From a virus (lineage: Duplodnaviria; Caudoviricetes): 64,000 bases of DNA. The position numbers and the translations under genes are program-made. The notes under the pieces were generated by a model. The model worked only from the letters and a program-made list of their open reading frames with translations, was not told the DNA's origin and did not search any database. Positions 1 to 64,000 of the stretch are shown in pieces (the stretch's first letter is position 1; the number at the start of each line of letters is the position of its first letter). The stretch is from IMG/VR virus record IMGVR_UViG_3300021964_010723; one strand, given 5' to 3'.

Positions 1-373
1 TTTTATCTTTGTGTTGTGGAGTCCTTGTCATTGTTTCAGCATCTACCACACCCATCTCAACCAACTGATCAAAGCCTTCTTCAAACTCTTGGAATAGGTC
101 GTCTACTGTAACAACACCTCTTTCTAAAATTTCCGGATTATATGTAGCTTCCCCTGATACAGGAATTAGGATATAATCATTCTTAGTTTTGCTCCAGCTC
201 TTGTAAACTTTCTGCTTCCATTGCGGATTAAAGATCTTTTTCTTTTCTCCTGCTTTCCACGGCTCTTGATACTCATCACCCCATCCATCTTCATGATCAT
301 AATCCCAGTCGCCCATTGGTTGGAAATCGCTAATAGGAGCTTCCTTAATCCTTTTAAATTCTCTGAATCTCAC
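1..373 (-). CDS. Partial hypothetical late protein (runs off the window start)
   Basis: Hand-translated open frame from GTG at 373 (VRFREFKRIKEAPISDFQPMGDW...); ATAAATA on the minus strand at 403-409. Confidence 0.6.
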   Translation of the reverse strand, partial: MRFREFKRIKEAPISDFQPMGDWDYDHEDGWGDEYQEPWKAGEKKKIFNPQWKQKVYKSWSKTKNDYILIPVSGEATYNPEILERGVVTVDDLFQEFEEGFDQLVEMGVVDAETMTRTPQHKDK

Positions 374-402
374 AGCTTGTCCTTTTATTATTTCTTGTTT
401 AC

Positions 403-417
403 ATATTTATGTAAATA
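403..417. promoter_or_regulatory. Back-to-back T4-late-like promoters (TAAATA on both strands)
   Basis: catatttatgtaaatag; resembles T4 late consensus TATAAATA; lies between divergent genes. Confidence 0.55.
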
Positions 418-422
418 GCAGT

Positions 423-1616
423 ATGATAGATAAAAAGCCGTTCCATGATACAATAGAAGCATTAAAACAACAGGGTAGATATCGTGTGTTTAACGATATT
501 GTACGAGAACGAGGAGACTTCCCCCGTGCTATCTGGTATGGACCGTACGCTATTAAAACAGTTGTAAACTGGTGTAGCAACGACTATCTTGGCATGGGGC
601 AGAACAAAGTTGTAATAGATGCTATGCACACTGCACTTGATCAAACAGGCAGTGGCAGTGGAGGAACTCGTAACATTGGAGGCACTAGTCACTATCATGT
701 TGCGTTAGAAAAACAAATAGCCATGCTCCATAGGAAGGACCGGGGGCTATTGTTTACGTCCGCCTATGTTGCAAATGAATGGACGTTGATCGCCTTAAGC
801 AAAATCATACCCGACCTAGTATTCCTAAGTGATAGCAAGAATCACGCATCTCTTATACAAGGGATCCGGCATAGTGGGGCTCCCAAACGGATTTGGCAGC
901 ATAATGATATGGGCGATTTAGAACGTGCATTGCAAGAAACAGAAGGCACGCCTTGCATCGTGTTCGAATCCGTGTATAGCATGGATGGAGATGTTTCGCC
1001 AATGCACGACATTTGCAACCTCGCCGACCGCTATGGAGCTATAACGTATATAGATGAAGTGCATGCTGTCGGACTCTATGGCACAACAGGTGGAGGTAAG
1101 TTAGAAGAATTAGGTTTACAAAATCGTGTTGATATTGTAAATGGTACATTAGGAAAAGCATTTGGAATGCAAGGAGGTTATATTGCTAGTGATGAAATTG
1201 TTTGTGATGCTGTGCGCTCTATTGCTAGTGGTTTCATATTTACAACTAGCCACAGTCCTGTGATGTGTGCAGGAGCATTAACCAGTATCAAGTATGTAAT
1301 GGATCATAATGATTTAAGGATTAAGCACCAAGCACAATCCCAAAAACTAAAACACCATTTATCTGCATTAGGCTTTGAAATACATCCTGCAGCCAGTACA
1401 CATATTGTACCAGTAATGGTAGGAGACGCTGTGAAATGTAAAGCAATAAGCGATTCTCTTTTAAATGATCATAGCATTTATGTACAGCCTATAAATTTCC
1501 CCACAGTAGAAGAAGGTACAGAGCGTTTGCGGTTTACTCCTACACCTTTACATACTGATAATATGGTAAATGAACTTGTAACCGCATTAACACAGGTATT
1601 TAATGAACATTCGTAA
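423..1616 (+). CDS. hemA: 5-aminolevulinate synthase (PLP-dependent)
   Basis: WCSNDYLGMG, GSGGTRNIGGT, DEVHAVGLYG, GTLGKAFG (PLP lysine) and ERLRFTPTPLH motifs typical of ALAS. Confidence 0.95.
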   Translation: MIDKKPFHDTIEALKQQGRYRVFNDIVRERGDFPRAIWYGPYAIKTVVNWCSNDYLGMGQNKVVIDAMHTALDQTGSGSGGTRNIGGTSHYHVALEKQIAMLHRKDRGLLFTSAYVANEWTLIALSKIIPDLVFLSDSKNHASLIQGIRHSGAPKRIWQHNDMGDLERALQETEGTPCIVFESVYSMDGDVSPMHDICNLADRYGAITYIDEVHAVGLYGTTGGGKLEELGLQNRVDIVNGTLGKAFGMQGGYIASDEIVCDAVRSIASGFIFTTSHSPVMCAGALTSIKYVMDHNDLRIKHQAQSQKLKHHLSALGFEIHPAASTHIVPVMVGDAVKCKAISDSLLNDHSIYVQPINFPTVEEGTERLRFTPTPLHTDNMVNELVTALTQVFNEHS

Positions 1617-2019
1617 AGCACTTTGGTTTTCAGCAGGAATGTTTTTCCTTGCTGTAGCATTTGTTGGAGTATACTTACCGGGCTTGCCGTGGAGCACTCC
1701 TGCTGTCATTGCAGCATTCTGTTTTAGTAAGAGCAGCGATAGGATGCATCGCTGGTTATATAATCATAAACTGTTTGGGCCATTCCTTACTGGCTGGCAA
1801 GAGAAAAGGATATTCCCTACCAAGTTCAAATACTTTATGGTGATTACCATGTGCAGCAGTTTGATCCTAATGTGGTTTACAACTGGTAATCTAACTGCAA
1901 TCTATTGGACTGCAGGCTTTATGGCACTGGTAGTGATATGGGGCTGGAGATATCCAGGCAGCGAAGCAGAATGGCTACGCAGGAAAGATGCAGGTGAAAA
2001 GATAGCGTGGATCCGCTAG
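1603..2019 (+). CDS. ybaN: YbaN/DUF454-family inner-membrane protein
   Basis: GVYLPGLPWSTPAVIAAFCFSKSSDRMHRWL..HKLFGPFL..W pattern; hydrophobic segments; overlaps hemA end. Confidence 0.8.
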   Translation: MNIRKALWFSAGMFFLAVAFVGVYLPGLPWSTPAVIAAFCFSKSSDRMHRWLYNHKLFGPFLTGWQEKRIFPTKFKYFMVITMCSSLILMWFTTGNLTAIYWTAGFMALVVIWGWRYPGSEAEWLRRKDAGEKIAWIR

Positions 2020-2546
2020 AGATATTTCTCCCAAACTGGATGTTTTATATCAAACTCTAATTGTTTACGCTTTGCAACCAATTCCCAATAGCTAGGCTTA
2101 AACGGTAGTTGCTTAGGTCTCTCTACCCTGTTACCTTTACGCTCGTTACAGCAGTGACACGCTACAACAATATTTTCCCAATTAGTCCTACCACCTTTGC
2201 TCAGAGGAATGACATGATCCATTGTACATTGGCTATGGGCTAGTCTTTGTTCGCAATACTGGCAGGTGTATAAATCTCTTATACAGATATTGGTTTTTGA
2301 AAATCTCGGTTTGCGTTTTGTCCTTAGTCGTTCTTTTAACATTATCACAGCAGGTACACGGGTCTCCCAACTAGGGCTCCTAACCACCCAATCATCATAC
2401 CATTCTAATACAGTGCATTTATCTAAGAACAAATAAGTTATAGCATCCTTCCACTGTATTGCGCTCAGTGGAAGGTAGTTAAGTGGAAGTCCGTCTGTGC
2501 TTAAAACTAGAACGTCGGTCATATCATGTTTCGATAGGTTTCTCAA
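2016..2546 (-). CDS. HNH endonuclease (McrA-like); likely start at 2522
   Basis: RDLYTCQYC...TMDHVIPLSKGGRTNWENIVVACHCCNERKG. Confidence 0.9.
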   Translation of the reverse strand: MRNLSKHDMTDVLVLSTDGLPLNYLPLSAIQWKDAITYLFLDKCTVLEWYDDWVVRSPSWETRVPAVIMLKERLRTKRKPRFSKTNICIRDLYTCQYCEQRLAHSQCTMDHVIPLSKGGRTNWENIVVACHCCNERKGNRVERPKQLPFKPSYWELVAKRKQLEFDIKHPVWEKYL

Positions 2547-2961
2547 ATTGTGCTGGTTTTAAATTTGTGCCACTGCCAATAATGCAAGCGGCTATACCCA
2601 TAGGATTAGATAACATCTCGTCGGGTAATTTAAAAACAATGCTGTAGGATCCTGTTTGAGGGTTCATAAACATTGCCGTTTCGCCTGTTACAACTCGTGG
2701 AGGTAATTGACCTTTTGGATCCATAGGAACTTGCATAATGCTTTTGTTACTGTGGATAAAAGGAATTTCCTGGTAAGGTGCCAACTTTGCCATAATAGCT
2801 GGTAAAGTTCCGCAATCCATTGCCATTGGCATCTTATGTAATTGTAACTGTGGTGGTACCACACGTTGTGGTTGTTGTGTGCTCGGCTCTTCGGCGTGTA
2901 AGGATACTGTTGTGAGCAATATCGCTAACCCGCTGAAAAGCGATATCAGGGTTAGCTTCAT
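2524..2961 (-). CDS. Hypothetical exported protein
   Basis: Signal-peptide-like N-terminus (MKLTLISLFSGLAILLTTVSLHA); SD GGAG upstream. Confidence 0.6.
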   Translation of the reverse strand: MKLTLISLFSGLAILLTTVSLHAEEPSTQQPQRVVPPQLQLHKMPMAMDCGTLPAIMAKLAPYQEIPFIHSNKSIMQVPMDPKGQLPPRVVTGETAMFMNPQTGSYSIVFKLPDEMLSNPMGIAACIIGSGTNLKPAQFEKPIET

Positions 2962-2989
2962 TTTATACTCCTATAAACTAATATTTAGC

Positions 2990-3556
2990 TTACTTAAAGT
3001 ACTGATTAAACATCTGTGAGCAACTTAGTTTGAAAGCTGTGTGCCATTGTTTTTCATGTGATTGATCAAATAGGAGTTCTTCAGTAGGATCAGCCAACAA
3101 CCAGCTATTTTCTGGCTTATAAGGGTATCTACCTCCTAGTTCAGCTAGCAGTTGTCCTGGTGCCCATCCAGACAGTCCACCAAATAATCTATATTTTCTT
3201 GGTGTATCTCCAATTGCTATTTTTTTCAGCATATCGTTATCACTTGATATGCGAAGATTATTGCTTACATAAGCAGAATTTGAACTTATCCATTCTATGG
3301 TATGCAATAATACGAGTGCATTTGTGTTGACAGGTCCACCGTGATAGATAGGTTGATATGATCCAGCATATACTATTTGATTATCATTGCAGATATCTGC
3401 TATTGAATATTTGCTAGGTTTATTTAAAATAACACCAATTGAACCTTTTGTCATATCATCTTGATATAGGTAGACAACACTTCGATAAAAAAAAGAATCT
3501 TTAGGGCAATTTGGGTGTGAAATTAAAAGTTTACCTTCTAATGACATATTATACAA
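2990..3556 (-). CDS. YqgE/AlgH (DUF179) family protein
   Basis: GKLLISHP..FYRSVVYL...GVILNKP, YHGGPV, RLFGGLSGWAPGQLLAEL, W motifs. Confidence 0.85.
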   Translation of the reverse strand: MYNMSLEGKLLISHPNCPKDSFFYRSVVYLYQDDMTKGSIGVILNKPSKYSIADICNDNQIVYAGSYQPIYHGGPVNTNALVLLHTIEWISSNSAYVSNNLRISSDNDMLKKIAIGDTPRKYRLFGGLSGWAPGQLLAELGGRYPYKPENSWLLADPTEELLFDQSHEKQWHTAFKLSCSQMFNQYFK

Positions 3557-4397
3557 TTTGAAGTTGATCTAATTGAGCTATTGTATCTTCAAGATCGACA
3601 TTAGCTTTATTATTGCCAAGTCCTAAATGAAAAGATTTACCAGTAGATGGATCTGGTAAACCTGCCCATGTTTTAGATAATCGTTTTAAAAATTTTGCAC
3701 TAGTTATTTGTCCATCTAAAAATTTATCTAAATTATGCTCTTTTTTAAGATGGAATAATGCAATCTTATCCTGTGTAGCTGCATCAAATACAGTCGTTTT
3801 AGGATCAAGACCCATCTGACTTACAAGGCTTCGCAGTGTTTTGTGTAAGTATTGATACCTACCGGAAGCAGAGCCACCATGTGATCTTATCCTTTTCCGC
3901 ATGTCTTGGAAAAGTTCTGCTAGTGTCATTGTGATGATTTGTGGACGTCTCTTGTTAGGATAAACGGCATCGTAATGGCCAGAAGATTCAGGTTTGGCAA
4001 TAATATCTAAAATCTCTTTTTCCTTGTTGAATGATGTAGCAAGGGGTTTTTCAATTGTTTCTGGATCAAGTTTTGGAGATGCTACCATTGCAGATAGCTT
4101 ATTAGGTTGCACACTCTTCTTACCATTCCAGCCCATCATAGCAAGAATTGTTTTCCTGCCTGCATCGCCGTCTGGTTTTAACCCTGCGTCTTTTTGGAAT
4201 TTTTTAACAGCCATTGCCGTCTTAGAACCGTAAATCCCATCTACAGGGCCTGCATCATAATTGTTATCATTTAACCATTCTTGCAGTTCTTTGACCTGTT
4301 CTATCTTTCCTCTTCGTGCCAGTCCGCCCTTCATCTTAGGATCGAGATACATAAACGTTGTAGTATCTTTGTCTAAATTAATTTCGTATAAATTCAT
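3549..4397 (-). CDS. Peptidoglycan hydrolase: PG-binding domain plus lysozyme-like domain
   Basis: VKELQEWL..GPVDGIYGSKT..AVKKFQ..GL.PDG.AG..T (PG_binding_1); ESSGHYD and ASGRYQY..TL lysozyme-like motifs. Confidence 0.8.
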   Translation of the reverse strand: MNLYEINLDKDTTTFMYLDPKMKGGLARRGKIEQVKELQEWLNDNNYDAGPVDGIYGSKTAMAVKKFQKDAGLKPDGDAGRKTILAMMGWNGKKSVQPNKLSAMVASPKLDPETIEKPLATSFNKEKEILDIIAKPESSGHYDAVYPNKRRPQIITMTLAELFQDMRKRIRSHGGSASGRYQYLHKTLRSLVSQMGLDPKTTVFDAATQDKIALFHLKKEHNLDKFLDGQITSAKFLKRLSKTWAGLPDPSTGKSFHLGLGNNKANVDLEDTIAQLDQLQIV

Positions 4398-4642
4398 TTT
4401 GTTGTTCCTGACCCATAATCTGGAATTGATCCTCCATATTTTTTTCCTTTAATCCTTTTACCGTCCATCTTAACCCTTGCCTTACCTATCAGGTGAGATT
4501 TATTTCCTTCTCTAGACCGCAACCCTTGACTTTTACAGCTTGCTTCTGCGCTAGCGCCAATATTTTTCTTAGGACTTAGGCAAAGTTTTCTTGTCGCCTT
4601 CCACTCTGTAGCCAAAACATCATCAATTTCTACTAATAACAC
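4394..4642 (-). CDS. Hypothetical basic protein
   Basis: ORF with SD and TAAATA at 4661-4666 (minus); heads a coupled operon. Confidence 0.6.
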   Translation of the reverse strand: MLLVEIDDVLATEWKATRKLCLSPKKNIGASAEASCKSQGLRSREGNKSHLIGKARVKMDGKRIKGKKYGGSIPDYGSGTTK

Positions 4643-4674
4643 AGCTTCATCCTTTTTACTTATTTATTATAAAC

Positions 4675-4703
4675 TTGACACAAGACTTTTTTTTTGTTAC
4701 TAT
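4675..4703 (+). promoter_or_regulatory. Sigma70-type promoter
   Basis: TTGACA-17-TACTAT with TG extension. Confidence 0.55.
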
Positions 4704-4933
4704 TAAATAATACTAATAATACAAGGAGACTTATGATTGAGGCTTTCGCTGCTTACTTACTCGTGACATTTGTTTTTTATCAGCTGGATCCTAACCCTGC
4801 TCCAGAAGGATATACAGCTTCCGATCCTTGTTTTCGATGTGGAGAAAATTGGGAGTTTTACCCGCCCAGCCAAGTAGGCACAATCAATGATTCTAGAGTG
4901 TTGTTACCTCAAAGACAAACAATGGAAGAATAA
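4694..4933 (+). CDS. Small membrane protein (likely start at the internal MIEAF)
   Basis: SD GGAG before the internal ATG; hydrophobic stretch. Confidence 0.5.
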   Translation: MLLLNNTNNTRRLMIEAFAAYLLVTFVFYQLDPNPAPEGYTASDPCFRCGENWEFYPPSQVGTINDSRVLLPQRQTMEE

Positions 4934-5124
4934 TGGAAATATGGCAAGTAGTTTTAATAAGTTATATTGTAGGTAGTGCAATTGGATATTTTTTAGCATA
5001 CAAACCTCATGTAGCTACCCAGAATGAATTATTAGATGTGCTCATCGAAGAAGGATTTTTACGGCATAAGACTGATAAAGATGGTAGAATCATTATCCTT
5101 AAATATCACGATAATGTATCATAA
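4933..5124 (+). CDS. Small membrane protein
   Basis: N-terminal TM segment; coupled to upstream stop. Confidence 0.55.
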   Translation: MEIWQVVLISYIVGSAIGYFLAYKPHVATQNELLDVLIEEGFLRHKTDKDGRIIILKYHDNVS

Positions 5125-5150
5125 TCCTAATTTTTTTATAAATAATCAAA

Positions 5151-5312
5151 ATGTTTAAATTTTTATTTGGTGCCTTTGTAGGTTCTTTTCTACTTTACAA
5201 CTTTATTATTCCGAATCCAAACTATAAACAAACTTTAGATAATATTAATCAATCGTTGCTTACCCTTATCCATCAAGCAACCCAAGAATTAGATAAAAAT
5301 GTTCAAAATTAA
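5151..5312 (+). CDS. Small membrane protein (53 aa, not in ORF track)
   Basis: Hand-translated MFKFLFGAFVGSFLLYNF...; exact TATAAATA at 5137-5144. Confidence 0.5.
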   Translation: MFKFLFGAFVGSFLLYNFIIPNPNYKQTLDNINQSLLTLIHQATQELDKNVQN

Positions 5313-5565
5313 TGAAATTCAAACCGGCAAAAGTTATGCATGTAAATTTAAATGCGAAACTATGCTAGATGAAAATAATAAACCAATTACCAACCCAGAG
5401 ACTCCTCTTAAAGGACCAGGTATCTATGAATCGATTGGGATAATTCAATTAAGAGATAATGAAAAGCAACTAGTAAAATTAGTTGATAAAATAACCAAAA
5501 GAGAATTTATTATTCCCTATGACAATATTTGGGATATTGACGAAGTTGAGTGGATTTCAGATTAA
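5299..5565 (+). CDS. Hypothetical protein
   Basis: 88-aa ORF overlapping the upstream small ORF. Confidence 0.55.
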   Translation: MFKINEIQTGKSYACKFKCETMLDENNKPITNPETPLKGPGIYESIGIIQLRDNEKQLVKLVDKITKREFIIPYDNIWDIDEVEWISD

Positions 5566-5860
5566 TCTTAACGACCCCGGCGATCGGTCCATCATTCCTT
5601 CCGGTTAAAGGCTTATTGTTCTACGGCCGCCGATAGCCATTACCCCACCCCCTGGGAAACTGGGGGGCCTCTCCAACTTTTAAGTTGACTTTTTTATTAT
5701 TCTATATATAATTAAAACTTAACACTAACAAAGAGGCATTATGTGGAAAACAATTAGGAAGGGTATTACCTTTGAAAGGGTGTTTTATACCTATTTAATC
5801 TTTGCTTGGTTTGCAGCCTTGATAGCATTTGCTAGTCTGCGTTTCTACAACTAATCTTCT

Positions 5861-5935
5861 GTCCCGGTAGTTAAATGGATATAACAGTAGACTTCTAATC
5901 TTCTATTCTAGGTTCAATTCCTGGTCGGGACACCA
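5861..5935 (+). tRNA. tRNA-Arg(UCU)
   Basis: Acceptor GTCCCGG/TCGGGAC, anticodon loop CT-TCT-AA, GGTTCAATTCC T-arm, encoded CCA. Confidence 0.9.
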
Positions 5936-5947
5936 TAAAAAAAATAG

Positions 5948-5975
5948 TTGACATAATAAACAGCTATGTTATACT
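5948..5975 (+). promoter_or_regulatory. Sigma70-type promoter for tRNA-Leu
   Basis: TTGACA-16-TATACT with TGn extension. Confidence 0.6.
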
Positions 5976-5988
5976 TTTAGAACATTAA

Positions 5989-6075
5989 GCGACTGTGGTG
6001 AAACAGGTAAACACACTGGACTTAAAATCCAGCGGCAGTGATGCTTTGCCGGTTCGATTCCGGCCAGTCGCACCA
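5989..6075 (+). tRNA. tRNA-Leu(UAA)
   Basis: CTGGA-CT-TAA-AA-TCCAG anticodon arm, long variable arm, GGTTCGATTCC, CCA. Confidence 0.92.
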
Positions 6076-6328
6076 CATTCTAAACGGAGACATCATGCGA
6101 ATCACACCACGTAATTGGGCAGCTCAACAGTGTAGAGATTTAAATGGTCCGTTCCGTCCTACTGTAGAACGAGACCGTTCAAAATACACCCGCAAACAAA
6201 AGCATAAAGAGAGATATGCTTAATTTCCTGCGAGGCTTATTTTACCTAAGTTTTTCCTTGACTTTTATAGTAATAGCCATTATACTAATTGCTTTACTAC
6301 TAGAAGTTTACATCTTTGAGGAGGTACT

Positions 6329-6634
6329 ATGTCCCTGTCAACTGTGATTAAAGAAGCAAACATTTATCGTAAATTTTGCAGACAAATGCCTATCGATCCT
6401 AGACATGTAAGCATTAAAGATTCTATTGATCTTTTTCGCTATATTGATCGAGAACTTAGTCCAGAACACTTGTATCAAGACGGTGAACGCTCGCCTAAAG
6501 AAGCTCAACGTCAAGCCGCAAAATTACGCAAGGCTGCACAGGTATTGCTAGACCGCGGCTATAAAGCTCCAATTAACCTAGATTGCCTAAGGATTGATTA
6601 TGCGAATAGATTTTCAAAAGGCGTATGCATCTAA
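6329..6634 (+). CDS. Hypothetical phage protein
   Basis: SD GAGG; TTGACT-17-TATACT promoter at 6258-6286. Confidence 0.65.
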   Translation: MSLSTVIKEANIYRKFCRQMPIDPRHVSIKDSIDLFRYIDRELSPEHLYQDGERSPKEAQRQAAKLRKAAQVLLDRGYKAPINLDCLRIDYANRFSKGVCI

Positions 6635-6914
6635 ATCCTACTATGATGATGACGGGAAACAATGGCTAGTACAGTTGGGAAATGACTACCAACTCAGCAT
6701 CATCCGTCATCGTGGTAGTATGGGATACCGTGAAGGGTTATTTGAAATCGGTGTGTTCGGTGACTGTGATAGCATGGTTGAACTGCCAGGTATCACAGCA
6801 GAAGGGGATACTGTTAAAGGATTCCTTACACCCGAAGAGGTTAACTGTATCATCCTTAAAATGCAATTCCTTACAGACTCAGCACCAGTTTCGGTGTTTG
6901 GGTACCTAAACTAA
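6594..6914 (+). CDS. Hypothetical phage protein
   Basis: Co-oriented ORF with phage-like composition. Confidence 0.55.
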   Translation: MIMRIDFQKAYASKSYYDDDGKQWLVQLGNDYQLSIIRHRGSMGYREGLFEIGVFGDCDSMVELPGITAEGDTVKGFLTPEEVNCIILKMQFLTDSAPVSVFGYLN

Positions 6915-6924
6915 ATATTCTACT

Positions 6925-7001
6925 GGACCTCTAGCTCAATAGGTTAGAGCACACGACTCATAATCGTTAGGTTCTCGGTTCAAGTCCGAGGGGGTCCACC
7001 A
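6925..7001 (+). tRNA. tRNA with CAU anticodon, probably Ile2 (lysidine type) rather than Met
   Basis: CGA-CT-CAT-AA-TCG anticodon arm and overall sequence resemble bacterial tRNA-Ile2; CCA encoded. Confidence 0.85.
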
Positions 7002-7026
7002 ACAACCTACACCCCAGGAGAATTAA

Positions 7027-7209
7027 ATGGATTTTAATCACTTTGTATTAATGTTAGCTACTGCATTTGCTTTCGGTATCTTTGGATATGTCCTAGGTGA
7101 GCAAGAACGAGAACGGCAAGCAATCGAACGAGGCTTTGCAATCCACTGTCCATTAGATGGTAAATTTGGTTGGATAGACGAATGCAAAGAAGAACTTGAC
7201 ATACCTTAG
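7027..7209 (+). CDS. Small membrane protein
   Basis: SD AGGAG; N-terminal TM. Confidence 0.55.
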   Translation: MDFNHFVLMLATAFAFGIFGYVLGEQERERQAIERGFAIHCPLDGKFGWIDECKEELDIP

Positions 7210-7223
7210 TTACATGCTATAAT
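7196..7223 (+). promoter_or_regulatory. Sigma70-type promoter upstream of the tRNA-like RNA
   Basis: TTGACA-16-TATAAT with TGn extension. Confidence 0.65.
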
Positions 7224-7240
7224 AAAGTTATATTGAAAAT

Positions 7241-7327
7241 GCGGGGCGTTCCTTCCAGCTGTCTTATAAGCAGTCAGCCAAACAGGGAGGCGGTGCTATA
7301 GAGGTTCAACTCCTCCGCCCCGTACCA
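7241..7327 (+). ncRNA. Non-canonical tRNA-like RNA with a UAU anticodon-type loop
   Basis: Acceptor GCGGGGC/GCCCCGT+ACCA, T-arm GAGG-TTCAACT-CCTC, GCTGT-CTTATAA-GCAGT arm; no canonical D-arm. Confidence 0.7.
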
Positions 7328-7349
7328 CTTAACCCTAACCACTTTACTT

Positions 7350-8033
7350 ATGATATCTAAACGTGTGCGAGATCGTTTTGTAGCACAGCACGGGGAACCG
7401 GCTAACCTAGATGAATTAGGACGAGCCCTTGTCGCCCATATCAACAACCTTGGTGAAAGCTCAAAGGGCCGTGATAAGGGTCAGCGGGTGCTGGGCTTAG
7501 TTTGGAATATTAGCTCAGGCGAGCAGTGCAACAGCCACAACGCACCTGTTGGTATCCCAAGTAGTTTTAGTGACCCTGAGAGGTTTCCTGCGTTTTATGG
7601 TAAGGTATGGCTGAGACTAGCCAAGCCTCCTGGATGGTCTGTAACTGATTACTTTGAGGGTACTTGTTGTCACTTAGGATCAGGTGGAGGCGGGTCATAT
7701 GAAGGCCCTTGGGATCAAATATACGAAATGTGGCATAAGCAGCATAGACGTTGGCGCACTCGGGTAAAGTTGGACTACCCTGAACCTAGCCTATACAGTT
7801 GGACATTTACTATCTGGCTGCAGGATTGGCCTCTAATCGAAAAGCATTACAGTAAGTTAGACATGCTTGACATGATCAAAGGAGTTAGGGTAGATTACCT
7901 TAAACGTAATCATACGTTTACCTATGAAGCAGAAGGCATAGATGCTGCTGATGGCAAATATATACAGCAGTATGCCGAGATTGACTATTCTTTTTGTAGA
8001 GATAACCTTTTAAACGAGATTTTTAATGACTGA
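7350..8033 (+). CDS. Hypothetical protein
   Basis: 227-aa ORF; no recognised motif. Confidence 0.65.
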   Translation: MISKRVRDRFVAQHGEPANLDELGRALVAHINNLGESSKGRDKGQRVLGLVWNISSGEQCNSHNAPVGIPSSFSDPERFPAFYGKVWLRLAKPPGWSVTDYFEGTCCHLGSGGGGSYEGPWDQIYEMWHKQHRRWRTRVKLDYPEPSLYSWTFTIWLQDWPLIEKHYSKLDMLDMIKGVRVDYLKRNHTFTYEAEGIDAADGKYIQQYAEIDYSFCRDNLLNEIFND

Positions 8034-8161
8034 AGAAACAATCCAAGAACTTGAATATATCCTACGTGAACAGCAGAGTATGCTCAACGAGTTTGCTACT
8101 AATCTCGCACAGGTAAGTAGGCAACTTAGAGAAGTTACTGATCTATTAGACGAGGTAAAGT

Positions 8162-8563
8162 ATGCGAGTGAACATCAGGCGACCGCCTAAAAATCCAGAA
8201 CGCAATCAACGTGTAGATGTATTAGTAGAACCCCATGATGTATGGAGCTTAGACTGGACTCTGGCCCAGATAATACACCCTGGCCTCATCATGTTGAAGC
8301 AAAAGAAGAATGGGGCTCCTTGGGTTGACCCTATGGATGTACCAGAGGAGCTGAGACCCACACCCGAAGAGCTGGCAAACTACGAGGAGGATGCACGTAC
8401 TGATGAACTGTGGTTCGACCGTTTTGACTACATCCTAGATGAAATGATCTGGGCATTTGACTTGATAAAGCATGATGTGAATATCCATTCTAAGTTGGAA
8501 GCTGAGAGGATCAATAACGCTCTGCGTTTGTTTGGTAAATATTATCAAAGCTTATGGTGGTAA
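8162..8563 (+). CDS. Conserved-type hypothetical phage protein
   Basis: WSLDWTLA.II.P.L..LK....G.P and ILDEMIWAF...RLFGKYYQSLW pattern recalled from T4-like phage proteins. Confidence 0.65.
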   Translation: MRVNIRRPPKNPERNQRVDVLVEPHDVWSLDWTLAQIIHPGLIMLKQKKNGAPWVDPMDVPEELRPTPEELANYEEDARTDELWFDRFDYILDEMIWAFDLIKHDVNIHSKLEAERINNALRLFGKYYQSLWW

Positions 8564-8739
8564 ATTTTATGGACAAAGGAGGGTTGACCATGATGTACAT
8601 GTTTAATGATCTATTAAAGATAGATCCTAATGCTGAGGAACAGAAGGATAAAATTAAACTGATAGTGGCTGCAATTTTGGTTATTGCAATTGGTGTAGGA
8701 GGTCTTACATTGACACTATCACTTATGCTATAGAGGAGC

Positions 8740-9177
8740 ATGACTAGAACAGAAACGAAAGATCGATTCCATCGGATGGCGAGTGAAATTATGCAGAATA
8801 TGGATTTCACTCGCATCCATCATACCATGCAGGTGCTAGACTGGCGGTATCAAGGAGAACGGCAGTCTGAGGGTGATATCCGTATTTTTTGCCGCAGACT
8901 ACTACACGAAACAATTGAACGTGTATTAGATTCGCCTACAGGAGAAGCATTCCTAAGCACAGGTGGTTTTGAAATCACCATTTATCACCCAGACCATTTA
9001 GACGAAGAACGTGCTGGTACATTAGATGTCAAGTTTGTAGTTGAACATGACATGATGATTTTTGACCAGACTGAACAATCAAAAACAAGTATACAAGAAC
9101 AGATTGATGAAATCCTAACAAGATTAGACCAACTTGAAGACGAAATGAATCGATATATTGTAGATTACAGAGAATGA
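8740..9177 (+). CDS. Hypothetical protein
   Basis: SD GAGGAG; 145 aa with C-terminal coiled-coil-like segment. Confidence 0.65.
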   Translation: MTRTETKDRFHRMASEIMQNMDFTRIHHTMQVLDWRYQGERQSEGDIRIFCRRLLHETIERVLDSPTGEAFLSTGGFEITIYHPDHLDEERAGTLDVKFVVEHDMMIFDQTEQSKTSIQEQIDEILTRLDQLEDEMNRYIVDYRE

Positions 9178-9671
9178 TAACCCAAAAATCCCAACAAATG
9201 CAACTAGGATCATCCCAGGAAAAAGTTGCAATAGCTGCGCTGAGGAAGCAATACGACATTGAAGATAGGAGCGCATGGGCCAAAGACCCTAACAAACCTT
9301 ATGCAATGGATTGGTATTGGCCTGATCAAAAGATGGCTGCTGACTTTAAATTTAAAAAAATTAGCAAGTCAAAAAAATATCCCCCTGCTTTTTATTTGAA
9401 TTTAGAGCATTACCAAAAATATTGCCATTATGTAGCGTCTGATCCTGATGTCGAAGTAGGTGTCTTATGGTACATGGATCAAGATTTAGGTAATGAGTAT
9501 TTGCTAGAATTAGAAAAACTCACAATTGGAATTCACGTAGGGCAAGTCTATAAAGGGTTTAATGAAAAATTTAGAAGTGCTTACGAATCTGGATATTACT
9601 TTAGTATTCCATTAACCTTGTTTACGGATATTACAGGTCTGTCCTGCAGCATAAATTTTAACCGACAGTAG
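9174..9671 (+). CDS. Possible PD-(D/E)xK-like nuclease
   Basis: E(QEK)...MDW...ADFK spacing resembles the PD-(D/E)xK core; AT-richer than flanks. Confidence 0.35.
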   Translation: MITQKSQQMQLGSSQEKVAIAALRKQYDIEDRSAWAKDPNKPYAMDWYWPDQKMAADFKFKKISKSKKYPPAFYLNLEHYQKYCHYVASDPDVEVGVLWYMDQDLGNEYLLELEKLTIGIHVGQVYKGFNEKFRSAYESGYYFSIPLTLFTDITGLSCSINFNRQ

Positions 9672-9754
9672 AATACAGGGAATAATATGACACAGTATTT
9701 AAATTGGTTCATTGTCGCTATCGTCGTGTTAGCACTACTTGACCAGGTGGGTAT

Positions 9755-9952
9755 ATGAAATATTTTGTAGTTTGGGCACAGGACTTTGGTTTAGAATATC
9801 TCCAGTATGACACGGCACAGCAAGCATTTGCTTTCCTTGAAACTCTATTACTGGAAGGCGTAGATGCGGACAAGATAATGATATTCCGTGGCGACACAGT
9901 TGGTTATACAGTTGAAGAACACAAACACTATACAATTAAAGGAGAAGAATGA
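9755..9952 (+). CDS. Hypothetical protein
   Basis: 65-aa co-oriented ORF. Confidence 0.5.
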   Translation: MKYFVVWAQDFGLEYLQYDTAQQAFAFLETLLLEGVDADKIMIFRGDTVGYTVEEHKHYTIKGEE

Positions 9953-10194
9953 AAGGTAGAACAGCACAACGCATCCGACGTAAGGCAGCAATTGAAAGAC
10001 TGGAGTATCAACACACACATTACACAGATAAAGTTAGAGAGATTAAAGAAGCACTTAAGACTGCTCGCAATCACAAGGACAAGCAGGAAGAACAACTGCA
10101 GGAAGATCTATTAAGGATCGCAGAAGACAAGTTAGCTAAGTGCAAGACCACGCTGGATAATACAAATCGCCTATTGAAGGCATCTGCTGCATAA
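9949..10194 (+). CDS. Small coiled-coil protein with N-terminal arginine-rich motif
   Basis: MKGRTAQRIRRKAAIERLE; SD AAGGAG; ATGA overlap with upstream ORF. Confidence 0.65.
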   Translation: MKGRTAQRIRRKAAIERLEYQHTHYTDKVREIKEALKTARNHKDKQEEQLQEDLLRIAEDKLAKCKTTLDNTNRLLKASAA

Positions 10195-10218
10195 ATATTC
10201 TAAACGAGGATTTAGAAT

Positions 10219-11277
10219 ATGCAGGACATTAGACATTACATCAATGTCATAGACCAACTGAACGAAGAGGTGCGCTGGCAAAAAAGCCTCTTCGATCATC
10301 TCTTCGTAGATGATATCAAAATATACGACTTCAATCCTGACTCAGGATATAACGAAGAAAAACGATACCCCTATCTGATCCAACCAAATCATAAAAAATT
10401 CTGGACACCTGTTGTTCCGGCTATGATGGAACGACTTGAAATGACTCGGCGTATGGCAGGTTGTCATGTGCTAGGCGTAGACAAGCTCAAGCAGTTGATC
10501 GCAATCCAAGGCCGCCGGCAAAAGCAGATATCAGTATTTACTTCAGATGTTGAAGGATTTATATCTGCTTCGGGTATATGGGGAGGAGGTGGCTTAGTAG
10601 CTATCTTAACAGGCGATGTTTCTGTAGGTGCTGCAGCAGACATAATGAGTGTAGTTGATAAGGGAGGCCGTAGACTAATTGATTTAGGTCCAGAGCCAGA
10701 TTTCCAAGGTGAATTTCCATACGATATCTATGACGAAAGGCCCTACAATCTCTTATGGAATGCACTGGTAGACATGCGTACTCCTATCCTAGCAGAACTT
10801 AAATCAACAGGTGTAGAACCCCCCGTACCTCCAGACATAAGGCGTAATACACTAGGCAGCCGCATGCTGGTAGACAGTGATAGTTTCACCGGCGAGCAAA
10901 AAGCCCAGGCAATTAAGCAGTATATCGACGGTGTTGAACGAGTTATTGAAAAACACAAGCAGGTATTCCAAGAGATGTTCTTCCAGCATGTAGAGCGTCA
11001 AAGCACTGCATGGGAAGATCTCATAGAGGACTATGATGAACTGGTAATGGGCAACTTTAGGATCGAAAAACTCTACGTTATATCAGAACATATTGATGCA
11101 GATGAAGGCGAAAAACCAGGATGGCCGCATGATTACTTTCCTGAAGAGGGTGTATTCTGCAGCCAACCACGCCGGCAATGCATCGCACTAGATTTTCCAG
11201 TAGAATTTACAGACGAACGTGATCTTCGAGACAGGCTTGAAGCAGAAATGGTAAAACGTAACCATAGGAGGGCGTAA
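10219..11277 (+). CDS. Hypothetical late protein
   Basis: 352 aa; ATAAATA at 10191-10197 and SD GAGG. Confidence 0.7.
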   Translation: MQDIRHYINVIDQLNEEVRWQKSLFDHLFVDDIKIYDFNPDSGYNEEKRYPYLIQPNHKKFWTPVVPAMMERLEMTRRMAGCHVLGVDKLKQLIAIQGRRQKQISVFTSDVEGFISASGIWGGGGLVAILTGDVSVGAAADIMSVVDKGGRRLIDLGPEPDFQGEFPYDIYDERPYNLLWNALVDMRTPILAELKSTGVEPPVPPDIRRNTLGSRMLVDSDSFTGEQKAQAIKQYIDGVERVIEKHKQVFQEMFFQHVERQSTAWEDLIEDYDELVMGNFRIEKLYVISEHIDADEGEKPGWPHDYFPEEGVFCSQPRRQCIALDFPVEFTDERDLRDRLEAEMVKRNHRRA

Positions 11278-11484
11278 TGACAGACCAAGAACAGGAACAA
11301 CAATACCAACGTCAGCATGACGAATACCTAAAGCGAATACAAGAAGCTAGAGAACGTGGAGATCTTGCTACAGAACAACAGCTACAACAAGAACTCAACT
11401 ATCTAGACGATGCTGCTTATAAAAGAGCTTAGTTTATTCCTTGCATTTATCTGATAAATATCGTTAAATCGAGGATACAAACTT

Positions 11485-14400
11485 ATGGCAAAAAAACTTT
11501 ACATTGGGCAAACAACCTTTGAACCTTTAGCAAATCAAGTAGTAATTAAAGGTAATATACTACCTCAACGATTATTACTAATCACAAATATTTCAAATAA
11601 CACTATAATTTATAATTTTGCTGATCCCCTATTAGGCTTAATTACTGCTCAATTTGACTCAACTACCGAATCTACAATTTTTACCTTGGTAAAAGATGTT
11701 TCAGCTATGAATAGCGATGATTTCTTACAGGTTTTTATTGATGATCAATCTACAGAATTTACACCAGCAGAAGATATAATTGATCCAGTAGGTAAAATTA
11801 GAATATCACAGCCCCAAAACTTGATAGATACTGATTTTGAGTATGGTTTACAATCTACTAAATGGGAAACATTACAAACTGTGAATAACGTTCCAACAAT
11901 TTATAGCACTAGTGGAGATACAGGAGTAAGTGGTATTTCACAGGTCACTGCTGTTACAGGTAGCCTAGCAATCAAAGTAGAAGTAACCATTGCTCATGGT
12001 TTAGAAGTAGGTGATCCGATAACTGTATTAGGTTTATCGTTATATCAGGCAGAGGGCGCATTTATTGTAACGTCAGTTCCAGATAATTTAACATTCTTTT
12101 TTGAATTAGATGTTCCTGCCACAGTGACAGGGGTTATTAGTGGTAATTACACAAGCATAGTGCCAAGCAAATTTTTTGAAGGATCAGGTATACCAGTTGA
12201 AATTGAAAATGGAATTACTACCGATGAAGCCTCTCCTAGTCAATTGACAGTTAATACAGCATCTGATCATAATTATACTGTTGGCACTAAAGTGTATCTC
12301 CGTAATACTGCAGGTCCTAAATTATTAACTATTGCAGATAGTGCAGCTACAGCACCTGATAATAGACCATATGTAGATACAGTGTCTCAATTTAGTCAGA
12401 CTGATTCAATTGATACACAGATTTCTACCGGAAGGGGTAGTTTTTTAAATTTTCCTGTAACCTCTTATGACTGGAATGGAACTTATGAAAATTATTTTAC
12501 GACAACTACTTTTCCAAGCAATACAGATATTACTTGGGTAAACCATAATTTCCGCGATAATTACACTGTTTTATTTTCAGATCCATTAAGAGGGCGCACA
12601 AATGCTAACTTAGAAGACGGTAGGATTTATTATGTTATAACTGTAGATGCTGATACAATTAGATTATCACTTACAGAAAATGGTACTGCAATCACACTTA
12701 GCACAATGGATCTGTTACATGGTTACCCTAAATTAACTTTAGCCTATAAGGTAGAAAAAGTTTATAACAATATTTGGAATACTGCTATTGCTTCAAGATA
12801 TATTACTGATGTCTCTGCCCAGATATCGTTAAGGGATAACAGTGGAATTGATTACCCAAGTTATAGAGAAGATATTTTTGATCTTACTACGACACATGGC
12901 TTGACTGCAGTACCTGCAGAGTTATATGTAACTAGTCTTCAACAAGGTGGTGATGATGATTGGTGGAATGGAAACCTATCTCAGTCTGAAGCTACTGCGT
13001 ATTACTTTACTAACGATACAGGTCAACAGATTTTGCCAACAGCAGGGGGTTGGACAGCCTACAATGGTGTGCAAGCAAACGGTTATACATCGTCATTAAC
13101 TTTACGTGTTGGTACAGATTTTAGGAATAGTGCTGTAAATCTTGCAGGAGCTTGTTATGAATCGAATGGACGAATTTATATGCGTCTCCGCACAGCTACT
13201 GGTCGAGAGAACCAAAATTTTTATGGGTACTATTACCAGTTTAGAATGACTTTAGTTGCTTACACTGGTGTTAGCCAATTATCAGAAGCTGAAAAGAATA
13301 CAAGTGGGTGGGATTTAGCATTACAAGAATGGGGACTAGGAGGAACTGCTCCTTCACGTTTAATAGCATTCCAAGGTGTTTCAAGTTCATCAAGCTATAA
13401 CTTTACCACAGATAGTTTTAGTTACGGAACCGCTTCAAATGGTATTGACAATCAAAGATATTCAACGACTAAAATTCTAAACACAAATCGTGCAACCCAG
13501 GCAGATTTCCTAACTGGTCAATTTGCAACAGATTTGAGCAACGCAAATTGGTTTGATAGTACTCAAAATAGTGAAATTTTTTATATTTTCTGTAATGATT
13601 TAGGTTTTAATAAAAATTTATTATATGTACCTAATCATGGTGTTAATCAAGGCACCCCTTCACTTGCAACTGTGACAATTGATTCAGCACGTTATGCTGC
13701 CGGAGACAGGTTTGGTTTTGCTAACAGCACAGGTTTTGAAACTACTGTAGCTGACCAGGTCTTCCAGGCGAACTTACTCTATGTAAGCCCATCTACACTA
13801 CGAATGCAACTTATTGACGCACCTAGTACTGATGATATTACAAAATTTGCTAGCCAATTTTCTATGAACTATCAGTATGCAAATCTTGCATATAATACGA
13901 TCTATGTAGAGAATCATAAAATTACAGCTAGCCAAGCAGCTACCTATACAAGTTTAGGTGGAACTGCAATTGCACCTTTAGTTAGTGGAACAGAATATCT
14001 TTTAACTAGGGCAAACGATAATAGATTATCTATTTCTGATGTAGGAGGCGGTGTTACCAGCGTACTTACCATCGAATATGGTGCAAGTATCAACACTGCA
14101 ACCACAGTTTTTATTGATGTAGAAACACCACTAGGTGCTGCTGCAAACACTGCAACTGTTGATTCTATTGAATTTAGAGGAAATTTTAGGCGTCGAAACG
14201 AATATGTTGACATTACATTTGATGACGGTGATAACTATAGAATAGGACAATTTGATGATCAAGGTGACAGCTCAACATATGTTGTGAGTACAACATTTTC
14301 TGCCAAGGATATAACTCCAAATTTGACGAATGTTGGCGGTAAAATTGGATTTAATGTTGAATTTGATGCAAGTGATGGCGTAGATAGCGATGCAGCAGGA

Positions 14401-17028
14401 ATCGGATTTTGGTGGCAATTAAGATTTACTATTACTGCTAGTTCCAGTAGCCTAGCGTTGACATCTGCAGGAACCAATGGTCATCAATTTCTTATTGAAA
14501 ATATAGATGGTGCTTATGATGGAATCTATACAATTACCGAAGTGCCCAGCAGCTTAGAATTTAATATTGAAAGCACTTTTACAATACCTGCAGTATCGTA
14601 TATAATTTCAAGTGTAGCAAATGATGAAATAACCTTTACCGCACCACATAGGTTGATCACAGGATCTTCAATTGATTATTCTTTTTCAGGAGCAACACAG
14701 CTATTTGATTGGACCGCCTATCAAGAGCCTAATGGATATGCTAGGGTTTATGTAATATCCACTGGAGTAAACTCAATAAAGTTATCTACGAGCAGCCTGA
14801 GTGCTATTAACAATCAAGATATTGCATTGACATACGACGGCATACCAGCAAACCATGTATTTAGAACTCAAAATATTGAACGGGCAATAAAAGGTGCAGG
14901 TTCTGTTACAGTCAATGGTAGCACAGGAGTTGTGAGTGGCAGTGGGACTAGATTCCTTAGCCAGTTCAAACGTTTTGATCTGATCTATTTTGACAGCCCA
15001 GCAGGTTATGTCAAAGCCTATACAGTAGGAGATATTACTAGCCAGAGTGATATGACAATCAGCGATAGTGATATTGATATGACAGGTGTTGATTACTACT
15101 ACGTTACAGAGCTAAATCCTAGACCGGATGGTTATAGTCTACACCTGCCCTTTGATGGTGGTGTTGATATCACAGCAGGAACCAGTCCATATAGTAAGAT
15201 AATCCGCCAAACAAGGAAATATTTTAGATACCAATCTGGTAAAGGAATACAAACCAGTTTCGCCGTCAACTTTAATCCGCCCAAGCTTGCTAGACAATTA
15301 ATACAGGCAGCTGGAACCACAGCAACTATATACAGCCAAGAACAGCATAATCTAAAGGTAGGAGACAGGGTAATAATAGAAGGCGCAACTGTGAGTTTTG
15401 GTAGTAATCCCTATAACGGCACATTTGATGTAGACACAGTTCCAGATCTGTTTTCATTCACGTACGAACTTGGGGAAGTACCAGCTGATCCTAAAGCAGG
15501 TGGTTTCCCAACCTATGTGAGAGATAGTTGGAGTGATAGTTATGTGAGAGCAGGTATGTTTGACGATCAAAACGGATTTTTTATGGAATTCGATGGTCAG
15601 ACCTTAAACATGGTGCGTAGGAGTAGTACCCTCCAGTTAGCAGGCAGTATAAACTGCACTAAGAACTCATCAGTGATACAAGGTATCAACACCAGCTTCA
15701 GCACACAATTACAAACAGGTGATACAGTGGTAATCCGTGGACAGAGTTATCTCATAAACACTGTGCCTGCAGATAACCAAGCCATCATACAGCCTGCGTA
15801 CAAGGGAGCATCAGCCACTTTTGTTAAGATAACCAAGACAGTTGACGTTAAAACCCCACAGAGCGAATGGAACTTAGACCGAGCAGACGGTAACGGGTTC
15901 ACTGGCTTCATTCTAGACACCAAGAAACTACAGATGGCCTACATGGATTATTCATGGTATGGTGCTGGTAAAATACGCTACGGATTTAAAGATCAACACG
16001 GTCATATTAGATACTTCCACGAGTATGTACACAACAACAGGCTTACTGAATCCTACTTCCGTTCAGGTAACCTACCTGCTCGTTATGAAATCAGCAATGG
16101 TAGTTCACCTACCACAGCCCCAACACTGTTCCACTTTGGTACATCCGTGATCATGGATGGAACTTTTGATGATGATAAAGCGTACCAGTTCACAGCACAG
16201 AGTAACCAATTTGCATACACTGCAGGAGGACAGTTCACGTTTAATCCTACAGGTAACTCAACCTTCACACAGGTCACTATCGACGGCAAGCGTGTATATG
16301 TCTATAATTTCCCCATAAACTCAACTGATATCGCCAATCTGCAAACAGGACTGGAAGTTACTGCTACCAACACTGCTACTACAGAAATTACCCTGCCTGC
16401 AGGTACCTTTATCACACAGGTAGACATAACCAACAATAGGATCAGTCTTTCATATCCAGCGACCACAAACGATCCAACTGGTAGTAGTGCATATCCCACG
16501 ATTGTGACAGCAGATAACACTTTCGTATGGGGAGACTCGGCTGCGGTTGACTTAACCCAGTTCTTACCACTCATTTCAGTAAGGCTAGCACCTAGTGTGG
16601 ATTCAGGTCTAACAGGATTGTTGGGCGAGCGTGAAATAATCAATCGCATGCAGTTGGCACTACAGCAGGCATCGGTAACTTCTAACAGAGACATTGAGAT
16701 CTTCCTCATCCAGAACTCAATACCTATCAAACTGAACTACACTAACGCCCAAACACCAAGCCTCAGCCAGATAATCAAACACAGACTAGGCGACACACTG
16801 TTAGGAGGGACTACTATATACAGTACCAAAACATCAGCAGGCAGCATCGCGTTTGCGATAGGTGATCTGTTAGAAATGGGTAATTCAATCCTAGGTGGAG
16901 ATGGTGTGTTCCCAAGTGGACCAGATCTACTAACACTGGCTGTACAACCGCAGGATACAGCAGGGATATCAATCACTTCGCCTTTCTCAGTTACAGGAAA
17001 GATCAGTTGGTCAGAGTCACAAGCATGA
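11485..17028 (+). CDS. Very large beta-rich virion structural protein (tail fibre/baseplate-associated type)
   Basis: 1847 aa, T/S/G/N-rich; recurring H-G/N-x-x-(V)GD small beta modules (HGLEVGD, HNLKVGD, HRLITG); ATAAATA at 11454-11460. Confidence 0.7.
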   Translation: MAKKLYIGQTTFEPLANQVVIKGNILPQRLLLITNISNNTIIYNFADPLLGLITAQFDSTTESTIFTLVKDVSAMNSDDFLQVFIDDQSTEFTPAEDIIDPVGKIRISQPQNLIDTDFEYGLQSTKWETLQTVNNVPTIYSTSGDTGVSGISQVTAVTGSLAIKVEVTIAHGLEVGDPITVLGLSLYQAEGAFIVTSVPDNLTFFFELDVPATVTGVISGNYTSIVPSKFFEGSGIPVEIENGITTDEASPSQLTVNTASDHNYTVGTKVYLRNTAGPKLLTIADSAATAPDNRPYVDTVSQFSQTDSIDTQISTGRGSFLNFPVTSYDWNGTYENYFTTTTFPSNTDITWVNHNFRDNYTVLFSDPLRGRTNANLEDGRIYYVITVDADTIRLSLTENGTAITLSTMDLLHGYPKLTLAYKVEKVYNNIWNTAIASRYITDVSAQISLRDNSGIDYPSYREDIFDLTTTHGLTAVPAELYVTSLQQGGDDDWWNGNLSQSEATAYYFTNDTGQQILPTAGGWTAYNGVQANGYTSSLTLRVGTDFRNSAVNLAGACYESNGRIYMRLRTATGRENQNFYGYYYQFRMTLVAYTGVSQLSEAEKNTSGWDLALQEWGLGGTAPSRLIAFQGVSSSSSYNFTTDSFSYGTASNGIDNQRYSTTKILNTNRATQADFLTGQFATDLSNANWFDSTQNSEIFYIFCNDLGFNKNLLYVPNHGVNQGTPSLATVTIDSARYAAGDRFGFANSTGFETTVADQVFQANLLYVSPSTLRMQLIDAPSTDDITKFASQFSMNYQYANLAYNTIYVENHKITASQAATYTSLGGTAIAPLVSGTEYLLTRANDNRLSISDVGGGVTSVLTIEYGASINTATTVFIDVETPLGAAANTATVDSIEFRGNFRRRNEYVDITFDDGDNYRIGQFDDQGDSSTYVVSTTFSAKDITPNLTNVGGKIGFNVEFDASDGVDSDAAGIGFWWQLRFTITASSSSLALTSAGTNGHQFLIENIDGAYDGIYTITEVPSSLEFNIESTFTIPAVSYIISSVANDEITFTAPHRLITGSSIDYSFSGATQLFDWTAYQEPNGYARVYVISTGVNSIKLSTSSLSAINNQDIALTYDGIPANHVFRTQNIERAIKGAGSVTVNGSTGVVSGSGTRFLSQFKRFDLIYFDSPAGYVKAYTVGDITSQSDMTISDSDIDMTGVDYYYVTELNPRPDGYSLHLPFDGGVDITAGTSPYSKIIRQTRKYFRYQSGKGIQTSFAVNFNPPKLARQLIQAAGTTATIYSQEQHNLKVGDRVIIEGATVSFGSNPYNGTFDVDTVPDLFSFTYELGEVPADPKAGGFPTYVRDSWSDSYVRAGMFDDQNGFFMEFDGQTLNMVRRSSTLQLAGSINCTKNSSVIQGINTSFSTQLQTGDTVVIRGQSYLINTVPADNQAIIQPAYKGASATFVKITKTVDVKTPQSEWNLDRADGNGFTGFILDTKKLQMAYMDYSWYGAGKIRYGFKDQHGHIRYFHEYVHNNRLTESYFRSGNLPARYEISNGSSPTTAPTLFHFGTSVIMDGTFDDDKAYQFTAQSNQFAYTAGGQFTFNPTGNSTFTQVTIDGKRVYVYNFPINSTDIANLQTGLEVTATNTATTEITLPAGTFITQVDITNNRISLSYPATTNDPTGSSAYPTIVTADNTFVWGDSAAVDLTQFLPLISVRLAPSVDSGLTGLLGEREIINRMQLALQQASVTSNRDIEIFLIQNSIPIKLNYTNAQTPSLSQIIKHRLGDTLLGGTTIYSTKTSAGSIAFAIGDLLEMGNSILGGDGVFPSGPDLLTLAVQPQDTAGISITSPFSVTGKISWSESQA

Positions 17029-17330
17029 TTGAAATAAATATTTTAAAAGGAGCTGATATGAAAGAAGAATTGCCTTATTATGAATTAGATGAGGACACAC
17101 AGAAACTGTTACAAACTGTTCTTGAGCTGGCTCTTATGAGTGCAAACCTACAGATTGATCAGAAGAACTCACAGTCTGTTATGGATATTGTATTCACAAC
17201 CGCACATCGTTTCGGGATTGATTTCGAAGTGGTCGCACCACAGATAGAAACTGCCCAAACGGATGTACTCAACATTGATAACCTCCCTTTTAATATACAA
17301 GTAAGTTTTATACAACCTGATAAAGAATAG
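17007..17330 (+). CDS. Hypothetical acidic protein (likely start MKEEL at 17058)
   Basis: ATAAATA 17034-17040 and SD AAGGAG before the internal ATG. Confidence 0.6.
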   Translation: MVRVTSMIEINILKGADMKEELPYYELDEDTQKLLQTVLELALMSANLQIDQKNSQSVMDIVFTTAHRFGIDFEVVAPQIETAQTDVLNIDNLPFNIQVSFIQPDKE

Positions 17331-17436
17331 GCCCCGCTGCTTGTGACTAGACACTGAGTCTAGCACGGGCTAAGGCCCCGCTGCTGCTGGCAGACTCAAC
17401 CCAGTTACACTGCACACACTGATAAAGGCCCCGCTG
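17329..17436 (+). repeat. Three direct copies of AGGCCCCGCTG (fourth copy at 22603-22613)
   Basis: Copies at 17329, 17373 and 17426. Confidence 0.75.
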
Positions 17437-17787
17437 TTACGGACTAAATACGGTAAGGAGCAGAACTTGCTGCAGCAGAACGGGTGCGTGACCAACTGAA
17501 TACCGAAAGGGACAGTTATCGATCTCATACTCACTACAGTTAGGTTTACTAATAAAGGAAATGAAGATGAATAGAGAAACCTATACATACGCTTACGGAT
17601 TCATAGCAGGAGTATTACTCGCAGCATTCGTAGTAGTGATCAGTTTCAGTATGTGTGACTACTACTGTGATAAGATGTTAGAGGATTTAAAACGACAGGG
17701 AATCGTTATTGAAGTCCCTACGCTAGGATAAACACTCTATGCCGAACGATGCAGAACGGCACAGTCCGAACAGAGTCGTTCGCTATG

Positions 17788-17896
17788 AGAACTGTTATAT
17801 AGAATAAGAACTGTGATATATAATAACACAGAGTTAGAACTGTGAGATAGAATTATAGGGGCGGAGTTAGAACTGTGAGATAGATGTGAGATAGAA
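17788..17896 (+). repeat. Iteron-like direct repeats, consensus AGAACTGTGAGATAGA
   Basis: Copies at 17788, 17807, 17836 and 17869 plus a partial at 17885. Confidence 0.8.
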
Positions 17897-18078
17897 TAGA
17901 GGCAGAGTATTTGAACTATGCCTGTCGCCACCGTCTTCTACCATTTTTTTACATTCCGTTACAATTTTCTTTTTTCGTAAGAAAAACCAGATTTAATTCG
18001 CATCAAAATTAGCCCATACTAACTTTTTTGGTTAGCATATACTAAATTTGCATATAACTATATGTGCATATATGCATA

Positions 18079-18144
18079 TTTGTATATTTAAATATTTCCA
18101 CATTTGTATATTGTAATATTTGTATATTTAATTATTTGTATATT
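18079..18144 (+). repeat. AT-rich TTTGTATATT x4
   Basis: Copies at 18079, 18103, 18119 and 18135. Confidence 0.8.
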
Positions 18145-18315
18145 TCCAATTTCTCATCACCATCTCGCCTCGTTCTGCTCTACTTACTAGTAAATAGTGT
18201 ATCAGAATGCATCATCGTATCGAAATGTATCATCAGATTGAAACTAAATATTATGTTTTCCAAATCCGACCCACCCCTGGGGTGGTCAGAGAGATCTCGA
18301 AAAAAAGATCTCTTG

Positions 18316-18420
18316 TGATAACAGTGAGATAGAGCTAAGTCACTGATATCATCCTGTATCATTTCCGTTGCAATTCTCATCCCATGCTAGTATACTATAT
18401 GAACAGTGAGCGTAGAGCTT
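18316..18420 (+). promoter_or_regulatory. Early cassette P1 (operator class)
   Basis: Palindrome 18316-18351; TTGCAA(18368)-17-TATACT; GAGC-GTAGA-GCTT leader. Confidence 0.75.
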
Positions 18421-18451
18421 GCAATTTTACTAACACAAATGAGACAGTATT

Positions 18452-18748
18452 ATGTTAGAGCCTCGTGCAGCAAGAACGATCGTAAAATTAGTGCTCGGAG
18501 AAGATCGTGTAAGTCGTATGTATCGTTCATATACAGACTTAGATCGCTCATATCAGGGACGCTTAAATGGCTATCGTACTATGACATATCGTACGAATCA
18601 TTTTATGCCATTTTCTCTTGCAGATATAGACAGTATACGCAAGGCGCTCACAAGTGCAGATCCTAAAATCAAAGTTTATGGGACTGCTCATAACGGAGAG
18701 GGATACTTGCATTTAAAGATTCGCAATATAGACGCTCCCTCATATTAA
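18452..18748 (+). CDS. Hypothetical early protein
   Basis: ORF downstream of P1. Confidence 0.55.
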   Translation: MLEPRAARTIVKLVLGEDRVSRMYRSYTDLDRSYQGRLNGYRTMTYRTNHFMPFSLADIDSIRKALTSADPKIKVYGTAHNGEGYLHLKIRNIDAPSY

Positions 18749-18989
18749 TAATAACGAGGAGACAGAATGGATACTATTAAGAACGAGATACTGAATAGGC
18801 AGACAAGAGAGCTAGAACGGAATGCTCAGATCGCACGGATTAAGATCGTAGAACAAAAGATACGAGATTGGGACGTTCCCGGTTTAGGATTTGCGGGACT
18901 GAGGAGACTTGAACGACAACTGCAAGACCTAAAACACTCGGTTTGAGGAGACGACGAACAGCATCCACCGAGGGGCGATTTACCTAACA

Positions 18990-19121
18990 ATATCAGCGGG
19001 TTAGTGCTAAGTCACTGTGATCACAAGGGATCTTTTTTGTTGACTTTCCCAGTTCGATCCACTATACTATTAAGACAGTGAGCGAACAGCTCCAATTGCA
19101 AACTCCACACTAGGAGACTCC
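18990..19121 (+). promoter_or_regulatory. Early cassette P2 (operator class)
   Basis: Degenerate palindrome; TTGACT(19040)-17-TATACT; GAGC-GAACA-GCTC; CTCC-ACACTA-GGAG. Confidence 0.8.
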
Positions 19122-19352
19122 ATGAACAGTTTCACCCGCTCAGCCCATCCATACTACACAGACCGAGACTTCTGTGACAAGCTCACACTATACCGGACAG
19201 CCTGGAGTACCATACACGAGACCTATGTAGGACTCCGTGCGGTATGGCGTGATCCTAACAATGTTCCTGTCATCTCAGCCCATGTGCTAGGCACTCCTGA
19301 AGAGGAGACACATCTGTTCCGTCCAACTGAGTTGATCAACTACGTCCTCTAA
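19122..19352 (+). CDS. Hypothetical early protein
   Basis: Follows cassette SD. Confidence 0.65.
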   Translation: MNSFTRSAHPYYTDRDFCDKLTLYRTAWSTIHETYVGLRAVWRDPNNVPVISAHVLGTPEEETHLFRPTELINYVL

Positions 19353-19452
19353 AAAAATAAAAAAAATGGTTGACTTCCGAAAGGGAGTCAGCTATACTAT
19401 TAATACAGTGAGCGAACGGCTCTTCCTTCCAAAACTCCAACTAGGAGATCCA
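19351..19452 (+). promoter_or_regulatory. Early cassette P3 (A-tract class)
   Basis: A-tract; TTGACT(19370)-17-TATACT; GAGC-GAACG-GCTC; CTCC-AACTA-GGAG. Confidence 0.8.
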
Positions 19453-19773
19453 ATGCCAGAACTATCCAATACAGTTTACTCATTCTGCTCAGATCCCAGT
19501 CACGGTTGGCTAGCAGTTCCGCAGGCTGATCTCGCCCGTGTAGGTCTTTCCGCTGCAGACCTGTCAACATTCAGCTTTTGGGACGCGGAATACTTCTACT
19601 TAGAAGAGGACATGGACTATGCGATCTTCTGTCGTGCCTTTGAGCGCACCGTAGGTCACGCTCCAAACGTGAGATTTATTCCCTCAACAAGAGGCAGACA
19701 TTCAATCCGCCGCAAGAACCGCAACATCATTGGTTGTACAGACAGTTCAAAACTCATCTCTCTAATGGTATAA
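19453..19773 (+). CDS. Hypothetical early protein (true start MPELS)
   Basis: ATG after the cassette SD; SDPSHGWLAVP...YLEEDMD motif. Confidence 0.7.
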   Translation: MPELSNTVYSFCSDPSHGWLAVPQADLARVGLSAADLSTFSFWDAEYFYLEEDMDYAIFCRAFERTVGHAPNVRFIPSTRGRHSIRRKNRNIIGCTDSSKLISLMV

Positions 19774-19955
19774 AATGGAAGTAGAAGCAATCGTAAGGAT
19801 CACGTTAAAGGACGGATATGACCTTTCAAACCCAGATCGCGTCATAGAAGTGCTTAATGAAATGGATTATGAGTTTACACACGAGGCGATCGAAGACACT
19901 GAAATCGTAGACATCAATTGGGAGATTGACTGATGACATAAAAGATCCTTAACAA

Positions 19956-20089
19956 GATCAGTGACTTACAGCTAAGTCACTGATCCTACAGGGAATCATT
20001 TTTGTTGATTTTTTTGCCCCAATCAACTATACTATTAAGACAGTGAGCGATTAGCTCGTCCTTCCAATAACTCCAACTACGGAGATCCA
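19956..20089 (+). promoter_or_regulatory. Early cassette P4 (operator class)
   Basis: Perfect palindrome GATCAGTGACTTA-CAGC-TAAGTCACTGATC; TTGATT(20005)-17-TATACT; GAGC-GATTA-GCTC; CTCC-AACTAC-GGAG. Confidence 0.85.
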
Positions 20090-20296
20090 ATGTCAAGCAT
20101 TCCATTCGTTAGCAGAGCACAGATGACTTTCCGCCCAAAAGCAGAAAAGCGCTCAAGGAACTTGGACGCAGACCTGCGCACGAGCCAAGTCTACCTACTA
20201 GAGGGCAGGACTGTTGAGGAGACTATGAAGTCAGCTCGTCTAAACAATCGTCGCTACGAAATGATCGGAGGCAAGAAATTTTTGGTAGTCAGCTAA
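20090..20296 (+). CDS. Hypothetical basic early protein
   Basis: Follows cassette SD. Confidence 0.65.
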   Translation: MSSIPFVSRAQMTFRPKAEKRSRNLDADLRTSQVYLLEGRTVEETMKSARLNNRRYEMIGGKKFLVVS

Positions 20297-20387
20297 AAAA
20301 AAGGTTGACGGCAGGGCCTCGCCCTGCTATACTATTAAGACAGTGAGCGAAAAGCTCTTCCTTCCAAAACTCCAACCGGGAGATCCA
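20294..20387 (+). promoter_or_regulatory. Early cassette P5 (A-tract class)
   Basis: TTGACG(20305)-GCAGGGCCTCGCCCTGC-TATACT; GAGC-GAAAA-GCTC; CTCC-AACCG-GGAG. Confidence 0.85.
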
Positions 20388-20594
20388 ATGTCAGATACAC
20401 GAAAAGCCACTAACCGACTATTAGAACTAGTAGGCGACGGACTGCTAGATCAGTATCAGGTAATCCTAGCCTGCGTAAAGTATATGAGCGAGGACGATGT
20501 TGCAGACATGTGTCACCTAAACGAGTTTTTTGAGCAGGAGGACGAGGACCTAATGGACGACTTCAACTATGCGGGCAGTCGTCATCATTATTAA
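20388..20594 (+). CDS. Hypothetical acidic early protein (true start MSDTR)
   Basis: ATG after the cassette SD. Confidence 0.65.
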   Translation: MSDTRKATNRLLELVGDGLLDQYQVILACVKYMSEDDVADMCHLNEFFEQEDEDLMDDFNYAGSRHHY

Positions 20595-20686
20595 AAAAAA
20601 GGTTGACACGAGGCGTTGAGCCTGCTATACTATTAAGACAGTGAGCGACAAGCTTGCATTTTTCCAATCTACGCTAAGAGGGCACA
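20592..20686 (+). promoter_or_regulatory. Early cassette P6 (A-tract class)
   Basis: TTGACA(20603)-17-TATACT; GAGC-GACAA-GCTT. Confidence 0.85.
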
Positions 20687-21064
20687 ATGGCAACAAGAGC
20701 AAGAATTGCATACCGCTACACAGACGGATCATATGTTTCTGCTTATCATCATTGGGACGGCTATTTAGACGGCTTAGGACTACTGTTAACAGAACACTAT
20801 ACAGATCCTAAACTAATTGAGAAATGCATACAGAAAGGCAACGCTTCTACATGGACTCCAGAGCCTGAGAACAATAATTACTATCACAACGAGCGTTGTA
20901 TGACACATGCCGACACGAAGGCACTAATGGAAGACGCTTGGAACATGGATGAGGAATATCTTTACGTATACTCAGAAAAACTGCAAGGTTGGAGTGTACG
21001 ATTCCGCAACGGAGATATGACACGGATCTCAGCTGAAAGTATTTTGTCAGCAAGAGAAAAATAA
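20687..21064 (+). CDS. Conserved-type hypothetical phage protein
   Basis: MATRARI...Y.HWDGY..GLG..L pattern recalled from many phage ORFs. Confidence 0.7.
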   Translation: MATRARIAYRYTDGSYVSAYHHWDGYLDGLGLLLTEHYTDPKLIEKCIQKGNASTWTPEPENNNYYHNERCMTHADTKALMEDAWNMDEEYLYVYSEKLQGWSVRFRNGDMTRISAESILSAREK

Positions 21065-21149
21065 AGGTTGACAGCAGGGCCAGGCCCTGCTATACTATTA
21101 AAACATTGAGCGAGTCAGCTCACTTTTCCAACTCTATACGAGAACTAGC
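21061..21149 (+). promoter_or_regulatory. Early cassette P7 (A-tract class)
   Basis: TTGACA(21068)-GCAGGGCCAGGCCCTGC-TATACT; TGAGC-GAGTCA-GCTCA. Confidence 0.85.
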
Positions 21150-22151
21150 ATGTCAAACGTAAGAATACTTGAAGGCACATACAAGATCCGCGGCAATGAC
21201 ACATCTGTTGCGGGTATGATATTCCCACTAGTAGACGACTTCCGATTTGGCGCTAACGGAGGCTTTGTCACAGTAGACGCGAGGAACATTCCAGGCTTTC
21301 CAGATCGCAACATCAAGATCCGTGTCCCTAACAACAAAGCTTACGAAGTGACTGGAGATCATCAGATCGCTGCGCCTAAAGAGACAGACGAACAGACTAT
21401 CGAAAGACTGCGCGAGCGATTTGACATGTTAGAAGACATGACACGAGCATGCAAGAAGGGCGATGTACGTGCAATGATCGTGTCAGGTCCTCCAGGAGTA
21501 GGCAAGTCACACGGTGTTGAGAAAGTACTTGCAAAGCATGATATGATCACAACGCTTGCAAATACCCAACCTAAATTTGTAGTAGTAAAAGGTGCAATGT
21601 CGCCTTTAGGTCTATACATGAAACTGTACAACTATTCTGCCAAAGATAATGTTGTAGTTTTTGATGACTGTGACAGCATCTTCCAAGACGAACTTAGTCT
21701 TAACATCTTAAAAGCTGCATTAGATAGCAAGAAGACACGTAAGATCTTTTGGAATACTGACAGTCGTGCGCTTCGTTCGGAAGGTATTCCAGATCAGTTC
21801 GAGTTTAAAGGCTCTGCAGTATTCATTACTAATCTAAAGTTTGAGAAAGTCAAAGGCAAATTGCGTGAGCACTTAGAAGCATTAGAGTCACGCTGTCACT
21901 ACATCGACCTAACTATCGACACAGATAGAGAGAAGATGTTACGTATCAAGCAGATCGTCGCCGACGGCATGCTCGATGAATATGCATTCGAAGGTGACGT
22001 GCAAGAGGAGATACTTGACTTCGTTACAATTAATAAAGATCGCTTGAGAGAACTCAGTCTTAGGACTGTTCTTAAGATTGCAGATCTTGCAAAAGCTTTT
22101 CCAGACAAATGGGAGAGCATGTCAGAGAATACAGTGATGCGTCGAGCCTAA
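21150..22151 (+). CDS. AAA+ ATPase
   Basis: Walker A GPPGVGKS, Walker B VVVFDDCD, ITN sensor, ALESRC arginine finger. Confidence 0.85.
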   Translation: MSNVRILEGTYKIRGNDTSVAGMIFPLVDDFRFGANGGFVTVDARNIPGFPDRNIKIRVPNNKAYEVTGDHQIAAPKETDEQTIERLRERFDMLEDMTRACKKGDVRAMIVSGPPGVGKSHGVEKVLAKHDMITTLANTQPKFVVVKGAMSPLGLYMKLYNYSAKDNVVVFDDCDSIFQDELSLNILKAALDSKKTRKIFWNTDSRALRSEGIPDQFEFKGSAVFITNLKFEKVKGKLREHLEALESRCHYIDLTIDTDREKMLRIKQIVADGMLDEYAFEGDVQEEILDFVTINKDRLRELSLRTVLKIADLAKAFPDKWESMSENTVMRRA

Positions 22152-22204
22152 GCCCTCGGGCTCCGCATTGCACGGGCGGCAGTGGCCCTCAGCTGTCGCC
22201 CTAG

Positions 22205-22311
22205 AACAAAAAAAATAAAAAAAAGGTTGACGCGAGCACAAGGCTTTGCTATACTATTAATACAGTGAGCGACAAGCTCATCCTTCCAATAACTCCACAT
22301 AGGAGATCACA
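22205..22311 (+). promoter_or_regulatory. Early cassette P8 (A-tract class)
   Basis: Long A-tract; TTGACG(22227)-17-TATACT; TGAGC-GACAA-GCTCA; CTCC-ACATA-GGAG. Confidence 0.85.
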
Positions 22312-22587
22312 ATGGCAGCAAGACGCAAGACAATCGACTTAGACACTTTCGTCAACTGGTGCAACGACAGGCTCGCCAAGAGCAATTTCCAAGACCGAGA
22401 CAGCACAGAAGGTGTTGGCTATCGCAAGGGCATTATGACAGCCGTTGAAGAGGCGCTGTTCAGTGCTAATCGCTACCAAGGCTATCGCGCCATCCGTCCA
22501 CACGAAGTTGAAGTGAAAGACGGCTGGGGATACGACGATGCGACTGGTGAGTGGAACGATGACACTCGTCGTGTGTATTTCATCTAA
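22312..22587 (+). CDS. Hypothetical early protein
   Basis: Follows cassette SD. Confidence 0.7.
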   Translation: MAARRKTIDLDTFVNWCNDRLAKSNFQDRDSTEGVGYRKGIMTAVEEALFSANRYQGYRAIRPHEVEVKDGWGYDDATGEWNDDTRRVYFI

Positions 22588-22832
22588 CCACAGCAGGGGC
22601 TTAGGCCCCGCTGTATGTATACGTAACTATCCTAACCTAAAGGAGATCAATGATCGAAGACAACCGCACCAGCAAAGATATCCGCAAGGAGATCAAGCAA
22701 TTGAAAAAGCTTGTGAAGGTAAAGCAAGAACTGTTAGGCATCGTGCTGATGCAGGAAGAGCTAAGCCAGATCAAACTACAGAAGACTTTCGACGCGGCCG
22801 GTAACTAATTAATTTAATCTAAGGAGCACGAC

Positions 22833-23015
22833 ATGGCACAGGTAACCAAGCGAGTACAATCACTTTCACAGACAGTACAAGAAGTAGAAGAAGACATCTG
22901 CTGGCTGCAGCGACATGCAGTGAACGGCATCGTACCGCAGAAGGTACAGAGAGAACTGCAAGACCTGCAGCGGACGCGAGCTAGCCTGATTGAACGAAAG
23001 ACAGAGCTGGCGTAA
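22833..23015 (+). CDS. Small coiled-coil hypothetical protein
   Basis: SD AAGGAG. Confidence 0.55.
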   Translation: MAQVTKRVQSLSQTVQEVEEDICWLQRHAVNGIVPQKVQRELQDLQRTRASLIERKTELA

Positions 23016-23025
23016 AGGATTCGTT

Positions 23026-23102
23026 CTGCGTGTAGTTCAGTCTGGTAGAACACTTGTTTTGGGAACAAGAGGTCGTTGGTTCAAGTCCAGCCACGCAGAC
23101 CA
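23026..23102 (+). tRNA. tRNA-Pro(UGG)
   Basis: CTTGT-TT-TGG-GA-ACAAG arm; acceptor CTGCGTG/CACGCAG; CCA. Confidence 0.92.
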
Positions 23103-23105
23103 TTA

Positions 23106-23182
<77 letters not shown>

Positions 23183-23191
23183 CACTTCACG

Positions 23192-23434
23192 ATGAGAATC
23201 ACAATGACAACGATCCAGAAACGATACAATAAACTAAGACAGATGTCAATCCAGGAATTAGAAACAGAACGATCCAGTCTGTATGACGCGATGGCAGAAG
23301 AAGAAGCAGATCCCTACGGAGGATGGGGCAGCTGTCTCCACGACAGCCTAAGCCTGGATGTGTCAATTGTAGAAGAGGTGCTGGACGAAAAAAAGAAAGC
23401 CAACAAGATCAATGACTTAGCCCTAACCTGCTGA
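23192..23434 (+). CDS. Hypothetical acidic protein
   Basis: ORF downstream of the tRNA pair. Confidence 0.5.
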   Translation: MRITMTTIQKRYNKLRQMSIQELETERSSLYDAMAEEEADPYGGWGSCLHDSLSLDVSIVEEVLDEKKKANKINDLALTC

Positions 23435-23527
23435 TATCACAAGAGATCTTTTCTGTTGATTTTTTGGACCGGATCAGATATACTATATGCATAGTGAATG
23501 ATACCACAACGCCAACTAGGAGCGAAC
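23407..23527 (+). promoter_or_regulatory. Early cassette P9 (operator class)
   Basis: GATCAATGACTTA-GCCC-TAACCTGCTGAT; TTGATT(23456)-17-TATACT; SD AGGAG. Confidence 0.75.
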
Positions 23528-23722
23528 ATGACACGAGAGCAGATCCAACAAGCAACACAGGCATTCCTTGCAAACGGCGGAGAGATCCAGAAGATGCCAG
23601 AGCGCAAATCCTACACCTGGGCAGACATCAGCACGATGCTGGAGAGGATACTAGATCAGGTAGACGGCATTGATGACGAAGTTGAAGCAGGAGGATATGA
23701 CGAAGCCGCAGTAGGAATTTGA
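23528..23722 (+). CDS. Hypothetical early protein (true start MTREQ)
   Basis: ATG after SD; AFLANGGEIQK motif. Confidence 0.65.
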   Translation: MTREQIQQATQAFLANGGEIQKMPERKSYTWADISTMLERILDQVDGIDDEVEAGGYDEAAVGI

Positions 23723-23824
23723 AAATAATTTAAAAAAATGGTTGACTTCTCCGCAGGAGTCAACTATACTATATAGACACTGAGCGAACAGCTCCACTCC
23801 GCCCACTCCACACTAGGAGACCAC
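23722..23824 (+). promoter_or_regulatory. Early cassette P10 (A-tract class)
   Basis: TTGACT(23742)-17-TATACT; GAGC-GAACA-GCTC; CTCC-ACACTA-GGAG. Confidence 0.85.
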
Positions 23825-24052
23825 ATGCCACAGTCAGTTTACCACATCCAACTACAAGAGATCCAAGAAGAGATTGATCTGCTGAACGAAGCTTGCAGCA
23901 GGCCAGAAGAAGACGAGTTCCAGATCATGCGTTGGAGAGATCGTATCTTTGATCTAGAGCAGGAGCAGATCTTAATTGAGCAGCGACAGGAAGAGCTGGA
24001 TCAGATGGACGACGACTACGCCTTGTTCGAAGACTTCATCGAATTCGTTTAA
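23825..24052 (+). CDS. Acidic coiled-coil hypothetical protein
   Basis: Follows cassette SD. Confidence 0.65.
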   Translation: MPQSVYHIQLQEIQEEIDLLNEACSRPEEDEFQIMRWRDRIFDLEQEQILIEQRQEELDQMDDDYALFEDFIEFV

Positions 24053-24072
24053 CAATCACTGAGGAGATATCA

Positions 24073-24291
24073 ATGAGTGTAGCAGCCAACATGAACTTCA
24101 TTTGGGGCGCCATTGCCAACAAGAGCCGCACAATGATCCAAACAGATCAGGGACCAATGAAGATCTTTTCCATCCGCACCAAGGCAGGAGTGGATATGGA
24201 GATCATGGCCGTCAACAACCAAGCCAACAACCACACCTTCATCACAGTCACTCCAGACAATTCGGGTGACATCAGATCACGACTTTTTTAA
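24073..24291 (+). CDS. Hypothetical protein
   Basis: SD GAGGAG. Confidence 0.6.
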   Translation: MSVAANMNFIWGAIANKSRTMIQTDQGPMKIFSIRTKAGVDMEIMAVNNQANNHTFITVTPDNSGDIRSRLF

Positions 24292-24312
24292 AAAAATAAC
24301 GGAGAGTTCCAA

Positions 24313-24531
24313 ATGACGCAAGCAATCCGATCAGCTTCAGGCCTAATCTCAGTCCTATTCTTCTTCATTGCAGTGGGCAGTGACAATTGGCCAGCCACAC
24401 TCTGTGCCGCAGCCATAGCGTTCTTGTTCGCTGTAGTAGAATACGAAGAAGCAAAAGAGCTAGGCTTCTTCAACAGACCCAAGGCGCAAAAGAAAATTTC
24501 CCTACAAAATCAACAGGTTGCACGTAAGTAA
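24313..24531 (+). CDS. Small two-TM membrane protein
   Basis: SD GGAG; two hydrophobic segments. Confidence 0.6.
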   Translation: MTQAIRSASGLISVLFFFIAVGSDNWPATLCAAAIAFLFAVVEYEEAKELGFFNRPKAQKKISLQNQQVARK

Positions 24532-24636
24532 CTGAAATTGCACAGGATCTTTTTTGTTGCTTTTTTTATGCTAGTAAACTATACTATTAAAACATTGCAG
24601 CTTGCTGCGTTTTTTAAATTGCATTAGGAGTTTACT
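24507..24636 (+). promoter_or_regulatory. Early cassette P11 (operator class)
   Basis: Degenerate palindrome with TAAGTAACTGA; TTGCTT(24557)-17-TATACT; GCAGC-TT-GCTGC leader. Confidence 0.7.
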
Positions 24637-24888
24637 ATGCAAACTAATAAGGTACTTGTAAGTGGTAACGCAGATTTTATGCAACATGCACTGGCATTGA
24701 CAACTGGCTATACAGTTAAAAGTTACTTGCATGAAACTACTACACATGAGGATGACGAATGGACAGAGTTTGCAGTATATGTGTTAGAGGGAACAAGAGA
24801 AGACATTGATGAAGTGGATATACAACTGCAACAGATTGCAGCAATTGTTGATGAAGAACTATACGGAGGAGAACTAGGAGAAATTTAA
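24637..24888 (+). CDS. Hypothetical acidic protein
   Basis: SD AGGAG. Confidence 0.6.
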   Translation: MQTNKVLVSGNADFMQHALALTTGYTVKSYLHETTTHEDDEWTEFAVYVLEGTREDIDEVDIQLQQIAAIVDEELYGGELGEI

Positions 24889-24945
24889 TTTAACACAAAC
24901 ATGCAGCAATTATTGCTGCATGTTACACACTAAATAAGAGGAACA

Positions 24946-25143
24946 ATGCAACAAACAAAACACAAACCTCTGGACGTTCCTGGCTCACCTTATTGGTGCG
25001 GCAAGAAGGATAAGCAGGATGGATTAAAGTCACGTCCACATTACTATCCCAGCATGCTGGCAGGCAGTATGAAACGCTGGGGTACTGACCGTATGATGCA
25101 GATGGAGATAGAAGAGTATGAGCTTGGATACAACGAAAACTAA
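24946..25143 (+). CDS. Hypothetical protein
   Basis: SD GAGG; RPHYY...MTxxEIEEYELGY-type motif. Confidence 0.55.
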   Translation: MQQTKHKPLDVPGSPYWCGKKDKQDGLKSRPHYYPSMLAGSMKRWGTDRMMQMEIEEYELGYNEN

Positions 25144-25312
25144 TAACCTATATCGTGTACGCTATGCACACGGTACGAACGAATATGCGGACGAGATCAT
25201 AGCACCCACAGAGCGGCATGCAGCCCAGATCATCATACACTACATGCACACCAACAACTGGACTACGGGTAAGGTGCTGGGTGTACAACTACTAGAACGA
25301 GCATACTCATGA
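25118..25312 (+). CDS. Hypothetical protein
   Basis: Co-oriented ORF. Confidence 0.45.
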   Translation: MSLDTTKTNNLYRVRYAHGTNEYADEIIAPTERHAAQIIIHYMHTNNWTTGKVLGVQLLERAYS

Positions 25313-25652
25313 ACGTATTCCAACGAGCAGAAACTGTCCAGTCGGCAGTGGAGCGGTACGAAAGATTAATGTGGGAGAAGGCAAGGATAGAACGAGAGAT
25401 AATCGAAATGAAAATAATTATCGATCGTCTCGGTGAAGAAGAGAAAAAAAATTTTTCTCGAGGGGTGGGGGGCATATAAAATATAATTAATAATAACAAG
25501 CACTTAGCTTAACGACCCCATATGTGCAAAATCACCACCCAGAATCTGTAAGTACTTCCCTAAAAATTTTCGCGCGACGGTAAAAAAAGGTCTGCAGGAC
25601 CCATTTCGGAACTTTTCGGGCTGACAGCCTCGATACTGCTCAGAGAGCAGGT

Positions 25653-26060
25653 TTACGGTAGTAACTGTATGGGTAATTGTGTTACTGTGGCCTGCACAAG
25701 GTCTCCCGCCAAATCAAAGTGTTCACTCATCATTTCAAACGGTTGTCTGTGTATACGTGAGTATGCTGAACGGCCAATTTCTCTGTAGTAGCTACGGTCA
25801 ATTCCACGGTGTCGTCTATAGTTAGGAAACGCTCCGTAGACTAAGAGAGCACAATCCGCAACCGTTTTACAGTCCAGGTCTGTTTCAGCGGTTAGATATT
25901 GTTCTGCGAAAGTCTTGTCTTGCGTAACCGGCTGCTTATCAGTGTACTCAGCCATTACGGCTGTTGTGTACTGCTGCAGTTCCCATGGTAAGCACAGTCC
26001 TTGCTGTTCAATTACTTCTCGTACCAATTGCGTAAAAAGTTCTAAATACTCTGCTTGCAT
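25653..26060 (-). CDS. Hypothetical late protein
   Basis: Exact TATAAATA at 26066-26073 (minus), 5 nt before ATG. Confidence 0.7.
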   Translation of the reverse strand: MQAEYLELFTQLVREVIEQQGLCLPWELQQYTTAVMAEYTDKQPVTQDKTFAEQYLTAETDLDCKTVADCALLVYGAFPNYRRHRGIDRSYYREIGRSAYSRIHRQPFEMMSEHFDLAGDLVQATVTQLPIQLLP

Positions 26061-26273
26061 ACTGTTATTTATACAGGGGGAAGGAATATAAAATAGCCTA
26101 AAATTTCAAATCACCATGTACGGGGTGTTTTATCGTGTTGCAAATGGTGTTGTGTAGTGGTTGACATAAAATTGCGTTAATCGCCTGCGGGCTTACCGCT
26201 TAACGCTTCGCGCAAGAGATAATTCGCTAAATCGTTTTCACAAACCAATTGCATGGCCTGCTGTAAATAATTT

Positions 26274-26876
26274 ATGTCTCGCATAGTATCTTTTGGATGT
26301 AGTTTAACATTTGGTCAGAGTCTGCCAGATTGTGTTCTTGGGAAGAAAACAGATTTGCCTAGTCAATACGCTTGGCCTAGTGTGCTTGCTAGACTCATGC
26401 GTAGACCTTGCAAGAACTATGGTATCCCAGGAGCAAGCAATTTAGAAATACTGCACTGCATAAGTTCTGTAACAGAAATATTTCCTGGTGATGTAGTTAT
26501 CGTCATGTGGAGTTTCTTAGAAAGGTCCTGCGTATTGGAATCTGACACTGTTAAACAGATTGGTCCTTGGATAGATCGACCTGAGATTAAAACATATTAT
26601 CAACATCTGCACAGTGACTACACAGACCGCTTCCTCTACCCAATTTTAGTTCGTCATGGAGATGCGCTCGTTCGTAAACACACAAATAATGTCTATCATA
26701 TGGAAGCACGAACTACTAATTGTTTTCCTCTATCAACACTGGGTATTAGTATAGATGACGCAGAACGTTATATCGATGCAACCTACACTGATAGAGGTTT
26801 TGACGGAGTGCATCCGGGAATAATAAAACACGAGCAGCTGGCCAAAAAGATTTATGCAATTTTACAAGCAAATTGA
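26274..26876 (+). CDS. SGNH/GDSL-hydrolase-like protein
   Basis: FGCSLTFG (block I), GIPGASN (block II), DGVHPG (DxxH). Confidence 0.7.
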   Translation: MSRIVSFGCSLTFGQSLPDCVLGKKTDLPSQYAWPSVLARLMRRPCKNYGIPGASNLEILHCISSVTEIFPGDVVIVMWSFLERSCVLESDTVKQIGPWIDRPEIKTYYQHLHSDYTDRFLYPILVRHGDALVRKHTNNVYHMEARTTNCFPLSTLGISIDDAERYIDATYTDRGFDGVHPGIIKHEQLAKKIYAILQAN

Positions 26877-27378
26877 CGTTTTCACACAAGAACAATGTGC
26901 CGACATCCTTGAAGCCTGTACTGAATGGAGACAAGGATGGTGTGAGAAGTTTAGTTGGGCTTTTAGATCTGATCAGATAACAGATTATTATTCAGACTGG
27001 GCATGGAATTGTGTTAAGCGGCATATGACAGCAACAAAAGTGTATCCTGTTGATTGGGTCTATAATAATTTTAGGATTTTAAAATTTACTCCTGGTACCA
27101 GCTATAGCTGGCACTGTGATGTTATTCCTAAACAACGGATCAGTAATAGATCCAGGAATATAATTGTGGTTTTAAAAAAAGGCATCAGTGCTGTAATAGA
27201 AACCGAACAAGGTATTTTTGATCTAGCACAGGGAAAAGGAATACAGTTTCCTATCCAAGATTATTATCAGATTATTGGTCCACATGTGACACGAGAAAAA
27301 GATAATGATTTTGTTGTACTTAATGGTTGGGGTATGCAGCGATTAAGTGATGTAACATATAATCAAAATTTCAATTAG
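26854..27378 (+). CDS. Possible 2OG-Fe(II) oxygenase-like protein
   Basis: FRILKFTPGTSYSWHCD (HxD); distal motifs degenerate. Confidence 0.45.
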   Translation: MQFYKQIDVFTQEQCADILEACTEWRQGWCEKFSWAFRSDQITDYYSDWAWNCVKRHMTATKVYPVDWVYNNFRILKFTPGTSYSWHCDVIPKQRISNRSRNIIVVLKKGISAVIETEQGIFDLAQGKGIQFPIQDYYQIIGPHVTREKDNDFVVLNGWGMQRLSDVTYNQNFN

Positions 27379-27877
27379 GTCGTTCTTGTTTAGGAGGTAG
27401 CAATCTTGTAGAGTCAATGTCATACAGTTCAAACATATCTCCGCCTTGGGATTTATTCGTGCCTAAACCACCTGACTGATCGCCTAGATCTCCTATGCCT
27501 TCGTCATCCTCGGATGTTTGATTAAAGTTTCCTTCTACCCAAACGCCATTGCGTGCCTTCTGCATTGCTGCTTCTAGCTGTGCATGCTGTTCTTCTGTGT
27601 ACGGTACGGAGTAAGCTCTAGGTTCAGTATCGTTGTCGTGTATTACCCACATGAATAATCTATCGTCAGAATTAGCATAACTCAAGAGTACAAACTTTGA
27701 TTGTAGATAACGTGTAGTAGGATATCCCAGTATGCTGCCATAAAAAGTATATAATCCAATCGCACAAGCAAGTGAAACAGGAATTATATAATACAGATGT
27801 ATGCTGCTTCTAGTGCTGATAATAGCGTATATGATCAGCAGCACAACAACTATCGCAATCAATAATAAATAGGTCAT
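27371..27877 (-). CDS. Membrane-anchored protein, third gene of the ExbB/ExbD-like module
   Basis: Two N-terminal hydrophobic segments; coupled to the upstream gene. Confidence 0.7.
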   Translation of the reverse strand: MTYLLLIAIVVVLLIIYAIISTRSSIHLYYIIPVSLACAIGLYTFYGSILGYPTTRYLQSKFVLLSYANSDDRLFMWVIHDNDTEPRAYSVPYTEEQHAQLEAAMQKARNGVWVEGNFNQTSEDDEGIGDLGDQSGGLGTNKSQGGDMFELYDIDSTRLLPPKQERPN

Positions 27878-28530
27878 TAAAAGCCTCCTGAACGACTACC
27901 GGTATCTAATGTTGCGCCTACCTGTGCTTGCACTAATCGTTTAGGTAGTCTGTTTATTTTAGTAGCAGTGCCTTCTGCATCAAGTGTAAATCTAACAAAT
28001 GTTTCTTCTTGTCCTTTTGCATCTAGAGTTTTACCATCTGAAAATATAATTTGGAACGGGTTTAATCTTAAAACTTCTATTTTTACTTCTGCAGGAATAC
28101 GAGTTCCATATTGTTCAGAACCTATGCCTGGAGTAGTATAATAATGGGCATTAACTACATAGTCGCCTGGTTGCAGTGCTCTAAGGGTAACTATTTCTCT
28201 GTTAAGATAGATTTTTTCTATCTCGCCATTTGGTAGTGTATAATAATCATTTCTTACACCTAAATCGTCCTTGTCTAGGTGTGCATGGCCTGCAACAGGG
28301 TTTATGTAGCTGACTTTGCCGTTGGGAGTTTCTACCCAAAGGTCAATATCACCTTCGTGATCATCTTGCCAGCTCATTACAATCATTATCTCTGCTTTGT
28401 ATTCTATTTCAGATGTTTTGGCAGGATTGTTGATCAATAAGAAGCTGATTAGGAACAGCATTACAAAGCCAAGTATTAAATTAAATAATAAATCTATAAA
28501 GGCAAGATTTGATACGTAACGTCTATCCAT
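27877..28530 (-). CDS. ExbD/MotB-like TM anchor fused to a YfaP/DUF2135-like domain
   Basis: LAFIDLLFNLILGF (TM with Asp); SW....DIDLWVETP.G....LDKDDLG...E......PGDYVVNAHYY. Confidence 0.6.
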   Translation of the reverse strand: MDRRYVSNLAFIDLLFNLILGFVMLFLISFLLINNPAKTSEIEYKAEIMIVMSWQDDHEGDIDLWVETPNGKVSYINPVAGHAHLDKDDLGVRNDYYTLPNGEIEKIYLNREIVTLRALQPGDYVVNAHYYTTPGIGSEQYGTRIPAEVKIEVLRLNPFQIIFSDGKTLDAKGQEETFVRFTLDAEGTATKINRLPKRLVQAQVGATLDTGSRSGGF

Positions 28531-28999
28531 CTACATGCTCATCCACTAGCACAAGTTGTAACTTTAACAGCACACTCGCAATCAAGCCAACCAGTGTAGT
28601 CCATAGAGCAGTTCCCATTCCTGTAGCCATCATACCCAGTGCTTCCTGTACACTTGAAGTATCTTCTACGTTCAAATCTATAAACACTGTGGTCAGCATG
28701 TAGATAAATCCTACCACAGTTCCTATCATTCCTAAGCTCAGCATGGTCTCACCGGCGAACCATTCTGGATTGGTGCTAAAAGTGTATCTGTCTTTATCAC
28801 GGTCAAATCGGTGTAATCTGTAGCCTAGTCTCAGAGAGAATAAGAAATATAATCCTATAATAACCCAGCTAATCTTAGTAATGTCACTCTTGTACAAGCT
28901 GTCTAGGAATCCAAACGTCCAGCTGAGATACATCACTAATACACTTACACAGAATACCGTATACCATTTAAGTCTAGTTTGTACATGTTCATTCATCAT
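28523..28999 (-). CDS. MotA/TolQ/ExbB proton-channel family protein
   Basis: LGMIGTVVGF...GMGTALWTTLVGL TM motifs. Confidence 0.75.
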   Translation of the reverse strand: MMNEHVQTRLKWYTVFCVSVLVMYLSWTFGFLDSLYKSDITKISWVIIGLYFLFSLRLGYRLHRFDRDKDRYTFSTNPEWFAGETMLSLGMIGTVVGFIYMLTTVFIDLNVEDTSSVQEALGMMATGMGTALWTTLVGLIASVLLKLQLVLVDEHVDG

Positions 29000-30639
29000 T
29001 TATTTATCTCACCCCATTGTTTAAAAGTGTAACACTTGGTATCTACTGTATGTATATAATCTGATCTGTCCTGTGTGCGGATGCGACCTTGACCATATAC
29101 GATGTCATAATCTCTATATGCTACTGGTCTTTGTACTGTAACGTCTATGTATTCGCCATAGCCTGTGCCTAGTGTAAGGAATGTTACCCAGCGTCCGTTA
29201 GTACCACGGAATGCACGACCGTTAGCTACAATACCTGCAAACTCTACACGGTCAAGCCACTGCTGTCGTACACCAAGCCCGTCTGGAAATCCCTTGTGCC
29301 ACCAGCCCGGTTCTGCAGGCACTTTCACCCTGTGTGCTTCGCAGTTGTAAACCCAGCGTCTATAACTGCCTTGACAATGCTTTAGACATGCTGCCCAGAA
29401 CTTGCGTTTGTTGTGTGCTTTCTGGTATGCCAGTGCCCAGATAAGCCGTCCTAGGTTAACAGCATGCGCCCTGCACAAACCAAAACCACTTAGCTCTTGC
29501 AGTGCTGTAATAGCTTCTTGCTTGCGTGGATGATCTCCTATCCGCTGCATAAATTCAAGTATCCTTGAATCGTTCTTCTTTGCAAACGCACGGCGATACA
29601 TGTCTGCTTCGTAGTTGTCTACGTCTATTATATCGCTGATAATCTCAATAGCATCATCCTCAAACACTATTGTGTCTTGTACTGCTTCTCTGCTCCAGTC
29701 ATGGAACATAGCAGCCTTCTGCCTGCCTGATAGTGCTACTGGACGTATCAGTGCAGTAGCAAACACACAATCCTCCACGCTCTGCGGTTGTAGCGCACGG
29801 AATAGCCTACGCATCGCAGGAGACTCGCCCTGTGTAACACCCAGCACATCTCCCCTACACAACAGTTCACTAGTAGCAGGATCCGTGCGTGGATAGTCTG
29901 CAAGTGCTGTATCCGGATCGATCTCTAGCAGTTGCGACAGTCCACGATTAGCTAGGATATCTACCTTAAGGTGCTCTAGGTCTTCTACTTCATATTTGTC
30001 CAGCAGTATTTGATTATCTGCTGATATAAGACTTTTGGGTAGCTGGCGTGTAAACATTACTACACCGCCACAATGCTTGCTTATACAACGCTTCTTGCCC
30101 AAGAGCTTGCGTTCTATACGTTTGGCTTCCTTAGGATCCACACCTGCAGATTCATACGTAAATCCACGCTTTAAAGCTCCTGTAGCGCCCAAACGCTTTG
30201 CTGCTTCTCTACGTGCGCTCTTTTCTTTATATGTAACGTAGTTGCTTAAACGTGCAGTCTTACCAGGCCATTTTTTAAATATCCGCTGCATAACTTCATT
30301 CTGCCTGTGATGCTCAAAGTCTATGTCAACATCGGGCAAGTCGTCACGCATTGGATTCATAAAACGTGCAACTGGTATACGCCACTGTACAGGATCGACA
30401 TCTGTAATACCAAGTAGGTAACAGATAAGGCTAGAGCCTGCGCTGCCACGTGTCATGTGGGTAAGGTCATCTGTGAGATCTATTATATCACATATTTGGA
30501 GGAAGTAATCTGTGAAGCGTTGATTGAGGATTAGTTCGAATTCTTCTACTAGCCTTAGCTTGTATTCTTCGCCTTCGGGTATGGGTCTTTTGAAGCGACC
30601 CATGAGCCTTTCTATATTATCTAAATCTGTATTTGCCAT
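28996..30639 (-). CDS. dnaE: DnaE-type (family C) DNA polymerase alpha subunit lacking the PHP domain
   Basis: RGSAGSSLICYLLGITDVDP, PDVDIDFE, SKHCGGVV, LKVDIL, GFGLCRAHA, C-terminal OB-like segment. Confidence 0.85.
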   Translation of the reverse strand: MANTDLDNIERLMGRFKRPIPEGEEYKLRLVEEFELILNQRFTDYFLQICDIIDLTDDLTHMTRGSAGSSLICYLLGITDVDPVQWRIPVARFMNPMRDDLPDVDIDFEHHRQNEVMQRIFKKWPGKTARLSNYVTYKEKSARREAAKRLGATGALKRGFTYESAGVDPKEAKRIERKLLGKKRCISKHCGGVVMFTRQLPKSLISADNQILLDKYEVEDLEHLKVDILANRGLSQLLEIDPDTALADYPRTDPATSELLCRGDVLGVTQGESPAMRRLFRALQPQSVEDCVFATALIRPVALSGRQKAAMFHDWSREAVQDTIVFEDDAIEIISDIIDVDNYEADMYRRAFAKKNDSRILEFMQRIGDHPRKQEAITALQELSGFGLCRAHAVNLGRLIWALAYQKAHNKRKFWAACLKHCQGSYRRWVYNCEAHRVKVPAEPGWWHKGFPDGLGVRQQWLDRVEFAGIVANGRAFRGTNGRWVTFLTLGTGYGEYIDVTVQRPVAYRDYDIVYGQGRIRTQDRSDYIHTVDTKCYTFKQWGEINK

Positions 30640-30681
30640 TGTGCCTTTCTTTGCCTCTATGGCAAATATTTACACTAAAGT

Positions 30682-31281
30682 TTAGACAATATCACTTGTT
30701 TTGATTAGGATGCCTTGCTTTATATGATTTTTAAAATCTCTTTCATATACTATTTTACCTTCAAAATTCCAAGGTTCTTTTAAAAAATCTATAGGTCTAA
30801 ATTTTCCATTCTTGCAATCTTGATTAGTAATTTTTTTATTGTGTGTTATGTCATTAGTTAAGAAAAGGAATTTACTATGGCTTACAAAATTTTCGATTAA
30901 GTTACGTACTATTTCATTTGATAAATGTTGTAGAACATCTTTACAAATAATTAAATCTACAGTAGGAAAAATCCAAGACTTAGTCACAGTTTCAAATTTA
31001 ATAATATTATTGGCGTATTTTTTTGTATTTTCCTCCATTAAAAAAGGAACAACATCTACACCTATATATGATGTTATATATTTGTCCCAATTTATTAATG
31101 AACTAAATTGCCAGTCACCGCAGCCGTAATCTAAAACAGAATTAATATTTTCATCGGCTAAAATGCTTAGTAAACTTTGTCTATACTCTTCAGAATTTTT
31201 TACACTAGATCCAGGTCCAGAACCAGTACCCCAATAGTTATTTTTATATATACTAGAAAATATATTTTCTAAATTTTTCAT
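30682..31281 (-). CDS. Class I SAM-dependent methyltransferase
   Basis: VLDYGCGDW, GVDVV, DLIICKDVLQHL. Confidence 0.8.
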   Translation of the reverse strand: MKNLENIFSSIYKNNYWGTGSGPGSSVKNSEEYRQSLLSILADENINSVLDYGCGDWQFSSLINWDKYITSYIGVDVVPFLMEENTKKYANNIIKFETVTKSWIFPTVDLIICKDVLQHLSNEIVRNLIENFVSHSKFLFLTNDITHNKKITNQDCKNGKFRPIDFLKEPWNFEGKIVYERDFKNHIKQGILIKTSDIV

Positions 31282-32115
31282 CTAACCTACAAAGGCTTTC
31301 TCTACTACATAATCACCCGGAGTTCCTGTGTTACCTTCTGCAAATCCATTTGCGTCCAGTATACGTTTTAAGTCTTCATTAAATTCCATGCTACCGCAAA
31401 GCATTACACGATCTTGTTGAGGATCCATTTCTCCTAGTAATACCTTATCATCAATAAGTTCTGTAATACGTTTCTGATATCCAATATATAATTCATCTCT
31501 AGTTACAATAGGAAATAGATTTAGATCGTATCCTGTTAGGTCTGCCCTATATGCTTTAAGCTCGTCCTGCTCTCTAACACTCCATGCTACATTAACTTCT
31601 GCGAAAACATTAAAAATATCTTTCTGTCTTACTAGGCTCATAAAAGGTGCAATACCTGTTCCTGTTGCAAGTAACCAAAGCCTGCGACCTGGCTTTAGGT
31701 TTTCTAATAACAGGGTGCCTGTTGCCTTAGCGCCTACTTCAACTGTATCACCAGGCTGAATATTTTTTAGCCTTGAAGTAAGTGCTCCATCAGGCACCTT
31801 GATCGAATAAAATTCTAAATAGTTATCTCCTGGGGAACTGGTAATTGAATATGCCCTGCGTACCTTATCACCAAGTCCAATCATTACAAACTCACCTGCT
31901 TTAAATGTGTAGTCTACTGGTTTGTCTGTAACAAATCTAAACAGTGTATCAGTATAATGTTGCACTTCTTTAACCATTACCACATGCTTATCTGCTGCGG
32001 GTTTTTCAGCAACTTGTTCTGCTTGCAGTATTAATAGTTCTGCTTGCCACTCTGCTTCTGATAAAGCATGCCATCCTCTACAAAAATCTGGACTTCGTCC
32101 GCATCCACACGCCAT
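31282..32115 (-). CDS. fpr: Ferredoxin-NADP+ reductase with N-terminal CDGSH-like motif
   Basis: RAYSITS, LATGTGIAPF, MLCGS, C-terminal VEKAFVG; N-terminal CGCGRSPDFCRGWH. Confidence 0.88.
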   Translation of the reverse strand: MACGCGRSPDFCRGWHALSEAEWQAELLILQAEQVAEKPAADKHVVMVKEVQHYTDTLFRFVTDKPVDYTFKAGEFVMIGLGDKVRRAYSITSSPGDNYLEFYSIKVPDGALTSRLKNIQPGDTVEVGAKATGTLLLENLKPGRRLWLLATGTGIAPFMSLVRQKDIFNVFAEVNVAWSVREQDELKAYRADLTGYDLNLFPIVTRDELYIGYQKRITELIDDKVLLGEMDPQQDRVMLCGSMEFNEDLKRILDANGFAEGNTGTPGDYVVEKAFVG

Positions 32116-32124
32116 AGTTCTCCT

Positions 32125-33552
32125 TTAGTCTGTTTCAGTGTTTAGGTTATTTAAGAATTCTTTAAGTTTAGTACTGTCAGTTTTGGCTCGTATCTTACCT
32201 ACTGTATCTCCTTCTGCAGGATCCTCTCTCACGGTTTCCTGTTGTGTTTGTGCAGTCCTTTTGATCTGGTCAAACACTGTGCTCTTACGTTTGTTAAATT
32301 CTTGATAGTCTTCGTCTTCATTCATATCACGTATACGCAGATTATCAATATCAAATTCTAGATCTACTTTGCTACCAACACCACTTGAGTTACGTGTTTT
32401 CATTAGCTGTATCTGATATCTACCACGCTCTCGCATTGCCCTGCTTGTAAAGATTCCTATCACATTATCTGCAGTTTGTATCTTACTAAGTCCGCCTGAT
32501 ATGTGCGAATGATCAAACTCTATCTCCTCTACGCTTGCTCTGTTCAACTGACTAGCTGTAACAAACAGTGTGTTAGTTTCCATTGCTAAATTACGTAGTT
32601 CCTCACTTACATATTTGTCCTTAACAAACAAGTTCTCTGCTGATATACGTTTAGCGATAGGCATCATTAGATCTAAGTAATCAACAAGTATTACTTCAAT
32701 CTTACGTCCTGTCTTTACTTCAAACTCTTTAATGTAACTACGTAGATCATTTGCAGTCTTACCGCTTGGCATGTACTTGACTTGGAAAGCACCAGACTTC
32801 TTACCTATCATCCGTACTTTCATTTCTACATCGTCTATACTTTTAAATATCTCTCTGCTGGGTATATCTGTAACCATGCTGTCAAGTCGCATGCTTACAA
32901 TATTCTCACTAAGCTCAAACGTCAAGTATAATACGTTAAGTCCTGCAAGTGCCCAGTTCACTCCTAGATTAGCCAAGAATAAACTCTTACCAGCACCACT
33001 ACCGCCTGCAAATATATTAAGCTCTCCCCTATTAAATCCACCAAACAATTTCTTATCTAGCGTAGCCCAGCCTGTGCTAACTTGTCCATTACGGCTTTTT
33101 ATTTCTTCTAATCTTGTACGTGGGTCTCTCCAATAGTCTGTACCTAAGTCTTTTTGTAATCCTATTTGTACTGCTCGTTTAACTAGATCTTCAACGGGTC
33201 CATACTCTCCTTTTTCTAGTAAGTCTGCTGACTTGAGAATTGCATCTTCTAGTGCTTTGTGCCTACTAAATGTTTCAAACTCCTGTAACAGCCAATCATA
33301 ATGTTGTTCTTGTAGTTCGCCAGGATTCTTTAGATCACATTTGGCTGCAGCATTAATCATGTCAAACGTAGGTATTGCGTTATGCTCTGCTACATAATCC
33401 TTTAAGAATTCTGCTGCAGGTTGTAAGCGCCTATCAAACGTCTTAGGTTCAAATACACCTTGACATCTCACATAGCTTTCAGCATCTGTAAGGAACATCT
33501 CAAGATATACTTTTTGTATATCGTAACCGTAATCTACATTTTGTCTTGACAT
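32125..33552 (-). CDS. 41: Replicative DnaB-family helicase (T4 gp41-like)
   Basis: GGSGAGKS, LTFELSE, ILVDYLD, TASQLNR, QLMKTRN. Confidence 0.93.
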   Translation of the reverse strand: MSRQNVDYGYDIQKVYLEMFLTDAESYVRCQGVFEPKTFDRRLQPAAEFLKDYVAEHNAIPTFDMINAAAKCDLKNPGELQEQHYDWLLQEFETFSRHKALEDAILKSADLLEKGEYGPVEDLVKRAVQIGLQKDLGTDYWRDPRTRLEEIKSRNGQVSTGWATLDKKLFGGFNRGELNIFAGGSGAGKSLFLANLGVNWALAGLNVLYLTFELSENIVSMRLDSMVTDIPSREIFKSIDDVEMKVRMIGKKSGAFQVKYMPSGKTANDLRSYIKEFEVKTGRKIEVILVDYLDLMMPIAKRISAENLFVKDKYVSEELRNLAMETNTLFVTASQLNRASVEEIEFDHSHISGGLSKIQTADNVIGIFTSRAMRERGRYQIQLMKTRNSSGVGSKVDLEFDIDNLRIRDMNEDEDYQEFNKRKSTVFDQIKRTAQTQQETVREDPAEGDTVGKIRAKTDSTKLKEFLNNLNTETD

Positions 33553-33951
33553 TTATTTTTTGGTTGGCATTGTAAAAAGTGCATTTACTGCATTTTCAGT
33601 TGGCTTACGTGCAAACACACACCATTGCAGTACTTCTTCGTTTGGATAGTTTTCTGCTACATAATCTCGGAAGCTCTTGCCTGTTGTGTACACATCGTCT
33701 ACTACAAGCACAGGGTCGTTTATGTTCTGTGTACCGTACTTATCTAGTGCCTTGCCTAGTGCTACGCCACCTCTGGGTATACCTACGGCAGCTCTCCAGT
33801 TACGAGGCTCAAACTCTCGAATAATGTGTGCAAGTGCAACCCATTCATCTGGTGATATAGCATCACACTCAATTTTCCATGTAAGTGGCAAGCCTGCATG
33901 GCTAATAAAATTTATCTTTTGGAATAAATCTATGTTAATGTTTTTATTCAT
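33553..33951 (-). CDS. Type I phosphoribosyltransferase (OPRTase-like)
   Basis: FISHAG, WKIECD, VGIPRGG, VLVVDDVYTTGKS PRPP loop. Confidence 0.8.
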   Translation of the reverse strand: MNKNINIDLFQKINFISHAGLPLTWKIECDAISPDEWVALAHIIREFEPRNWRAAVGIPRGGVALGKALDKYGTQNINDPVLVVDDVYTTGKSFRDYVAENYPNEEVLQWCVFARKPTENAVNALFTMPTKK

Positions 33952-35471
33952 GAAAATACCTTTACATTGTATAGTTTACTAAATTCTTGTGCATCTGTCA
34001 ATGTGTTTACTATGGGTTTGCCTTTTATATTGAGGCTTGTGTTTAACAGCATAGGACAGCCTGTTACTTCGTACCATCTTTCCAACAACGCTCTAAAACC
34101 AGGGTGATCTTGCTTTGTAACTGTTTGAACTCTGCTGGTTCCGTCTGCGTGGACAATTGCAGGGTATCGTTCAGGATCCTTACAATGTGCCGTGTACTGC
34201 ATATAACGTCCGAAGGGCGGCTCAAATAAACTGGATGCGTGTTCTGCAAGGACTGCAGGGGCGAAGGGACGGAACTTCTGTCTACGTTTAATGGCATTGA
34301 CTTTATCTTTAATATCCATACGCTGAGGGTCAGCAAGAAGGCTGCGAGCGCCAAGGCTACGAGGACCGAACTCGGCTCTTCCTGACGCAACCCCTGCAAT
34401 ACCCGTTTGCATAAGTTCATTAACGATTTCATCTACTGGATATTCTCCTTCTATCTCATAACCTAAATACGGTCCGGGCCATTCTATGTGTGTGCCTCTG
34501 TGTGCAAGCACTGCACCTATGCAACTGCCTGCATCGCCCGGATTAGGCATTATCCAAATGTTATCTTCACCGTTCCAGTGTTCAACTATCTTGCTATTAG
34601 CACTACAATTCAATGCACAACCACCCATAAACACTAGGTTACTGCTAGCGTATGTCCTAGCTACAGCCTTACTTATCCTAGTTAATATATGCTCATATGC
34701 CCATTGCGTTCCTGCTGCTACGTCATATGCCCATTGTGTAAACTCTTGCTTACCGTCTACGATATTAAATGCAATCTTAGTAGGCTCCCACCACATGCAC
34801 CCTCTATGTAGATTATGTTTAAGTTGGAAGTTAGGAAGGAGATTAAAAATATTTAAATGATTAGGAAACTGTTCCCAAAAATCGTTTAATATAGTTTCGC
34901 CATACTTACCAGCATCTCCATATGCTGCCATACCCATTAGTATGTACTCTTCCTCATTTGGTTTCAGTCCGATACGTTGTGTTATTGCACTATACCAAAT
35001 GCCTATGCTGTTTGGATAGTTCCAGGTGCGTTTACACGTAAGTGTATCATACTCACCTTCCCATACACTTAAAGTATTCCATTCGCCAATAGCATCAATG
35101 ACTAGCACAGTTGCATGATCAAACCCACTGGTATAATATCCAGCTGCTGCATGTGAATGATGATGACCTATCGTTGATATAGGCGCTGTCAAACCAAAGG
35201 ATTTTAAATATTTTTTTATGTTGTTCTTGTTAAGTAAATCTTTTTGTCCAGCATACAACTGCCGTGTAGTTTTTAGTAAAGGTTTTTCGTACCATACAAT
35301 CTTATTAGGTTCTCCCCATTGCAGTGCATAGTCAACAATACTAGGATTTAAGTGTGCATCATTTTTTTTATGGCTAAATCTTTCTGTATGACTTGCAAAT
35401 TCTATTTTGTCGTTGTTATGCACACTAATTGCAGCGTCATGACTGTTAGCACTTATTCCCCATGTAATCAT
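33948..35471 (-). CDS. Carbamoyltransferase (NodU/CmcH family)
   Basis: SHDAA, HHHSHAAAGY, DAIGE, MGMAAYG, GGCALNC, EFGPRSLGARS, RQKFRPFAP, LLNTSLN. Confidence 0.93.
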   Translation of the reverse strand: MITWGISANSHDAAISVHNNDKIEFASHTERFSHKKNDAHLNPSIVDYALQWGEPNKIVWYEKPLLKTTRQLYAGQKDLLNKNNIKKYLKSFGLTAPISTIGHHHSHAAAGYYTSGFDHATVLVIDAIGEWNTLSVWEGEYDTLTCKRTWNYPNSIGIWYSAITQRIGLKPNEEEYILMGMAAYGDAGKYGETILNDFWEQFPNHLNIFNLLPNFQLKHNLHRGCMWWEPTKIAFNIVDGKQEFTQWAYDVAAGTQWAYEHILTRISKAVARTYASSNLVFMGGCALNCSANSKIVEHWNGEDNIWIMPNPGDAGSCIGAVLAHRGTHIEWPGPYLGYEIEGEYPVDEIVNELMQTGIAGVASGRAEFGPRSLGARSLLADPQRMDIKDKVNAIKRRQKFRPFAPAVLAEHASSLFEPPFGRYMQYTAHCKDPERYPAIVHADGTSRVQTVTKQDHPGFRALLERWYEVTGCPMLLNTSLNIKGKPIVNTLTDAQEFSKLYNVKVFS

Positions 35472-35606
35472 TTAATCATAGATAAAAGGATCTCTTTTTC
35501 TTAATTCTTCCATTTTTTTTCTAAATTCAATTTCATCTTTTATCCAATAAAAAGGATAAGATATCCAAAACCAAAGTAATTTTAATTTTTCTTTTAACCA
35601 AACCAT
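35472..35606 (-). CDS. Small protein (44 aa, not in ORF track) coupled to the carbamoyltransferase
   Basis: Hand-translated MVWLKEKLKLLWFW...ELRKRDPFIYD. Confidence 0.5.
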   Translation of the reverse strand: MVWLKEKLKLLWFWISYPFYWIKDEIEFRKKMEELRKRDPFIYD

Positions 35607-36577
35607 TTTTTTGCTCTCAATTTTATTTTTAAACTAGAATTACATCTAGAAGTAATAATGCTGTATAGAGTAAGCATTCTACCGTATTTATCTACAGCAT
35701 CACCTACATCATTTATATTTTTATCCCAATCAGGGAAACTTATGCTCCATCCTAAAGATAATGCTTGGTCTATCAATTTTTTTCCAGCCTTATCTCTATC
35801 TGGAATAACAATTTTCTCAGTGTTATAAGAATTTAATAAATTACATTGATATTCTGAAATTTCAGATCCTAATATACTTGTAGCTCCTAATAATAATGCA
35901 TCTATAGGACCTTCGCAAATTATAGTAAAAGAATAATCATTTTGTTGTGCATCTAATCCAAATACATAACCTGGTTGAGAATTTGTTAAGTATTTTGGAT
36001 GTTTATCTGCAATTGTTCTTGCTGTATATCCTACAAGTTTAGTATTATAGTAAAAAGGAATTATTAATCTATTTTTTAAACCTACATTATCACAGCAATA
36101 AAAACTACTGTCTTCAAATTGAAGATTTCTATTTGATATATATTCTATTATTTTAAGAATATTAGAATTAACATTTTGTACTTCGTTTATTAGAATAGCA
36201 TTATTAGGAAGCGTAATTTCTTTAAAAGAAGGTAAGACTGTTTGTATTTGTAATTTAGTTACATTGTTTGTTTCTTGTTTTAATAATTCTAATGATAGTT
36301 TTTTAATTATATTGTCAGGTACATTTAACCATTCTAAAAATTTTTTAAATTTTAAAGATAAACTTTTTGCACCTTGCCAACTGCACTTAAAACCGCAGTT
36401 AAAGCAATGATAACTAACACCGCCATCATTATTAATAATTAATCCGCCTCTTCCACGTTTATCTGTTGTTTGTCCATTGTGATGACAACACGGCGCATTA
36501 AAACTTATCCAGCCACTAGGTGTTGTTTTTTTCTTTGCAGGTAGATATGCAGATACAATATTAGATACAATGCTCAT
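35594..36577 (-). CDS. 61: DNA primase (T4 gp61-like)
   Basis: Zn finger (APCC..YHCFNC), RLIIPFY...GYTAR, TOPRIM CEGPIDA and PDRD, DVGD. Confidence 0.9.
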   Translation of the reverse strand: MSIVSNIVSAYLPAKKKTTPSGWISFNAPCCHHNGQTTDKRGRGGLIINNDGGVSYHCFNCGFKCSWQGAKSLSLKFKKFLEWLNVPDNIIKKLSLELLKQETNNVTKLQIQTVLPSFKEITLPNNAILINEVQNVNSNILKIIEYISNRNLQFEDSSFYCCDNVGLKNRLIIPFYYNTKLVGYTARTIADKHPKYLTNSQPGYVFGLDAQQNDYSFTIICEGPIDALLLGATSILGSEISEYQCNLLNSYNTEKIVIPDRDKAGKKLIDQALSLGWSISFPDWDKNINDVGDAVDKYGRMLTLYSIITSRCNSSLKIKLRAKKWFG

Positions 36578-36583
36578 ACATTA

Positions 36584-36612
36584 ATTATAGCAAAGTAGCA
36601 GTAGATTGTCAA
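36584..36612 (-). promoter_or_regulatory. Sigma70-type promoter for primase (leaderless)
   Basis: TTGACA-17-TATAAT with TG extension, 6 nt before ATG. Confidence 0.7.
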
Positions 36613-36614
36613 GA

Positions 36615-36992
36615 TTAATGATTTAATTTTACGCTGTTTACTGATCCATCAGTCCACGAACTAACTAAACATCTTACCCACACAAAGTTACCGGTAAAGT
36701 TATACATCTTGCTACTAGTTTCATTTATAATGTATTCAACAAAATTAGATGTAGTATTATCTGTAACATCTGTTATGTTAACCGTAAACCAATCTTCGTC
36801 TGCAGGATCGGTAGCTAGTGATGCTTGTATTTCTACTTTACCTAAGAATCCTGTGAGCACAACTTGTATAGTATGGAAGCCATCTGCACGACCATAATAA
36901 CCATCGCCTTTAAATTTTTCACTTGTAATAGTTTGTTCTGAACTGTCTCCCGGGTGCGTCTGGGTTGCTATAATAGTTTCACTTGTTGCCAT
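36615..36992 (-). CDS. Probable virion structural protein
   Basis: Beta-rich, T/S-rich; coupled to a paralog-like upstream gene. Confidence 0.5.
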   Translation of the reverse strand: MATSETIIATQTHPGDSSEQTITSEKFKGDGYYGRADGFHTIQVVLTGFLGKVEIQASLATDPADEDWFTVNITDVTDNTTSNFVEYIINETSSKMYNFTGNFVWVRCLVSSWTDGSVNSVKLNH

Positions 36993-37000
36993 ACCTATTC

Positions 37001-37765
37001 CTAATTCCTTACTAAAATTTTTGTTACGGTATCATTTGGTGATGCAGTTGTCTTAAATCGTAAGTAGTTGTATACGCCTCTAAAATTAAAATAAGCAGGC
37101 ATTGTTTCTGTACCATCAAATGTTATCGTGTTTATCGGTGCCCAACTGGTATCTTCATTAATGTTTACATCAAGTGTAGCTTCTAGTGTTGCATCACCTA
37201 CATAATTGTTTGTATATATTGCTGCTGTATGTAAGGCTTCATTACCGTTGAGAGCAGGTTCTGCTGATATGGCCTCACTAATCCATTCTGTATTGTTTTG
37301 TACAAAAGTAGATACAGTGTGCGGTTGTGCTGGTCCTGGAAATGCATAATCGTCAACAAACAGAGTGGCATTGTTATCAAAATTACTATCTGCAAAGGTT
37401 AAATGATTATCACCTTCTAAATCTGTAAGATAGATATTGTAACGTAGATACTGTTTTTGAATATTTAATAAATCATTTTCTGTAATATTAATCTCAAATT
37501 TACCTTTAGCTCCATCTTGTACAGTGCCTACTCTTCTTATAACTTGTCTTTTTGTTTCGTCAAACGCTACAAATGTAGGCATATAATCGGTTATATCCAT
37601 TGGTTTTTGATCTGCATTAACTATTTTAAATTGTATTTTATTGTCAATACCCCGGTAGGCTTTTATCTGTCTACTATACACTGGCATGTACTCCGTGTCA
37701 AATCCTGTTTCATTTGTTACAATTATAATTGTATTATTTACTAAATATCTTGGTATAAGTTGCAT
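37001..37765 (-). CDS. Probable virion structural protein (true start MQLIP)
   Basis: TAAATA at 37770-37775, 4 nt before ATG; beta-rich composition. Confidence 0.6.
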   Translation of the reverse strand: MQLIPRYLVNNTIIIVTNETGFDTEYMPVYSRQIKAYRGIDNKIQFKIVNADQKPMDITDYMPTFVAFDETKRQVIRRVGTVQDGAKGKFEINITENDLLNIQKQYLRYNIYLTDLEGDNHLTFADSNFDNNATLFVDDYAFPGPAQPHTVSTFVQNNTEWISEAISAEPALNGNEALHTAAIYTNNYVGDATLEATLDVNINEDTSWAPINTITFDGTETMPAYFNFRGVYNYLRFKTTASPNDTVTKILVRN

Positions 37766-37796
37766 ATTATATTTATTAGAAAGAATACTATTATTA

Positions 37797-38168
37797 ATGC
37801 TACGTAAAGATATAGAAGAAAAGTATCCATTCATAACTATTATCCAATATGGTGGTAAAGAATTTGTAGGTATTGTAGTAAATCAAGATCAAAATATTAC
37901 TACTTTATTAGATTATTCATTACTTAGAAATATTCAAGATAAAAAATTGTTAGTAGATCTTGGTGAAATATGGTGGATGGAAAGTAATCGTATGATTCCG
38001 ATTACAATTTTTTTAAAGGAAGATATTAATCCATTAAAATATACGCTACGGAATTTAAATACAAAGGATGTTAATGTTATTTTAGGACCAACTGTAAATT
38101 TAACAAATTTGCATGCAAAAAGGGTAAAAAGGAAAAGTATACAAATGATTAGGAAAGCAAAAAAGTAA
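37797..38168 (+). CDS. Hypothetical protein (likely start MLRKD)
   Basis: YPFITIIQYGGKEFVGIV..., WWMESNRMIPI motif. Confidence 0.65.
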   Translation: MLRKDIEEKYPFITIIQYGGKEFVGIVVNQDQNITTLLDYSLLRNIQDKKLLVDLGEIWWMESNRMIPITIFLKEDINPLKYTLRNLNTKDVNVILGPTVNLTNLHAKRVKRKSIQMIRKAKK

Positions 38169-38792
38169 TTATAAAAAATCTTTAAACGTTTTATAATCCA
38201 ATGCATACATATTCTTTAATATTGTCTTTTCTTCTTCTGTCACTTGTACATCTTTTATCGCAAAAGAATTTTTCCAAAAAGCAACAGGAATATCAGCACT
38301 TCCAGATATTTTTTCTATTAAAGGTATAAACTCTGTATTAATATTTTTCGTATTAATTATATGGGTATACAGATTTGCATCACTTCCATAAGAAAATACT
38401 AATGATTCTGTATGATTTTTAATGTCTCTGCTTTCTTGTCTAATTACATTTATATTGTTTAAAAAATACGAAAAATTAGGAATTTTACTTCGAGTATTAT
38501 CTTTATTCCTTTGACAAACTCTATCTTTATAACAACTAACAAACCTTTCTATTGGATCTCTTATAATTGCAACTCGCACAGGGTAAGATTTTATTACTTC
38601 TGATTGCATTTTGCTAATAGATGTAACCTGCCAGTTGTTTCTATGAAGTTGCTTTGTATCTTTTCTATATCTAAATTGGCCTAGAAAAGGGTATCCCATT
38701 ATTGTAATGCAGGTGCTAGATCCGCATTTGTTAGCTACACTTACTAAAATTTTATTATTATTTTCATAACTTATACAATATGTATCATTCAT
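38169..38792 (-). CDS. Sulfotransferase family protein
   Basis: NKCGSST (5'-PSB-like) and RDPIERFVSCY (3'-PB) motifs. Confidence 0.75.
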   Translation of the reverse strand: MNDTYCISYENNNKILVSVANKCGSSTCITIMGYPFLGQFRYRKDTKQLHRNNWQVTSISKMQSEVIKSYPVRVAIIRDPIERFVSCYKDRVCQRNKDNTRSKIPNFSYFLNNINVIRQESRDIKNHTESLVFSYGSDANLYTHIINTKNINTEFIPLIEKISGSADIPVAFWKNSFAIKDVQVTEEEKTILKNMYALDYKTFKDFL

Positions 38793-39348
38793 TCAATAAT
38801 TTTTCGCATAATAAATTCATGTGTACAATAATTGCAACAGCATACGATATTGCATGAGCTTTTTTAAAATAATATTTATTGTCCTCTGGTTTAGTCCATA
38901 CTTCTGATAGTATAGTATTCCAATCTTCATTTATTAGATATCTCTTTGCAGGTCTAATTATAGCAAGTAAAGCAGCCAGTTGTTCTATGTTTTTAGGTTT
39001 AAGTTTTATACAAATTTCTGAATGTCCTGATAAATGGAAAAGTAAATCAACAAATTCTTTGTGTTCTAACAATTCCCATAATGGCTCTTTTTCTATCAAA
39101 TGAATTAAATGTTCTTCGTCTTTTACATCTTTATAAATTGAAACATTAAGGAAATCTAACTTAAAGTAACCTCTTTCCTCTGCTTCTTTGTAGGGTATTG
39201 TTGATTGATTTGTAATTGGGTTGAAAGGAATTTTTGTTATATATATTCCTGTATTATGTTTTTTTGTACCATCTAAACTAGCATTAGTATAATCTATTAA
39301 TTCTAATGCATCATTTCTATTTGCAAAATCAATATCAATATCAGGCAT
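38785..39348 (-). CDS. Miniature DnaE-like protein (187 aa)
   Basis: PDIDIDF, HNTGIY, FKLDFL, LAALLAIIRP, FKKAHAISYA. Confidence 0.75.
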   Translation of the reverse strand: MPDIDIDFANRNDALELIDYTNASLDGTKKHNTGIYITKIPFNPITNQSTIPYKEAEERGYFKLDFLNVSIYKDVKDEEHLIHLIEKEPLWELLEHKEFVDLLFHLSGHSEICIKLKPKNIEQLAALLAIIRPAKRYLINEDWNTILSEVWTKPEDNKYYFKKAHAISYAVAIIVHMNLLCEKLLNE

Positions 39349-39351
39349 AAT

Positions 39352-39876
39352 TTACTCGCAGCATTCACAAAAACCGTTACCATGTAAATTTTTATTAATT
39401 TTATAAGCTTTTTTCTTTGCCATTTTCCATTTCAGCGGAGAAACTCTATCATTAAAAGTAATGCCTTGCAAATGATCCCATTCATGTAAAAAGACCTTAA
39501 CACTATAATCTTTTAAATGATTTCTCTTTAATTCTAAATTTTCATCATAATATTCAACTAAAATTTCTTTTGGTCGTTTAACTTGTACAAAAACATTTGG
39601 AAAACTTAAACATCCTTCTATGTCTATAACAGATTCTTCTGTGTGTTGTAGAACAGTTGGGTTAATAAGTAGTGAGCTATTGTCTTTGGTATCTCCCATT
39701 ACAAATAATTGTGCATCTATTCCAACTTGATTTGCAGACAACCCGATGCCATTATTAGTTAACATAAATTCTACCATTTCATTTTTTAATTCAACTGGAT
39801 CAAAATCTACGTTATCAATGTCTACATCTGCAACTTTTTTTGTAAGGAATTCGTCTGGATAATATACAAGTTTCAT
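39352..39876 (-). CDS. def: Peptide deformylase
   Basis: GIGLSANQVG, EGCLSFP, HEWDHLQG. Confidence 0.95.
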   Translation of the reverse strand: MKLVYYPDEFLTKKVADVDIDNVDFDPVELKNEMVEFMLTNNGIGLSANQVGIDAQLFVMGDTKDNSSLLINPTVLQHTEESVIDIEGCLSFPNVFVQVKRPKEILVEYYDENLELKRNHLKDYSVKVFLHEWDHLQGITFNDRVSPLKWKMAKKKAYKINKNLHGNGFCECCE

Positions 39877-40568
39877 AGTTTACTTTCTTTAATAATTTGT
39901 TTTGCTAATTCTAAATCTTTTGTTTGTCTTTTAAATTTCAATGCCCAGTGTTCAGGATCAACAATATGATATATCATTTTTAATTGCTCTTCATTAAATT
40001 TATCAAGCATTTGTTTACCGCTGGTGCTATTTAAAACAATCCAAGGAGAAATTTTTCCATCTTTAATATGATATACAGCTCTGTTTGTACTAACTAAATT
40101 AAAATAATGATTCCATACTGCTGGCGGATTTTCTTCGGCCCACTTTGTCATTGTAAGTACACTTCGCTCTAGTGCTGTAGTTACATCTTCTTTTTTAATA
40201 AGTTCTATTGCGTAACGTTCATATAATTCTTCTTTACACCATTGTTCTAACTTTACACCACTTGTAACAACATAGTCAACATACTTTTCTGGATATAGTG
40301 GTTTAACATTATTAAGGAAGCTACCAAATTTTACAAAGCTGTTGTAGTAAGGACTCTTGCAAAACTCTTCATATGTCTTGTCTTTCTTAGAGCCCATACT
40401 ACGTTTGTAAAATTGATTAAATGCATAGAAACCTAACTGTACACGTTTCTCATCTTTCTGCAGTGCTCTTCTTTTCTTTTCACATAAATGTGCAAAAAGA
40501 GTTTTCTCTCGTGTGTATGATGTGTTACAATATTCGCATGTATACTTAGATTTTGATATCAACTGCAT
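39873..40568 (-). CDS. Hypothetical protein with N-terminal C2H2-like zinc finger
   Basis: YTCEYC...FAHLC. Confidence 0.65.
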   Translation of the reverse strand: MQLISKSKYTCEYCNTSYTREKTLFAHLCEKKRRALQKDEKRVQLGFYAFNQFYKRSMGSKKDKTYEEFCKSPYYNSFVKFGSFLNNVKPLYPEKYVDYVVTSGVKLEQWCKEELYERYAIELIKKEDVTTALERSVLTMTKWAEENPPAVWNHYFNLVSTNRAVYHIKDGKISPWIVLNSTSGKQMLDKFNEEQLKMIYHIVDPEHWALKFKRQTKDLELAKQIIKESKL

Positions 40569-40998
40569 GATCCTCTATTAACTGTTTAATTTCTTTTTCA
40601 GTTGACATTTTAGCTAGCAGCTCGATTTCATCTGCTTTTCGTTCAGGGTAAATTTTTGTAAGAATTTTTTCAAACTTTCCAGTTACATTTGTAACGTTTG
40701 ATTTAAGTCCTTGCCATTTATGGAATTCTATCTTACCTGTATTTCCGCATAAGCATAATAATTGCCATTGTAGTTCTTGATGCGAACTAACAACCATATA
40801 ATTTTTGTTATAGTATTCATTTGTTTTTAAAACAGCAAGCTCTTGTTTTTCTCTTTTCCCAGCAACACTTGAAGCATATCTATTCATTAGCCAAAAAGAG
40901 ATACTTTTTCTTTGATCAGCATCTAACTCTTTCCAAACAGATCTTGCGCCCATATCAATTGCAGCAAGAATATCTTTGACAGGCAATTTATTAGACAT
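40546..40998 (-). CDS. Possible clamp-loader small subunit (gp62-like)
   Basis: FWLMNRYAS...N.Y......QWQLL pattern; replication context. Confidence 0.45.
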   Translation of the reverse strand: MSNKLPVKDILAAIDMGARSVWKELDADQRKSISFWLMNRYASSVAGKREKQELAVLKTNEYYNKNYMVVSSHQELQWQLLCLCGNTGKIEFHKWQGLKSNVTNVTGKFEKILTKIYPERKADEIELLAKMSTEKEIKQLIEDHAVDIKI

Positions 40999-41009
40999 AG
41001 TATATTATA

Positions 41010-41516
41010 TTATATAAGTTTACAAAAATCAATTATTTCCATTTGCCTATTAATTTCTTTTGTAAAAAAAGCGCATAATGGATTTTCTTCATTTGTCAAC
41101 GGTATTGAGATTAATTGTCCAGTTTTTACTTTAGGAAAAAACCATTTTACTTCATTGAAAAAATTAGTTACTTTAATTTGTCCATAGTCTGCTTTATAAC
41201 TTTTTCTAGGATTAAATAAAAAAGCTTCGAATCCTCTATCATTTAAACTTGTTAACGGAAGTACTTCTAAATCTTTACCTGTTCTGCTGTCTCCTACAGC
41301 AATATACCAATCAATTGGCATCATTAATTCATGACCACCGATTTCAAGTAAAACTGCAGGCGAACTAAACGCCTCTAAAAAAACCAAAGGTATAAAAAAG
41401 AAATCAGGATCATTTGGATTAGTATTATCCATTACACTAAATCTAAAATCTTCTTCAATTTCGTCTGGTAAATTATTTAAATCAAATGTTGTATTTTCAA
41501 GTGTAAGTATTCTCAT
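41010..41516 (-). CDS. Hypothetical protein
   Basis: 168-aa ORF coupled to UvsW. Confidence 0.65.
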   Translation of the reverse strand: MRILTLENTTFDLNNLPDEIEEDFRFSVMDNTNPNDPDFFFIPLVFLEAFSSPAVLLEIGGHELMMPIDWYIAVGDSRTGKDLEVLPLTSLNDRGFEAFLFNPRKSYKADYGQIKVTNFFNEVKWFFPKVKTGQLISIPLTNEENPLCAFFTKEINRQMEIIDFCKLI

Positions 41517-42976
41517 TGCCAGTCAACCTTTTCTATTGTAAATGGATATTGAGCATCTCGATAAAATTTCTTACGCTCTGTTAAATGTCTTTTTGCAAAT
41601 TTGCAAGTACTTGTAAAATCCCAGATTTGTACAAAATCTTTGTCCTTAGCTTTACGGACACCGCGGCCTATAGACTGTATTACCCGAACAAAACTTTTGC
41701 CAGGCTCAATTAAAACAAGATTAAAAATACGAGGAATATTGATCCCCACAGCAGCAACCCCGTAAGTTGCAACGATAACCATATTGTCTGCATCTTGAAT
41801 TTCGTCATAGGCTGATTTTCTGTCCTTTAATTTTACATCACCTTTAATAAAAATTGAGTTCTCTATACGTTCATGCAACAATTCTCCTGCTGAAATACGA
41901 TCAATTAATATAAGTGTGTTACCGGATTCCCTAATCTTATTTAACATTTTAGCAATGTAGTTTACACGATTTTCTTCGGTTACAAGATATTTTAATTCGC
42001 TTTGATAGTCTCTATGTGCAACTGTATCAATAAGCTGTACAATGTTTACATGACAGTTAGACAGTACACCCTTGTCCTGTAATTCTTTCGCAGTAATTTG
42101 CCCAATAACAGGTCCTATGCTCGCATGCAGTGCTTCGAATTCAAAACGTTCTTTGGGTACTGTACCTGTTAGTCCCCAGCGTATCGGAGCATTACGTAGG
42201 TTACGTGTAAGCAAGTTCTTCAAGACCTCGGCCTTTGCCTGATGCACTTCGTCAATTATTATTGTGCTTACACCGTCTAAGAACTCTGCAAGTGTTAGTA
42301 CTGCTGTACCATCCTTGCTTTTCTTATCTAGTATGTTGAGACTTTGCCAAGTGCATATGGTATGCGTTTTGGATAGGTCTTTCCTATCGCCAAAGTATAC
42401 GCCGCAGTCCAGCCCGCAATTTCGGTAATCTTCTTCAGTTTGTTGCACAAGAGATTTGTTTGGTACAACGACAAGTGTTCGTCCATATTTTTCCGCTATG
42501 TGTGAGAGTGTTGCAGTGGTAATAGTTTTACCAGCGCCTGTTGCAATCTCCTGTAGAGACTGCGGATTTTCTAAAAAGTTATTTATAGCTTCTACTTGAT
42601 AATCTCTTAATACAACATCTTCTCCTGCTGCAGGATGTCCTGCAGGCCATTTCACTCCTTGCTGTTTCCAATAGTCTTCTGTTATAGGTTGTAAGTCTAG
42701 TGTTACAGGATGCCTACGATCTTCTATGTCAGCAATTTCTACGCTATTGTTTTGCAGTATCTCTACGATTGTGTCAAGATGATTGACATATCCTGTACCA
42801 CCTATACCAAAGAATGCTACCTTGCCGTCCCATCTGCCAAGTTTATATTGCGGCATGTAACGGGCATATGGCACTTCAAATTTAAGTGCATTAGAAAGTT
42901 TCCTGCGTATTTCAACAGGAAGTCCTTCTAATTTTATATTAACCTCGTCTTCTATAATAAGTTTACAAGTTGTCAT
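41513..42976 (-). CDS. uvsW: UvsW-like SF2 DNA helicase
   Basis: LRDYQ, ATGAGKT, IIDEVH, GLTGT, GINIP, QSIGRGVR. Confidence 0.92.
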   Translation of the reverse strand: MTTCKLIIEDEVNIKLEGLPVEIRRKLSNALKFEVPYARYMPQYKLGRWDGKVAFFGIGGTGYVNHLDTIVEILQNNSVEIADIEDRRHPVTLDLQPITEDYWKQQGVKWPAGHPAAGEDVVLRDYQVEAINNFLENPQSLQEIATGAGKTITTATLSHIAEKYGRTLVVVPNKSLVQQTEEDYRNCGLDCGVYFGDRKDLSKTHTICTWQSLNILDKKSKDGTAVLTLAEFLDGVSTIIIDEVHQAKAEVLKNLLTRNLRNAPIRWGLTGTVPKERFEFEALHASIGPVIGQITAKELQDKGVLSNCHVNIVQLIDTVAHRDYQSELKYLVTEENRVNYIAKMLNKIRESGNTLILIDRISAGELLHERIENSIFIKGDVKLKDRKSAYDEIQDADNMVIVATYGVAAVGINIPRIFNLVLIEPGKSFVRVIQSIGRGVRKAKDKDFVQIWDFTSTCKFAKRHLTERKKFYRDAQYPFTIEKVDWQ

Positions 42977-44193
42977 AGTATATCGATATGTTGATTATTC
43001 CACGTTGGTTGTATAGTATCATAAAGGATAACTATTTCTGCTCTATTATAAAATAATGAATAATTTTTAGATTGTCTAAAACTATCTAATATTATAGATG
43101 TATTTTGTAACCACTTATTCCTTAAAATTGGTTTTGACAATTTCTCATTGTTTAAAAAAACAACTTTTGTTTCATCTATCAAAGAGTTATTTAATTGTAA
43201 ATTTTTAATAGTATTATTAAAAAGTGTATTTTCTTTTTTGCTATTATCCAATCTAAATAATACAGTCATTAGTTCTGGTCTAATAAACTTTATTAACTCA
43301 TTATAAAAATTTTGTAAACCTTCTAGTTCATAATTTCTTTTTAAAATAATTAACAACGGAAATCTTTTTAAATTGTACAATGATTGTACAATGTCATGAT
43401 ATGAAAATTTATCTTTTGCTGCATATAATGTTTTCATAGTAGAATGTGCAATTTTTTGAGATAATAATCCTAAGTCATTTAAAGATGAATTTAAATCTTT
43501 TTCGTCAAAAAAAGATAAACCTAAAACAGATCTTCTATCATAATATAATGCTAAATTTTTACTACTAGGATTTCCTAATTTTTCTGTAGCATAAGCATAA
43601 CAATTTGGTCTAACATTTTTTAATTTGAAACTGTAAACACCTGGTTGAAAATCTTTAAAATTTTTTTGAATATTCTTAATTTCTAAATAAAAGTTTTTTA
43701 GATTATCGTCTATTTCAAAATTAGATTGTTGAATAAAATCTAAAAGTTTTAATACATTTTCTTCTGTAAAATCTACAAAGTGTGTTTTACTAATTTTGTC
43801 ATATTCGTGTATCTTTTGTAAAGTTTTAATAAAAGTTATTAACTTTATCATTTTATTAGAATAAGGAAATCGTATAGCAAGTTTCATTTGCCTAGTTACA
43901 CCAAATAAATCAAAATATTCTTTACTTATAATTTTTACAGATTTTTCTCGATTTATCTCTCTGTACGGTTGTTTTAATTTATCAAGATCATTTAGTAAAT
44001 CTTTGTAATTATGTTTGTCAAATTGATCTTTGTATTCTATCAATTTTTCTTTTGAAAGAAGATGTTGTCGATCAGTAAAAGCAACACCTTTTTTTATTTG
44101 AGCGCTTAAACTTTTTAAAAGTTTTAAATCTGTTTGTAGAATAGAAAAATCTTTATTATCAACTAATAAACAAATATAATCTTCAACAGTCAT
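42973..44193 (-). CDS. Hypothetical protein
   Basis: 406-aa very AT-rich ORF coupled to UvsW. Confidence 0.6.
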   Translation of the reverse strand: MTVEDYICLLVDNKDFSILQTDLKLLKSLSAQIKKGVAFTDRQHLLSKEKLIEYKDQFDKHNYKDLLNDLDKLKQPYREINREKSVKIISKEYFDLFGVTRQMKLAIRFPYSNKMIKLITFIKTLQKIHEYDKISKTHFVDFTEENVLKLLDFIQQSNFEIDDNLKNFYLEIKNIQKNFKDFQPGVYSFKLKNVRPNCYAYATEKLGNPSSKNLALYYDRRSVLGLSFFDEKDLNSSLNDLGLLSQKIAHSTMKTLYAAKDKFSYHDIVQSLYNLKRFPLLIILKRNYELEGLQNFYNELIKFIRPELMTVLFRLDNSKKENTLFNNTIKNLQLNNSLIDETKVVFLNNEKLSKPILRNKWLQNTSIILDSFRQSKNYSLFYNRAEIVILYDTIQPTWNNQHIDIL

Positions 44194-44230
44194 TATTGTA
44201 TCCTTTAAAAACTAGTAATATTATAGCAAA

Positions 44231-45073
44231 TTATAAAGATGAAATCAATCTTTTTAACGGACAACCACTAGAAATTTCGTCTATAGACCATTCAGTATAG
44301 GCCATATCATTCATCCATTGTGTCCTATCGAAAATTTTTGGTTGGCAAATTTCGGACAAATCATGATTGCTTACATCGTATGCAAGGCTCGATGGTCCTA
44401 CAAAAGTAGGTATCCCTTCAATAGCAGCAAGGACGCCTGGATTACTAGACCAATTAATTACTGCATATAAATTTTGAAAATTAAGATTATAATTATCGTA
44501 TGTATTTTGTATTTTTTGAGGATTCTGTATAATTATATTTTTATATTGAGATATATCTATCTTTATTGGAGATCTAGGATGAGGTCTAAAAATGATTTTT
44601 TTATCGGTAAATTTTCTTATTTCATTTATAGTTGTATTGTAATAATTTTCTGAAAAGTTTTCATCACTCCATTGTCCGCTTTTCTTATGTTGGCCAGCAA
44701 TAAGAATATTTCCGTTTGGATCATGATTGTTTTGTAAATAGAGTTTTAGCTTATCAGCTCGCTGATGATCATTCCCAGTTGGACCAAAGAATGCATCTTT
44801 GTTGATGCCATTGATACCCATCTTCCAATAAACACCTCTATTAAAACATCCTACTTCTAAAACTATTATTGGTTTGTTTTCTTTCCTATTTCTATTCCAG
44901 ATAAGCTTATTTCTTGCCATCCTGCCGTGCCAAAGAATACTCCATATTACTTCTATGTCTGCTTCTTTGTTTACAATTACATTGTGGCCTAATTTACTAG
45001 CTCCTTTAGCAAACGCTTCAAAAACGGATTTAGAATTTAATGCTCCATATGCGGTCCAAAGTCCAAATTTCAT
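44231..45073 (-). CDS. Capsule-polysaccharide-modification / GT-B-like protein
   Basis: FRPHP, AVINWSSNPGVLAAIEGIPTFV; paralog of 47273-48199. Confidence 0.6.
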   Translation of the reverse strand: MKFGLWTAYGALNSKSVFEAFAKGASKLGHNVIVNKEADIEVIWSILWHGRMARNKLIWNRNRKENKPIIVLEVGCFNRGVYWKMGINGINKDAFFGPTGNDHQRADKLKLYLQNNHDPNGNILIAGQHKKSGQWSDENFSENYYNTTINEIRKFTDKKIIFRPHPRSPIKIDISQYKNIIIQNPQKIQNTYDNYNLNFQNLYAVINWSSNPGVLAAIEGIPTFVGPSSLAYDVSNHDLSEICQPKIFDRTQWMNDMAYTEWSIDEISSGCPLKRLISSL

Positions 45074-45111
45074 TGTTAAATACCTTTATACTATTTAAGA
45101 AAGATTTACCT

Positions 45112-45951
45112 ATGAAAAATATTTTAGCTGTTACAACTTTTAACAAAGAAGGTTTAGATTTGTATGGGCAAAGGTTTATAAACTCTTTTGCCCAGAATGT
45201 AGACAAAGAAATTAAATTAATCTGTTATGCAGAAAAATGCCAACCGGAAAATCCTAGCCCAAAAAATATTTTAATTCTAGATCAGGAAGAAGCATTACCT
45301 AACCTTGTAAGATTTAAAAAGACATGGCAGGATGTTCCAATGGCAACTGGCACCTGTCCGTGGCCTCAGCGGCGTCCGAGAGATCATCACAAAACTTTTA
45401 AATGGGATGCAATAAGATTTTCCAATAAAGTCTATGCAGTGTTTGATGCATGTGAAAGAGCAGAAGAATGGTGTGTATGGATTGACGCTGATACTTATGT
45501 TCATAGTCTGTGGTCATATGAAGAATTTAGTTCTATACTACCAGATAATGTTTGGTTAACATATGTAGGTAGGGGAAAAGCATCTGCAACATGGCCTGAG
45601 TGTGGATTTTACGGATTAAAGGTATCGGATGCAAAATGTAGACAATTTGTTGCAAATTTTAGATACATGTATGAGAATGCTAACATAGGAATTTTTAAAT
45701 TAGAAGAATGGCATGATAGTTATGTATTTGGCCATGTATTAGATAAGTTTAAACAAATGTATCCAGACATGCACGATTATACTAAAGACATGGTGTTAAA
45801 GCAGGCAAGTACAGGAGGAGGAGGTCACCCTCTAATCAATACTGTTCTTGGAAAATGGATTGATCATTTAAAAGGTGATAGAAAAAGATTACAAAAAAGT
45901 AAGCGATCGGATTTAATTACTAAAAGGCCAGAAAAATATTGGAAACGATAG
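45112..45951 (+). CDS. GT-A glycosyltransferase (true start MKNIL)
   Basis: AVTTF..., WIDAD (DxD), ECGF, EWHDSYVF. Confidence 0.7.
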   Translation: MKNILAVTTFNKEGLDLYGQRFINSFAQNVDKEIKLICYAEKCQPENPSPKNILILDQEEALPNLVRFKKTWQDVPMATGTCPWPQRRPRDHHKTFKWDAIRFSNKVYAVFDACERAEEWCVWIDADTYVHSLWSYEEFSSILPDNVWLTYVGRGKASATWPECGFYGLKVSDAKCRQFVANFRYMYENANIGIFKLEEWHDSYVFGHVLDKFKQMYPDMHDYTKDMVLKQASTGGGGHPLINTVLGKWIDHLKGDRKRLQKSKRSDLITKRPEKYWKR

Positions 45952-46607
45952 ACACATATATAATACATTTACCAAATGTTAAGGAGTCTGTTAGAACAGC
46001 TACAAATCTACAAAAGCAATTGACAGATTTAAATATGCCTTCTACATTATTTAACGGAATCTATGGCCCAGATGGAGTTGCACTTTTACAAAAAGAAAAT
46101 AGGCAGGTTCATCCAATAGGATTTAAAGGAACTAGAGTAGATAATAAATCTAAAGAAAAAATGAAAAGTCCTGGCCTAATAGGTTGCTTTTATAGCCATT
46201 TTTTCTTATGGAAAAAATGTGCTGAATTAGATAAACCTATTATAATAATGGAAGATGACAATGTGCTGACACGGCCTTTTATACCAGTAGAATGGCAAGA
46301 TGTTTTAATACTAGTATTGGGACATCCAGCAAAAAGTAGATATTTCCAACATTTACTTAAAAATCCTACTGGAAATCCTCGAGCCATATATTATAATAGA
46401 TCATCAATGCCAGGTGCTTGTGGTTATGCTTTAAAGCCTTGTGGAGCTAAAAAACTTGTAGAAACTTATAAGAATACATATTTGCCAGCAGATAATTGTA
46501 TTAATAAATTAATAGTAAGTATCCAAATCCATAATTACATAATGGGAAGAGCATTGGTTGCTGAAGACGGAAAGGTAAGTTTAACTAGGATTGGTTATTG
46601 GCGGTAA
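45939..46607 (+). CDS. GT25-family glycosyltransferase
   Basis: YIIHL, GCFYSHFFLWKKC...IIMEDD, GYALKP.GAKKL. Confidence 0.8.
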   Translation: METIDTYIIHLPNVKESVRTATNLQKQLTDLNMPSTLFNGIYGPDGVALLQKENRQVHPIGFKGTRVDNKSKEKMKSPGLIGCFYSHFFLWKKCAELDKPIIIMEDDNVLTRPFIPVEWQDVLILVLGHPAKSRYFQHLLKNPTGNPRAIYYNRSSMPGACGYALKPCGAKKLVETYKNTYLPADNCINKLIVSIQIHNYIMGRALVAEDGKVSLTRIGYWR

Positions 46608-47294
46608 ATTTTTTTTCCTGTCTCCCCAATAATGTACTAAGAACGGTTCTAGTTCAGTATCATAAAATCCACAAGTTTTATCATCTTTAATTCTTACCCT
46701 GTTTAGCCAAAGATTGCGCCATGGTATATTTTTACTGTAATCTTGTAAAATATATGCATCCCAGGGGTGAGGTAATGTAAAAATTTTATCGTTAAAATAA
46801 TAGTTTATATAATCTGAAATAAATTTAAGAAAAAGATCATGCTTTGTGTTAACTGCTAACCAACCAGAATCAGGTAAATCCCTAGTTTTCAAAATACTCG
46901 AATACAATTGATTTTGGTTAGGTAAAAAGTTTTTTACATCAAATTTTTCTTTAATATAAACATCTGCATCGAGCCAAATTAAAAACTCATATTTTTTACT
47001 TAAAGTTTTCAGCCCATAATAAACTGTAAGTGCTTTTTTAAAAAATTTAAAATATTTATGGCCTTTAGTATTGATAATTTTTTGCATTACGGCTCGATCA
47101 ATCTCCTTGTACGCTGCATCTAAATCAATAGTTAAATAATCTAACTTTAAAGGAAAATTTGGTTCTGTAAAAATTATTTTATCTTCGTCAAGTAAATCCC
47201 ATCTTTTTAAAGAATGCTTACCGACTCTATTATAATATTGAAAACTCAAACCAGTAAACCAACAAATATTATTCATTTTATACTTTCCAAACAT
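46581..47294 (-). CDS. GT-A glycosyltransferase
   Basis: IWLDAD, DSGW, WDAYI, HYWG. Confidence 0.65.
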   Translation of the reverse strand: MFGKYKMNNICWFTGLSFQYYNRVGKHSLKRWDLLDEDKIIFTEPNFPLKLDYLTIDLDAAYKEIDRAVMQKIINTKGHKYFKFFKKALTVYYGLKTLSKKYEFLIWLDADVYIKEKFDVKNFLPNQNQLYSSILKTRDLPDSGWLAVNTKHDLFLKFISDYINYYFNDKIFTLPHPWDAYILQDYSKNIPWRNLWLNRVRIKDDKTCGFYDTELEPFLVHYWGDRKKNLPPITNPS

Positions 47295-48199
47295 GTTTTA
47301 AAATGTTGCCAAGCTTCTCCTGATGCAGTTTCATCTAGATTCCAATGAGACATCGCAATTTTTTCTACCCAATTTTCTCTATTTTTTAGCAATGGATTTT
47401 CTATATCTTGTAATGAATAATTGCCTATATCATACGCTTGGCTGTCTTTTGGATTAGGATCTGTGATAAAGCAAGGTAAACCTTCTATTGCTGCTGCAAC
47501 GCCAGGACTACTGTTGTAAGTAACTACAGCCCATGCATCTAAAAAATCTTCACATATGCTTTGTTTTTTACTAATAGTTACATTCGGGAATCGTATTTTA
47601 TCAGTATATAAACGAGATTTTTTGTCACCTGGATGTGTTCTAACAACAATTGGTCTGTCTGAAAGTTTTTGTAATTGATTTAAAATATCAACAAGCCAAC
47701 TGAATACAGGCAACCCTTTCATAGACCATCCTCCATTCCTTTGAGTACACACTAAAATATGTGATCCTGTTTTCCTATATGGCTTTAATGTTAAATTAAG
47801 ATTTTTACTAATTTTGCTCCATCTATCAGGCTTAACAATAGAATCGAAATAATAACCTTGTGTAGGAAAAATATTATCTAAACTAAATCGTGTGTATTGC
47901 ATTTTATGCAGCAAACCTACTTTATAATTAAACAAATTACTATCTATTATTAGAGTATGCTTGTTGTGTGTATTAGCAATAACTTGTCTACGAAGATTTA
48001 AATGCGGAACTTGTTTACTATCTGCATGAACCCAACCTTGGATTAAACCTATATCGCTATAAATAAGAGATTTATGTTGGTGCAATATCCCTATGTCTCC
48101 AGTTTTATTGACTCCTTCGATTATAGAGCTGATTAATTTGGTTTTATGTAAGTTTTTATGTGGTGAAGGTATTCCTCCTAAATAACCTACAACTTTCAT
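47273..48199 (-). CDS. Capsule-polysaccharide-modification / GT-B-like protein
   Basis: VRTHP, AVVTYNSSPGVAAAIEGLPCF. Confidence 0.6.
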   Translation of the reverse strand: MKVVGYLGGIPSPHKNLHKTKLISSIIEGVNKTGDIGILHQHKSLIYSDIGLIQGWVHADSKQVPHLNLRRQVIANTHNKHTLIIDSNLFNYKVGLLHKMQYTRFSLDNIFPTQGYYFDSIVKPDRWSKISKNLNLTLKPYRKTGSHILVCTQRNGGWSMKGLPVFSWLVDILNQLQKLSDRPIVVRTHPGDKKSRLYTDKIRFPNVTISKKQSICEDFLDAWAVVTYNSSPGVAAAIEGLPCFITDPNPKDSQAYDIGNYSLQDIENPLLKNRENWVEKIAMSHWNLDETASGEAWQHFKTCLESIK

Positions 48200-48870
48200 A
48201 ATTTATTATCTTTAAATATTCTTTTATTTTCTTTGTTTATATGATGTATAAAAAAATCTTTAAATCTAGAGTTTGCAAAGGCATCTTTATTATCACAATA
48301 TTTCTCAACTAAGTTTGTAAATCGTCTTTCAGTTGCTACTGCTCCTAGCACATAAGCATCATACGGTTTATTAACCTTGTCAAGAGATTCATACCAAAAT
48401 TTTTCGTATTTTTTTATAACAACATTTAACTTTTCATGTTCTTGGTTAAAAATTACAAGGCCAGTTTCAAAACAATCTTTTTGCACATAATTACTACGCA
48501 TCAATGCTAATTCATGTTTGAAACTCGTATTAAAATAATCAGCAGGAATAGGCTTAATTTGTTCAACATCAGCATCTAACCATATAACCCTTGTGTCTTC
48601 AGAACGATTTTTAACTGCATGTATCTGAGCGCATGCTTTCCCCCAAAACTTTCTTACCTTTGTTGTTAGATCTAATTCATCATATGCATGCAAACAAGGA
48701 ACGTGTAGTAATCTTTTATTAAATTTAATATCTGTCAACCAATCTACTTCGCCTTCAGGGTAATCAATATAGATTAAAAGATCTCCAGGTAGCCTCCAAT
48801 TAGGTATTAGATGTTGTGCGGTGTTATACCAATAGTCTTTAGAAACACTAGTTATAAATTGTAATTTCAT
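48196..48870 (-). CDS. GT-A glycosyltransferase
   Basis: IWLDAD, ETGLVIF, YDAYV. Confidence 0.65.
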   Translation of the reverse strand: MKLQFITSVSKDYWYNTAQHLIPNWRLPGDLLIYIDYPEGEVDWLTDIKFNKRLLHVPCLHAYDELDLTTKVRKFWGKACAQIHAVKNRSEDTRVIWLDADVEQIKPIPADYFNTSFKHELALMRSNYVQKDCFETGLVIFNQEHEKLNVVIKKYEKFWYESLDKVNKPYDAYVLGAVATERRFTNLVEKYCDNKDAFANSRFKDFFIHHINKENKRIFKDNKL

Positions 48871-49583
48871 ACTTGATAATCAATTGTGTCTTCTAGCAAA
48901 AAATCTTTTCCAGTCATATCTTTGTATTCATCTCTCCATTCAACTGAAAGATGTTGCATGAAATAATTTTTAAACCAAGGCCCCCCTTCAGTGTAATGTA
49001 TTAGTTTAGGCGGACCGTCATGTAGATAATGATGCCCAACTAAGTAATTCCATTCATGATGTAATGTTCCTATTTCTTTATCTTCTAGCCAACTAAATCT
49101 ATGGAAGTATGCACCATCTTTTGTTTCGTCATTTACTAAATCTTTAGTTAGGATTTTGTTACTAGGATGTCCGCAATTAAACAGCATAACACTTGACCAA
49201 TTTTTCCTAGGATACCTAGATTGGATTCTGCCATCCATTTTCACTGTATGTGTTGGATGGAATGCATGTTTCACAACCATTACTGCATACTGATCATCTG
49301 CTAATTTAAATAATTCTGTTATGTCAGATTGTAACAACATGTCACAATCAATAAATAATGCCCAACCTTTGTAATCCATTAATGCAGGTACAAGGAAACG
49401 AGTAAATGTAAATTCAGTAGAAGCTAATTTATCTATAGAGCGGGTGTAATAATTTTCTGCTTCAAGATCTTTTTTTATTAAAGGTTGTATGATTGCATCC
49501 GGAGTTCTTTTTATAATACTGTGTTTACATACTTTATATGCAACATCTTCTCTTGGATCATACCCGATAAAAATGTTAATCAT
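48867..49583 (-). CDS. GT8-like glycosyltransferase
   Basis: IFIGYDPRE, STEFTFTRF, FIDCDML, YPRKNWSS, HYTEGGPW. Confidence 0.8.
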   Translation of the reverse strand: MINIFIGYDPREDVAYKVCKHSIIKRTPDAIIQPLIKKDLEAENYYTRSIDKLASTEFTFTRFLVPALMDYKGWALFIDCDMLLQSDITELFKLADDQYAVMVVKHAFHPTHTVKMDGRIQSRYPRKNWSSVMLFNCGHPSNKILTKDLVNDETKDGAYFHRFSWLEDKEIGTLHHEWNYLVGHHYLHDGPPKLIHYTEGGPWFKNYFMQHLSVEWRDEYKDMTGKDFLLEDTIDYQV

Positions 49584-50560
49584 TTTTTAACTTTATATTT
49601 TTTTACACTTTCTATGTTGCTTGCTTTCAATTCTGCAATTATGTTTTTTTTGTTATTTAAATTATTAACCGGTAAATCTTTTTGTTTTGGATCTGCAAAA
49701 TCAATTAAAGATAAATCGTTTCCAGTTATTATTATATTCCATGGTGCAATATCGTTGTGATTAGAAAAATCTAAATTTTCTATTTGTCTGCAAATAAAAT
49801 CTTTAGAAGGATACGTACCATTTAGGTATTGATATGTCCTTAAATTAATGCCAGGAATCCAATTTCTTTTTTCAATCTTTGTACTTTTTTTGTTATTATA
49901 AATTTTTGTTTTATAATTAGATTCTATCACTAAATTTTCTAAATAATTTTTCCTTTTGGTTGATGCATCCCAATATGCCTTTTCTAATGTAGGATTGTTA
50001 AATTTTTTCACAGCCATTAAAGATTTACTCTTAGAAGTATGTCGAGAAAATGATCCTATTTTAGAATAATTTTTTTCAACATGTGAATATATTTCTGTTA
50101 ATTTTGTCTGCCCGCAAGCTCCTTTATCATTTGGACTAGGCGTTTCTATAATTACTGTTTCTCCTAATTTTTCAATCGCAGCTATACTACTAGTTGGATT
50201 ATCTAGATGATGTATTATATTTAAACACAGGACTACATCAAAGTGTTCGCACTCAGATAAATTTACCAGTTTATCGGCAGTAACTGTATTATTTAAAATA
50301 ATGACATTATTACTTTCATTATCTTTTCCTAATTGTGTTAGTTGCTTACCGTATTTACTTTCTATTAAAACACAGGTAGCCTCAGGAAAATCTTCTGCTA
50401 TCCTAAAACTGAAATAACCTAAATTTGCACCTATATCTAAAACAGTAAATGGCCTTTTGTATTGTTCTAAAACTTTTTTTATGGCAGGATATCTCGCAGC
50501 GCACTCTCTTATACCAGGAGTTACTGCACCTTTAATCCAAATATCTTGGTATTGTTCCAT
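49580..50560 (-). CDS. SAM methyltransferase fused to a kinase-like C-terminus
   Basis: VLDIGANLGYFS; HNDIAPWNIII...LIDF. Confidence 0.7.
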   Translation of the reverse strand: MEQYQDIWIKGAVTPGIRECAARYPAIKKVLEQYKRPFTVLDIGANLGYFSFRIAEDFPEATCVLIESKYGKQLTQLGKDNESNNVIILNNTVTADKLVNLSECEHFDVVLCLNIIHHLDNPTSSIAAIEKLGETVIIETPSPNDKGACGQTKLTEIYSHVEKNYSKIGSFSRHTSKSKSLMAVKKFNNPTLEKAYWDASTKRKNYLENLVIESNYKTKIYNNKKSTKIEKRNWIPGINLRTYQYLNGTYPSKDFICRQIENLDFSNHNDIAPWNIIITGNDLSLIDFADPKQKDLPVNNLNNKKNIIAELKASNIESVKKYKVKK

Positions 50561-50562
50561 AA

Positions 50563-51018
50563 TTATAAACTTGCGTCTTCCATACCTGCAACTCGTAACT
50601 TAACAATGTTAGTAATTTGCCATTGTTTCTGATCTAAACCTTTTAGGATTCCTAACCACTTATTACGCAACAAAGCAAACTCATTTACTATTTTTTCAAA
50701 ATCAACTACATCTGCTTCGCCGTCTACGTACTTATCAACATCTCGGCTTGATAAAGCACGTTGATAATTTTCTAAATATTTTTTAAAAAAAGAACTTCTT
50801 AGTTTTCTTAACTCGATATTCAAATAGTTTAATATAGCTTCTATTTCTTGCAATTGGTTAAATCTATGTTCAACTATTCCAGGAAGTTCACTAGCAAGCT
50901 TTTCAACATTGCCTTTAACCTTACATTCAAGTTTTGCATCTCTTAACTCAGTTTCAAAATGCAATATAGCATCTGGAATCTTGCTAATATCTCTTGCAAC
51001 TTCACTATACCAACCCAT
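50563..51018 (-). CDS. uvsY: UvsY-like recombination mediator
   Basis: KYLENYQRALSSRDVDKYVDGE..., KGLDQKQWQI.N; adjacent to UvsX. Confidence 0.8.
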   Translation of the reverse strand: MGWYSEVARDISKIPDAILHFETELRDAKLECKVKGNVEKLASELPGIVEHRFNQLQEIEAILNYLNIELRKLRSSFFKKYLENYQRALSSRDVDKYVDGEADVVDFEKIVNEFALLRNKWLGILKGLDQKQWQITNIVKLRVAGMEDASL

Positions 51019-51026
51019 TTAACCTT

Positions 51027-51236
51027 TTAATATTCTTCATCCTCGCCTATGTCTAAATAATAAGAAATTGCAATATCAAGTGTACTGCAATTTCCTAATG
51101 AATTTTTCATTGCATCTTCTGTCGTTCCAAAATCTGCAAGTAATTCTACAAAGTGTTCTGCTGCAACTGTTAACTGTTTCTTGTCGCAATGTTCTCGAAA
51201 TAAACTCCAAATTTCAACTATCTGTTGTTCCGTCAT
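51027..51236 (-). CDS. Hypothetical protein
   Basis: 69 aa; ATAAATA upstream within uvsX. Confidence 0.55.
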   Translation of the reverse strand: MTEQQIVEIWSLFREHCDKKQLTVAAEHFVELLADFGTTEDAMKNSLGNCSTLDIAISYYLDIGEDEEY

Positions 51237-52290
51237 CTTCTATAATCTCCTCTTCCATAGATGGAGTATTTATATCTTTTTGTTTTTTTGGATAGTCTTG
51301 CATAACCATATCTAACAGTTCGCCAGTCCAATTTTTACGATATTCCTTATGTTCATTTCCTTCACTGTCAATATATCGTAATCTATTTCCATCTTTAACA
51401 AGATGACCTTGTTTTTCAAATAAGTCAACAAGGCCACTGTAAGGATTCATACCTGTTTCATAAGGAATCTTTACCTGTACTCCTTCAAATGGTTTTGCAT
51501 AACGTGTTTTCATTACCTTACAAGCTGCACGGATGCCTTGTACTTCTGAGGTTTTGTTACCGTCCTCGTCTTCTTTTAGTTTGAGTTTTTTCATTGCAAC
51601 TACAATACTACTTGCATAGATAAAACCTTGTCCTCCTGAAATCTTGTCATCTGGATCAAACATGTCCTGGCTTGCGTATGTATGATTAGTTGCTACAAGT
51701 CCTACATTATGACTGCCAAACATATTAACACAATTCCTTACAAGAGCTGTAAGTGCCTTAGGTTTCCTGCCCATATCACCTTTAAGATCACCCTTGCCAA
51801 ATTGATCAACATCAGTTGGCGTCAGTAACATACCTAAGCTGTCAATAACAAACAATACTTTAGGTTTGTCTTCTCCTTCAAGATTTTTGTAGTCGTCAAT
51901 AAAGACTGAGATAGTTTTAGCTACATCATCAATCATACTCATGTTAAGTTTTAGTAGCTTTTTTTCACTCGTATCAACGTTTAAATTCCTAAGCCAGTCT
52001 TCGTCAAGTGCGTTCTCACTGTCAATTAGCACGACAAAAATGTCTTGGTCTTGTGCTGCTTTTACAATGTTACCTGCACAGATATAACTTTTACCTGCAC
52101 CAGATTCACCTGCAAATACACTAACTTTACCTAGTGGAATGCCTTTGTGAAAATCACCTGAAATGAGATAGTTTAGAGCATAGTTGCCAGTTGATATCCA
52201 ATCAGTTGGATCATTAAAACCAGCACTCATGCCAGTGATAGATTTTGTTAATTGTGTTCTAAATTTACTTGGATCAAATGCTTTTGCCAT
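51214..52290 (-). CDS. uvsX: UvsX/RecA recombinase
   Basis: GESGAGKS, IDSENAL, VIDSLG, NHTY, SGG.G..YASS, KTR. Confidence 0.93.
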   Translation of the reverse strand: MAKAFDPSKFRTQLTKSITGMSAGFNDPTDWISTGNYALNYLISGDFHKGIPLGKVSVFAGESGAGKSYICAGNIVKAAQDQDIFVVLIDSENALDEDWLRNLNVDTSEKKLLKLNMSMIDDVAKTISVFIDDYKNLEGEDKPKVLFVIDSLGMLLTPTDVDQFGKGDLKGDMGRKPKALTALVRNCVNMFGSHNVGLVATNHTYASQDMFDPDDKISGGQGFIYASSIVVAMKKLKLKEDEDGNKTSEVQGIRAACKVMKTRYAKPFEGVQVKIPYETGMNPYSGLVDLFEKQGHLVKDGNRLRYIDSEGNEHKEYRKNWTGELLDMVMQDYPKKQKDINTPSMEEEIIEDDGTTDS

Positions 52291-52314
52291 AATTGTGCCT
52301 TAAAAAGTCAGAAT

Positions 52315-52337
52315 GCAAGAAACATTATGTTCCTTGC
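52315..52337 (-). terminator. Hairpin between gp32 and uvsX, possible terminator
   Basis: GCAAGAAACAT/ATGTTCCTTGC inverted repeat; T-run a few nt downstream on the minus strand. Confidence 0.4.
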
Positions 52338-52347
52338 TCATAGTGTA

Positions 52348-53307
52348 TTAGTCTGCTTGTCTTGCTCGGATCATTGCAAGGATGTCTTTTGCGTTATCTC
52401 CACCTGCACTAGTTTCTGCTACTACAGGTTCGATTACTGTAACAATTTCTTCTTTTGTTTCAACTACTGTAGTCGTAACAGGAGTAGAATTTGCACTAGT
52501 ATTAGGATCTCCAGTCATTGCTGACATGCCTGCTGGACGGAAGTATTGACTCCATCGTTCACTGTCATATGCTTCTCCGTCGACACTAGCTTCAAACATC
52601 TGCTGCATGATTTTTATTTCAACATCAGTTGGTTTCTTAGGAAGGAAATCATTTAGATTAAATAACCCAAATGAATTAATTGCATGCATTTCTTTGTCGT
52701 TTAGTGGCCGCTCTCTACGTGCCCAATTACTAGTTGAATAATCGGCAAATCCACCTTTAGATGTCTTATTAAGACGGAAGTCAATACCACTTGTGTAATC
52801 AGTTGGCAATTCTTCCATATCCGGATCCATTAATGCTTGCTTAATAATCTGGAAAATTTGAGGACCAATAATAAATCTGCGGATTGGATTTTCTGGTACA
52901 GTTTCTTCTTTCAACGGATCATCGTTTACAAAGCCTTGGAAAAGATATGAACGCTTTTTCCAATACTTGCGACCCATTTCTTCTAGGCTAGGATCTTTAA
53001 ACCAGCCACGTACCTCATTTAGGATAGCACAGCTCTCACCGTACATTTCCATACAAGGAATTTGCACCTGTACTGGCTTACTATCGGTTTCTCCTTTTAC
53101 ACCTGCAAAAGGAAGTTTAATCATTAATCTCTCTCGCCAGAAAAAAGTATTGTTGTTGTCACCGTCTGGAAGGAACCTAAGAGATGCAGTAGTACCCTCT
53201 GCCATGTTCCAAAAGGGATAGATACCGTTATCACCACCGGATGTGTTTCCACCTTGTCTTGATTCTTGTTCTTTGAGTTTTGCTCGAATTTCTGCTAAAG
53301 TTGCCAT
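52348..53307 (-). CDS. 32: Single-stranded DNA-binding protein (gp32-like)
   Basis: LRFLP, C...GESCAI, YWKKRSY, DFRL.KTSKGGFADY..S; acidic tail. Confidence 0.9.
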   Translation of the reverse strand: MATLAEIRAKLKEQESRQGGNTSGGDNGIYPFWNMAEGTTASLRFLPDGDNNNTFFWRERLMIKLPFAGVKGETDSKPVQVQIPCMEMYGESCAILNEVRGWFKDPSLEEMGRKYWKKRSYLFQGFVNDDPLKEETVPENPIRRFIIGPQIFQIIKQALMDPDMEELPTDYTSGIDFRLNKTSKGGFADYSTSNWARRERPLNDKEMHAINSFGLFNLNDFLPKKPTDVEIKIMQQMFEASVDGEAYDSERWSQYFRPAGMSAMTGDPNTSANSTPVTTTVVETKEEIVTVIEPVVAETSAGGDNAKDILAMIRARQAD

Positions 53308-53427
53308 AATATGCCTTTCTATAAATTGTTAAATGTGCCTTAGCTGTTGCCTTAAATGTGTAGCACAAACATATATGCTACACGAGTATTTATCAAATGT
53401 CAATAATTAAATTATTGATTTGATAGA

Positions 53428-53613
53428 TTATTTGTGATCATCTGTGCAGTGTGTATGCCAGTATGATCCACCGTGCTGATCGTCATGATCATGATGTTGC
53501 CATGAATTGCAATGATCATGATTATGCATTCGTGACATATGGTGTTCTCTGTGTGGTGTAGTACAAGCTGCGAGTAAAATAGTTGCAGCCGCTACAGTAA
53601 AAAATAATTTCAT
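53428..53613 (-). CDS. Small His-rich lipoprotein
   Basis: Signal peptide with lipobox LLAAC; mature part rich in His, Asp and Cys. Confidence 0.6.
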   Translation of the reverse strand: MKLFFTVAAATILLAACTTPHREHHMSRMHNHDHCNSWQHHDHDDQHGGSYWHTHCTDDHK

Positions 53614-53622
53614 AATTTCCTT

Positions 53623-55365
53623 TTATGCTATTCCAGCAAGCTTCAGAATATCTTGTGCTTCTGTACTGTACTTATCTTTAATTCTACCAAGCTCTTCTTG
53701 ATTGGCACCATCTCTTCCTGCTTGGGCAAGAGCTTTCATGCCATCTTTGCCATATTTCTTTTTACCAATATGATATTGTAAACCGGATTCGTCTACATCG
53801 TTTTCGTAGGTCTTTGTGAATTGCGGATCAACTTCGTGTATTTTATTGCCATACATCATTTTTAATTTATGGAACGCAGAATTAGGCAATACCATGACTT
53901 CTGAATTTTCATCAGCAACTTCTATGTAACCGGCAAATCGTCTGTCATTCTGTATGTCATAATAATCTTCCATGTTAGGAACTACAAAATATCGTCTATC
54001 ACTTTTTGGTTTAGGATCAATTAATCTTTCTTCTACATCATCATCCATCAATACACCGTCAGCATCTGTATCATACCCATTGTATTCTCTAAACTTTTGA
54101 TTAATAGCTTCGATGAATTGCTTGGCTGGATTGATTAAATTTTCGCCATAATCTTTTTCTACAGCAGTTAATACAGCAGTTTCTCCTTTTGGAAATTGGC
54201 CTGTTTCTCTATCATACATGCTTAAAATAAATTCTGTTACTGGTACACTTTGCTTAGGCTTAAGATCATCTTCTGAAAGGGCATTATCTACTATATCATC
54301 TGCCCATTCTTCAAATTCATGAAAAGTATCTTCTTCTTTTTCTGTTTCCTCTACCTCTTCGTCATTTACTTCATCAATAATATTATCAGGCGTAATTTTT
54401 TCAGCTTGTTTCTCACTAATCAATTTATAAATGTAAGGAAAGACTTCTTGTAGTTCCTCATTAAATTGTTTAATGGTTAGCTGATCAATCCAATTTTCTG
54501 CGACATCTTGTGGAACTTCTTGTAGATCTTCGTTGATGAAATTTTCTACCATTTCTTTGTATCGATTTTCTTTTTGGATACTTTCAATAGTTTTCTTTAC
54601 AGTTGCAATTCGCTCAATAACAATGTCTGCATACTCAGATAATCCTTCTGCCATTACACTTGATCTGCTGACATAGTTTTTAAACTTTTTAAGTTTACCT
54701 AATTCTTCGCTAAGACTTACAATATGCTTACCAAAATCGTCGTGCATTGTACCGCCTTCGGAGACGTGTCTTGCCATTGCTCGTGCGCCGTTTAAATGCT
54801 TAATTGGATATTTAAATCTTTCACCTTCTGCATTTTCTACATATATGTTTTGAATATGTTGTGTGCGGCCACTTGCTAGATTATTATTAACTGGTTGTGA
54901 ATGTTTGATGCTTAATCTAGCAGCACCTATATCTTGATAACTAGTTTTACTAGTTCCATAAAGTCGTGATTCTGTCATTGCTCCTTCTCCGGCGTTTTTA
55001 GCTAAAAATTGATAATCTCTTCTATTTAAATTACTTTTTGTTATGTCTCTTACATCAAAAGTTAATAATCTCTTTTTTGAAAAGTTTCTTAATTCTCTTA
55101 AAAATGCATACCAATTTTTCTTTGTAGTTGCATCTTGCCCTTCTACAAAATTTTGTGCATACATAATGTTCAAACTTTTTTCGTCAAGAGCTATACTTAC
55201 TTTGCCCAAACTGTCACCATTTTCTGTAAAATCAAAATCAAAAAATCTAGCTTCTTTTGGTTCGTTGGTTACATTTCCTTCTTCGTCACCTAGTGTAACA
55301 CTGGGAAATTTTCCTCTAACTTTGTTAAATAGCTCTTCGCCTATAAAATTAATGTTCTTTTCCAT
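53623..55365 (-). CDS. Large hypothetical late protein (true start MEKNI)
   Basis: TAAATA at 55371-55376, 5 nt before ATG; acidic C-terminal half. Confidence 0.7.
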   Translation of the reverse strand: MEKNINFIGEELFNKVRGKFPSVTLGDEEGNVTNEPKEARFFDFDFTENGDSLGKVSIALDEKSLNIMYAQNFVEGQDATTKKNWYAFLRELRNFSKKRLLTFDVRDITKSNLNRRDYQFLAKNAGEGAMTESRLYGTSKTSYQDIGAARLSIKHSQPVNNNLASGRTQHIQNIYVENAEGERFKYPIKHLNGARAMARHVSEGGTMHDDFGKHIVSLSEELGKLKKFKNYVSRSSVMAEGLSEYADIVIERIATVKKTIESIQKENRYKEMVENFINEDLQEVPQDVAENWIDQLTIKQFNEELQEVFPYIYKLISEKQAEKITPDNIIDEVNDEEVEETEKEEDTFHEFEEWADDIVDNALSEDDLKPKQSVPVTEFILSMYDRETGQFPKGETAVLTAVEKDYGENLINPAKQFIEAINQKFREYNGYDTDADGVLMDDDVEERLIDPKPKSDRRYFVVPNMEDYYDIQNDRRFAGYIEVADENSEVMVLPNSAFHKLKMMYGNKIHEVDPQFTKTYENDVDESGLQYHIGKKKYGKDGMKALAQAGRDGANQEELGRIKDKYSTEAQDILKLAGIA

Positions 55366-55376
55366 AATTGTATTTA

Positions 55377-56957
55377 TCAATAGTTGGTGCTTACAAAGAT
55401 AGGCATCGGTGCCTGATAATCTTCCTCTTCGTCCATGGTTTTGAATGAATTATATATACGTGGATCCCAATCTCGTAATATACTAATAATACGTAGACAT
55501 AACAACATTGAGCTTACTAAATCGTCTGTTTCTTCTAATTTTCCTCTATAAGTGGTCCCTACAGCAACAAAGTTTTTTAACTCGCTGATTAACGGAGCAC
55601 TTGTAATTTGTAATTTATTATTTTCAATCATTACTTTTAATTTACTACACGCTGTTAATTTACTGCTATGTGTTGTATTAAATCCTTTCCTAAACTTCCT
55701 TACATGACCTTTCCGTATAGGCTCACTTATAAATAGTCCAGGAATGTTTTCTTCTCCAAAATCATTAATTACCAATAATGCAGCTTCTCCAATAGCGTTG
55801 TTTTCTACGCTCCAGTATATATTTGTTGCACTTTTTGTATGACTTGCAATGTAGTCACAAATATCTTTTAATACACGAATTTGTCCTGGTATTGCAGTTG
55901 TATTATGCCGCCATTCGCCTACTTGTTTATAGGTAGGTAATTCTATAATTTGGATAGCTGCATAATCTCCGCCCGTTCCCATACTAGGATCTAAGCCTAC
56001 TACATATGTTGCATCAGGTTTTATTTTATCATACCAACGAGTCTGACCCATATTAACAATAACCTGTGATGCTTCCATTGTGGCAAGTGTCATGCTATTT
56101 ATGAGCGTTTCATCATAAACTAAAAATTCACAACCATATTCTCTGCGGAAACGTTCTTCGCCAATCCGTCCCATTTCAGCTTCGCGCCATTCTTCATCAC
56201 GATCTGGATGCTCATCCCAATGTACTGTAAAACTATGGAAACCATTTAATCCTAATTCTTGTTCATTTCCATGATCGTCATACTTTTGTTCTGCTTGTTT
56301 CCAAATTGTTGCAAATGTATCTTCGTCTGAGTTTGGTGTACTGGTGATAATTGCACGACCACCAGTGGCAAGTGTTGGTGATATACTAGTCCAAAATTCT
56401 TCTGCAATGTTTGGGGCAACAAACGCAAACTCATCACAATAAAGTAAGGATATACTCATACCTCTACCAGTGTTATCTGTTGTAGTAGCACTTACGATGC
56501 GAGATCCATTTTCAAATTCGATGCTACCTTTATTATAACTAGTAACCCCTGCTCTAATATAATCCGGACACATTTCATAAACATATCTAACCCTTTGCAT
56601 AATTTCTTGTGCGCCTGTGTATTTGTGAGCTGCAATCAAAATAGTTTGATCAGGATTAAACATTGCAAACCATGTTAAATAGATTGCTGCACAAGTAGTT
56701 TTACCTGTTTGTCTTGGCAACATATTAATATTAAATCGATATTTGTGGTATGTATCGAAAAGTCTAACTTGGTATTCAAAAGGATCAAATTTTAATTTGC
56801 CTTTTACAGGATGTTGAATATATGCAAAATTTTTAGAGAAGTACAGGTATCCATCTTGAGGATCCATACATTTCATTAAATCCTCAATTTGTTCGTTTGT
56901 AAAAGTTTCTGTTTGGTTTGCTTTTTTAGTTATTACACCGTCTAAGGATTTACTCAT
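55377..56957 (-). CDS. 17: Terminase large subunit (gp17-like)
   Basis: PRQTGKTT, LYCDEFAF, STPN, REYGCEF, GLDPSMGTGGDY, DDLV. Confidence 0.95.
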   Translation of the reverse strand: MSKSLDGVITKKANQTETFTNEQIEDLMKCMDPQDGYLYFSKNFAYIQHPVKGKLKFDPFEYQVRLFDTYHKYRFNINMLPRQTGKTTCAAIYLTWFAMFNPDQTILIAAHKYTGAQEIMQRVRYVYEMCPDYIRAGVTSYNKGSIEFENGSRIVSATTTDNTGRGMSISLLYCDEFAFVAPNIAEEFWTSISPTLATGGRAIITSTPNSDEDTFATIWKQAEQKYDDHGNEQELGLNGFHSFTVHWDEHPDRDEEWREAEMGRIGEERFRREYGCEFLVYDETLINSMTLATMEASQVIVNMGQTRWYDKIKPDATYVVGLDPSMGTGGDYAAIQIIELPTYKQVGEWRHNTTAIPGQIRVLKDICDYIASHTKSATNIYWSVENNAIGEAALLVINDFGEENIPGLFISEPIRKGHVRKFRKGFNTTHSSKLTACSKLKVMIENNKLQITSAPLISELKNFVAVGTTYRGKLEETDDLVSSMLLCLRIISILRDWDPRIYNSFKTMDEEEDYQAPMPIFVSTNY

Positions 56958-56960
56958 TTT

Positions 56961-58574
56961 TTATTTAGCGAAACTTGAAATTAAGTTTATGATATTGCCA
57001 GCGGACATTCCATGTTTTTGCAAAGCATCTATAGCTTGTTTTGTAACATTCATAACTTCTTGAGGTACATTTTGAGCAGCATTTCCTTGATTTCCTGCAG
57101 CTTTAATTGCGGCTGCGGCAGCTTTTCCTCTATCCGCTGCTTTATTTCCTGCTGCTTGTCCCGCTTGTGCTTTAGGTGCTGCTTTAGTAGCTCTTAGTCG
57201 TGCCTGTTGTCGTGCTTGGCTAACATTCTTTGGCCTTGGTTGTCCACCTGCTGGTACTTTAGGTGCTGCTTGTCCTGCTTGTCCTGCTGGTGCTTTAGGT
57301 GCTGCTTGTCCTGCTTGTCCTGCTGGTGCTTGTCCACCTGCTGGTTTTGCGCCTACGTTGTTATTTTTATTTCTTACATCAGTATCCGCATTAGCCATCC
57401 AGCCGTCGCCTGGACCGCCTGAGTCAGGTGCTTGTTGATTAGCTGTTGGAGTAGGAGGTGGCCCTGCTTGCGGATTAGTTGTACCTCCACTTAATTCTGG
57501 GTCCCCAGTAGCTGCTTGTGTATTATCTGTAGGCGGTGTTTGTTGTTGATTGTCTGCTGCTGGTTCTGCTGCTGCTGCTGGTTCTTCAGGTGCTGCTGGT
57601 TCTTCAGGTGCTGCTGGTTCTGCTGCTGCTGGTTCTTCAGGTGCTGCTGGTTCTGCTGCTGCTGGTTCAGGTGCTGCTGGTTCAGGTGCTGTTTGTTGAG
57701 TATTATCGTCTGTAGCAGAAACCTTCTGCGCTTGGGATTGATCTTGTTTTTCTGCATCTTTATCCCCTTTGTTTGCAGATCCAACACTTTGAGCATTTTT
57801 TATAAATTCATTCTCTTTGTCAATTAAGCCAAATTGATCGCCGCCACCTTTAAAATGATCTCTCTGTTGCTCTAAATATTTTATCATTTGTTCTTTATTA
57901 AACTCAACTGTGCTACCAGTTCCATAATTCATTGTTGCTTTATAAGTATCAGGCTGCTTTTTTACCTTTGCAATCTGTGCATCAAGCTGTGCTGCAGGGT
58001 CCTTTTTCTGTTTCTTTGCCGTTTTCTGTTTCTTTGCCGTAGGTTTAGCTGCTGTTTTTGTTTGCGTAGTTTGTGGTTGCTGTTGTGTATCATCTCCACC
58101 ACTGAACCAGCCAGAAACAGTATCTTTAGCTTTATTCCAGCCTGACTTCAAGTCATCCAAACCAAACTCATCTAATTTTTCGTATTTTTCATATAAGTTT
58201 TTTTTTAACTGTGCTTTTAATTTTTGCTCATATGTTATAGCAGGATCTTTAGCTCGTAACGCACCTTTGTCTTTTTTCCTATTTAAGCCACCAGATAAAT
58301 CTTGCAACATGTATGAATCATCTTGATATTCTTCGTCTGGAGAATTAGCATATTCTTCTTCTACTGCTTCTCCACACGGTGTATCCATGCTGTGGGCTGC
58401 AGCACAAGCAGGACACATATGATCACCTTCGTCAGGCATTGGTTGATTAATATCCATGTCTGTTACAAGATGGGCAGTGTCTAGCCCTGCGTTTTTTAGA
58501 ATTGCCATTAATTCTAAAACTTCGCTGCTGGTGTTTCCAGTCATTGATATATTCATACTTGCTTCTTTTAACAT
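56961..58574 (-). CDS. Low-complexity P/A/E/Q-rich protein, probably virion-associated
   Basis: EPAA x8 and AGQAGQAAPK repeats; head-gene context. Confidence 0.6.
   Translation of the reverse strand: MLKEASMNISMTGNTSSEVLELMAILKNAGLDTAHLVTDMDINQPMPDEGDHMCPACAAAHSMDTPCGEAVEEEYANSPDEEYQDDSYMLQDLSGGLNRKKDKGALRAKDPAITYEQKLKAQLKKNLYEKYEKLDEFGLDDLKSGWNKAKDTVSGWFSGGDDTQQQPQTTQTKTAAKPTAKKQKTAKKQKKDPAAQLDAQIAKVKKQPDTYKATMNYGTGSTVEFNKEQMIKYLEQQRDHFKGGGDQFGLIDKENEFIKNAQSVGSANKGDKDAEKQDQSQAQKVSATDDNTQQTAPEPAAPEPAAAEPAAPEEPAAAEPAAPEEPAAPEEPAAAAEPAADNQQQTPPTDNTQAATGDPELSGGTTNPQAGPPPTPTANQQAPDSGGPGDGWMANADTDVRNKNNNVGAKPAGGQAPAGQAGQAAPKAPAGQAGQAAPKVPAGGQPRPKNVSQARQQARLRATKAAPKAQAGQAAGNKAADRGKAAAAAIKAAGNQGNAAQNVPQEVMNVTKQAIDALQKHGMSAGNIINLISSFAK
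57253..57690 (-). repeat. Coding tandem repeats (GCTGCTGGTTC and TGCTTGTCC units)
   Basis: Visible arrays at about 57555-57690 and 57253-57345. Confidence 0.85.
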
Positions 58575-58585
58575 TGTTTTTCCTC

Positions 58586-61500
58586 TTAATAAAACTCTTT
58601 CAATAAACCTGCGTTCTTTAATAATCTTGTAAAATCAGTACTTGAATTGTCTTTCTTTCTTAGATTTTTTTGGTACTGCTCATAATCTTCTTTCCCACTA
58701 CTAGATAGCTCGTCTTTTGCTTTATTAATCACATCTTTAAGTGGTCCTTCCGGACGTTTGTTTGCAGCAGACTGCACCGATGAATCCGGAGCGTCATTAA
58801 CTTTATTTGCATCTTGATTTTGTACAGGAATTTTTCCAACCTTGTCATTTACTGTAGATGTTTGTTTTTGTTGTCCAAGTTCGCTGTGGAATTGGTCTAT
58901 CTTGTTTACCCGCTCCCGCTCTGTGTCACTATCTGCCGGAACTACCCTGTCTGTTGCGTTGTATTGACTTAACGTAGGTAAACCTGTTGGCCGCTCACCT
59001 ACAGTCTTAATCACCTTCCCATCTGCGCTATGTATTTTAAACCTGCCCCCTTGTAGAGGTCCAGTGTAGTATGCTGGTCTTGTACCTTGACCTGCTCCTA
59101 GATTGTTTCCACCTTGTCCGCCGCCTTGTAAATGACTTGCAGTTCCAGCTTCTTGTCTATTCCGGTATTCTTGTTTTTGAGGAAGATCACCTTTGTATTC
59201 TTGACCCTCTTGTCCTCTTCTAACTTCTGTACCATTTGCATCGAATTCGGCCCATACTTTTTGCCTCATCTGTCCGCCTGAATTTATGATATCATAATAT
59301 ACAGCTTCGCCTGGGGTTTTGCCTGTGCCCACCGCAGATCCTAGCCTGTTTCCACCTTGTCCGCCGCCTTGATTATGACTTGCTACGTCATGATTAAATT
59401 TACGTTCTCGTTCAGCTTTCTTTTTAGCTAATGCAGCATCACCAAAAGAAGAGCCGGTCCATAAGTCACGTGTTTCACCTGGGTCACCCTTGTTTGCGTC
59501 TAGCTCTGCATTAGTTGCTTTAAATTGTGCAAACTTATCTGCTTGAGCTTGATCAATGAATTGTAAATTCCTACTTTTCAGCATATCAATAATTGCTTTA
59601 TAAGCGGCTTGGCTCATATCTTTTGATATTTGACGTGCAATTTTGTAAGATCCACCATTGGCAGTCTTTTCGCTAACAATATTCAAAGTATCGCTTATAT
59701 TTGCTCCAGCATTACTTTCACTATCTCTTATTCTATCAACATAATATGTCCTTGATTGCGGCAGCTTTAGCAAATTGTTAATTTCTGTTGGCAACGGTAT
59801 AAATCTTTCATAATGTAATTTATCTGTTCTGCGTTGTTGTCCAAACTTTTTACCAAACACACTACCTACTTTACTTGCTGCCTGTCTGCCATCAGCTGAG
59901 GGTCGATCTGACCGACCGCTAGTCGGTGTAGTTTGACCGGTATCAGTAGTTGCTTGCCCGGCTGCTTGCAATGCATCTGCTGCGTCTAGATCAGTTGGTT
60001 CTGAAGGTTTACCCTCTTCTCCACTCTTAACCGTTGGACTTACATCACCTCTTTTTTCAGGTTCTTGTGGTTCTTGCTTTGTGATACCAAATCTTTTGTA
60101 TACATCATCAACTGTATTAGTGCTACTCATTTGTATAGAAGCAGGTAATAAGTTTTTATTAAGTTGAGCTTGTGCAACTGCTTTGTGTTGCGGATTGTCA
60201 AAATCAACTGCTTCAACACTGTACTCGCCAAATGGTAACATATCTGGCATTTTATTACTGAAGTCAGTTTTCCTTGCTTTTGAAGAAACAACCATAGGAC
60301 TATTCATAAATGAGTTTCTATGAGTGATCAACCCTGTCAATCCCATAGCTTTCGCTACATGTCCGTAAAATGCGCTAAATTTCATTCGGTCTGTGTCAAA
60401 CCCATCTAAATCCATTGCTGCTGCTGCCTCGGCTTGTTTTATTAAATTCTCAGGTGAAGGATTATTTATAACAGCCATTACTTGATCGTTAAATACACCA
60501 TAATTTGTATCGCTACCTGGAGCTTTAATCGCCATTGCTTTCTTTAATGTATCAGGTGTATTACCTTGTTTTTTAGGATCATATTTAAGCTGATTTGTTA
60601 ATTGCTCTTTACTTGATATTAAAGGTGCAAAATCTGCAACTTCTTGTGGCGTAATTAATTTCCTTTTTTCTGCATCTTTAAATGCTTGTTCAATTGCTGT
60701 CAAATCTTCTATATCTGCGCTGGACATTTTTGCTCCAGCTTCACTTAGGATATTTAATATTTGTCTTATACTGTTTGCTGGAGTTGATTCGGGAACTTTG
60801 CTATAACTCCTGCCTTTTCCTGTACCAGCTGTGTATCGACGCAAGATCTTTCTATAAACTTTTTTATAATCTTCTACTGTTTTAGAACTTAAAGGAGGCA
60901 ATTCTTTATTAAGATGCATCTTACCTTTAAGTGTTACTTTTGGAAGGGCACCGCCTGTTGCAGTTTTTTCTTCGCTATTAGGATCTGCAGAATTAAGTTT
61001 ATTAATAAATTTAGGAATTACAGCATTAGGTAAAAATCCTAATCTAAATTGCTTGTATGCAATTTTTTTCATATCTGCATCTTTTTCTACTGCAGTTACA
61101 TCTTTCGTTACATGCTCACCATTCATGAATAATCTTTTATCCATATCTGATAGATCCCCAAAAAAGTTAGGCTGTCTTGGAGTTGTTTCAGCAAAAGTTA
61201 CTGTCTTGCCATCTAGGTTAAATATACCTTTCCACCCAAGTCTTTTAGCAATAGATCCATACATTTGCGCTTTCATTGTTGAATGTAAAACTGGCAGGTT
61301 TCTAACCTCCTTGTTCATTTTTTCAATTTTTTGTTCAGCTGCTTTGATTGTTTGCAAGTTTGTATTTTTAAGGACAGATTGGATTATATCATAAAAGTCG
61401 CCATAGGTTTCTTTTTGTTTAGCATCATATCTATCTTTACCAAAATCTCTATTATCATCGAACGGACCACTATCTATACCTGATATATCGTAATCACGTT

Positions 61501-62794
61501 TTTTAAGTTCTAAATCTCTGTAAGCTTTTAGTGCTTCAGGAGGTAATTCTTTTTTTACTTTTGCAAATTGCTGTTGCAGTAGTTTCCAGTTTGCCTTGTC
61601 TTGATCAGACATTTCTGTTTTTTCAGTTAACGTGTTTAGATAAGATCTTATACTCTCAGCAATAGTTAGAGTATTCTTGTAAGCGACTGATTCATTTCCG
61701 GATTTATCTTTGAATGCTACATATCTAGTTAATAATCCATTACCTAATTCAATCCATTGTTTCCAATTGTACTTGTTAAGAGCAGGTACAGGTTTTCCAT
61801 TCCATTCAACTTCGTCTCTCTTAAAACCTTTTGATCCAGCTTGCATCTGTTGTGCCATGCCGCTTTGAGAAGGTAGATCTTTTAAGCCATACATATCTAC
61901 GTATTGGTCTGCATCTCTATTATCAAGTGCTCCTAATTCATATTGTGCTTGAGCTATTTCTTTATGGGTTTCGTCATTTGGATCTGCCTTTGTGCTTGAC
62001 CCATCTGCAAAATATATATTACCTTTAAATAATAATCCTTGCAAACCAAATTTTTCTGCAACTAATGCATAATATTTTGTAGTATATTTTCGTATTTCTT
62101 TTGTTGGTAATCGGTCTGTAAGCAAAAAATCTTCTACTTCTGCTCTACCTTTAGATATAGCTTTTTTAAGATTGTTTTTATCTAGGACATATACAATGTT
62201 CTTAATCCTTTCAAGGTGACCGTCACGGTCTTTTTGATCTTTTGATACTCTGTTGCTAGGATCAATTTGACTCTGCATACCCATGCCACTTTGCTTAGGT
62301 AAATTTTCTAAATCTGTGGCGATCGCATCTTGTTCAACATCATCAGCATTACCTGTAAATGTTCCTGTAGATTTTGTTCCTGGATCAAATCCACTTGATC
62401 CTCCTAATGCTGGATCAGAAGAATCTGTTGCTGCAAAATAAATTTTATCTCTTCTACGAATAATATTTTTGAATGCATCTCTAGCAGGTCCGGGAACAGT
62501 TTTATTAGCCTGTATAATTACCTTTTTCCAGTAATTCCAACGATCATCTAAATCTTTACGTTTTTGTCGTTTCTTAAAAGCAGATTCAGCCTCTAACAAA
62601 GCAAACATATCTTTGACACTTGTTATAGAATCTCTAATTTTATCTCTAATTTTATCTCTATATCCAGTATCGTCAATTTCTGGTTCGGATAAGCCTAATA
62701 TTTCTTCATATTCATCAATTAGATCGTTGCCGATGTTTACCCACAATTTCCAATTATCCTTAGAAGGCTTTGCAACTTTTCGTAGATCCTTCAT
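58586..62794 (-). CDS. 1402-aa internally repeated protein, probably an internal head protein
   Basis: Duplicated NWKxWxxxGN module; triple Y.xxA..xGxxG/HK..A..Q module; 25-nt repeat at 59104 and 59347. Confidence 0.65.
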   Translation of the reverse strand: MKDLRKVAKPSKDNWKLWVNIGNDLIDEYEEILGLSEPEIDDTGYRDKIRDKIRDSITSVKDMFALLEAESAFKKRQKRKDLDDRWNYWKKVIIQANKTVPGPARDAFKNIIRRRDKIYFAATDSSDPALGGSSGFDPGTKSTGTFTGNADDVEQDAIATDLENLPKQSGMGMQSQIDPSNRVSKDQKDRDGHLERIKNIVYVLDKNNLKKAISKGRAEVEDFLLTDRLPTKEIRKYTTKYYALVAEKFGLQGLLFKGNIYFADGSSTKADPNDETHKEIAQAQYELGALDNRDADQYVDMYGLKDLPSQSGMAQQMQAGSKGFKRDEVEWNGKPVPALNKYNWKQWIELGNGLLTRYVAFKDKSGNESVAYKNTLTIAESIRSYLNTLTEKTEMSDQDKANWKLLQQQFAKVKKELPPEALKAYRDLELKKRDYDISGIDSGPFDDNRDFGKDRYDAKQKETYGDFYDIIQSVLKNTNLQTIKAAEQKIEKMNKEVRNLPVLHSTMKAQMYGSIAKRLGWKGIFNLDGKTVTFAETTPRQPNFFGDLSDMDKRLFMNGEHVTKDVTAVEKDADMKKIAYKQFRLGFLPNAVIPKFINKLNSADPNSEEKTATGGALPKVTLKGKMHLNKELPPLSSKTVEDYKKVYRKILRRYTAGTGKGRSYSKVPESTPANSIRQILNILSEAGAKMSSADIEDLTAIEQAFKDAEKRKLITPQEVADFAPLISSKEQLTNQLKYDPKKQGNTPDTLKKAMAIKAPGSDTNYGVFNDQVMAVINNPSPENLIKQAEAAAAMDLDGFDTDRMKFSAFYGHVAKAMGLTGLITHRNSFMNSPMVVSSKARKTDFSNKMPDMLPFGEYSVEAVDFDNPQHKAVAQAQLNKNLLPASIQMSSTNTVDDVYKRFGITKQEPQEPEKRGDVSPTVKSGEEGKPSEPTDLDAADALQAAGQATTDTGQTTPTSGRSDRPSADGRQAASKVGSVFGKKFGQQRRTDKLHYERFIPLPTEINNLLKLPQSRTYYVDRIRDSESNAGANISDTLNIVSEKTANGGSYKIARQISKDMSQAAYKAIIDMLKSRNLQFIDQAQADKFAQFKATNAELDANKGDPGETRDLWTGSSFGDAALAKKKAERERKFNHDVASHNQGGGQGGNRLGSAVGTGKTPGEAVYYDIINSGGQMRQKVWAEFDANGTEVRRGQEGQEYKGDLPQKQEYRNRQEAGTASHLQGGGQGGNNLGAGQGTRPAYYTGPLQGGRFKIHSADGKVIKTVGERPTGLPTLSQYNATDRVVPADSDTERERVNKIDQFHSELGQQKQTSTVNDKVGKIPVQNQDANKVNDAPDSSVQSAANKRPEGPLKDVINKAKDELSSSGKEDYEQYQKNLRKKDNSSTDFTRLLKNAGLLKEFY

Positions 62795-62797
62795 AGA

Positions 62798-63307
62798 TTA
62801 TTTTTCCTTTGCGATTCCTTTAGTCGGATCATATTCGTTTTCTTTTTTTGCAGTTTCTAATTCTTTTAACAGATCCATAACCCTATTTTGTCCAACTTGA
62901 TCCTGTGCAGATTCTCCGCCGAGTTCTTCTTTAGTAAGCAGTGTTTCGTATTGTGTAGGTTCTTTTTCTTCTTGATACTTTTCTGTTTCGTCATTTTCGC
63001 CACGTACTCGCAAATGACTCGCAGGATAATCAGTATTAAGTGTTAGATAACTTTCTAACACATGACTTGTAGTTGGATATCCTACTTCTGCATCAAAAGT
63101 TGTAACTTCGCAGTTGGTCAATTGAGGAAAGTCTAATGGTCTTTCAGTAATAGGAGTTGTTTTGCCTTTGGAAAAGCTAACAACTTCGTACTTGTTAAGA
63201 GCAGTTTCAAGCTTATCAACAAAACCTTCTGGTAGTTCTCCAGCAGCTCTAATTTTAAATTTATAAGTTTTTTTCGATTCGGTTAAAAATTCTTTAAGTG
63301 ATTTCAT
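62798..63307 (-). CDS. Hypothetical late protein with CTS-like N-terminus
   Basis: MKSLKEFLTES; TAAATA upstream. Confidence 0.65.
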   Translation of the reverse strand: MKSLKEFLTESKKTYKFKIRAAGELPEGFVDKLETALNKYEVVSFSKGKTTPITERPLDFPQLTNCEVTTFDAEVGYPTTSHVLESYLTLNTDYPASHLRVRGENDETEKYQEEKEPTQYETLLTKEELGGESAQDQVGQNRVMDLLKELETAKKENEYDPTKGIAKEK

Positions 63308-63327
63308 TGCAATAATCCTAGTTTTAT

Positions 63328-63816
63328 CTATTTATCCATATTTTTTAGTTTTTCTAACAGGCTGTTACGATCTGTAACTAAGACTCCTTCGCCTTGAATA
63401 ATATTTTGCTCTGGATTAGCTTCTTTATCTAATTTTTCTTTCTTTAATTGTAACTCGACCATTTTTAACTTTTTATCTAATTTTGCTACTTTGCTATCTA
63501 GATTAACTTTTAACATTTGGCCAGCAACTTCGAAAATTCGACCACTAAATCTTGCTTCTACGTTCATACCTAAATCCATTAAGTCATCATATGCTGCCAT
63601 AGATTTTTCACTAACTTCATCTAGTTCTGCATCTCCTATATCTCCTAAACCTTTTACACTAGGTAATGCTGCTGCAATCTTATCATATTCTTGTAATTGT
63701 TCTAGGGTTTCAGTTGGAATATGGGTTTTTTTTGGTTTTTTTTGTTGCTTGTCGTCTTGGTTAATTATATCTTTTGATTCTGGTAAGTTTAGCAAATCTT
63801 CTAATTTTTTTGTCAT
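63328..63816 (-). CDS. Possible terminase small subunit (gp16-like)
   Basis: Helical DLMDLGMNVEARFSGRIFEVAGQMLK...KLQLKK pattern; head-packaging context. Confidence 0.45.
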   Translation of the reverse strand: MTKKLEDLLNLPESKDIINQDDKQQKKPKKTHIPTETLEQLQEYDKIAAALPSVKGLGDIGDAELDEVSEKSMAAYDDLMDLGMNVEARFSGRIFEVAGQMLKVNLDSKVAKLDKKLKMVELQLKKEKLDKEANPEQNIIQGEGVLVTDRNSLLEKLKNMDK

Positions 63817-63846
63817 GACAAATTCTCTAATAATTACTATTTATTA

Positions 63847-64000
63847 TTACCTCCTTGCGCCATAATGAAAAATGTCATTTTCAGTAATTACTCTAAAAAT
63901 AATTCCTTGCTTTTTGCACCACATTTTTGCAGCAGCCCATTTAGCCTGATTTAAAATATAGTGTGCTTGATTATTCCTACTACGCCCAGTTTTTTCCTTA
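63847..64000 (-). CDS. Partial head-completion nuclease (gp4-like), C-terminus
   Basis: Hand-translated NQAKWAAAKMWCKKQGIIFRVITENDIF. Confidence 0.75.
   Translation of the reverse strand, partial: KEKTGRSRNNQAHYILNQAKWAAAKMWCKKQGIIFRVITENDIFHYGARR

What the first reader, a model, noticed from the sequence alone, without database searches (positions are those of the whole stretch)
7241..7327. Rearranged tRNA-like RNA with UAU anticodon and no D-arm
Seen: the order is acceptor 5' strand, CCTTCC, anticodon-type arm (GCTGT-CTTATAA-GCAGT), linker, GGGAGG (pairs with CCTTCC), CGGTGCTATA, T-arm, acceptor 3' strand, ACCA. The anticodon arm is thus nested in an extra helix that replaces the D-arm. 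It has its own sigma70 promoter (7196-7223). Established: AUA is normally read by lysidine-modified CAU tRNA, and UAU-anticodon tRNAs are rare in bacteria. Inference: a non-canonical AUA decoder or a tRNA mimic/decoy against anticodon nucleases. I cannot tell whether this fold has been described.
Basis: partly seen in the sequence, partly recalled or inferred. Interest (0 to 1): 0.75.

Follow-up and report, generated by a model that had tools for sequence, protein, structure and literature searches.

The report
Phage isoleucine tRNA with rewired D-arm
This 87-base phage gene encodes a strongly conserved transfer-RNA-like molecule, most likely for the isoleucine codon AUA. Its D-arm hairpin is replaced by a long-range helix with the enlarged variable loop, a layout that tRNA finders miss and that I found described in no paper.

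Summary

The RNA is not a decayed tRNA. I found 14 distinct relatives in 25 uncultivated viral or metagenome contigs. On their alignment 99.7% of cells pair, and 15 of 26 pairs show changes on both sides, including 4 of 6 pairs of CCTTCC/GGGAGG. I add a 3-bp pseudoknot (AGC 7276-7278 with GCU 7295-7297). It reads as a short variable-arm stem whose 16-nt loop supplies GGGAGG and a conserved GG.

All core members have the loop CUUAUAN (UAU), A73 and an encoded CCA. One RNA of the same layout has anticodon UCU. A looser relative has GAU and lies in a complete phage whose 37 ARAGORN tRNAs include no Ile.

In the window's ORFs AUA is 39% of Ile codons, and the gene sits in a tRNA cluster. The best reading (about 0.6) is a working AUA decoder whose D-stem is built by permuted connectivity. 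Charging and ribosome use are not shown.

It is not an allo-tRNA, a tRNA-Sec or a mitochondrial-type D-armless tRNA. This scan had already noted the same family on other DNA (13 earlier notes).

The parts
7196..7223 (+). Sigma-70 promoter: -35 TTGACA (7196-7201), 16-nt spacer, TG at 7215-7216, -10 TATAAT (7218-7223). The predicted start is near 7230, giving a leader of about 10 nt.
   Evidence: 12 of 12 matches. L003 has an unrelated upstream sequence but again a TTGACT-17-TATACT site at the same place. RNA-library contigs begin at 7228 and 7232, a weak hint only.
7241..7248 (+). Acceptor stem, 5' strand (8 nt; G1 forms a G.U pair with U at 7323).
   Evidence: Pairs with 7316-7323. Six of 8 pairs change on both sides among 14 relatives.
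7251..7256 (+). Helix X, 5' strand CCUUCC. It stands where the 3' strand of a D-stem would be (followed by A17, then the anticodon stem).
   Evidence: Pairs with 7285-7290. Four of 6 pairs are compensatory and 100% of cells pair.
7258..7274 (+). Anticodon arm: stem GCUGU/GCAGU, loop CUUAUAA, anticodon UAU at 7265-7267.
   Evidence: Three of 5 stem pairs are compensatory. The first six loop letters (CUUAUA) are invariant and the seventh is A in 12 of 14. A17/C35 versus G17/U35 co-vary, as isosteric wobble pairs would, but this is one clade split only.
7276..7278 (+). Helix Y, 5' strand AGC (a pseudoknot with 7295-7297). Read as the stem of a short variable arm.
   Evidence: Two of 3 pairs change on both sides (A-U/G-C and G-C/A-U) and 97.6% of cells pair. 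The covariance model that made the alignment did not model this helix. It is a 6-bp stem in L081.
7285..7290 (+). Helix X, 3' strand GGGAGG, lying inside the 16-nt loop closed by helix Y.
7291..7297 (+). C-GG-U, then the helix Y 3' strand GCU. G52 and G53 are invariant and are candidate equivalents of G18 and G19.
   Evidence: The invariant columns are. The G18/G19 role is inference.
7301..7315 (+). T-arm: 4-bp stem GAGG/CCUC, loop UUCAACU.
   Evidence: The stem is invariant in the family. The base before GAGG is A, U or C opposite an invariant C, so no fifth pair can form. That C pairs with G8, giving the 8/4 arrangement.
7316..7327 (+). Acceptor stem 3' strand CGCCCCGU, discriminator A, encoded CCA.
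6925..7001 (+). Neighbouring canonical tRNA(CAU), probably the lysidine-type tRNA-Ile2.
   Evidence: ARAGORN. Its best full-length E. coli matches are annotated tRNA-Ile. It has C4-G69 and C5-G68; that these mark tRNA-Ile2 is from my own knowledge.
5861..6075 (+). tRNA-Arg(UCU) and tRNA-Leu(UAA) of the same cluster.

Best explanation
The gene encodes a working elongator tRNA that reads the isoleucine codon AUA. It keeps the modules a tRNA needs but has a core wired differently from the cloverleaf.

What the sequence and comparisons show:
- It has a 12-bp acceptor/T minihelix arranged 8/4, a canonical T-loop, A73 and an encoded CCA.
- It has a canonical anticodon loop, C32-U33-UAU-A37-A38.
- The 5' strand CCUUCC runs straight into the anticodon stem, as the 3' strand of a D-stem does.
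- The partner GGGAGG lies after the anticodon arm, inside the 16-nt loop of a 3-bp variable-arm stem (AGC/GCU). It is followed by an invariant GG.

What is inferred:
- Helix X takes the place of the D-stem stacked on the anticodon stem.
- The GG touches the T-loop as G18 and G19 do.
- The molecule therefore still forms an L-shape.
- It is transcribed from its own strong promoter and trimmed by RNase P and 3' nucleases.
- It is charged, most likely by host IleRS through the anticodon loop and A73.
- It supplies AUA decoding for an AUA-rich phage without needing host lysidine synthase.
For: 1. Family and selection.
- There are 14 distinct sequences in 25 loci.
- The 87 nt are identical in the window, L001 and L003 while the flanks vary, and L003 has a different upstream region.

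2. Structure.
- 99.7% of cells pair and 15 of 26 pairs are compensatory, with 0 of 500 shuffles reaching this.
- RNAalifold on an ungapped alignment predicts the same helices de novo.
- The pseudoknot Y co-varies although the model did not include it.
- Y is a 6-bp hairpin stem in L081, with the X 3' strand in its loop.

3. tRNA hallmarks.
- CUUAUA is invariant in the anticodon loop.
- The T-loop UUCAAYU, A73 and CCA are present in all 14.

4. Other anticodons in related layouts.
- L097 carries UCU (64.7 bits).
- A looser 7/5 relative carries GAU, with a D-loop-like AGUUGGUGA after the anticodon arm.
- That relative sits between tRNA-Cys and tRNA-Val in a complete 171-kb phage. Its 37 ARAGORN tRNAs cover 17 amino acids but not Ile.

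5. Context.
- The gene lies 240 nt from tRNA(CAU) and within 1.5 kb of tRNA-Arg(UCU) and tRNA-Leu(UAA).
- Other members lie in or near tRNA arrays.

6. Demand.
- In 58 window ORFs AUA is 39% of Ile codons, AGA 37% of Arg and UUA 41% of Leu. These match the phage's own tRNA set.

7. Promoter.
- It is a perfect sigma-70 match.
- Contigs of RNA libraries from three studies cover 7228-7406. This is weak evidence.
Against: - No aminoacylation, processing or ribosome data exist.
- The RNA-library evidence is from contigs only. Contigs cannot show ends or exclude DNA carry-over.
- The phage also carries a probable tRNA-Ile2(CAU) next door, so an AUA decoder would be partly redundant.
- A tRNA without a D hairpin is not known to work with bacterial EF-Tu and ribosomes.
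- The connectors are short (UU, and AUA before the T-stem), and no 3D model was made, so the L-shape is inference.
- An unmodified U34 in UAU could also read AUG. The modification state is unknown.
- The acceptor pair 4-69 varies (G-C, C-G, A-U), so it is not a conserved IleRS element.
- No member was found in any cultured phage, so the host is unknown.
Confidence: 0.6

Rival explanations
1. A tRNA mimic that is not used in translation. It might be a decoy or sponge for a host anticodon nuclease or another tRNA-binding defence or modification enzyme, or a regulator that merely looks like tRNA-Ile(UAU).
For: - The non-canonical core could make it unusable by the ribosome.
- A strong early-type promoter drives it.
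- A canonical probable tRNA-Ile2 already stands beside it.
- Mukai et al. 2017 (PMC5389517) found that six acidobacterial allo-tRNA(UAU) species, converted to the CUA anticodon, were inactive in E. coli, and two of them were toxic. This shows that irregular UAU tRNAs need not be translators.
Against: - No nuclease aimed at tRNA-Ile(UAU) is known to me.
- Relatives carry UCU and GAU anticodons and sit inside tRNA arrays. A single-target decoy does not predict this.
- All aminoacylation-side features are conserved: the 12-bp minihelix, A73 and the encoded CCA.
- No defence or anti-defence gene is consistently linked.
Confidence: 0.17
2. A working tRNA that is charged with an amino acid other than Ile, for example Leu through A73 and a class-II-like variable arm, or Ser. 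AUA would then be partly recoded in infected cells.
For: - The RNA has a variable-arm-like hairpin (helix Y).
- Other phages carry 91-95-nt tRNA(UAU) genes with a long variable arm.
- By my own knowledge, bacterial LeuRS ignores the anticodon and needs A73.
- G1.U72 with A73 also occurs in tRNA-Leu genes of related contigs (L079 and L082).
Against: - By my own knowledge, IleRS reads the anticodon loop, which is canonical and nearly invariant here.
- The D-loop geometry that LeuRS uses is absent.
- A GAU-anticodon relative is the only Ile-anticodon RNA found in a phage with 37 other tRNAs. That fits plain Ile.
- Helix Y is only 3 bp in the core family, unlike the arm that SerRS needs.
Confidence: 0.1
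3. A cis-acting leader element of the downstream gene (7350-8033). It would be a tRNA-shaped processing or stability signal in the 5' untranslated region rather than a free RNA.
For: - No terminator lies between 7327 and the ATG at 7350.
- RNA-library contigs run from the RNA into the ORF.
- The ORF follows the RNA in the window, L001 and L003.
Against: - In other members the downstream gene is different.
- A new promoter-like site often follows the RNA directly (L016 and L008).
- The only protein family shared among the RNA's neighbourhoods across sequence variants lies on either side of the RNA.
- Co-transcription of tRNAs with mRNAs is usual in phages and does not argue against a free tRNA.
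Confidence: 0.05
4. A decayed pseudo-tRNA or a chance fold.
For: Standard finders do not call it.
Against: - Compensatory changes occur in four helices.
- The sequence is 87 of 87 identical across loci whose flanks differ.
- It scores 113.6 bits against a model that finds 25 loci at 70 bits or more.
Confidence: 0.01

Closest known systems
Canonical bacterial and phage elongator tRNA-Ile that reads AUA (tRNA-Ile2 with lysidine-CAU; tRNA-Ile(UAU) as in phage T4, from my own knowledge)
   Same: Acceptor/T minihelix of 12 bp, T-loop UUCAAYU, A73, CCA, anticodon loop C-U-NNN-A-A, location in a phage tRNA cluster, and a match to a heavily used A-ending codon.
   Different: - There is no D hairpin.
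- The strand before the anticodon arm pairs with the loop of a variable-arm hairpin behind it.
- The arrangement is 8/4 instead of 7/5.
- It is not recognised by RF00005 or ARAGORN.
(8/4) allo-tRNA, especially allo-tRNA(UAU) (Mukai et al. 2017, PMC5389517)
   Same: An 8-bp acceptor stem with a 4-bp T-stem, UAU as a predominant anticodon, extra structure in the variable region, and discovery in metagenomes.
   Different: - Allo-tRNAs keep a D stem-loop with a long stem and a tetraloop, in the normal order.
- They have a free long variable arm and mostly G73 or U73 (Ser identity).
- They belong to Acidobacteria, Clostridia and Proteobacteria.
- Here there is no D hairpin, the discriminator is A73, the variable loop is engaged in helix X, and all carriers are viral contigs.
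tRNA-Sec (Rfam RF01852)
   Same: An 8-bp acceptor stem, a 6-bp helix in the D position, and it is the best sub-threshold Rfam match.
   Different: It scores 21.4 bits against a cut-off of 47. The anticodon is UAU, not UCA. The 6-bp helix is closed by a long-range partner rather than a tetraloop. The T-stem has 4 bp, not 5.
Mitochondrial D-armless tRNAs (for example nematode or mammalian mt-tRNA-Ser; Krahn et al. 2020, PMC7609411)
   Same: The D hairpin is absent between the acceptor and anticodon stems.
   Different: - In those tRNAs a flexible connector replaces the arm, and the tRNAs are shortened.
- Here the RNA is longer than a normal tRNA, and the replacement strand forms a co-varying 6-bp helix plus a pseudoknot.
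- ARAGORN's mitochondrial mode does not call it.
Circularly permuted tRNA genes of Cyanidioschyzon merolae (my own knowledge; no paper read here)
   Same: The usual order of tRNA segments along the DNA is permuted.
   Different: There the transcript is circularised and re-cut to give a mature tRNA of normal connectivity. Here the encoded ends are the normal acceptor ends and the mature RNA itself would have the permuted core.
Long class-II-like tRNA(UAU) genes of other phage contigs (L023 1751-1844 and 2612-2704, L028, L029 2088-2182)
   Same: UAU anticodon, A73, encoded CCA, extra arm after the anticodon arm, often G1.U72, phage tRNA clusters, often beside a tRNA(CAU).
   Different: They keep a normal D-arm and a free variable hairpin, and ARAGORN calls them. 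Homology to the rewired family is not shown.

Membership tests
tRNA (Rfam RF00005, cloverleaf) | Score at or above the family's gathering cut-off, or a call by tRNA finders | tested here: not met
   There is no RF00005 match at the gathering score or in the E-value search. ARAGORN is negative in all modes.
tRNA (Rfam RF00005, cloverleaf) | Acceptor stem, T-arm with a canonical T-loop, 7-nt anticodon loop with U33 and a purine at 37, and a 3' CCA | tested here: met
tRNA (Rfam RF00005, cloverleaf) | D stem-loop between the acceptor and anticodon stems | tested here: not met
   Only 9 nt (UUCCUUCCA) lie there. Six of them pair with 7285-7290.
tRNA (functional definition) | Aminoacylation and delivery to the ribosome | not testable with these tools
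   This needs biochemistry.
(8/4) allo-tRNA | 8-bp acceptor stem plus 4-bp T-stem | tested here: met
   G8-C76 is invariant and no fifth T-stem pair is possible.
(8/4) allo-tRNA | tRNA-Sec-like D stem-loop with a long stem and a tetraloop | tested here: not met
   The feature is described in PMC5389517. There is no hairpin before the anticodon arm.
(8/4) allo-tRNA | G73 or U73 discriminator and a free long variable arm (Ser identity) | tested here: not met
   All 14 members have A73. The variable-arm stem is 3 bp and its loop is engaged in helix X.
tRNA-Sec (RF01852) | Gathering score of 47 bits; UCA anticodon | tested here: not met
   The score is 21.4 bits and the anticodon is UAU.
Mitochondrial-type D-armless tRNA | D-arm replaced by an unpaired connector; called by ARAGORN -mt | tested here: not met
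   The replacement strand is base-paired with covariation. ARAGORN -mt and -mtx find nothing.
Rewired phage tRNA family (this scan's working name; model R1) | Acceptor, 5' strand X, anticodon arm, Y 5' strand, X 3' strand with GG, Y 3' strand, T-arm, all co-varying | tested here: met
   The window scores 113.6 bits against R1.

The most novel reading that the evidence does not exclude
Phages have evolved and spread a second, non-cloverleaf tRNA architecture that works on bacterial ribosomes. The D-stem is made by permuted connectivity through a pseudoknot with the variable loop. The rewiring may be adaptive: it could keep AUA and AGA decoding while hiding the tRNA from host enzymes that recognise the cloverleaf core, such as anticodon nucleases and other tRNA-targeting defences. 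Alternatively, it could let a phage factor tell its own tRNAs from the host's.
Probability: 0.25. Interest if true: 0.9.

Novelty: new variant of a known kind. Interest (0 to 1): 0.8.

Why it matters
All tRNAs known to serve bacterial-type ribosomes share the cloverleaf order of arms. The known exceptions (mitochondrial armless tRNAs, tRNA-Sec, allo-tRNAs) shorten or lengthen arms but keep that order.

A conserved, co-varying family in which the D-stem is assembled from strands on both sides of the anticodon arm would matter in three ways:
- It would show that the L-shape can be reached by another connectivity.
- It would mean that tRNA finders systematically under-count phage tRNAs. Of 25 core-family loci, ARAGORN called none.
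- It would give a natural scaffold for orthogonal tRNA engineering.

It also bears on how phages secure decoding of AUA, a codon whose host decoder depends on lysidine modification.

Tried and rejected
- Alternative register of the inner hairpin (GCUG with CAGC 35-38, loop UAUAAGC), as in the single-sequence fold. Rejected because L016 breaks it and supports the 7-nt CUUAUAA loop.
- Megablast and blastn of the window region and of four family variants against 50,697 GenBank phage records. No member was found.
- Scan of 185,579 species' genomes with an anticodon-anchored pattern. It gave two unrelated hits only.
- The same pattern in metagenome contigs gave two members, some unrelated tRNAs and peat-soil UAU tRNA-like sequences that are not this family.
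- Nearest held virus record G001. It has no copy.
- RNA evidence. Contigs of four metatranscriptome runs were laid. They cover the RNA in three studies, and two start at 7228 and 7232. Contigs cannot show ends, strand or level, and stretches without cover mean nothing. I therefore treat expression as not shown.
- Linked protein. The only family shared across several variants is a small protein of unknown function (PHROG 4074). It has no Pfam match and lies on either side of the RNA, so it gives no functional lead.
- Allo-tRNA, tRNA-Sec and mitochondrial D-armless membership. All rejected on defining features.
- A17.C35 versus G17.U35 as an extra wobble pair. The letters co-vary perfectly but follow a single clade split, so I count this as a hint only.
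In the complete phage G002, Ile, Phe and Trp are all missing from ARAGORN's 37 calls. A Phe(GAA)-like RNA with an oversized D-arm sits in a gap. The argument therefore holds only in a weaker form.
- Complex prediction, structure prediction and protein database searches were not used. No protein partner is claimed.

Full report
**1. The observation**

- 5' acceptor strand GCGGGGCG, then UU, then CCUUCC, then A.
- Arm GCUGU-CUUAUAA-GCAGU.
- CAGCCAAACA, then GGGAGG, then CGGUGCUAUA.
- T-arm GAGG-UUCAACU-CCUC.
- 3' acceptor strand CGCCCCGU, then ACCA.

The promoter scan finds TTGACA, a 16-nt spacer and TATAAT with an upstream TG at 7196-7223. It matches 12 of 12 positions and is the best site in 5000-9000.

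Standard finders do not see the gene:
- ARAGORN lists five ordinary tRNAs in the window: Arg-UCU at 5861, Leu-UAA at 5989, CAU at 6925, Pro-UGG at 23026 and Ala-UGC at 23107. It finds nothing at 7241.
- ARAGORN is also negative with lowered thresholds and in mitochondrial mode.
- Rfam gives nothing there at gathering scores.
- In a permissive search the best Rfam match is tRNA-Sec, at 21.4 bits against a cut-off of 47.

The single-sequence fold contains the acceptor, CCUUCC/GGGAGG and T helices, with z = -2.2.

**2. Relatives**

The window belongs to an uncultivated phage. It encodes a T4-type large terminase, a DnaB-like helicase, a Pol III alpha fragment, an endolysin and a carbamoyltransferase. 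Its own assembly is not held.

Exact-pattern scans of IMG/VR and of metagenome contigs gave 25 loci with 14 distinct sequences of 86-90 nt. A covariance model built from three members (R1) scores them at 70-114 bits.

None lies in the GenBank phage collection. None came from the species-genome collection under the pattern used.

In the window, L001 and L003 the 87 nt are identical. The 22-nt spacer and the downstream ORF carry substitutions. L003 has an unrelated upstream sequence that again offers a promoter at the same distance. This points to purifying selection on the RNA itself.

**3. Structure**

Three diverged members of equal length align without gaps.

On the 14 distinct sequences (alignment A4) the counts are as follows:
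- 99.7% of cells form standard pairs.
- 15 of 26 pairs show changes on both sides.
- No shuffle out of 500 reaches the observed values.
- Sliding the partners by 1-3 columns drops pairing to 45-57%.

| Helix | Pairs with changes on both sides |
|---|---|
| Acceptor | 6 of 8 |
| X (CCUUCC/GGGAGG) | 4 of 6 |
| Anticodon stem | 3 of 5 |
| T-stem | 0 of 4 (invariant) |

Examples of helix X in other members are CCGGCC/GGCCGG, CCAUUC/GAGUGG, CCCUCA/UGGGGG and CCAACC/GGUUGG.

The RNA therefore passes that test.

The rival register of the inner hairpin is excluded by L016.

I add a fifth helix, Y. AGC (RNA positions 36-38, window 7276-7278) pairs with GCU (55-57, window 7295-7297):
- Two of its three pairs change on both sides (A-U to G-C; G-C to A-U in L074).
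- The covariance model did not include it, so the alignment was not fitted to it.
- In the more distant L081, Y is a 6-bp stem. Helix X (UGACA/UGUCA) uses the middle of its 18-nt loop.

Y is thus a variable-arm hairpin placed between the anticodon arm and the T-arm. Helix X is a pseudoknot between its loop and the strand that replaces the D-arm.

**4. Reading of the fold (inference)**

- The 5' strand of X runs 5' to 3' into A17 and the anticodon stem. This is the path of the D-stem's 3' strand (22-25), then position 26, then position 27.
- The 3' strand of X is followed by C-GG-U with invariant G52 and G53. In the same way, the D-stem's 5' strand is followed by the D-loop with G18 and G19.
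- In the looser relative L088/L100 the segment after the anticodon arm even reads AGUUGGUGA, a typical D-loop sequence.
- The D-stem therefore seems to be kept in space but built with permuted connectivity.
- The acceptor/T stack is 8/4. G8-C76 is invariant, and the base before GAGG (A, U or C) cannot pair with that C.
- Whether the short connectors allow a normal L-shape could not be modelled here.

**5. Function**

All 14 core members share:
- CUUAUA invariant in the anticodon loop (anticodon UAU, U33, A37), with A at position 38 in 12 of 14;
- the T-loop UUCAAYU;
- A73 and an encoded CCA.

The pattern did not specify the anticodon, yet it returned only UAU members.

The looser scan added other anticodons:
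- L097 has the full layout but anticodon UCU (AGA). It scores 64.7 bits.
- A 7/5 relative with GAU lies between tRNA-Cys and tRNA-Val in a complete 171-kb phage. Its 37 ARAGORN tRNAs cover 17 amino acids but not Ile. Phe and Trp are also uncalled there, so this argument is supportive, not exclusive.

Members lie in or beside tRNA arrays.

In 58 non-overlapping ORFs of the window:

| Codon | Share |
|---|---|
| AUA | 39% of Ile codons (26.6 per 1000 codons) |
| AGA | 37% of Arg codons |
| UUA | 41% of Leu codons |

These are the codons read by the phage's own tRNAs.

Together this favours a working AUA decoder. The neighbouring tRNA(CAU) is probably the lysidine-type tRNA-Ile2. Its best E. coli matches are annotated tRNA-Ile, and it has C4-G69 and C5-G68 (the significance of these pairs is from my own knowledge). 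The phage may therefore carry one AUA decoder that depends on host TilS and one that does not.

Evidence for expression is weak. Contigs from RNA libraries of three studies cover 7228-7406, and two of them begin at 7228 and 7232, close to the predicted start. Contigs cannot show ends or exclude DNA.

**6. Rivals**

- A non-translating mimic or decoy remains possible (0.17). It predicts neither the other anticodons nor the conserved charging end, and no linked defence gene was found.
- Charging with another amino acid (0.10) is raised by the variable-arm hairpin and by the 91-95-nt class-II-like tRNA(UAU) genes of other phages.
- A cis-acting leader role (0.05) is unlikely, because the downstream genes differ among members.
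- A pseudo-tRNA is excluded by the covariation counts.

**7. Comparison with what is known**

- Allo-tRNAs (Mukai et al. 2017, PMC5389517) share the 8/4 stack and a frequent UAU anticodon. They keep a D stem-loop with a tetraloop, have G73 or U73, and are bacterial.
- tRNA-Sec fails on score and anticodon.
- Mitochondrial D-armless tRNAs replace the arm by a flexible connector (Krahn et al. 2020, PMC7609411).
- Six full-text searches and a survey of structured RNAs in viruses (PMC10690425) gave no description of this layout.
- Earlier notes of this scan report the same family on other DNA, including the identical 87-mer, and reach similar readings. I treated them as leads and re-derived the structure and counts here.

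**8. Verdict**

This is a real, strongly conserved, apparently undescribed structural variant of tRNA. It is carried by uncultivated phages and is most likely an AUA decoder. Its function in translation still has to be shown.

Noticed in passing
window 6925-7001 (+): The tRNA that ARAGORN calls Met(cat) is probably a lysidine-type tRNA-Ile2. Its best full-length E. coli matches (79-80% identity) are annotated tRNA-Ile, and it has C4-G69 and C5-G68. The phage would then carry two candidate AUA decoders 240 nt apart.
   Followed up: partly
L023 1751-1844 and 2612-2704; L028 3660-3752 and 4510-4601; L029 2088-2182; L033; L027; L034; L042; L056: Eight of the 10 distinct tRNA(tat) genes ARAGORN called in the fetched phage loci are 91-95 nt long. 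They have a normal D-arm plus a variable-arm hairpin (loops such as UAGAUUU or CAGAUAAUU), A73 and CCA, and often lie next to a tRNA(cat). A class-II-like tRNA for AUA is itself unusual.
   Followed up: partly
L097 1667-1752 (-): An RNA with the same rewired layout (8/4 stack, UU, 6-bp helix X, A17) but anticodon UCU (AGA) and no encoded CCA. It scores 64.7 bits against model R1.
   Followed up: partly
L081 6815-6908 (+); L084 6670-6755 (-); L078 2798-2879 (-): More distant UAU relatives (32-37 bits). In L081 helix Y is a 6-bp stem and helix X has 5 bp. L084 and L078 have 7/5 stacks and 5-bp X helices (each with one G.U pair). L078 lies inside the 28-tRNA array of a 364-kb jumbo-phage contig. 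ARAGORN miscalls L084 as tRNA-Tyr(ata).
   Followed up: partly
L100 (G002:C1:76500-92500), e.g. 9552-9628, 9838-10190, 13510-13589, 1597-1686: A complete 171-kb high-GC phage has 37 ARAGORN tRNAs and, in the gaps of the array, several further tRNA-like elements. These include a Phe(GAA)-like RNA with an oversized D-arm, the GAU rewired RNA (9942-10021), mini elements made of an acceptor plus a T-arm, and an RNA with a 9-10-bp acceptor stem.
   Followed up: no
window 6594-6914 (+); L002 4565-4891; L016 3831-4349 (-); L008 4040-4553: A small protein of unknown function lies within 1.9 kb of the RNA in seven loci, with four different sequence variants of the RNA. It lies on either side of the RNA. 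It matches PHROG 4074, has no Pfam match, and carries the motif G-x-F/Y-E-x-G ... G-I-T-x-E-x-D-T-V-x-G-W/F-L.
   Followed up: partly
window 33948-35471 (-): A carbamoyltransferase (Pfam Carbam_trans_N and Carbam_trans_C). From my own knowledge this enzyme family resembles the enzymes that make t6A37. The phage's CAU, UAU and UCU tRNAs all read ANN codons and would carry t6A37. A link is pure speculation.
   Followed up: no
window 7298: Contigs of two RNA libraries carry G instead of A at RNA position 58, in the unpaired AUA before the T-stem. This is probably a strain variant.
   Followed up: no
window 11485-17028 (+): A 1847-aa ORF with no Pfam match.
   Followed up: no
L065 / L069 / L070 (peat metagenome contigs): A UAU-anticodon tRNA-like sequence with a long variable region and no encoded CCA. 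It is not of the rewired family and is possibly an allo-tRNA(UAU) of the kind Mukai et al. described.
   Followed up: no
window 36000-50000: G+C falls to 27-32% here against 38-48% elsewhere in the window.
   Followed up: no

Follow-up and report, generated by a model that had tools for sequence, protein, structure and literature searches.

A virus-specific Cys/His module, putatively metal-binding, fused to a ferredoxin-NADP+ reductase in a giant marine phage

The stretch of DNA analysed here (64,000 nucleotides, hereafter the window) belongs to a giant marine phage that encodes an NADPH-dependent ferredoxin reductase (Fpr) with a Cys/His loop at its N-terminus. What might such an enzyme do for a phage, and what does the loop bind? 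Jumbo marine phages with 10 to 20 radical-SAM enzymes must meet the need of these enzymes for reduction inside the infected cell, and the fusion protein is a concrete candidate for this role, in that it would join a phage NADPH reductase to a putative built-in one-electron carrier. The features of the gene and its surroundings are collected in Table 1.

Table 1. Features of the fusion gene and its surroundings, by position in the window
Feature	Position	Strand	Evidence or remark
Perfect sigma-70 consensus promoter (TTGACA, 17 nt, TG, TATAAT)	36584..36612	minus	12/12 matches
DnaB-like replicative helicase gene, upstream neighbour, 9-nt gap to fpr	32125..33552	minus	phrog_19, E 1.8e-69
Shine-Dalgarno sequence AGGAG	32120..32124	minus	4 nt 5' of ATG, directly after helicase TAA; read from sequence
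Whole fusion gene: metal-binding module (putative), linker and Fpr, 277 aa	31282..32115	minus	stop codon included; ORF list and sequence
Putative 3Cys-1His metal site, residues 3-16, CGCGRSPDFCRGWH, C-x-C-x6-C-x3-H	32068..32109	minus	invariant residues
Acidic amphipathic helix of the module, residues 17-36 (L18, E20, E22, E26 conserved)	32008..32067	minus	AF2
Low-confidence linker of variable length, residues 37-46	31978..32007	minus	pLDDT <50 at 36-39
FAD-binding beta-barrel, residues 47-127, RAYS motif (R87, Y89, S90)	31735..31977	minus	PF00970 at 49-127
NADP(H)-binding domain, residues 148-277 (TGTGIAP, R181, C240-G241), C-terminus EKAFVG	31285..31674	minus	PF00175 at 148-248
Methyltransferase gene, downstream neighbour, first base abuts fpr stop codon	30682..31281	minus	phrog_3382, E 3.7e-28

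The ORF begins MACGCGRSPDFCRGWH, and its homologs (267 to 292 amino acids) align over the full length with 100% coverage. Its start codon is well supported by the AGGAG sequence, by the placement of the ATG (32113-32115) after the TAA of the DnaB-like gene (32125-32127), and by the M-x-C-G-C sequence that opens every homolog. The ribosome-binding site and this conservation rule out that the start was mis-called or that the motif arose by chance. The perfect promoter is likely the start of an operon of genes for a primase, a carbamoyltransferase, a protein of 132 amino acids, DnaB, Fpr, a methyltransferase and a DnaE-like protein, and no terminator-like site was found on the minus strand after this promoter before 27154-27136. 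The reductase would be made early, together with the replication genes of the phage. No client genes for it were found within the window. A PHROGs search with the fusion protein returned no family, and among GenBank phages the whole protein had only distant tblastn matches (at most 41% identity), mostly in bacterial-looking records.

Residues 47 to 277 correspond to a complete bacterial subclass-I ferredoxin-NADP+ reductase, in which both PF00970 (FAD_binding_6) and PF00175 (NAD_binding_1) score above their Pfam cut-offs. NCBIfam model NF008178, which describes the subclass-II type Fpr of E. coli, matches residues 47-254 (E 5.7e-36) with 124 bits, below its equivalog cut-off of 390 bits, and comparison with PDB sequences places the protein closer to subclass-I structures than to E. 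coli-type Fpr. The Rhodobacter capsulatus FPR (2bgi) matches residues 47-277 (E 1.8e-53) and is aligned through the last residue. In Foldseek comparisons with FPR structures such as 4b4d, 6rr3, 5thx and 2bgi, the TM-score was 0.77-0.79 when normalised by query length and 0.83-0.85 when normalised by target length (for 4b4d, E 1.7e-28 and TM 0.78/0.84). Bacterial subclass-I FPRs, such as 2bgi, Xanthomonas 4b4d and Azotobacter vinelandii 1a8p, have the same two-domain FAD/NADP fold at ~40-43% identity (Foldseek), and have the RAYS, TGTGIAP and CG motifs and the EKAFVG tail in common with the phage protein.

Invariant positions in the homolog alignment include R87, A88, Y89 and S90 of the FAD domain, T151, G152, T153, G154, P157, R181, C240 and G241 of the NADP domain, and E272, A274, F275 and V276 at the C-terminus. 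The Arg that is associated with the 2'-phosphate is present (R181 aligns with the Arg of 2bgi), as is the subclass-I Ala-Phe-Val tail with no terminal Tyr or Trp, EKAFVG being aligned to the EKAFVG of R. capsulatus FPR. As part of the explanation favoured below, we propose that the gene product is a functional NADPH-dependent subclass-I ferredoxin/flavodoxin reductase, as judged from its sequence. Cellular relatives of the Fpr are at most 48% identical to it and have unrelated N-termini without the Cys/His loop; the best 80 are all from Alphaproteobacteria. In a quick tree the cellular proteins form a clade with 100% support and the viral Fprs lie outside it, with the long, module-bearing form in at least three places.

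The preliminary description of this gene had pointed to a 3Cys-1His motif joined to an entire Fpr; both the motif and the in-frame fusion are real. Family and structure matches fall within a single ORF, and C3, C5, R7, S8, C12, G14, W15 and H16 do not vary across 30 sequences with identity down to about 50%. Of the 120 best homolog clusters (representatives, 49-97% identity), 119 retain the motif while the body drops to about 50% identity, which indicates that the module is under strong selection. A loose form of the motif pattern occurs only once across the six frames of the window. In 23 viral loci and 119 protein clusters the module and the reductase share a single open frame, which excludes the mis-joined ORF that the same description had named as one case against its reading. 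AF2 models the module as one loop and one helix; the helix spans residues 20-35 in the model of the full protein and 20-37 in that of the module (pLDDT 85-93), and the linker that follows is the site of insertions and deletions among homologs.

The loop resembles that of CDGSH proteins, whose canonical signature is C-X-C-X2-(S/T)-X3-P-X-C-D-G-(S/A/T)-H, or C-x-C-x8-C-x3-H. The phage protein does not match this signature: it reads C-G-C-G-R-S-P-D-F-C-R-G-W-H, with R for D and W for S, so that CRGWH stands in place of CDGSH. As a correction to the preliminary description, six residues rather than eight separate the second and third Cys (seven in the free modules described below). The NEET fold is a 39-residue domain with beta-cap strands that forms a dimer or pseudo-dimer, whereas preceding strands of the NEET type are impossible in the fusion protein because its motif starts at residue 3, and there is hence no beta-cap. 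On the other hand, CDGSH/NEET proteins (PF09360; mitoNEET, bacterial MiNT) have in common with the phage module the C-x-C...C-x3-H order of the 3Cys-1His set, the non-ligand G-R-S after the second Cys and the G two residues before the His. The phage helix also starts at the ligand His, and in NEET proteins a helix likewise comes after this residue (PMC6006223).

Profile comparison by hhalign with 52 real CDGSH domains gave a probability of 87.8% (P 3.3e-6, 19 columns) with the four ligands in register, a score that was reached by none of 150 column shuffles. PF09360 (cut-off 29.5 bits) was not listed for the full protein, 14 N-termini or 10 free modules at max_evalue 1-10, settings at which HMMER filters discard most matches once E exceeds about 0.1. 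Among PDB sequences, the module profile found only a spurious HMG-box match (E 0.3). The 40-residue AF2 model of the module had no Foldseek match, and its VIA-align matches (Z<=3.2) were to the helix only; these outcomes are uninformative and do not count as negative.

DUF1289 (PF06945), the family of the putative iron-sulfur protein YdhL of E. coli, fits the module equally well. All 14 N-termini match it weakly (E 0.008-0.03, residues 4-27 against model positions 17-40), and hhalign gave a probability of 85.2% (P 6.1e-6, 26 columns), again with a score that none of 150 shuffles reached. Real DUF1289 sequences align without gaps to the module over the register G-C-x-R-[ST]-x-D-x3-G-W-x2-[LM]-[ST], and a helix is common to both. 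The module could thus descend from DUF1289 rather than from CDGSH, having lost the first two Cys and recruited C12 and H16, in which case the likeness to CDGSH would be convergent. We regard this ancestry as distinctly unlikely. The first member scored 14.6 bits, about half the Pfam gathering score of 27 bits, and C5 is the only one of the four module ligands inside the aligned stretch. DUF1289 proteins have four Cys and no His ligand, in a pattern (C-x3-C-x7-C-x2-C, then R-T-x-x-E-I-x-x-W) that the module does not match; of this pattern, the module has counterparts to the last Cys and the R-[ST]...G-W alone, and it lacks the first two Cys because nothing precedes the motif in the fusion protein. 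The tandem proteins described below, in which a CDGSH motif is present, also point elsewhere. We know of no established function of DUF1289, and this descent would therefore alter the ancestry of the module and hardly its mechanism. Among five long DUF1289 frames examined, none carried an FNR-like domain, and one second domain looked Nudix-like by eye.

Since the module scores equally against the two families, its ancestry is ambiguous. The CDGSH assignment of the preliminary description holds insofar as the likeness is more than casual, given the aligned ligands and the tandem proteins; it does not hold as family membership, given the PF09360 result, the loop shorter by two residues, the replaced D and S, the absence of preceding strands and the equal DUF1289 scores. 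In terms of sequence, the module is CDGSH-like and not a proven CDGSH domain, with scores under the threshold of either family.

The module is also found apart from Fpr. A search of 1.84e9 proteins with the module profile (hmmsearch) gave 434 matches, most of them proteins of 42 to 110 amino acids that carry MxCGCGRSPxGxCxGWH, with a loop one residue longer than the fused form, and the same conserved helix. No Pfam family covers these stand-alone viral modules, clusters of which are placed in Uroviricota (ESM Atlas). Free modules are very common in the uncultured viruses of IMG/VR (>590 pattern-matching stretches, 528 confirmed by tblastn). Against GenBank phages, two of these mini-proteins gave no tblastn match even at E<=10, to which the low-complexity filter may contribute. 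The existence of the module as a separate ORF elsewhere indicates modularity, not an assembly error.

The free modules sit in phage 7-deazaguanine DNA-modification operons, with the layout PRT-HIT-[module]-67 aa-FolE-QueE(radical SAM). A FolE or QueE-like radical-SAM gene lies within 2.5 kb of the module in 37 of 80 viral loci, among which synteny between related phages is not independent evidence. In a small tandem family (P0179/P0270-P0272), the module is joined in tandem to C-x-CGRTQDPNGNCDGSH, and this partner carries a literal C-x-CGRT...CDGSH motif; one member, P0270, hints at pseudo-dimers. That the loop also exists as a free mini-protein in DNA-modification operons suggests that it is probably a new, if putative, small iron-sulfur electron carrier.

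The explanation that we favour, to which we give slightly less than an even chance, is an Fpr with a tethered iron-sulfur module that feeds phage iron-sulfur clients. The module, a virus-specific unit of ~35 residues in which a 14-residue loop is capped by a helix, would be tethered at the Fpr N-terminus and would most likely hold a CDGSH-type iron-sulfur centre with 3Cys-1His ligation, probably [2Fe-2S]. We infer that electrons would pass within the protein from NADPH to FAD and on to the tethered centre, and from there to clients, for which we propose the radical-SAM enzymes of jumbo phages, among them QueE from the 7-deazaguanine pathway. The metal, this path and its clients go beyond what is shown, namely the Fpr body, the invariance and modularity of the loop, and the genes with which it is associated.

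The layout argues for this mechanism, in that an iron-sulfur domain N-terminal to an FNR module is the established arrangement of BenC-type reductases. BenC (1krh), MmoC, T4moF and NqrF are arranged likewise, with a metal-centre domain placed before the FAD and NAD(P) domains, and the FNR part of the phage protein matches reductases with N-terminal ferredoxins at E 1e-15 or better. However, these enzymes carry a plant-type 4-Cys ferredoxin fold of ~90 residues before a dioxygenase-type reductase, whereas the phage protein carries a 35-residue loop and helix with a 3Cys-1His set before an Fpr-type reductase. Radical-SAM enzymes need one-electron reduction. QueE has been activated in vitro by flavodoxin, FPR and NADPH, and the in vivo reductant of radical-SAM enzymes has yet to be settled (PMC11994313). 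Flavin reductases are able to reduce a CDGSH cluster (PMC9490426). The FolE/QueE operons of the free modules speak for the same mechanism, as do the iron-sulfur carriers, radical-SAM matches and QueD/PTPS neighbours of Fpr-bearing phages that are set out below.

Several considerations count against the favoured mechanism, among them the ambiguous ancestry of the module and the lack of client genes in the window. From sequence, no metal can be assigned to a Cys3His set. Short-form viral Fprs work without the module. The potentials of NEET-type clusters are usually far above those needed to reduce the cluster of a radical-SAM enzyme.

Cys3His is also a frequent ligand set for zinc, and the loop might be a structural knuckle for zinc or another non-redox metal. 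It would then serve as a handle for docking or oligomerisation that recruits Fpr to a 7Fe ferredoxin, to QueE or to an iron-sulfur assembly complex, and the electrons of FAD would leave directly to a separate carrier. We consider this possible, if doubtful. It would agree with the small size of the module and its scores below iron-sulfur family thresholds, and protein contacts could be made by way of the conserved amphipathic helix. The 7Fe ferredoxin is the classical partner type of subclass-I FPR, and one is encoded in five of the 12 records of related, Fpr-bearing phages, including G091, which has the long form. In contrast, the C-x-C-G-R-S...C-x-G-x-H register matches the [2Fe-2S] loop residue by residue, including the non-ligand G, R, S and G, the tandem partners have the literal CDGSH motif, and the only enzyme seen fused to the module is an electron-transfer flavoprotein, namely Fpr. 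If the loop binds zinc, the module is an ordinary adaptor and its interest falls. The presence of a 7Fe ferredoxin alongside the fused form in G091 weakens the idea that the module replaces ferredoxin, and the module is therefore not a simple ferredoxin substitute. For the same reason, the self-contained reductase-ferredoxin of the preliminary description is a candidate role and no more. No flavodoxin or plant-type ferredoxin was found in any of the 12 Fpr-bearing records.

The exposed His ligand renders the clusters of NEET proteins labile and transferable (PMC6006223), a feature suggestive of a different use of the same centre. The fusion protein might be a NEET-like, NADPH-gated cluster donor or repair factor that passes a labile [2Fe-2S] to phage apo-proteins such as radical-SAM enzymes and the A-type carrier, with Fpr setting the redox state or powering reductive cluster coupling and not supplying catalysis. 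An IscA-like carrier gene adjoins viral fpr in 13 IMG/VR loci, A-type iron-sulfur carriers are present in seven of the 12 Fpr-bearing records, and there are published T4-like genomes of marine viruses in which A-type carriers occur along with many radical-SAM genes (PMC5332604). This role nonetheless seems rather unlikely: the stand-alone modules accompany FolE and QueE, not a carrier gene, and it depends on the same putative iron-sulfur binding as the favoured electron-transfer mechanism.

Returning to electron transfer to radical-SAM enzymes, a broader and more tentative conjecture, which we think has well under an even chance, concerns the CGCGRSP-x2/3-C-x-GWH-helix unit (~35 residues) as a whole. 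It may be an unrecognised, virus-specific minimal iron-sulfur redox protein, a pared-down relative of CDGSH that takes the place of flavodoxin or ferredoxin in marine phages when their radical-SAM enzymes (QueE and large tailoring islands) are activated. Fused to Fpr, it would form a self-sufficient system for passing electrons from NADPH to radical-SAM enzymes, the smallest one known. Should the loop hold [2Fe-2S], clusters would be bound by a minimal motif that lies outside the NEET fold. The many phage mini-proteins now called "hypothetical" would then gain a family name, and in-vitro radical-SAM chemistry could gain a compact reductase.

The idea that a free module compensates in phages with short-form Fpr is unsupported: only one of five such records, all of them fragments, has a copy, and no short-form fpr has a free module at a distance of 10 kb or less. 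Fpr-bearing jumbo-phage records have 9 to 23 radical-SAM matches each (G091, G092, G094, G096, G097), and in 14 loci viral fpr adjoins a QueD/PTPS gene.

The reductase gene fpr is one ORF of 277 codons, and the N-terminus of its product reads MACGCGRSPDFCRGWHALSEAEW. The preliminary description had proposed that a Cys/His motif is fused here to a complete ferredoxin-NADP+ reductase (Fpr), and the single frame and its homologs bear this out. In a word-index search, 7,995 of 8,000 scored candidates had E<=1e-5, and the best 120 relatives are 260 to 292 amino acids long, with query coverage of 100% in nearly all. The pattern C-x-C-x2-S-x3-C-x3-H occurs at the extreme N-terminus of 119 of the 120 best cluster representatives, the sole exception being truncated and starting with an adaptor-like MCIRDR. 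Among 30 homologs with identity down to ~50%, M1, C3, C5, R7, S8, C12, G14, W15 and H16 are invariant, and G4, G6, P9, D10 and R13 are nearly so. Judged from these alignments, the motif is real and under strong selection. Its ligands are spaced C-x-C-x6-C-x3-H, and the AlphaFold2 (AF2) model places residues 1-14 in a loop, 20-35 in a helix and 36-39 in a low-confidence linker, which differs in length among homologs.

Sequence matches and the predicted structure show the remainder of the protein to be a genuine, intact NADPH-type Fpr. FAD_binding_6 (residues 49-127) and NAD_binding_1 (residues 148-248) score above Pfam cut-offs, and the best NCBIfam match (residues 47-254, E 5.7e-36) is ferredoxin-NADP+ reductase, under the cut-off for the E. 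coli-type equivalog. The best PDB sequence matches are subclass-I enzymes from R. capsulatus (2bgi), Xanthomonas (4b4d) and Brucella (6rr3), and the 2bgi alignment (E 1.8e-53) reaches the last residue. The AF2 model of the fusion (pLDDT 89, pTM 0.80) matches subclass-I structures in Foldseek with E ~1e-28; the TM scores are 0.77-0.79 when normalised to the query and 0.83-0.85 when normalised to the target. RAYS, TGTGIAP, R181, C240-G241 and the EKAFVG tail are invariant in 30 aligned homologs. Residues 1-46 are covered by no PDB or Pfam entry.

The same loop and helix also occur alone. A 36-column profile of the N-termini, run against 1.84 billion representatives (E<=1e-3), found 434 proteins, all of which, other than Fpr fragments, are 42-110 amino acids long. 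Their consensus, M-x-CGCGRSP-x-G-x-C-[IVLMC]-GWH-x-L-[ST]-EEEY, corresponds to the fused loop plus one extra residue, followed by the same helix and unconserved tails. More than 590 stretches in IMG/VR match the pattern, and tblastn confirms 528. Pfam finds nothing significant in these free modules. In the ESM Atlas their clusters fall within Uroviricota under the label "hypothetical protein", and the closest cluster with a name is that of a viral CDGSH family (score 0.77, a lead only). As read from these proteins, the motif is an autonomous module, and in one of them (P0129) it is duplicated in tandem. Four others of 83-96 amino acids (P0179, P0270, P0271 and P0272; contigs up to 42 kb) join an N-terminal CGCGRSPxGxC[IC]GWH module to a C-terminal C-x-CGRTQDPNGNCDGSH, which spells out the CDGSH signature itself, here with a loop of 9 residues, and they may be pseudo-dimeric two-cluster mini-proteins. 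The fusion brings along a large unnamed viral mini-protein family. In a second variant family (P0305, P0309 and P0333), CCGWH is combined with ELWF-x-GGSCTG, which is conserved at the C-terminus.

The motif had also been described as CDGSH-like, and this stands for the ligand loop but not for family membership. In hhalign comparisons with real sequences from 81 proteobacterial genomes, the module aligned to 52 CDGSH domains with all four ligands in register (probability 87.8%, P 3.3e-6, score 25.2, 19 columns), an example being CACGRSANQPFCDGSH against CGCGRS--PDFCRGWH. It aligned about as well to 34 DUF1289 domains, through G-C-x-R-[ST] ... G-W ... helix (85.2%, P 6.1e-6, score 25.1, 26 columns), whereas CDGSH and DUF1289 show no similarity to each other (0.5%, P 0.13, score 8.8, 9 columns). 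None of 150 column-shuffled controls reached the real score in either comparison (maxima 16.6 for CDGSH and 19.1 for DUF1289). Pfam gives sub-threshold DUF1289 matches in 14 of 14 N-termini (E 0.008-0.03) and lists no CDGSH match for the full protein, the N-termini or the free modules, and the module matches neither the CDGSH family signature nor the family model. The module may, with low probability, be of DUF1289 origin instead. Fold searches with an AF2 model of the 40-residue module (pLDDT 83.7) gave no informative match. NEET proteins have a 39-residue domain with 3Cys:1His ligation and a helix following the motif (PMC6006223). The tandem with a literal CDGSH motif speaks for common ancestry or, failing that, for an equivalent function. 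We read the module as CDGSH-like as far as its ligand loop is concerned. The chance that this loop binds an Fe-S centre appears even or slightly better; zinc is a possible but less likely occupant of the same ligands. Separately, a proteobacterial frame (L208) joins DUF1289 to a Nudix/CoA-pyrophosphatase-like domain, a likeness judged by eye, and would illustrate how DUF1289 can be appended to the N-terminus of an enzyme.

The best 80 relatives in species-representative bacterial genomes are alphaproteobacterial FPRs with at most 48% identity, which start with unrelated sequence devoid of the motif. Viral contigs in IMG/VR carry two forms of Fpr. The long form, with the motif, occurs in 23 of 80 viral loci, four of which are 96-99% identical to the window. 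The short form (~235-270-aa frames) starts right at the first strand with M-x-LKVTEVEHYTD and is 47-56% identical to the body of the window Fpr; a search for a separate motif ORF up to 10 kb away from each short-form fpr found none. In a quick maximum-likelihood tree, cellular sequences form one clade with 100% support; long-form sequences turn up in at least three places among the viral ones. Because the loop has six residues in all fused copies and seven in all free copies, the data favour, without settling, a single fusion with later losses or exchange. The nearest IMG/VR record is an 86-kb fragment of 21% estimated completeness, and the genome would therefore span several hundred kilobases.

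Both Fpr and the module associate with deazaguanine, radical-SAM and Fe-S genes. Free modules lie in a recurrent co-directional block of glycosyltransferase, two unknown ORFs, phosphoribosyltransferase, HIT, the module, a 67-aa ORF, FolE and a QueE-like radical-SAM enzyme, closed by two or three more conserved ORFs (for example L247, among IMG/VR loci L234-L313). FolE or QueE is within 2.5 kb of the free module in 37 of 80 loci. Partner ORFs of 67, 134 and 173 aa in this block are also without family. Neighbours of viral fpr include family-B DNA polymerase, sugar-nucleotide enzymes, QueD/PTPS (14 loci) and an IscA-like A-type carrier (13 loci). Among 12 fpr-bearing viral records, seven have an A-type Fe-S carrier and five a 7Fe-ferredoxin C-terminal domain; none has flavodoxin, plant-type ferredoxin or canonical CDGSH above cut-off. 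Radical-SAM (PF04055) matches number 23 in G091 (IMGVR_UViG_3300026097_000805), 18 in G094, 15 in G092, 13 in G097 and 9 in G096. Those of G091, 17 of them above cut-off, fall within ~48 kb that ends ~12 kb from a long-form fpr. In the 237-kb record G095, ~150 kb separates a short Fpr from a free module. Taken together, the gene content around both points towards Fe-S and radical-SAM chemistry. T4-like marine viral genomes with an A-type carrier plus 12 radical-SAM genes have been described, in work that mentions neither a reductase nor a ferredoxin (PMC5332604).

We class the protein as an FNR-family reductase with a putative fused metal-centre module. The Cys3His loop is selected, modular and tethered by a flexible linker, and BenC-type reductases have a [2Fe-2S] domain at the position where the fusion bears it. 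The FAD of Fpr could reduce an Fe-S centre in the loop, which would pass electrons one at a time to radical-SAM or Fe-S clients of the phage, or, in a variant, donate its cluster to them. NEET clusters are usually of high potential, which counts against this mechanism, as do the coexistence of the fused form with a 7Fe ferredoxin in G091, the lack of the module in short-form Fprs and the lack of a client gene within the 64-kb window. Flavodoxin with its reductase and NADPH is routinely used to activate QueE, and it is still unclear which donor serves radical-SAM enzymes in vivo (PMC11994313); the mitoNEET cluster is reduced by a flavin reductase with FMN (PMC9490426). Neither module nor fusion has a Pfam, NCBIfam or PHROG family, and we found no paper containing the motif string or joining CDGSH, FNR and phage.

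Coordinates of features in the window and in related records
Feature	Record	Location	Strand	Remark
fpr ORF	window	31282..32115	-	
fpr ATG	window	32113-32115	-	sequence reading
AGGAG	window	32120-32124	-	sequence reading
DnaB-like helicase stop TAA	window	32125-32127	-	sequence reading
Sigma-70 promoter	window	36612-36584	-	TTGACA, 17 nt, TG, TATAAT
DnaE-like gene	window	28996-30639	-	547 aa
Carbamoyltransferase gene	window	33948-35471	-	phrog_1601, E 1e-96
MotA/ExbB-like gene	window	28523-28999	-	small membrane protein
Peptide deformylase gene	window	39352-39876	-	
Sulfotransferase-like gene	window	38169-38792	-	
Carbamoyltransferase homologue	L082	5772-7325		
DUF1289-Nudix-like frame	L208	850-1797	-	
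Free module	L247	~4001-4111		
FolE	L247	5215		
QueE-like	L247	5901		
Radical-SAM stretch	G091	3.9-51.7 kb		
Long-form fpr	G091	~63.4-64.2 kb		
7Fe ferredoxin	G091	~88 kb		
IscA-like carrier	G091	~105.7 kb		

An AGGAG lies between the stop codon of the upstream DnaB-like helicase gene and the fpr ATG, and the first base of the downstream methyltransferase gene directly follows the fpr stop codon. A perfect extended sigma-70 consensus promoter stands directly upstream of the primase gene, and no minus-strand terminator-like site is present between it and position 27154; fpr is therefore probably part of an early operon of primase, carbamoyltransferase, a 132-aa ORF, DnaB, Fpr, methyltransferase and DnaE-like polymerase. 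The promoter suggests early transcription of this replication block, including fpr, by host RNA polymerase.

The match of the DnaE-like protein is confined to the central part of the phage polymerase family phrog_405 (positions 360-845 of 1190), and the protein may be a Pol III alpha that has been split or trimmed; in related fpr-bearing phages, a family-B polymerase adjoins fpr instead (L154). The NodU/CmcH-like carbamoyltransferase gene lies between those of primase and DnaB, and a homologue recurs as a neighbour at 16 fpr loci. The MotA/ExbB-like, deformylase and sulfotransferase-like genes share the minus-strand block with the replication genes.
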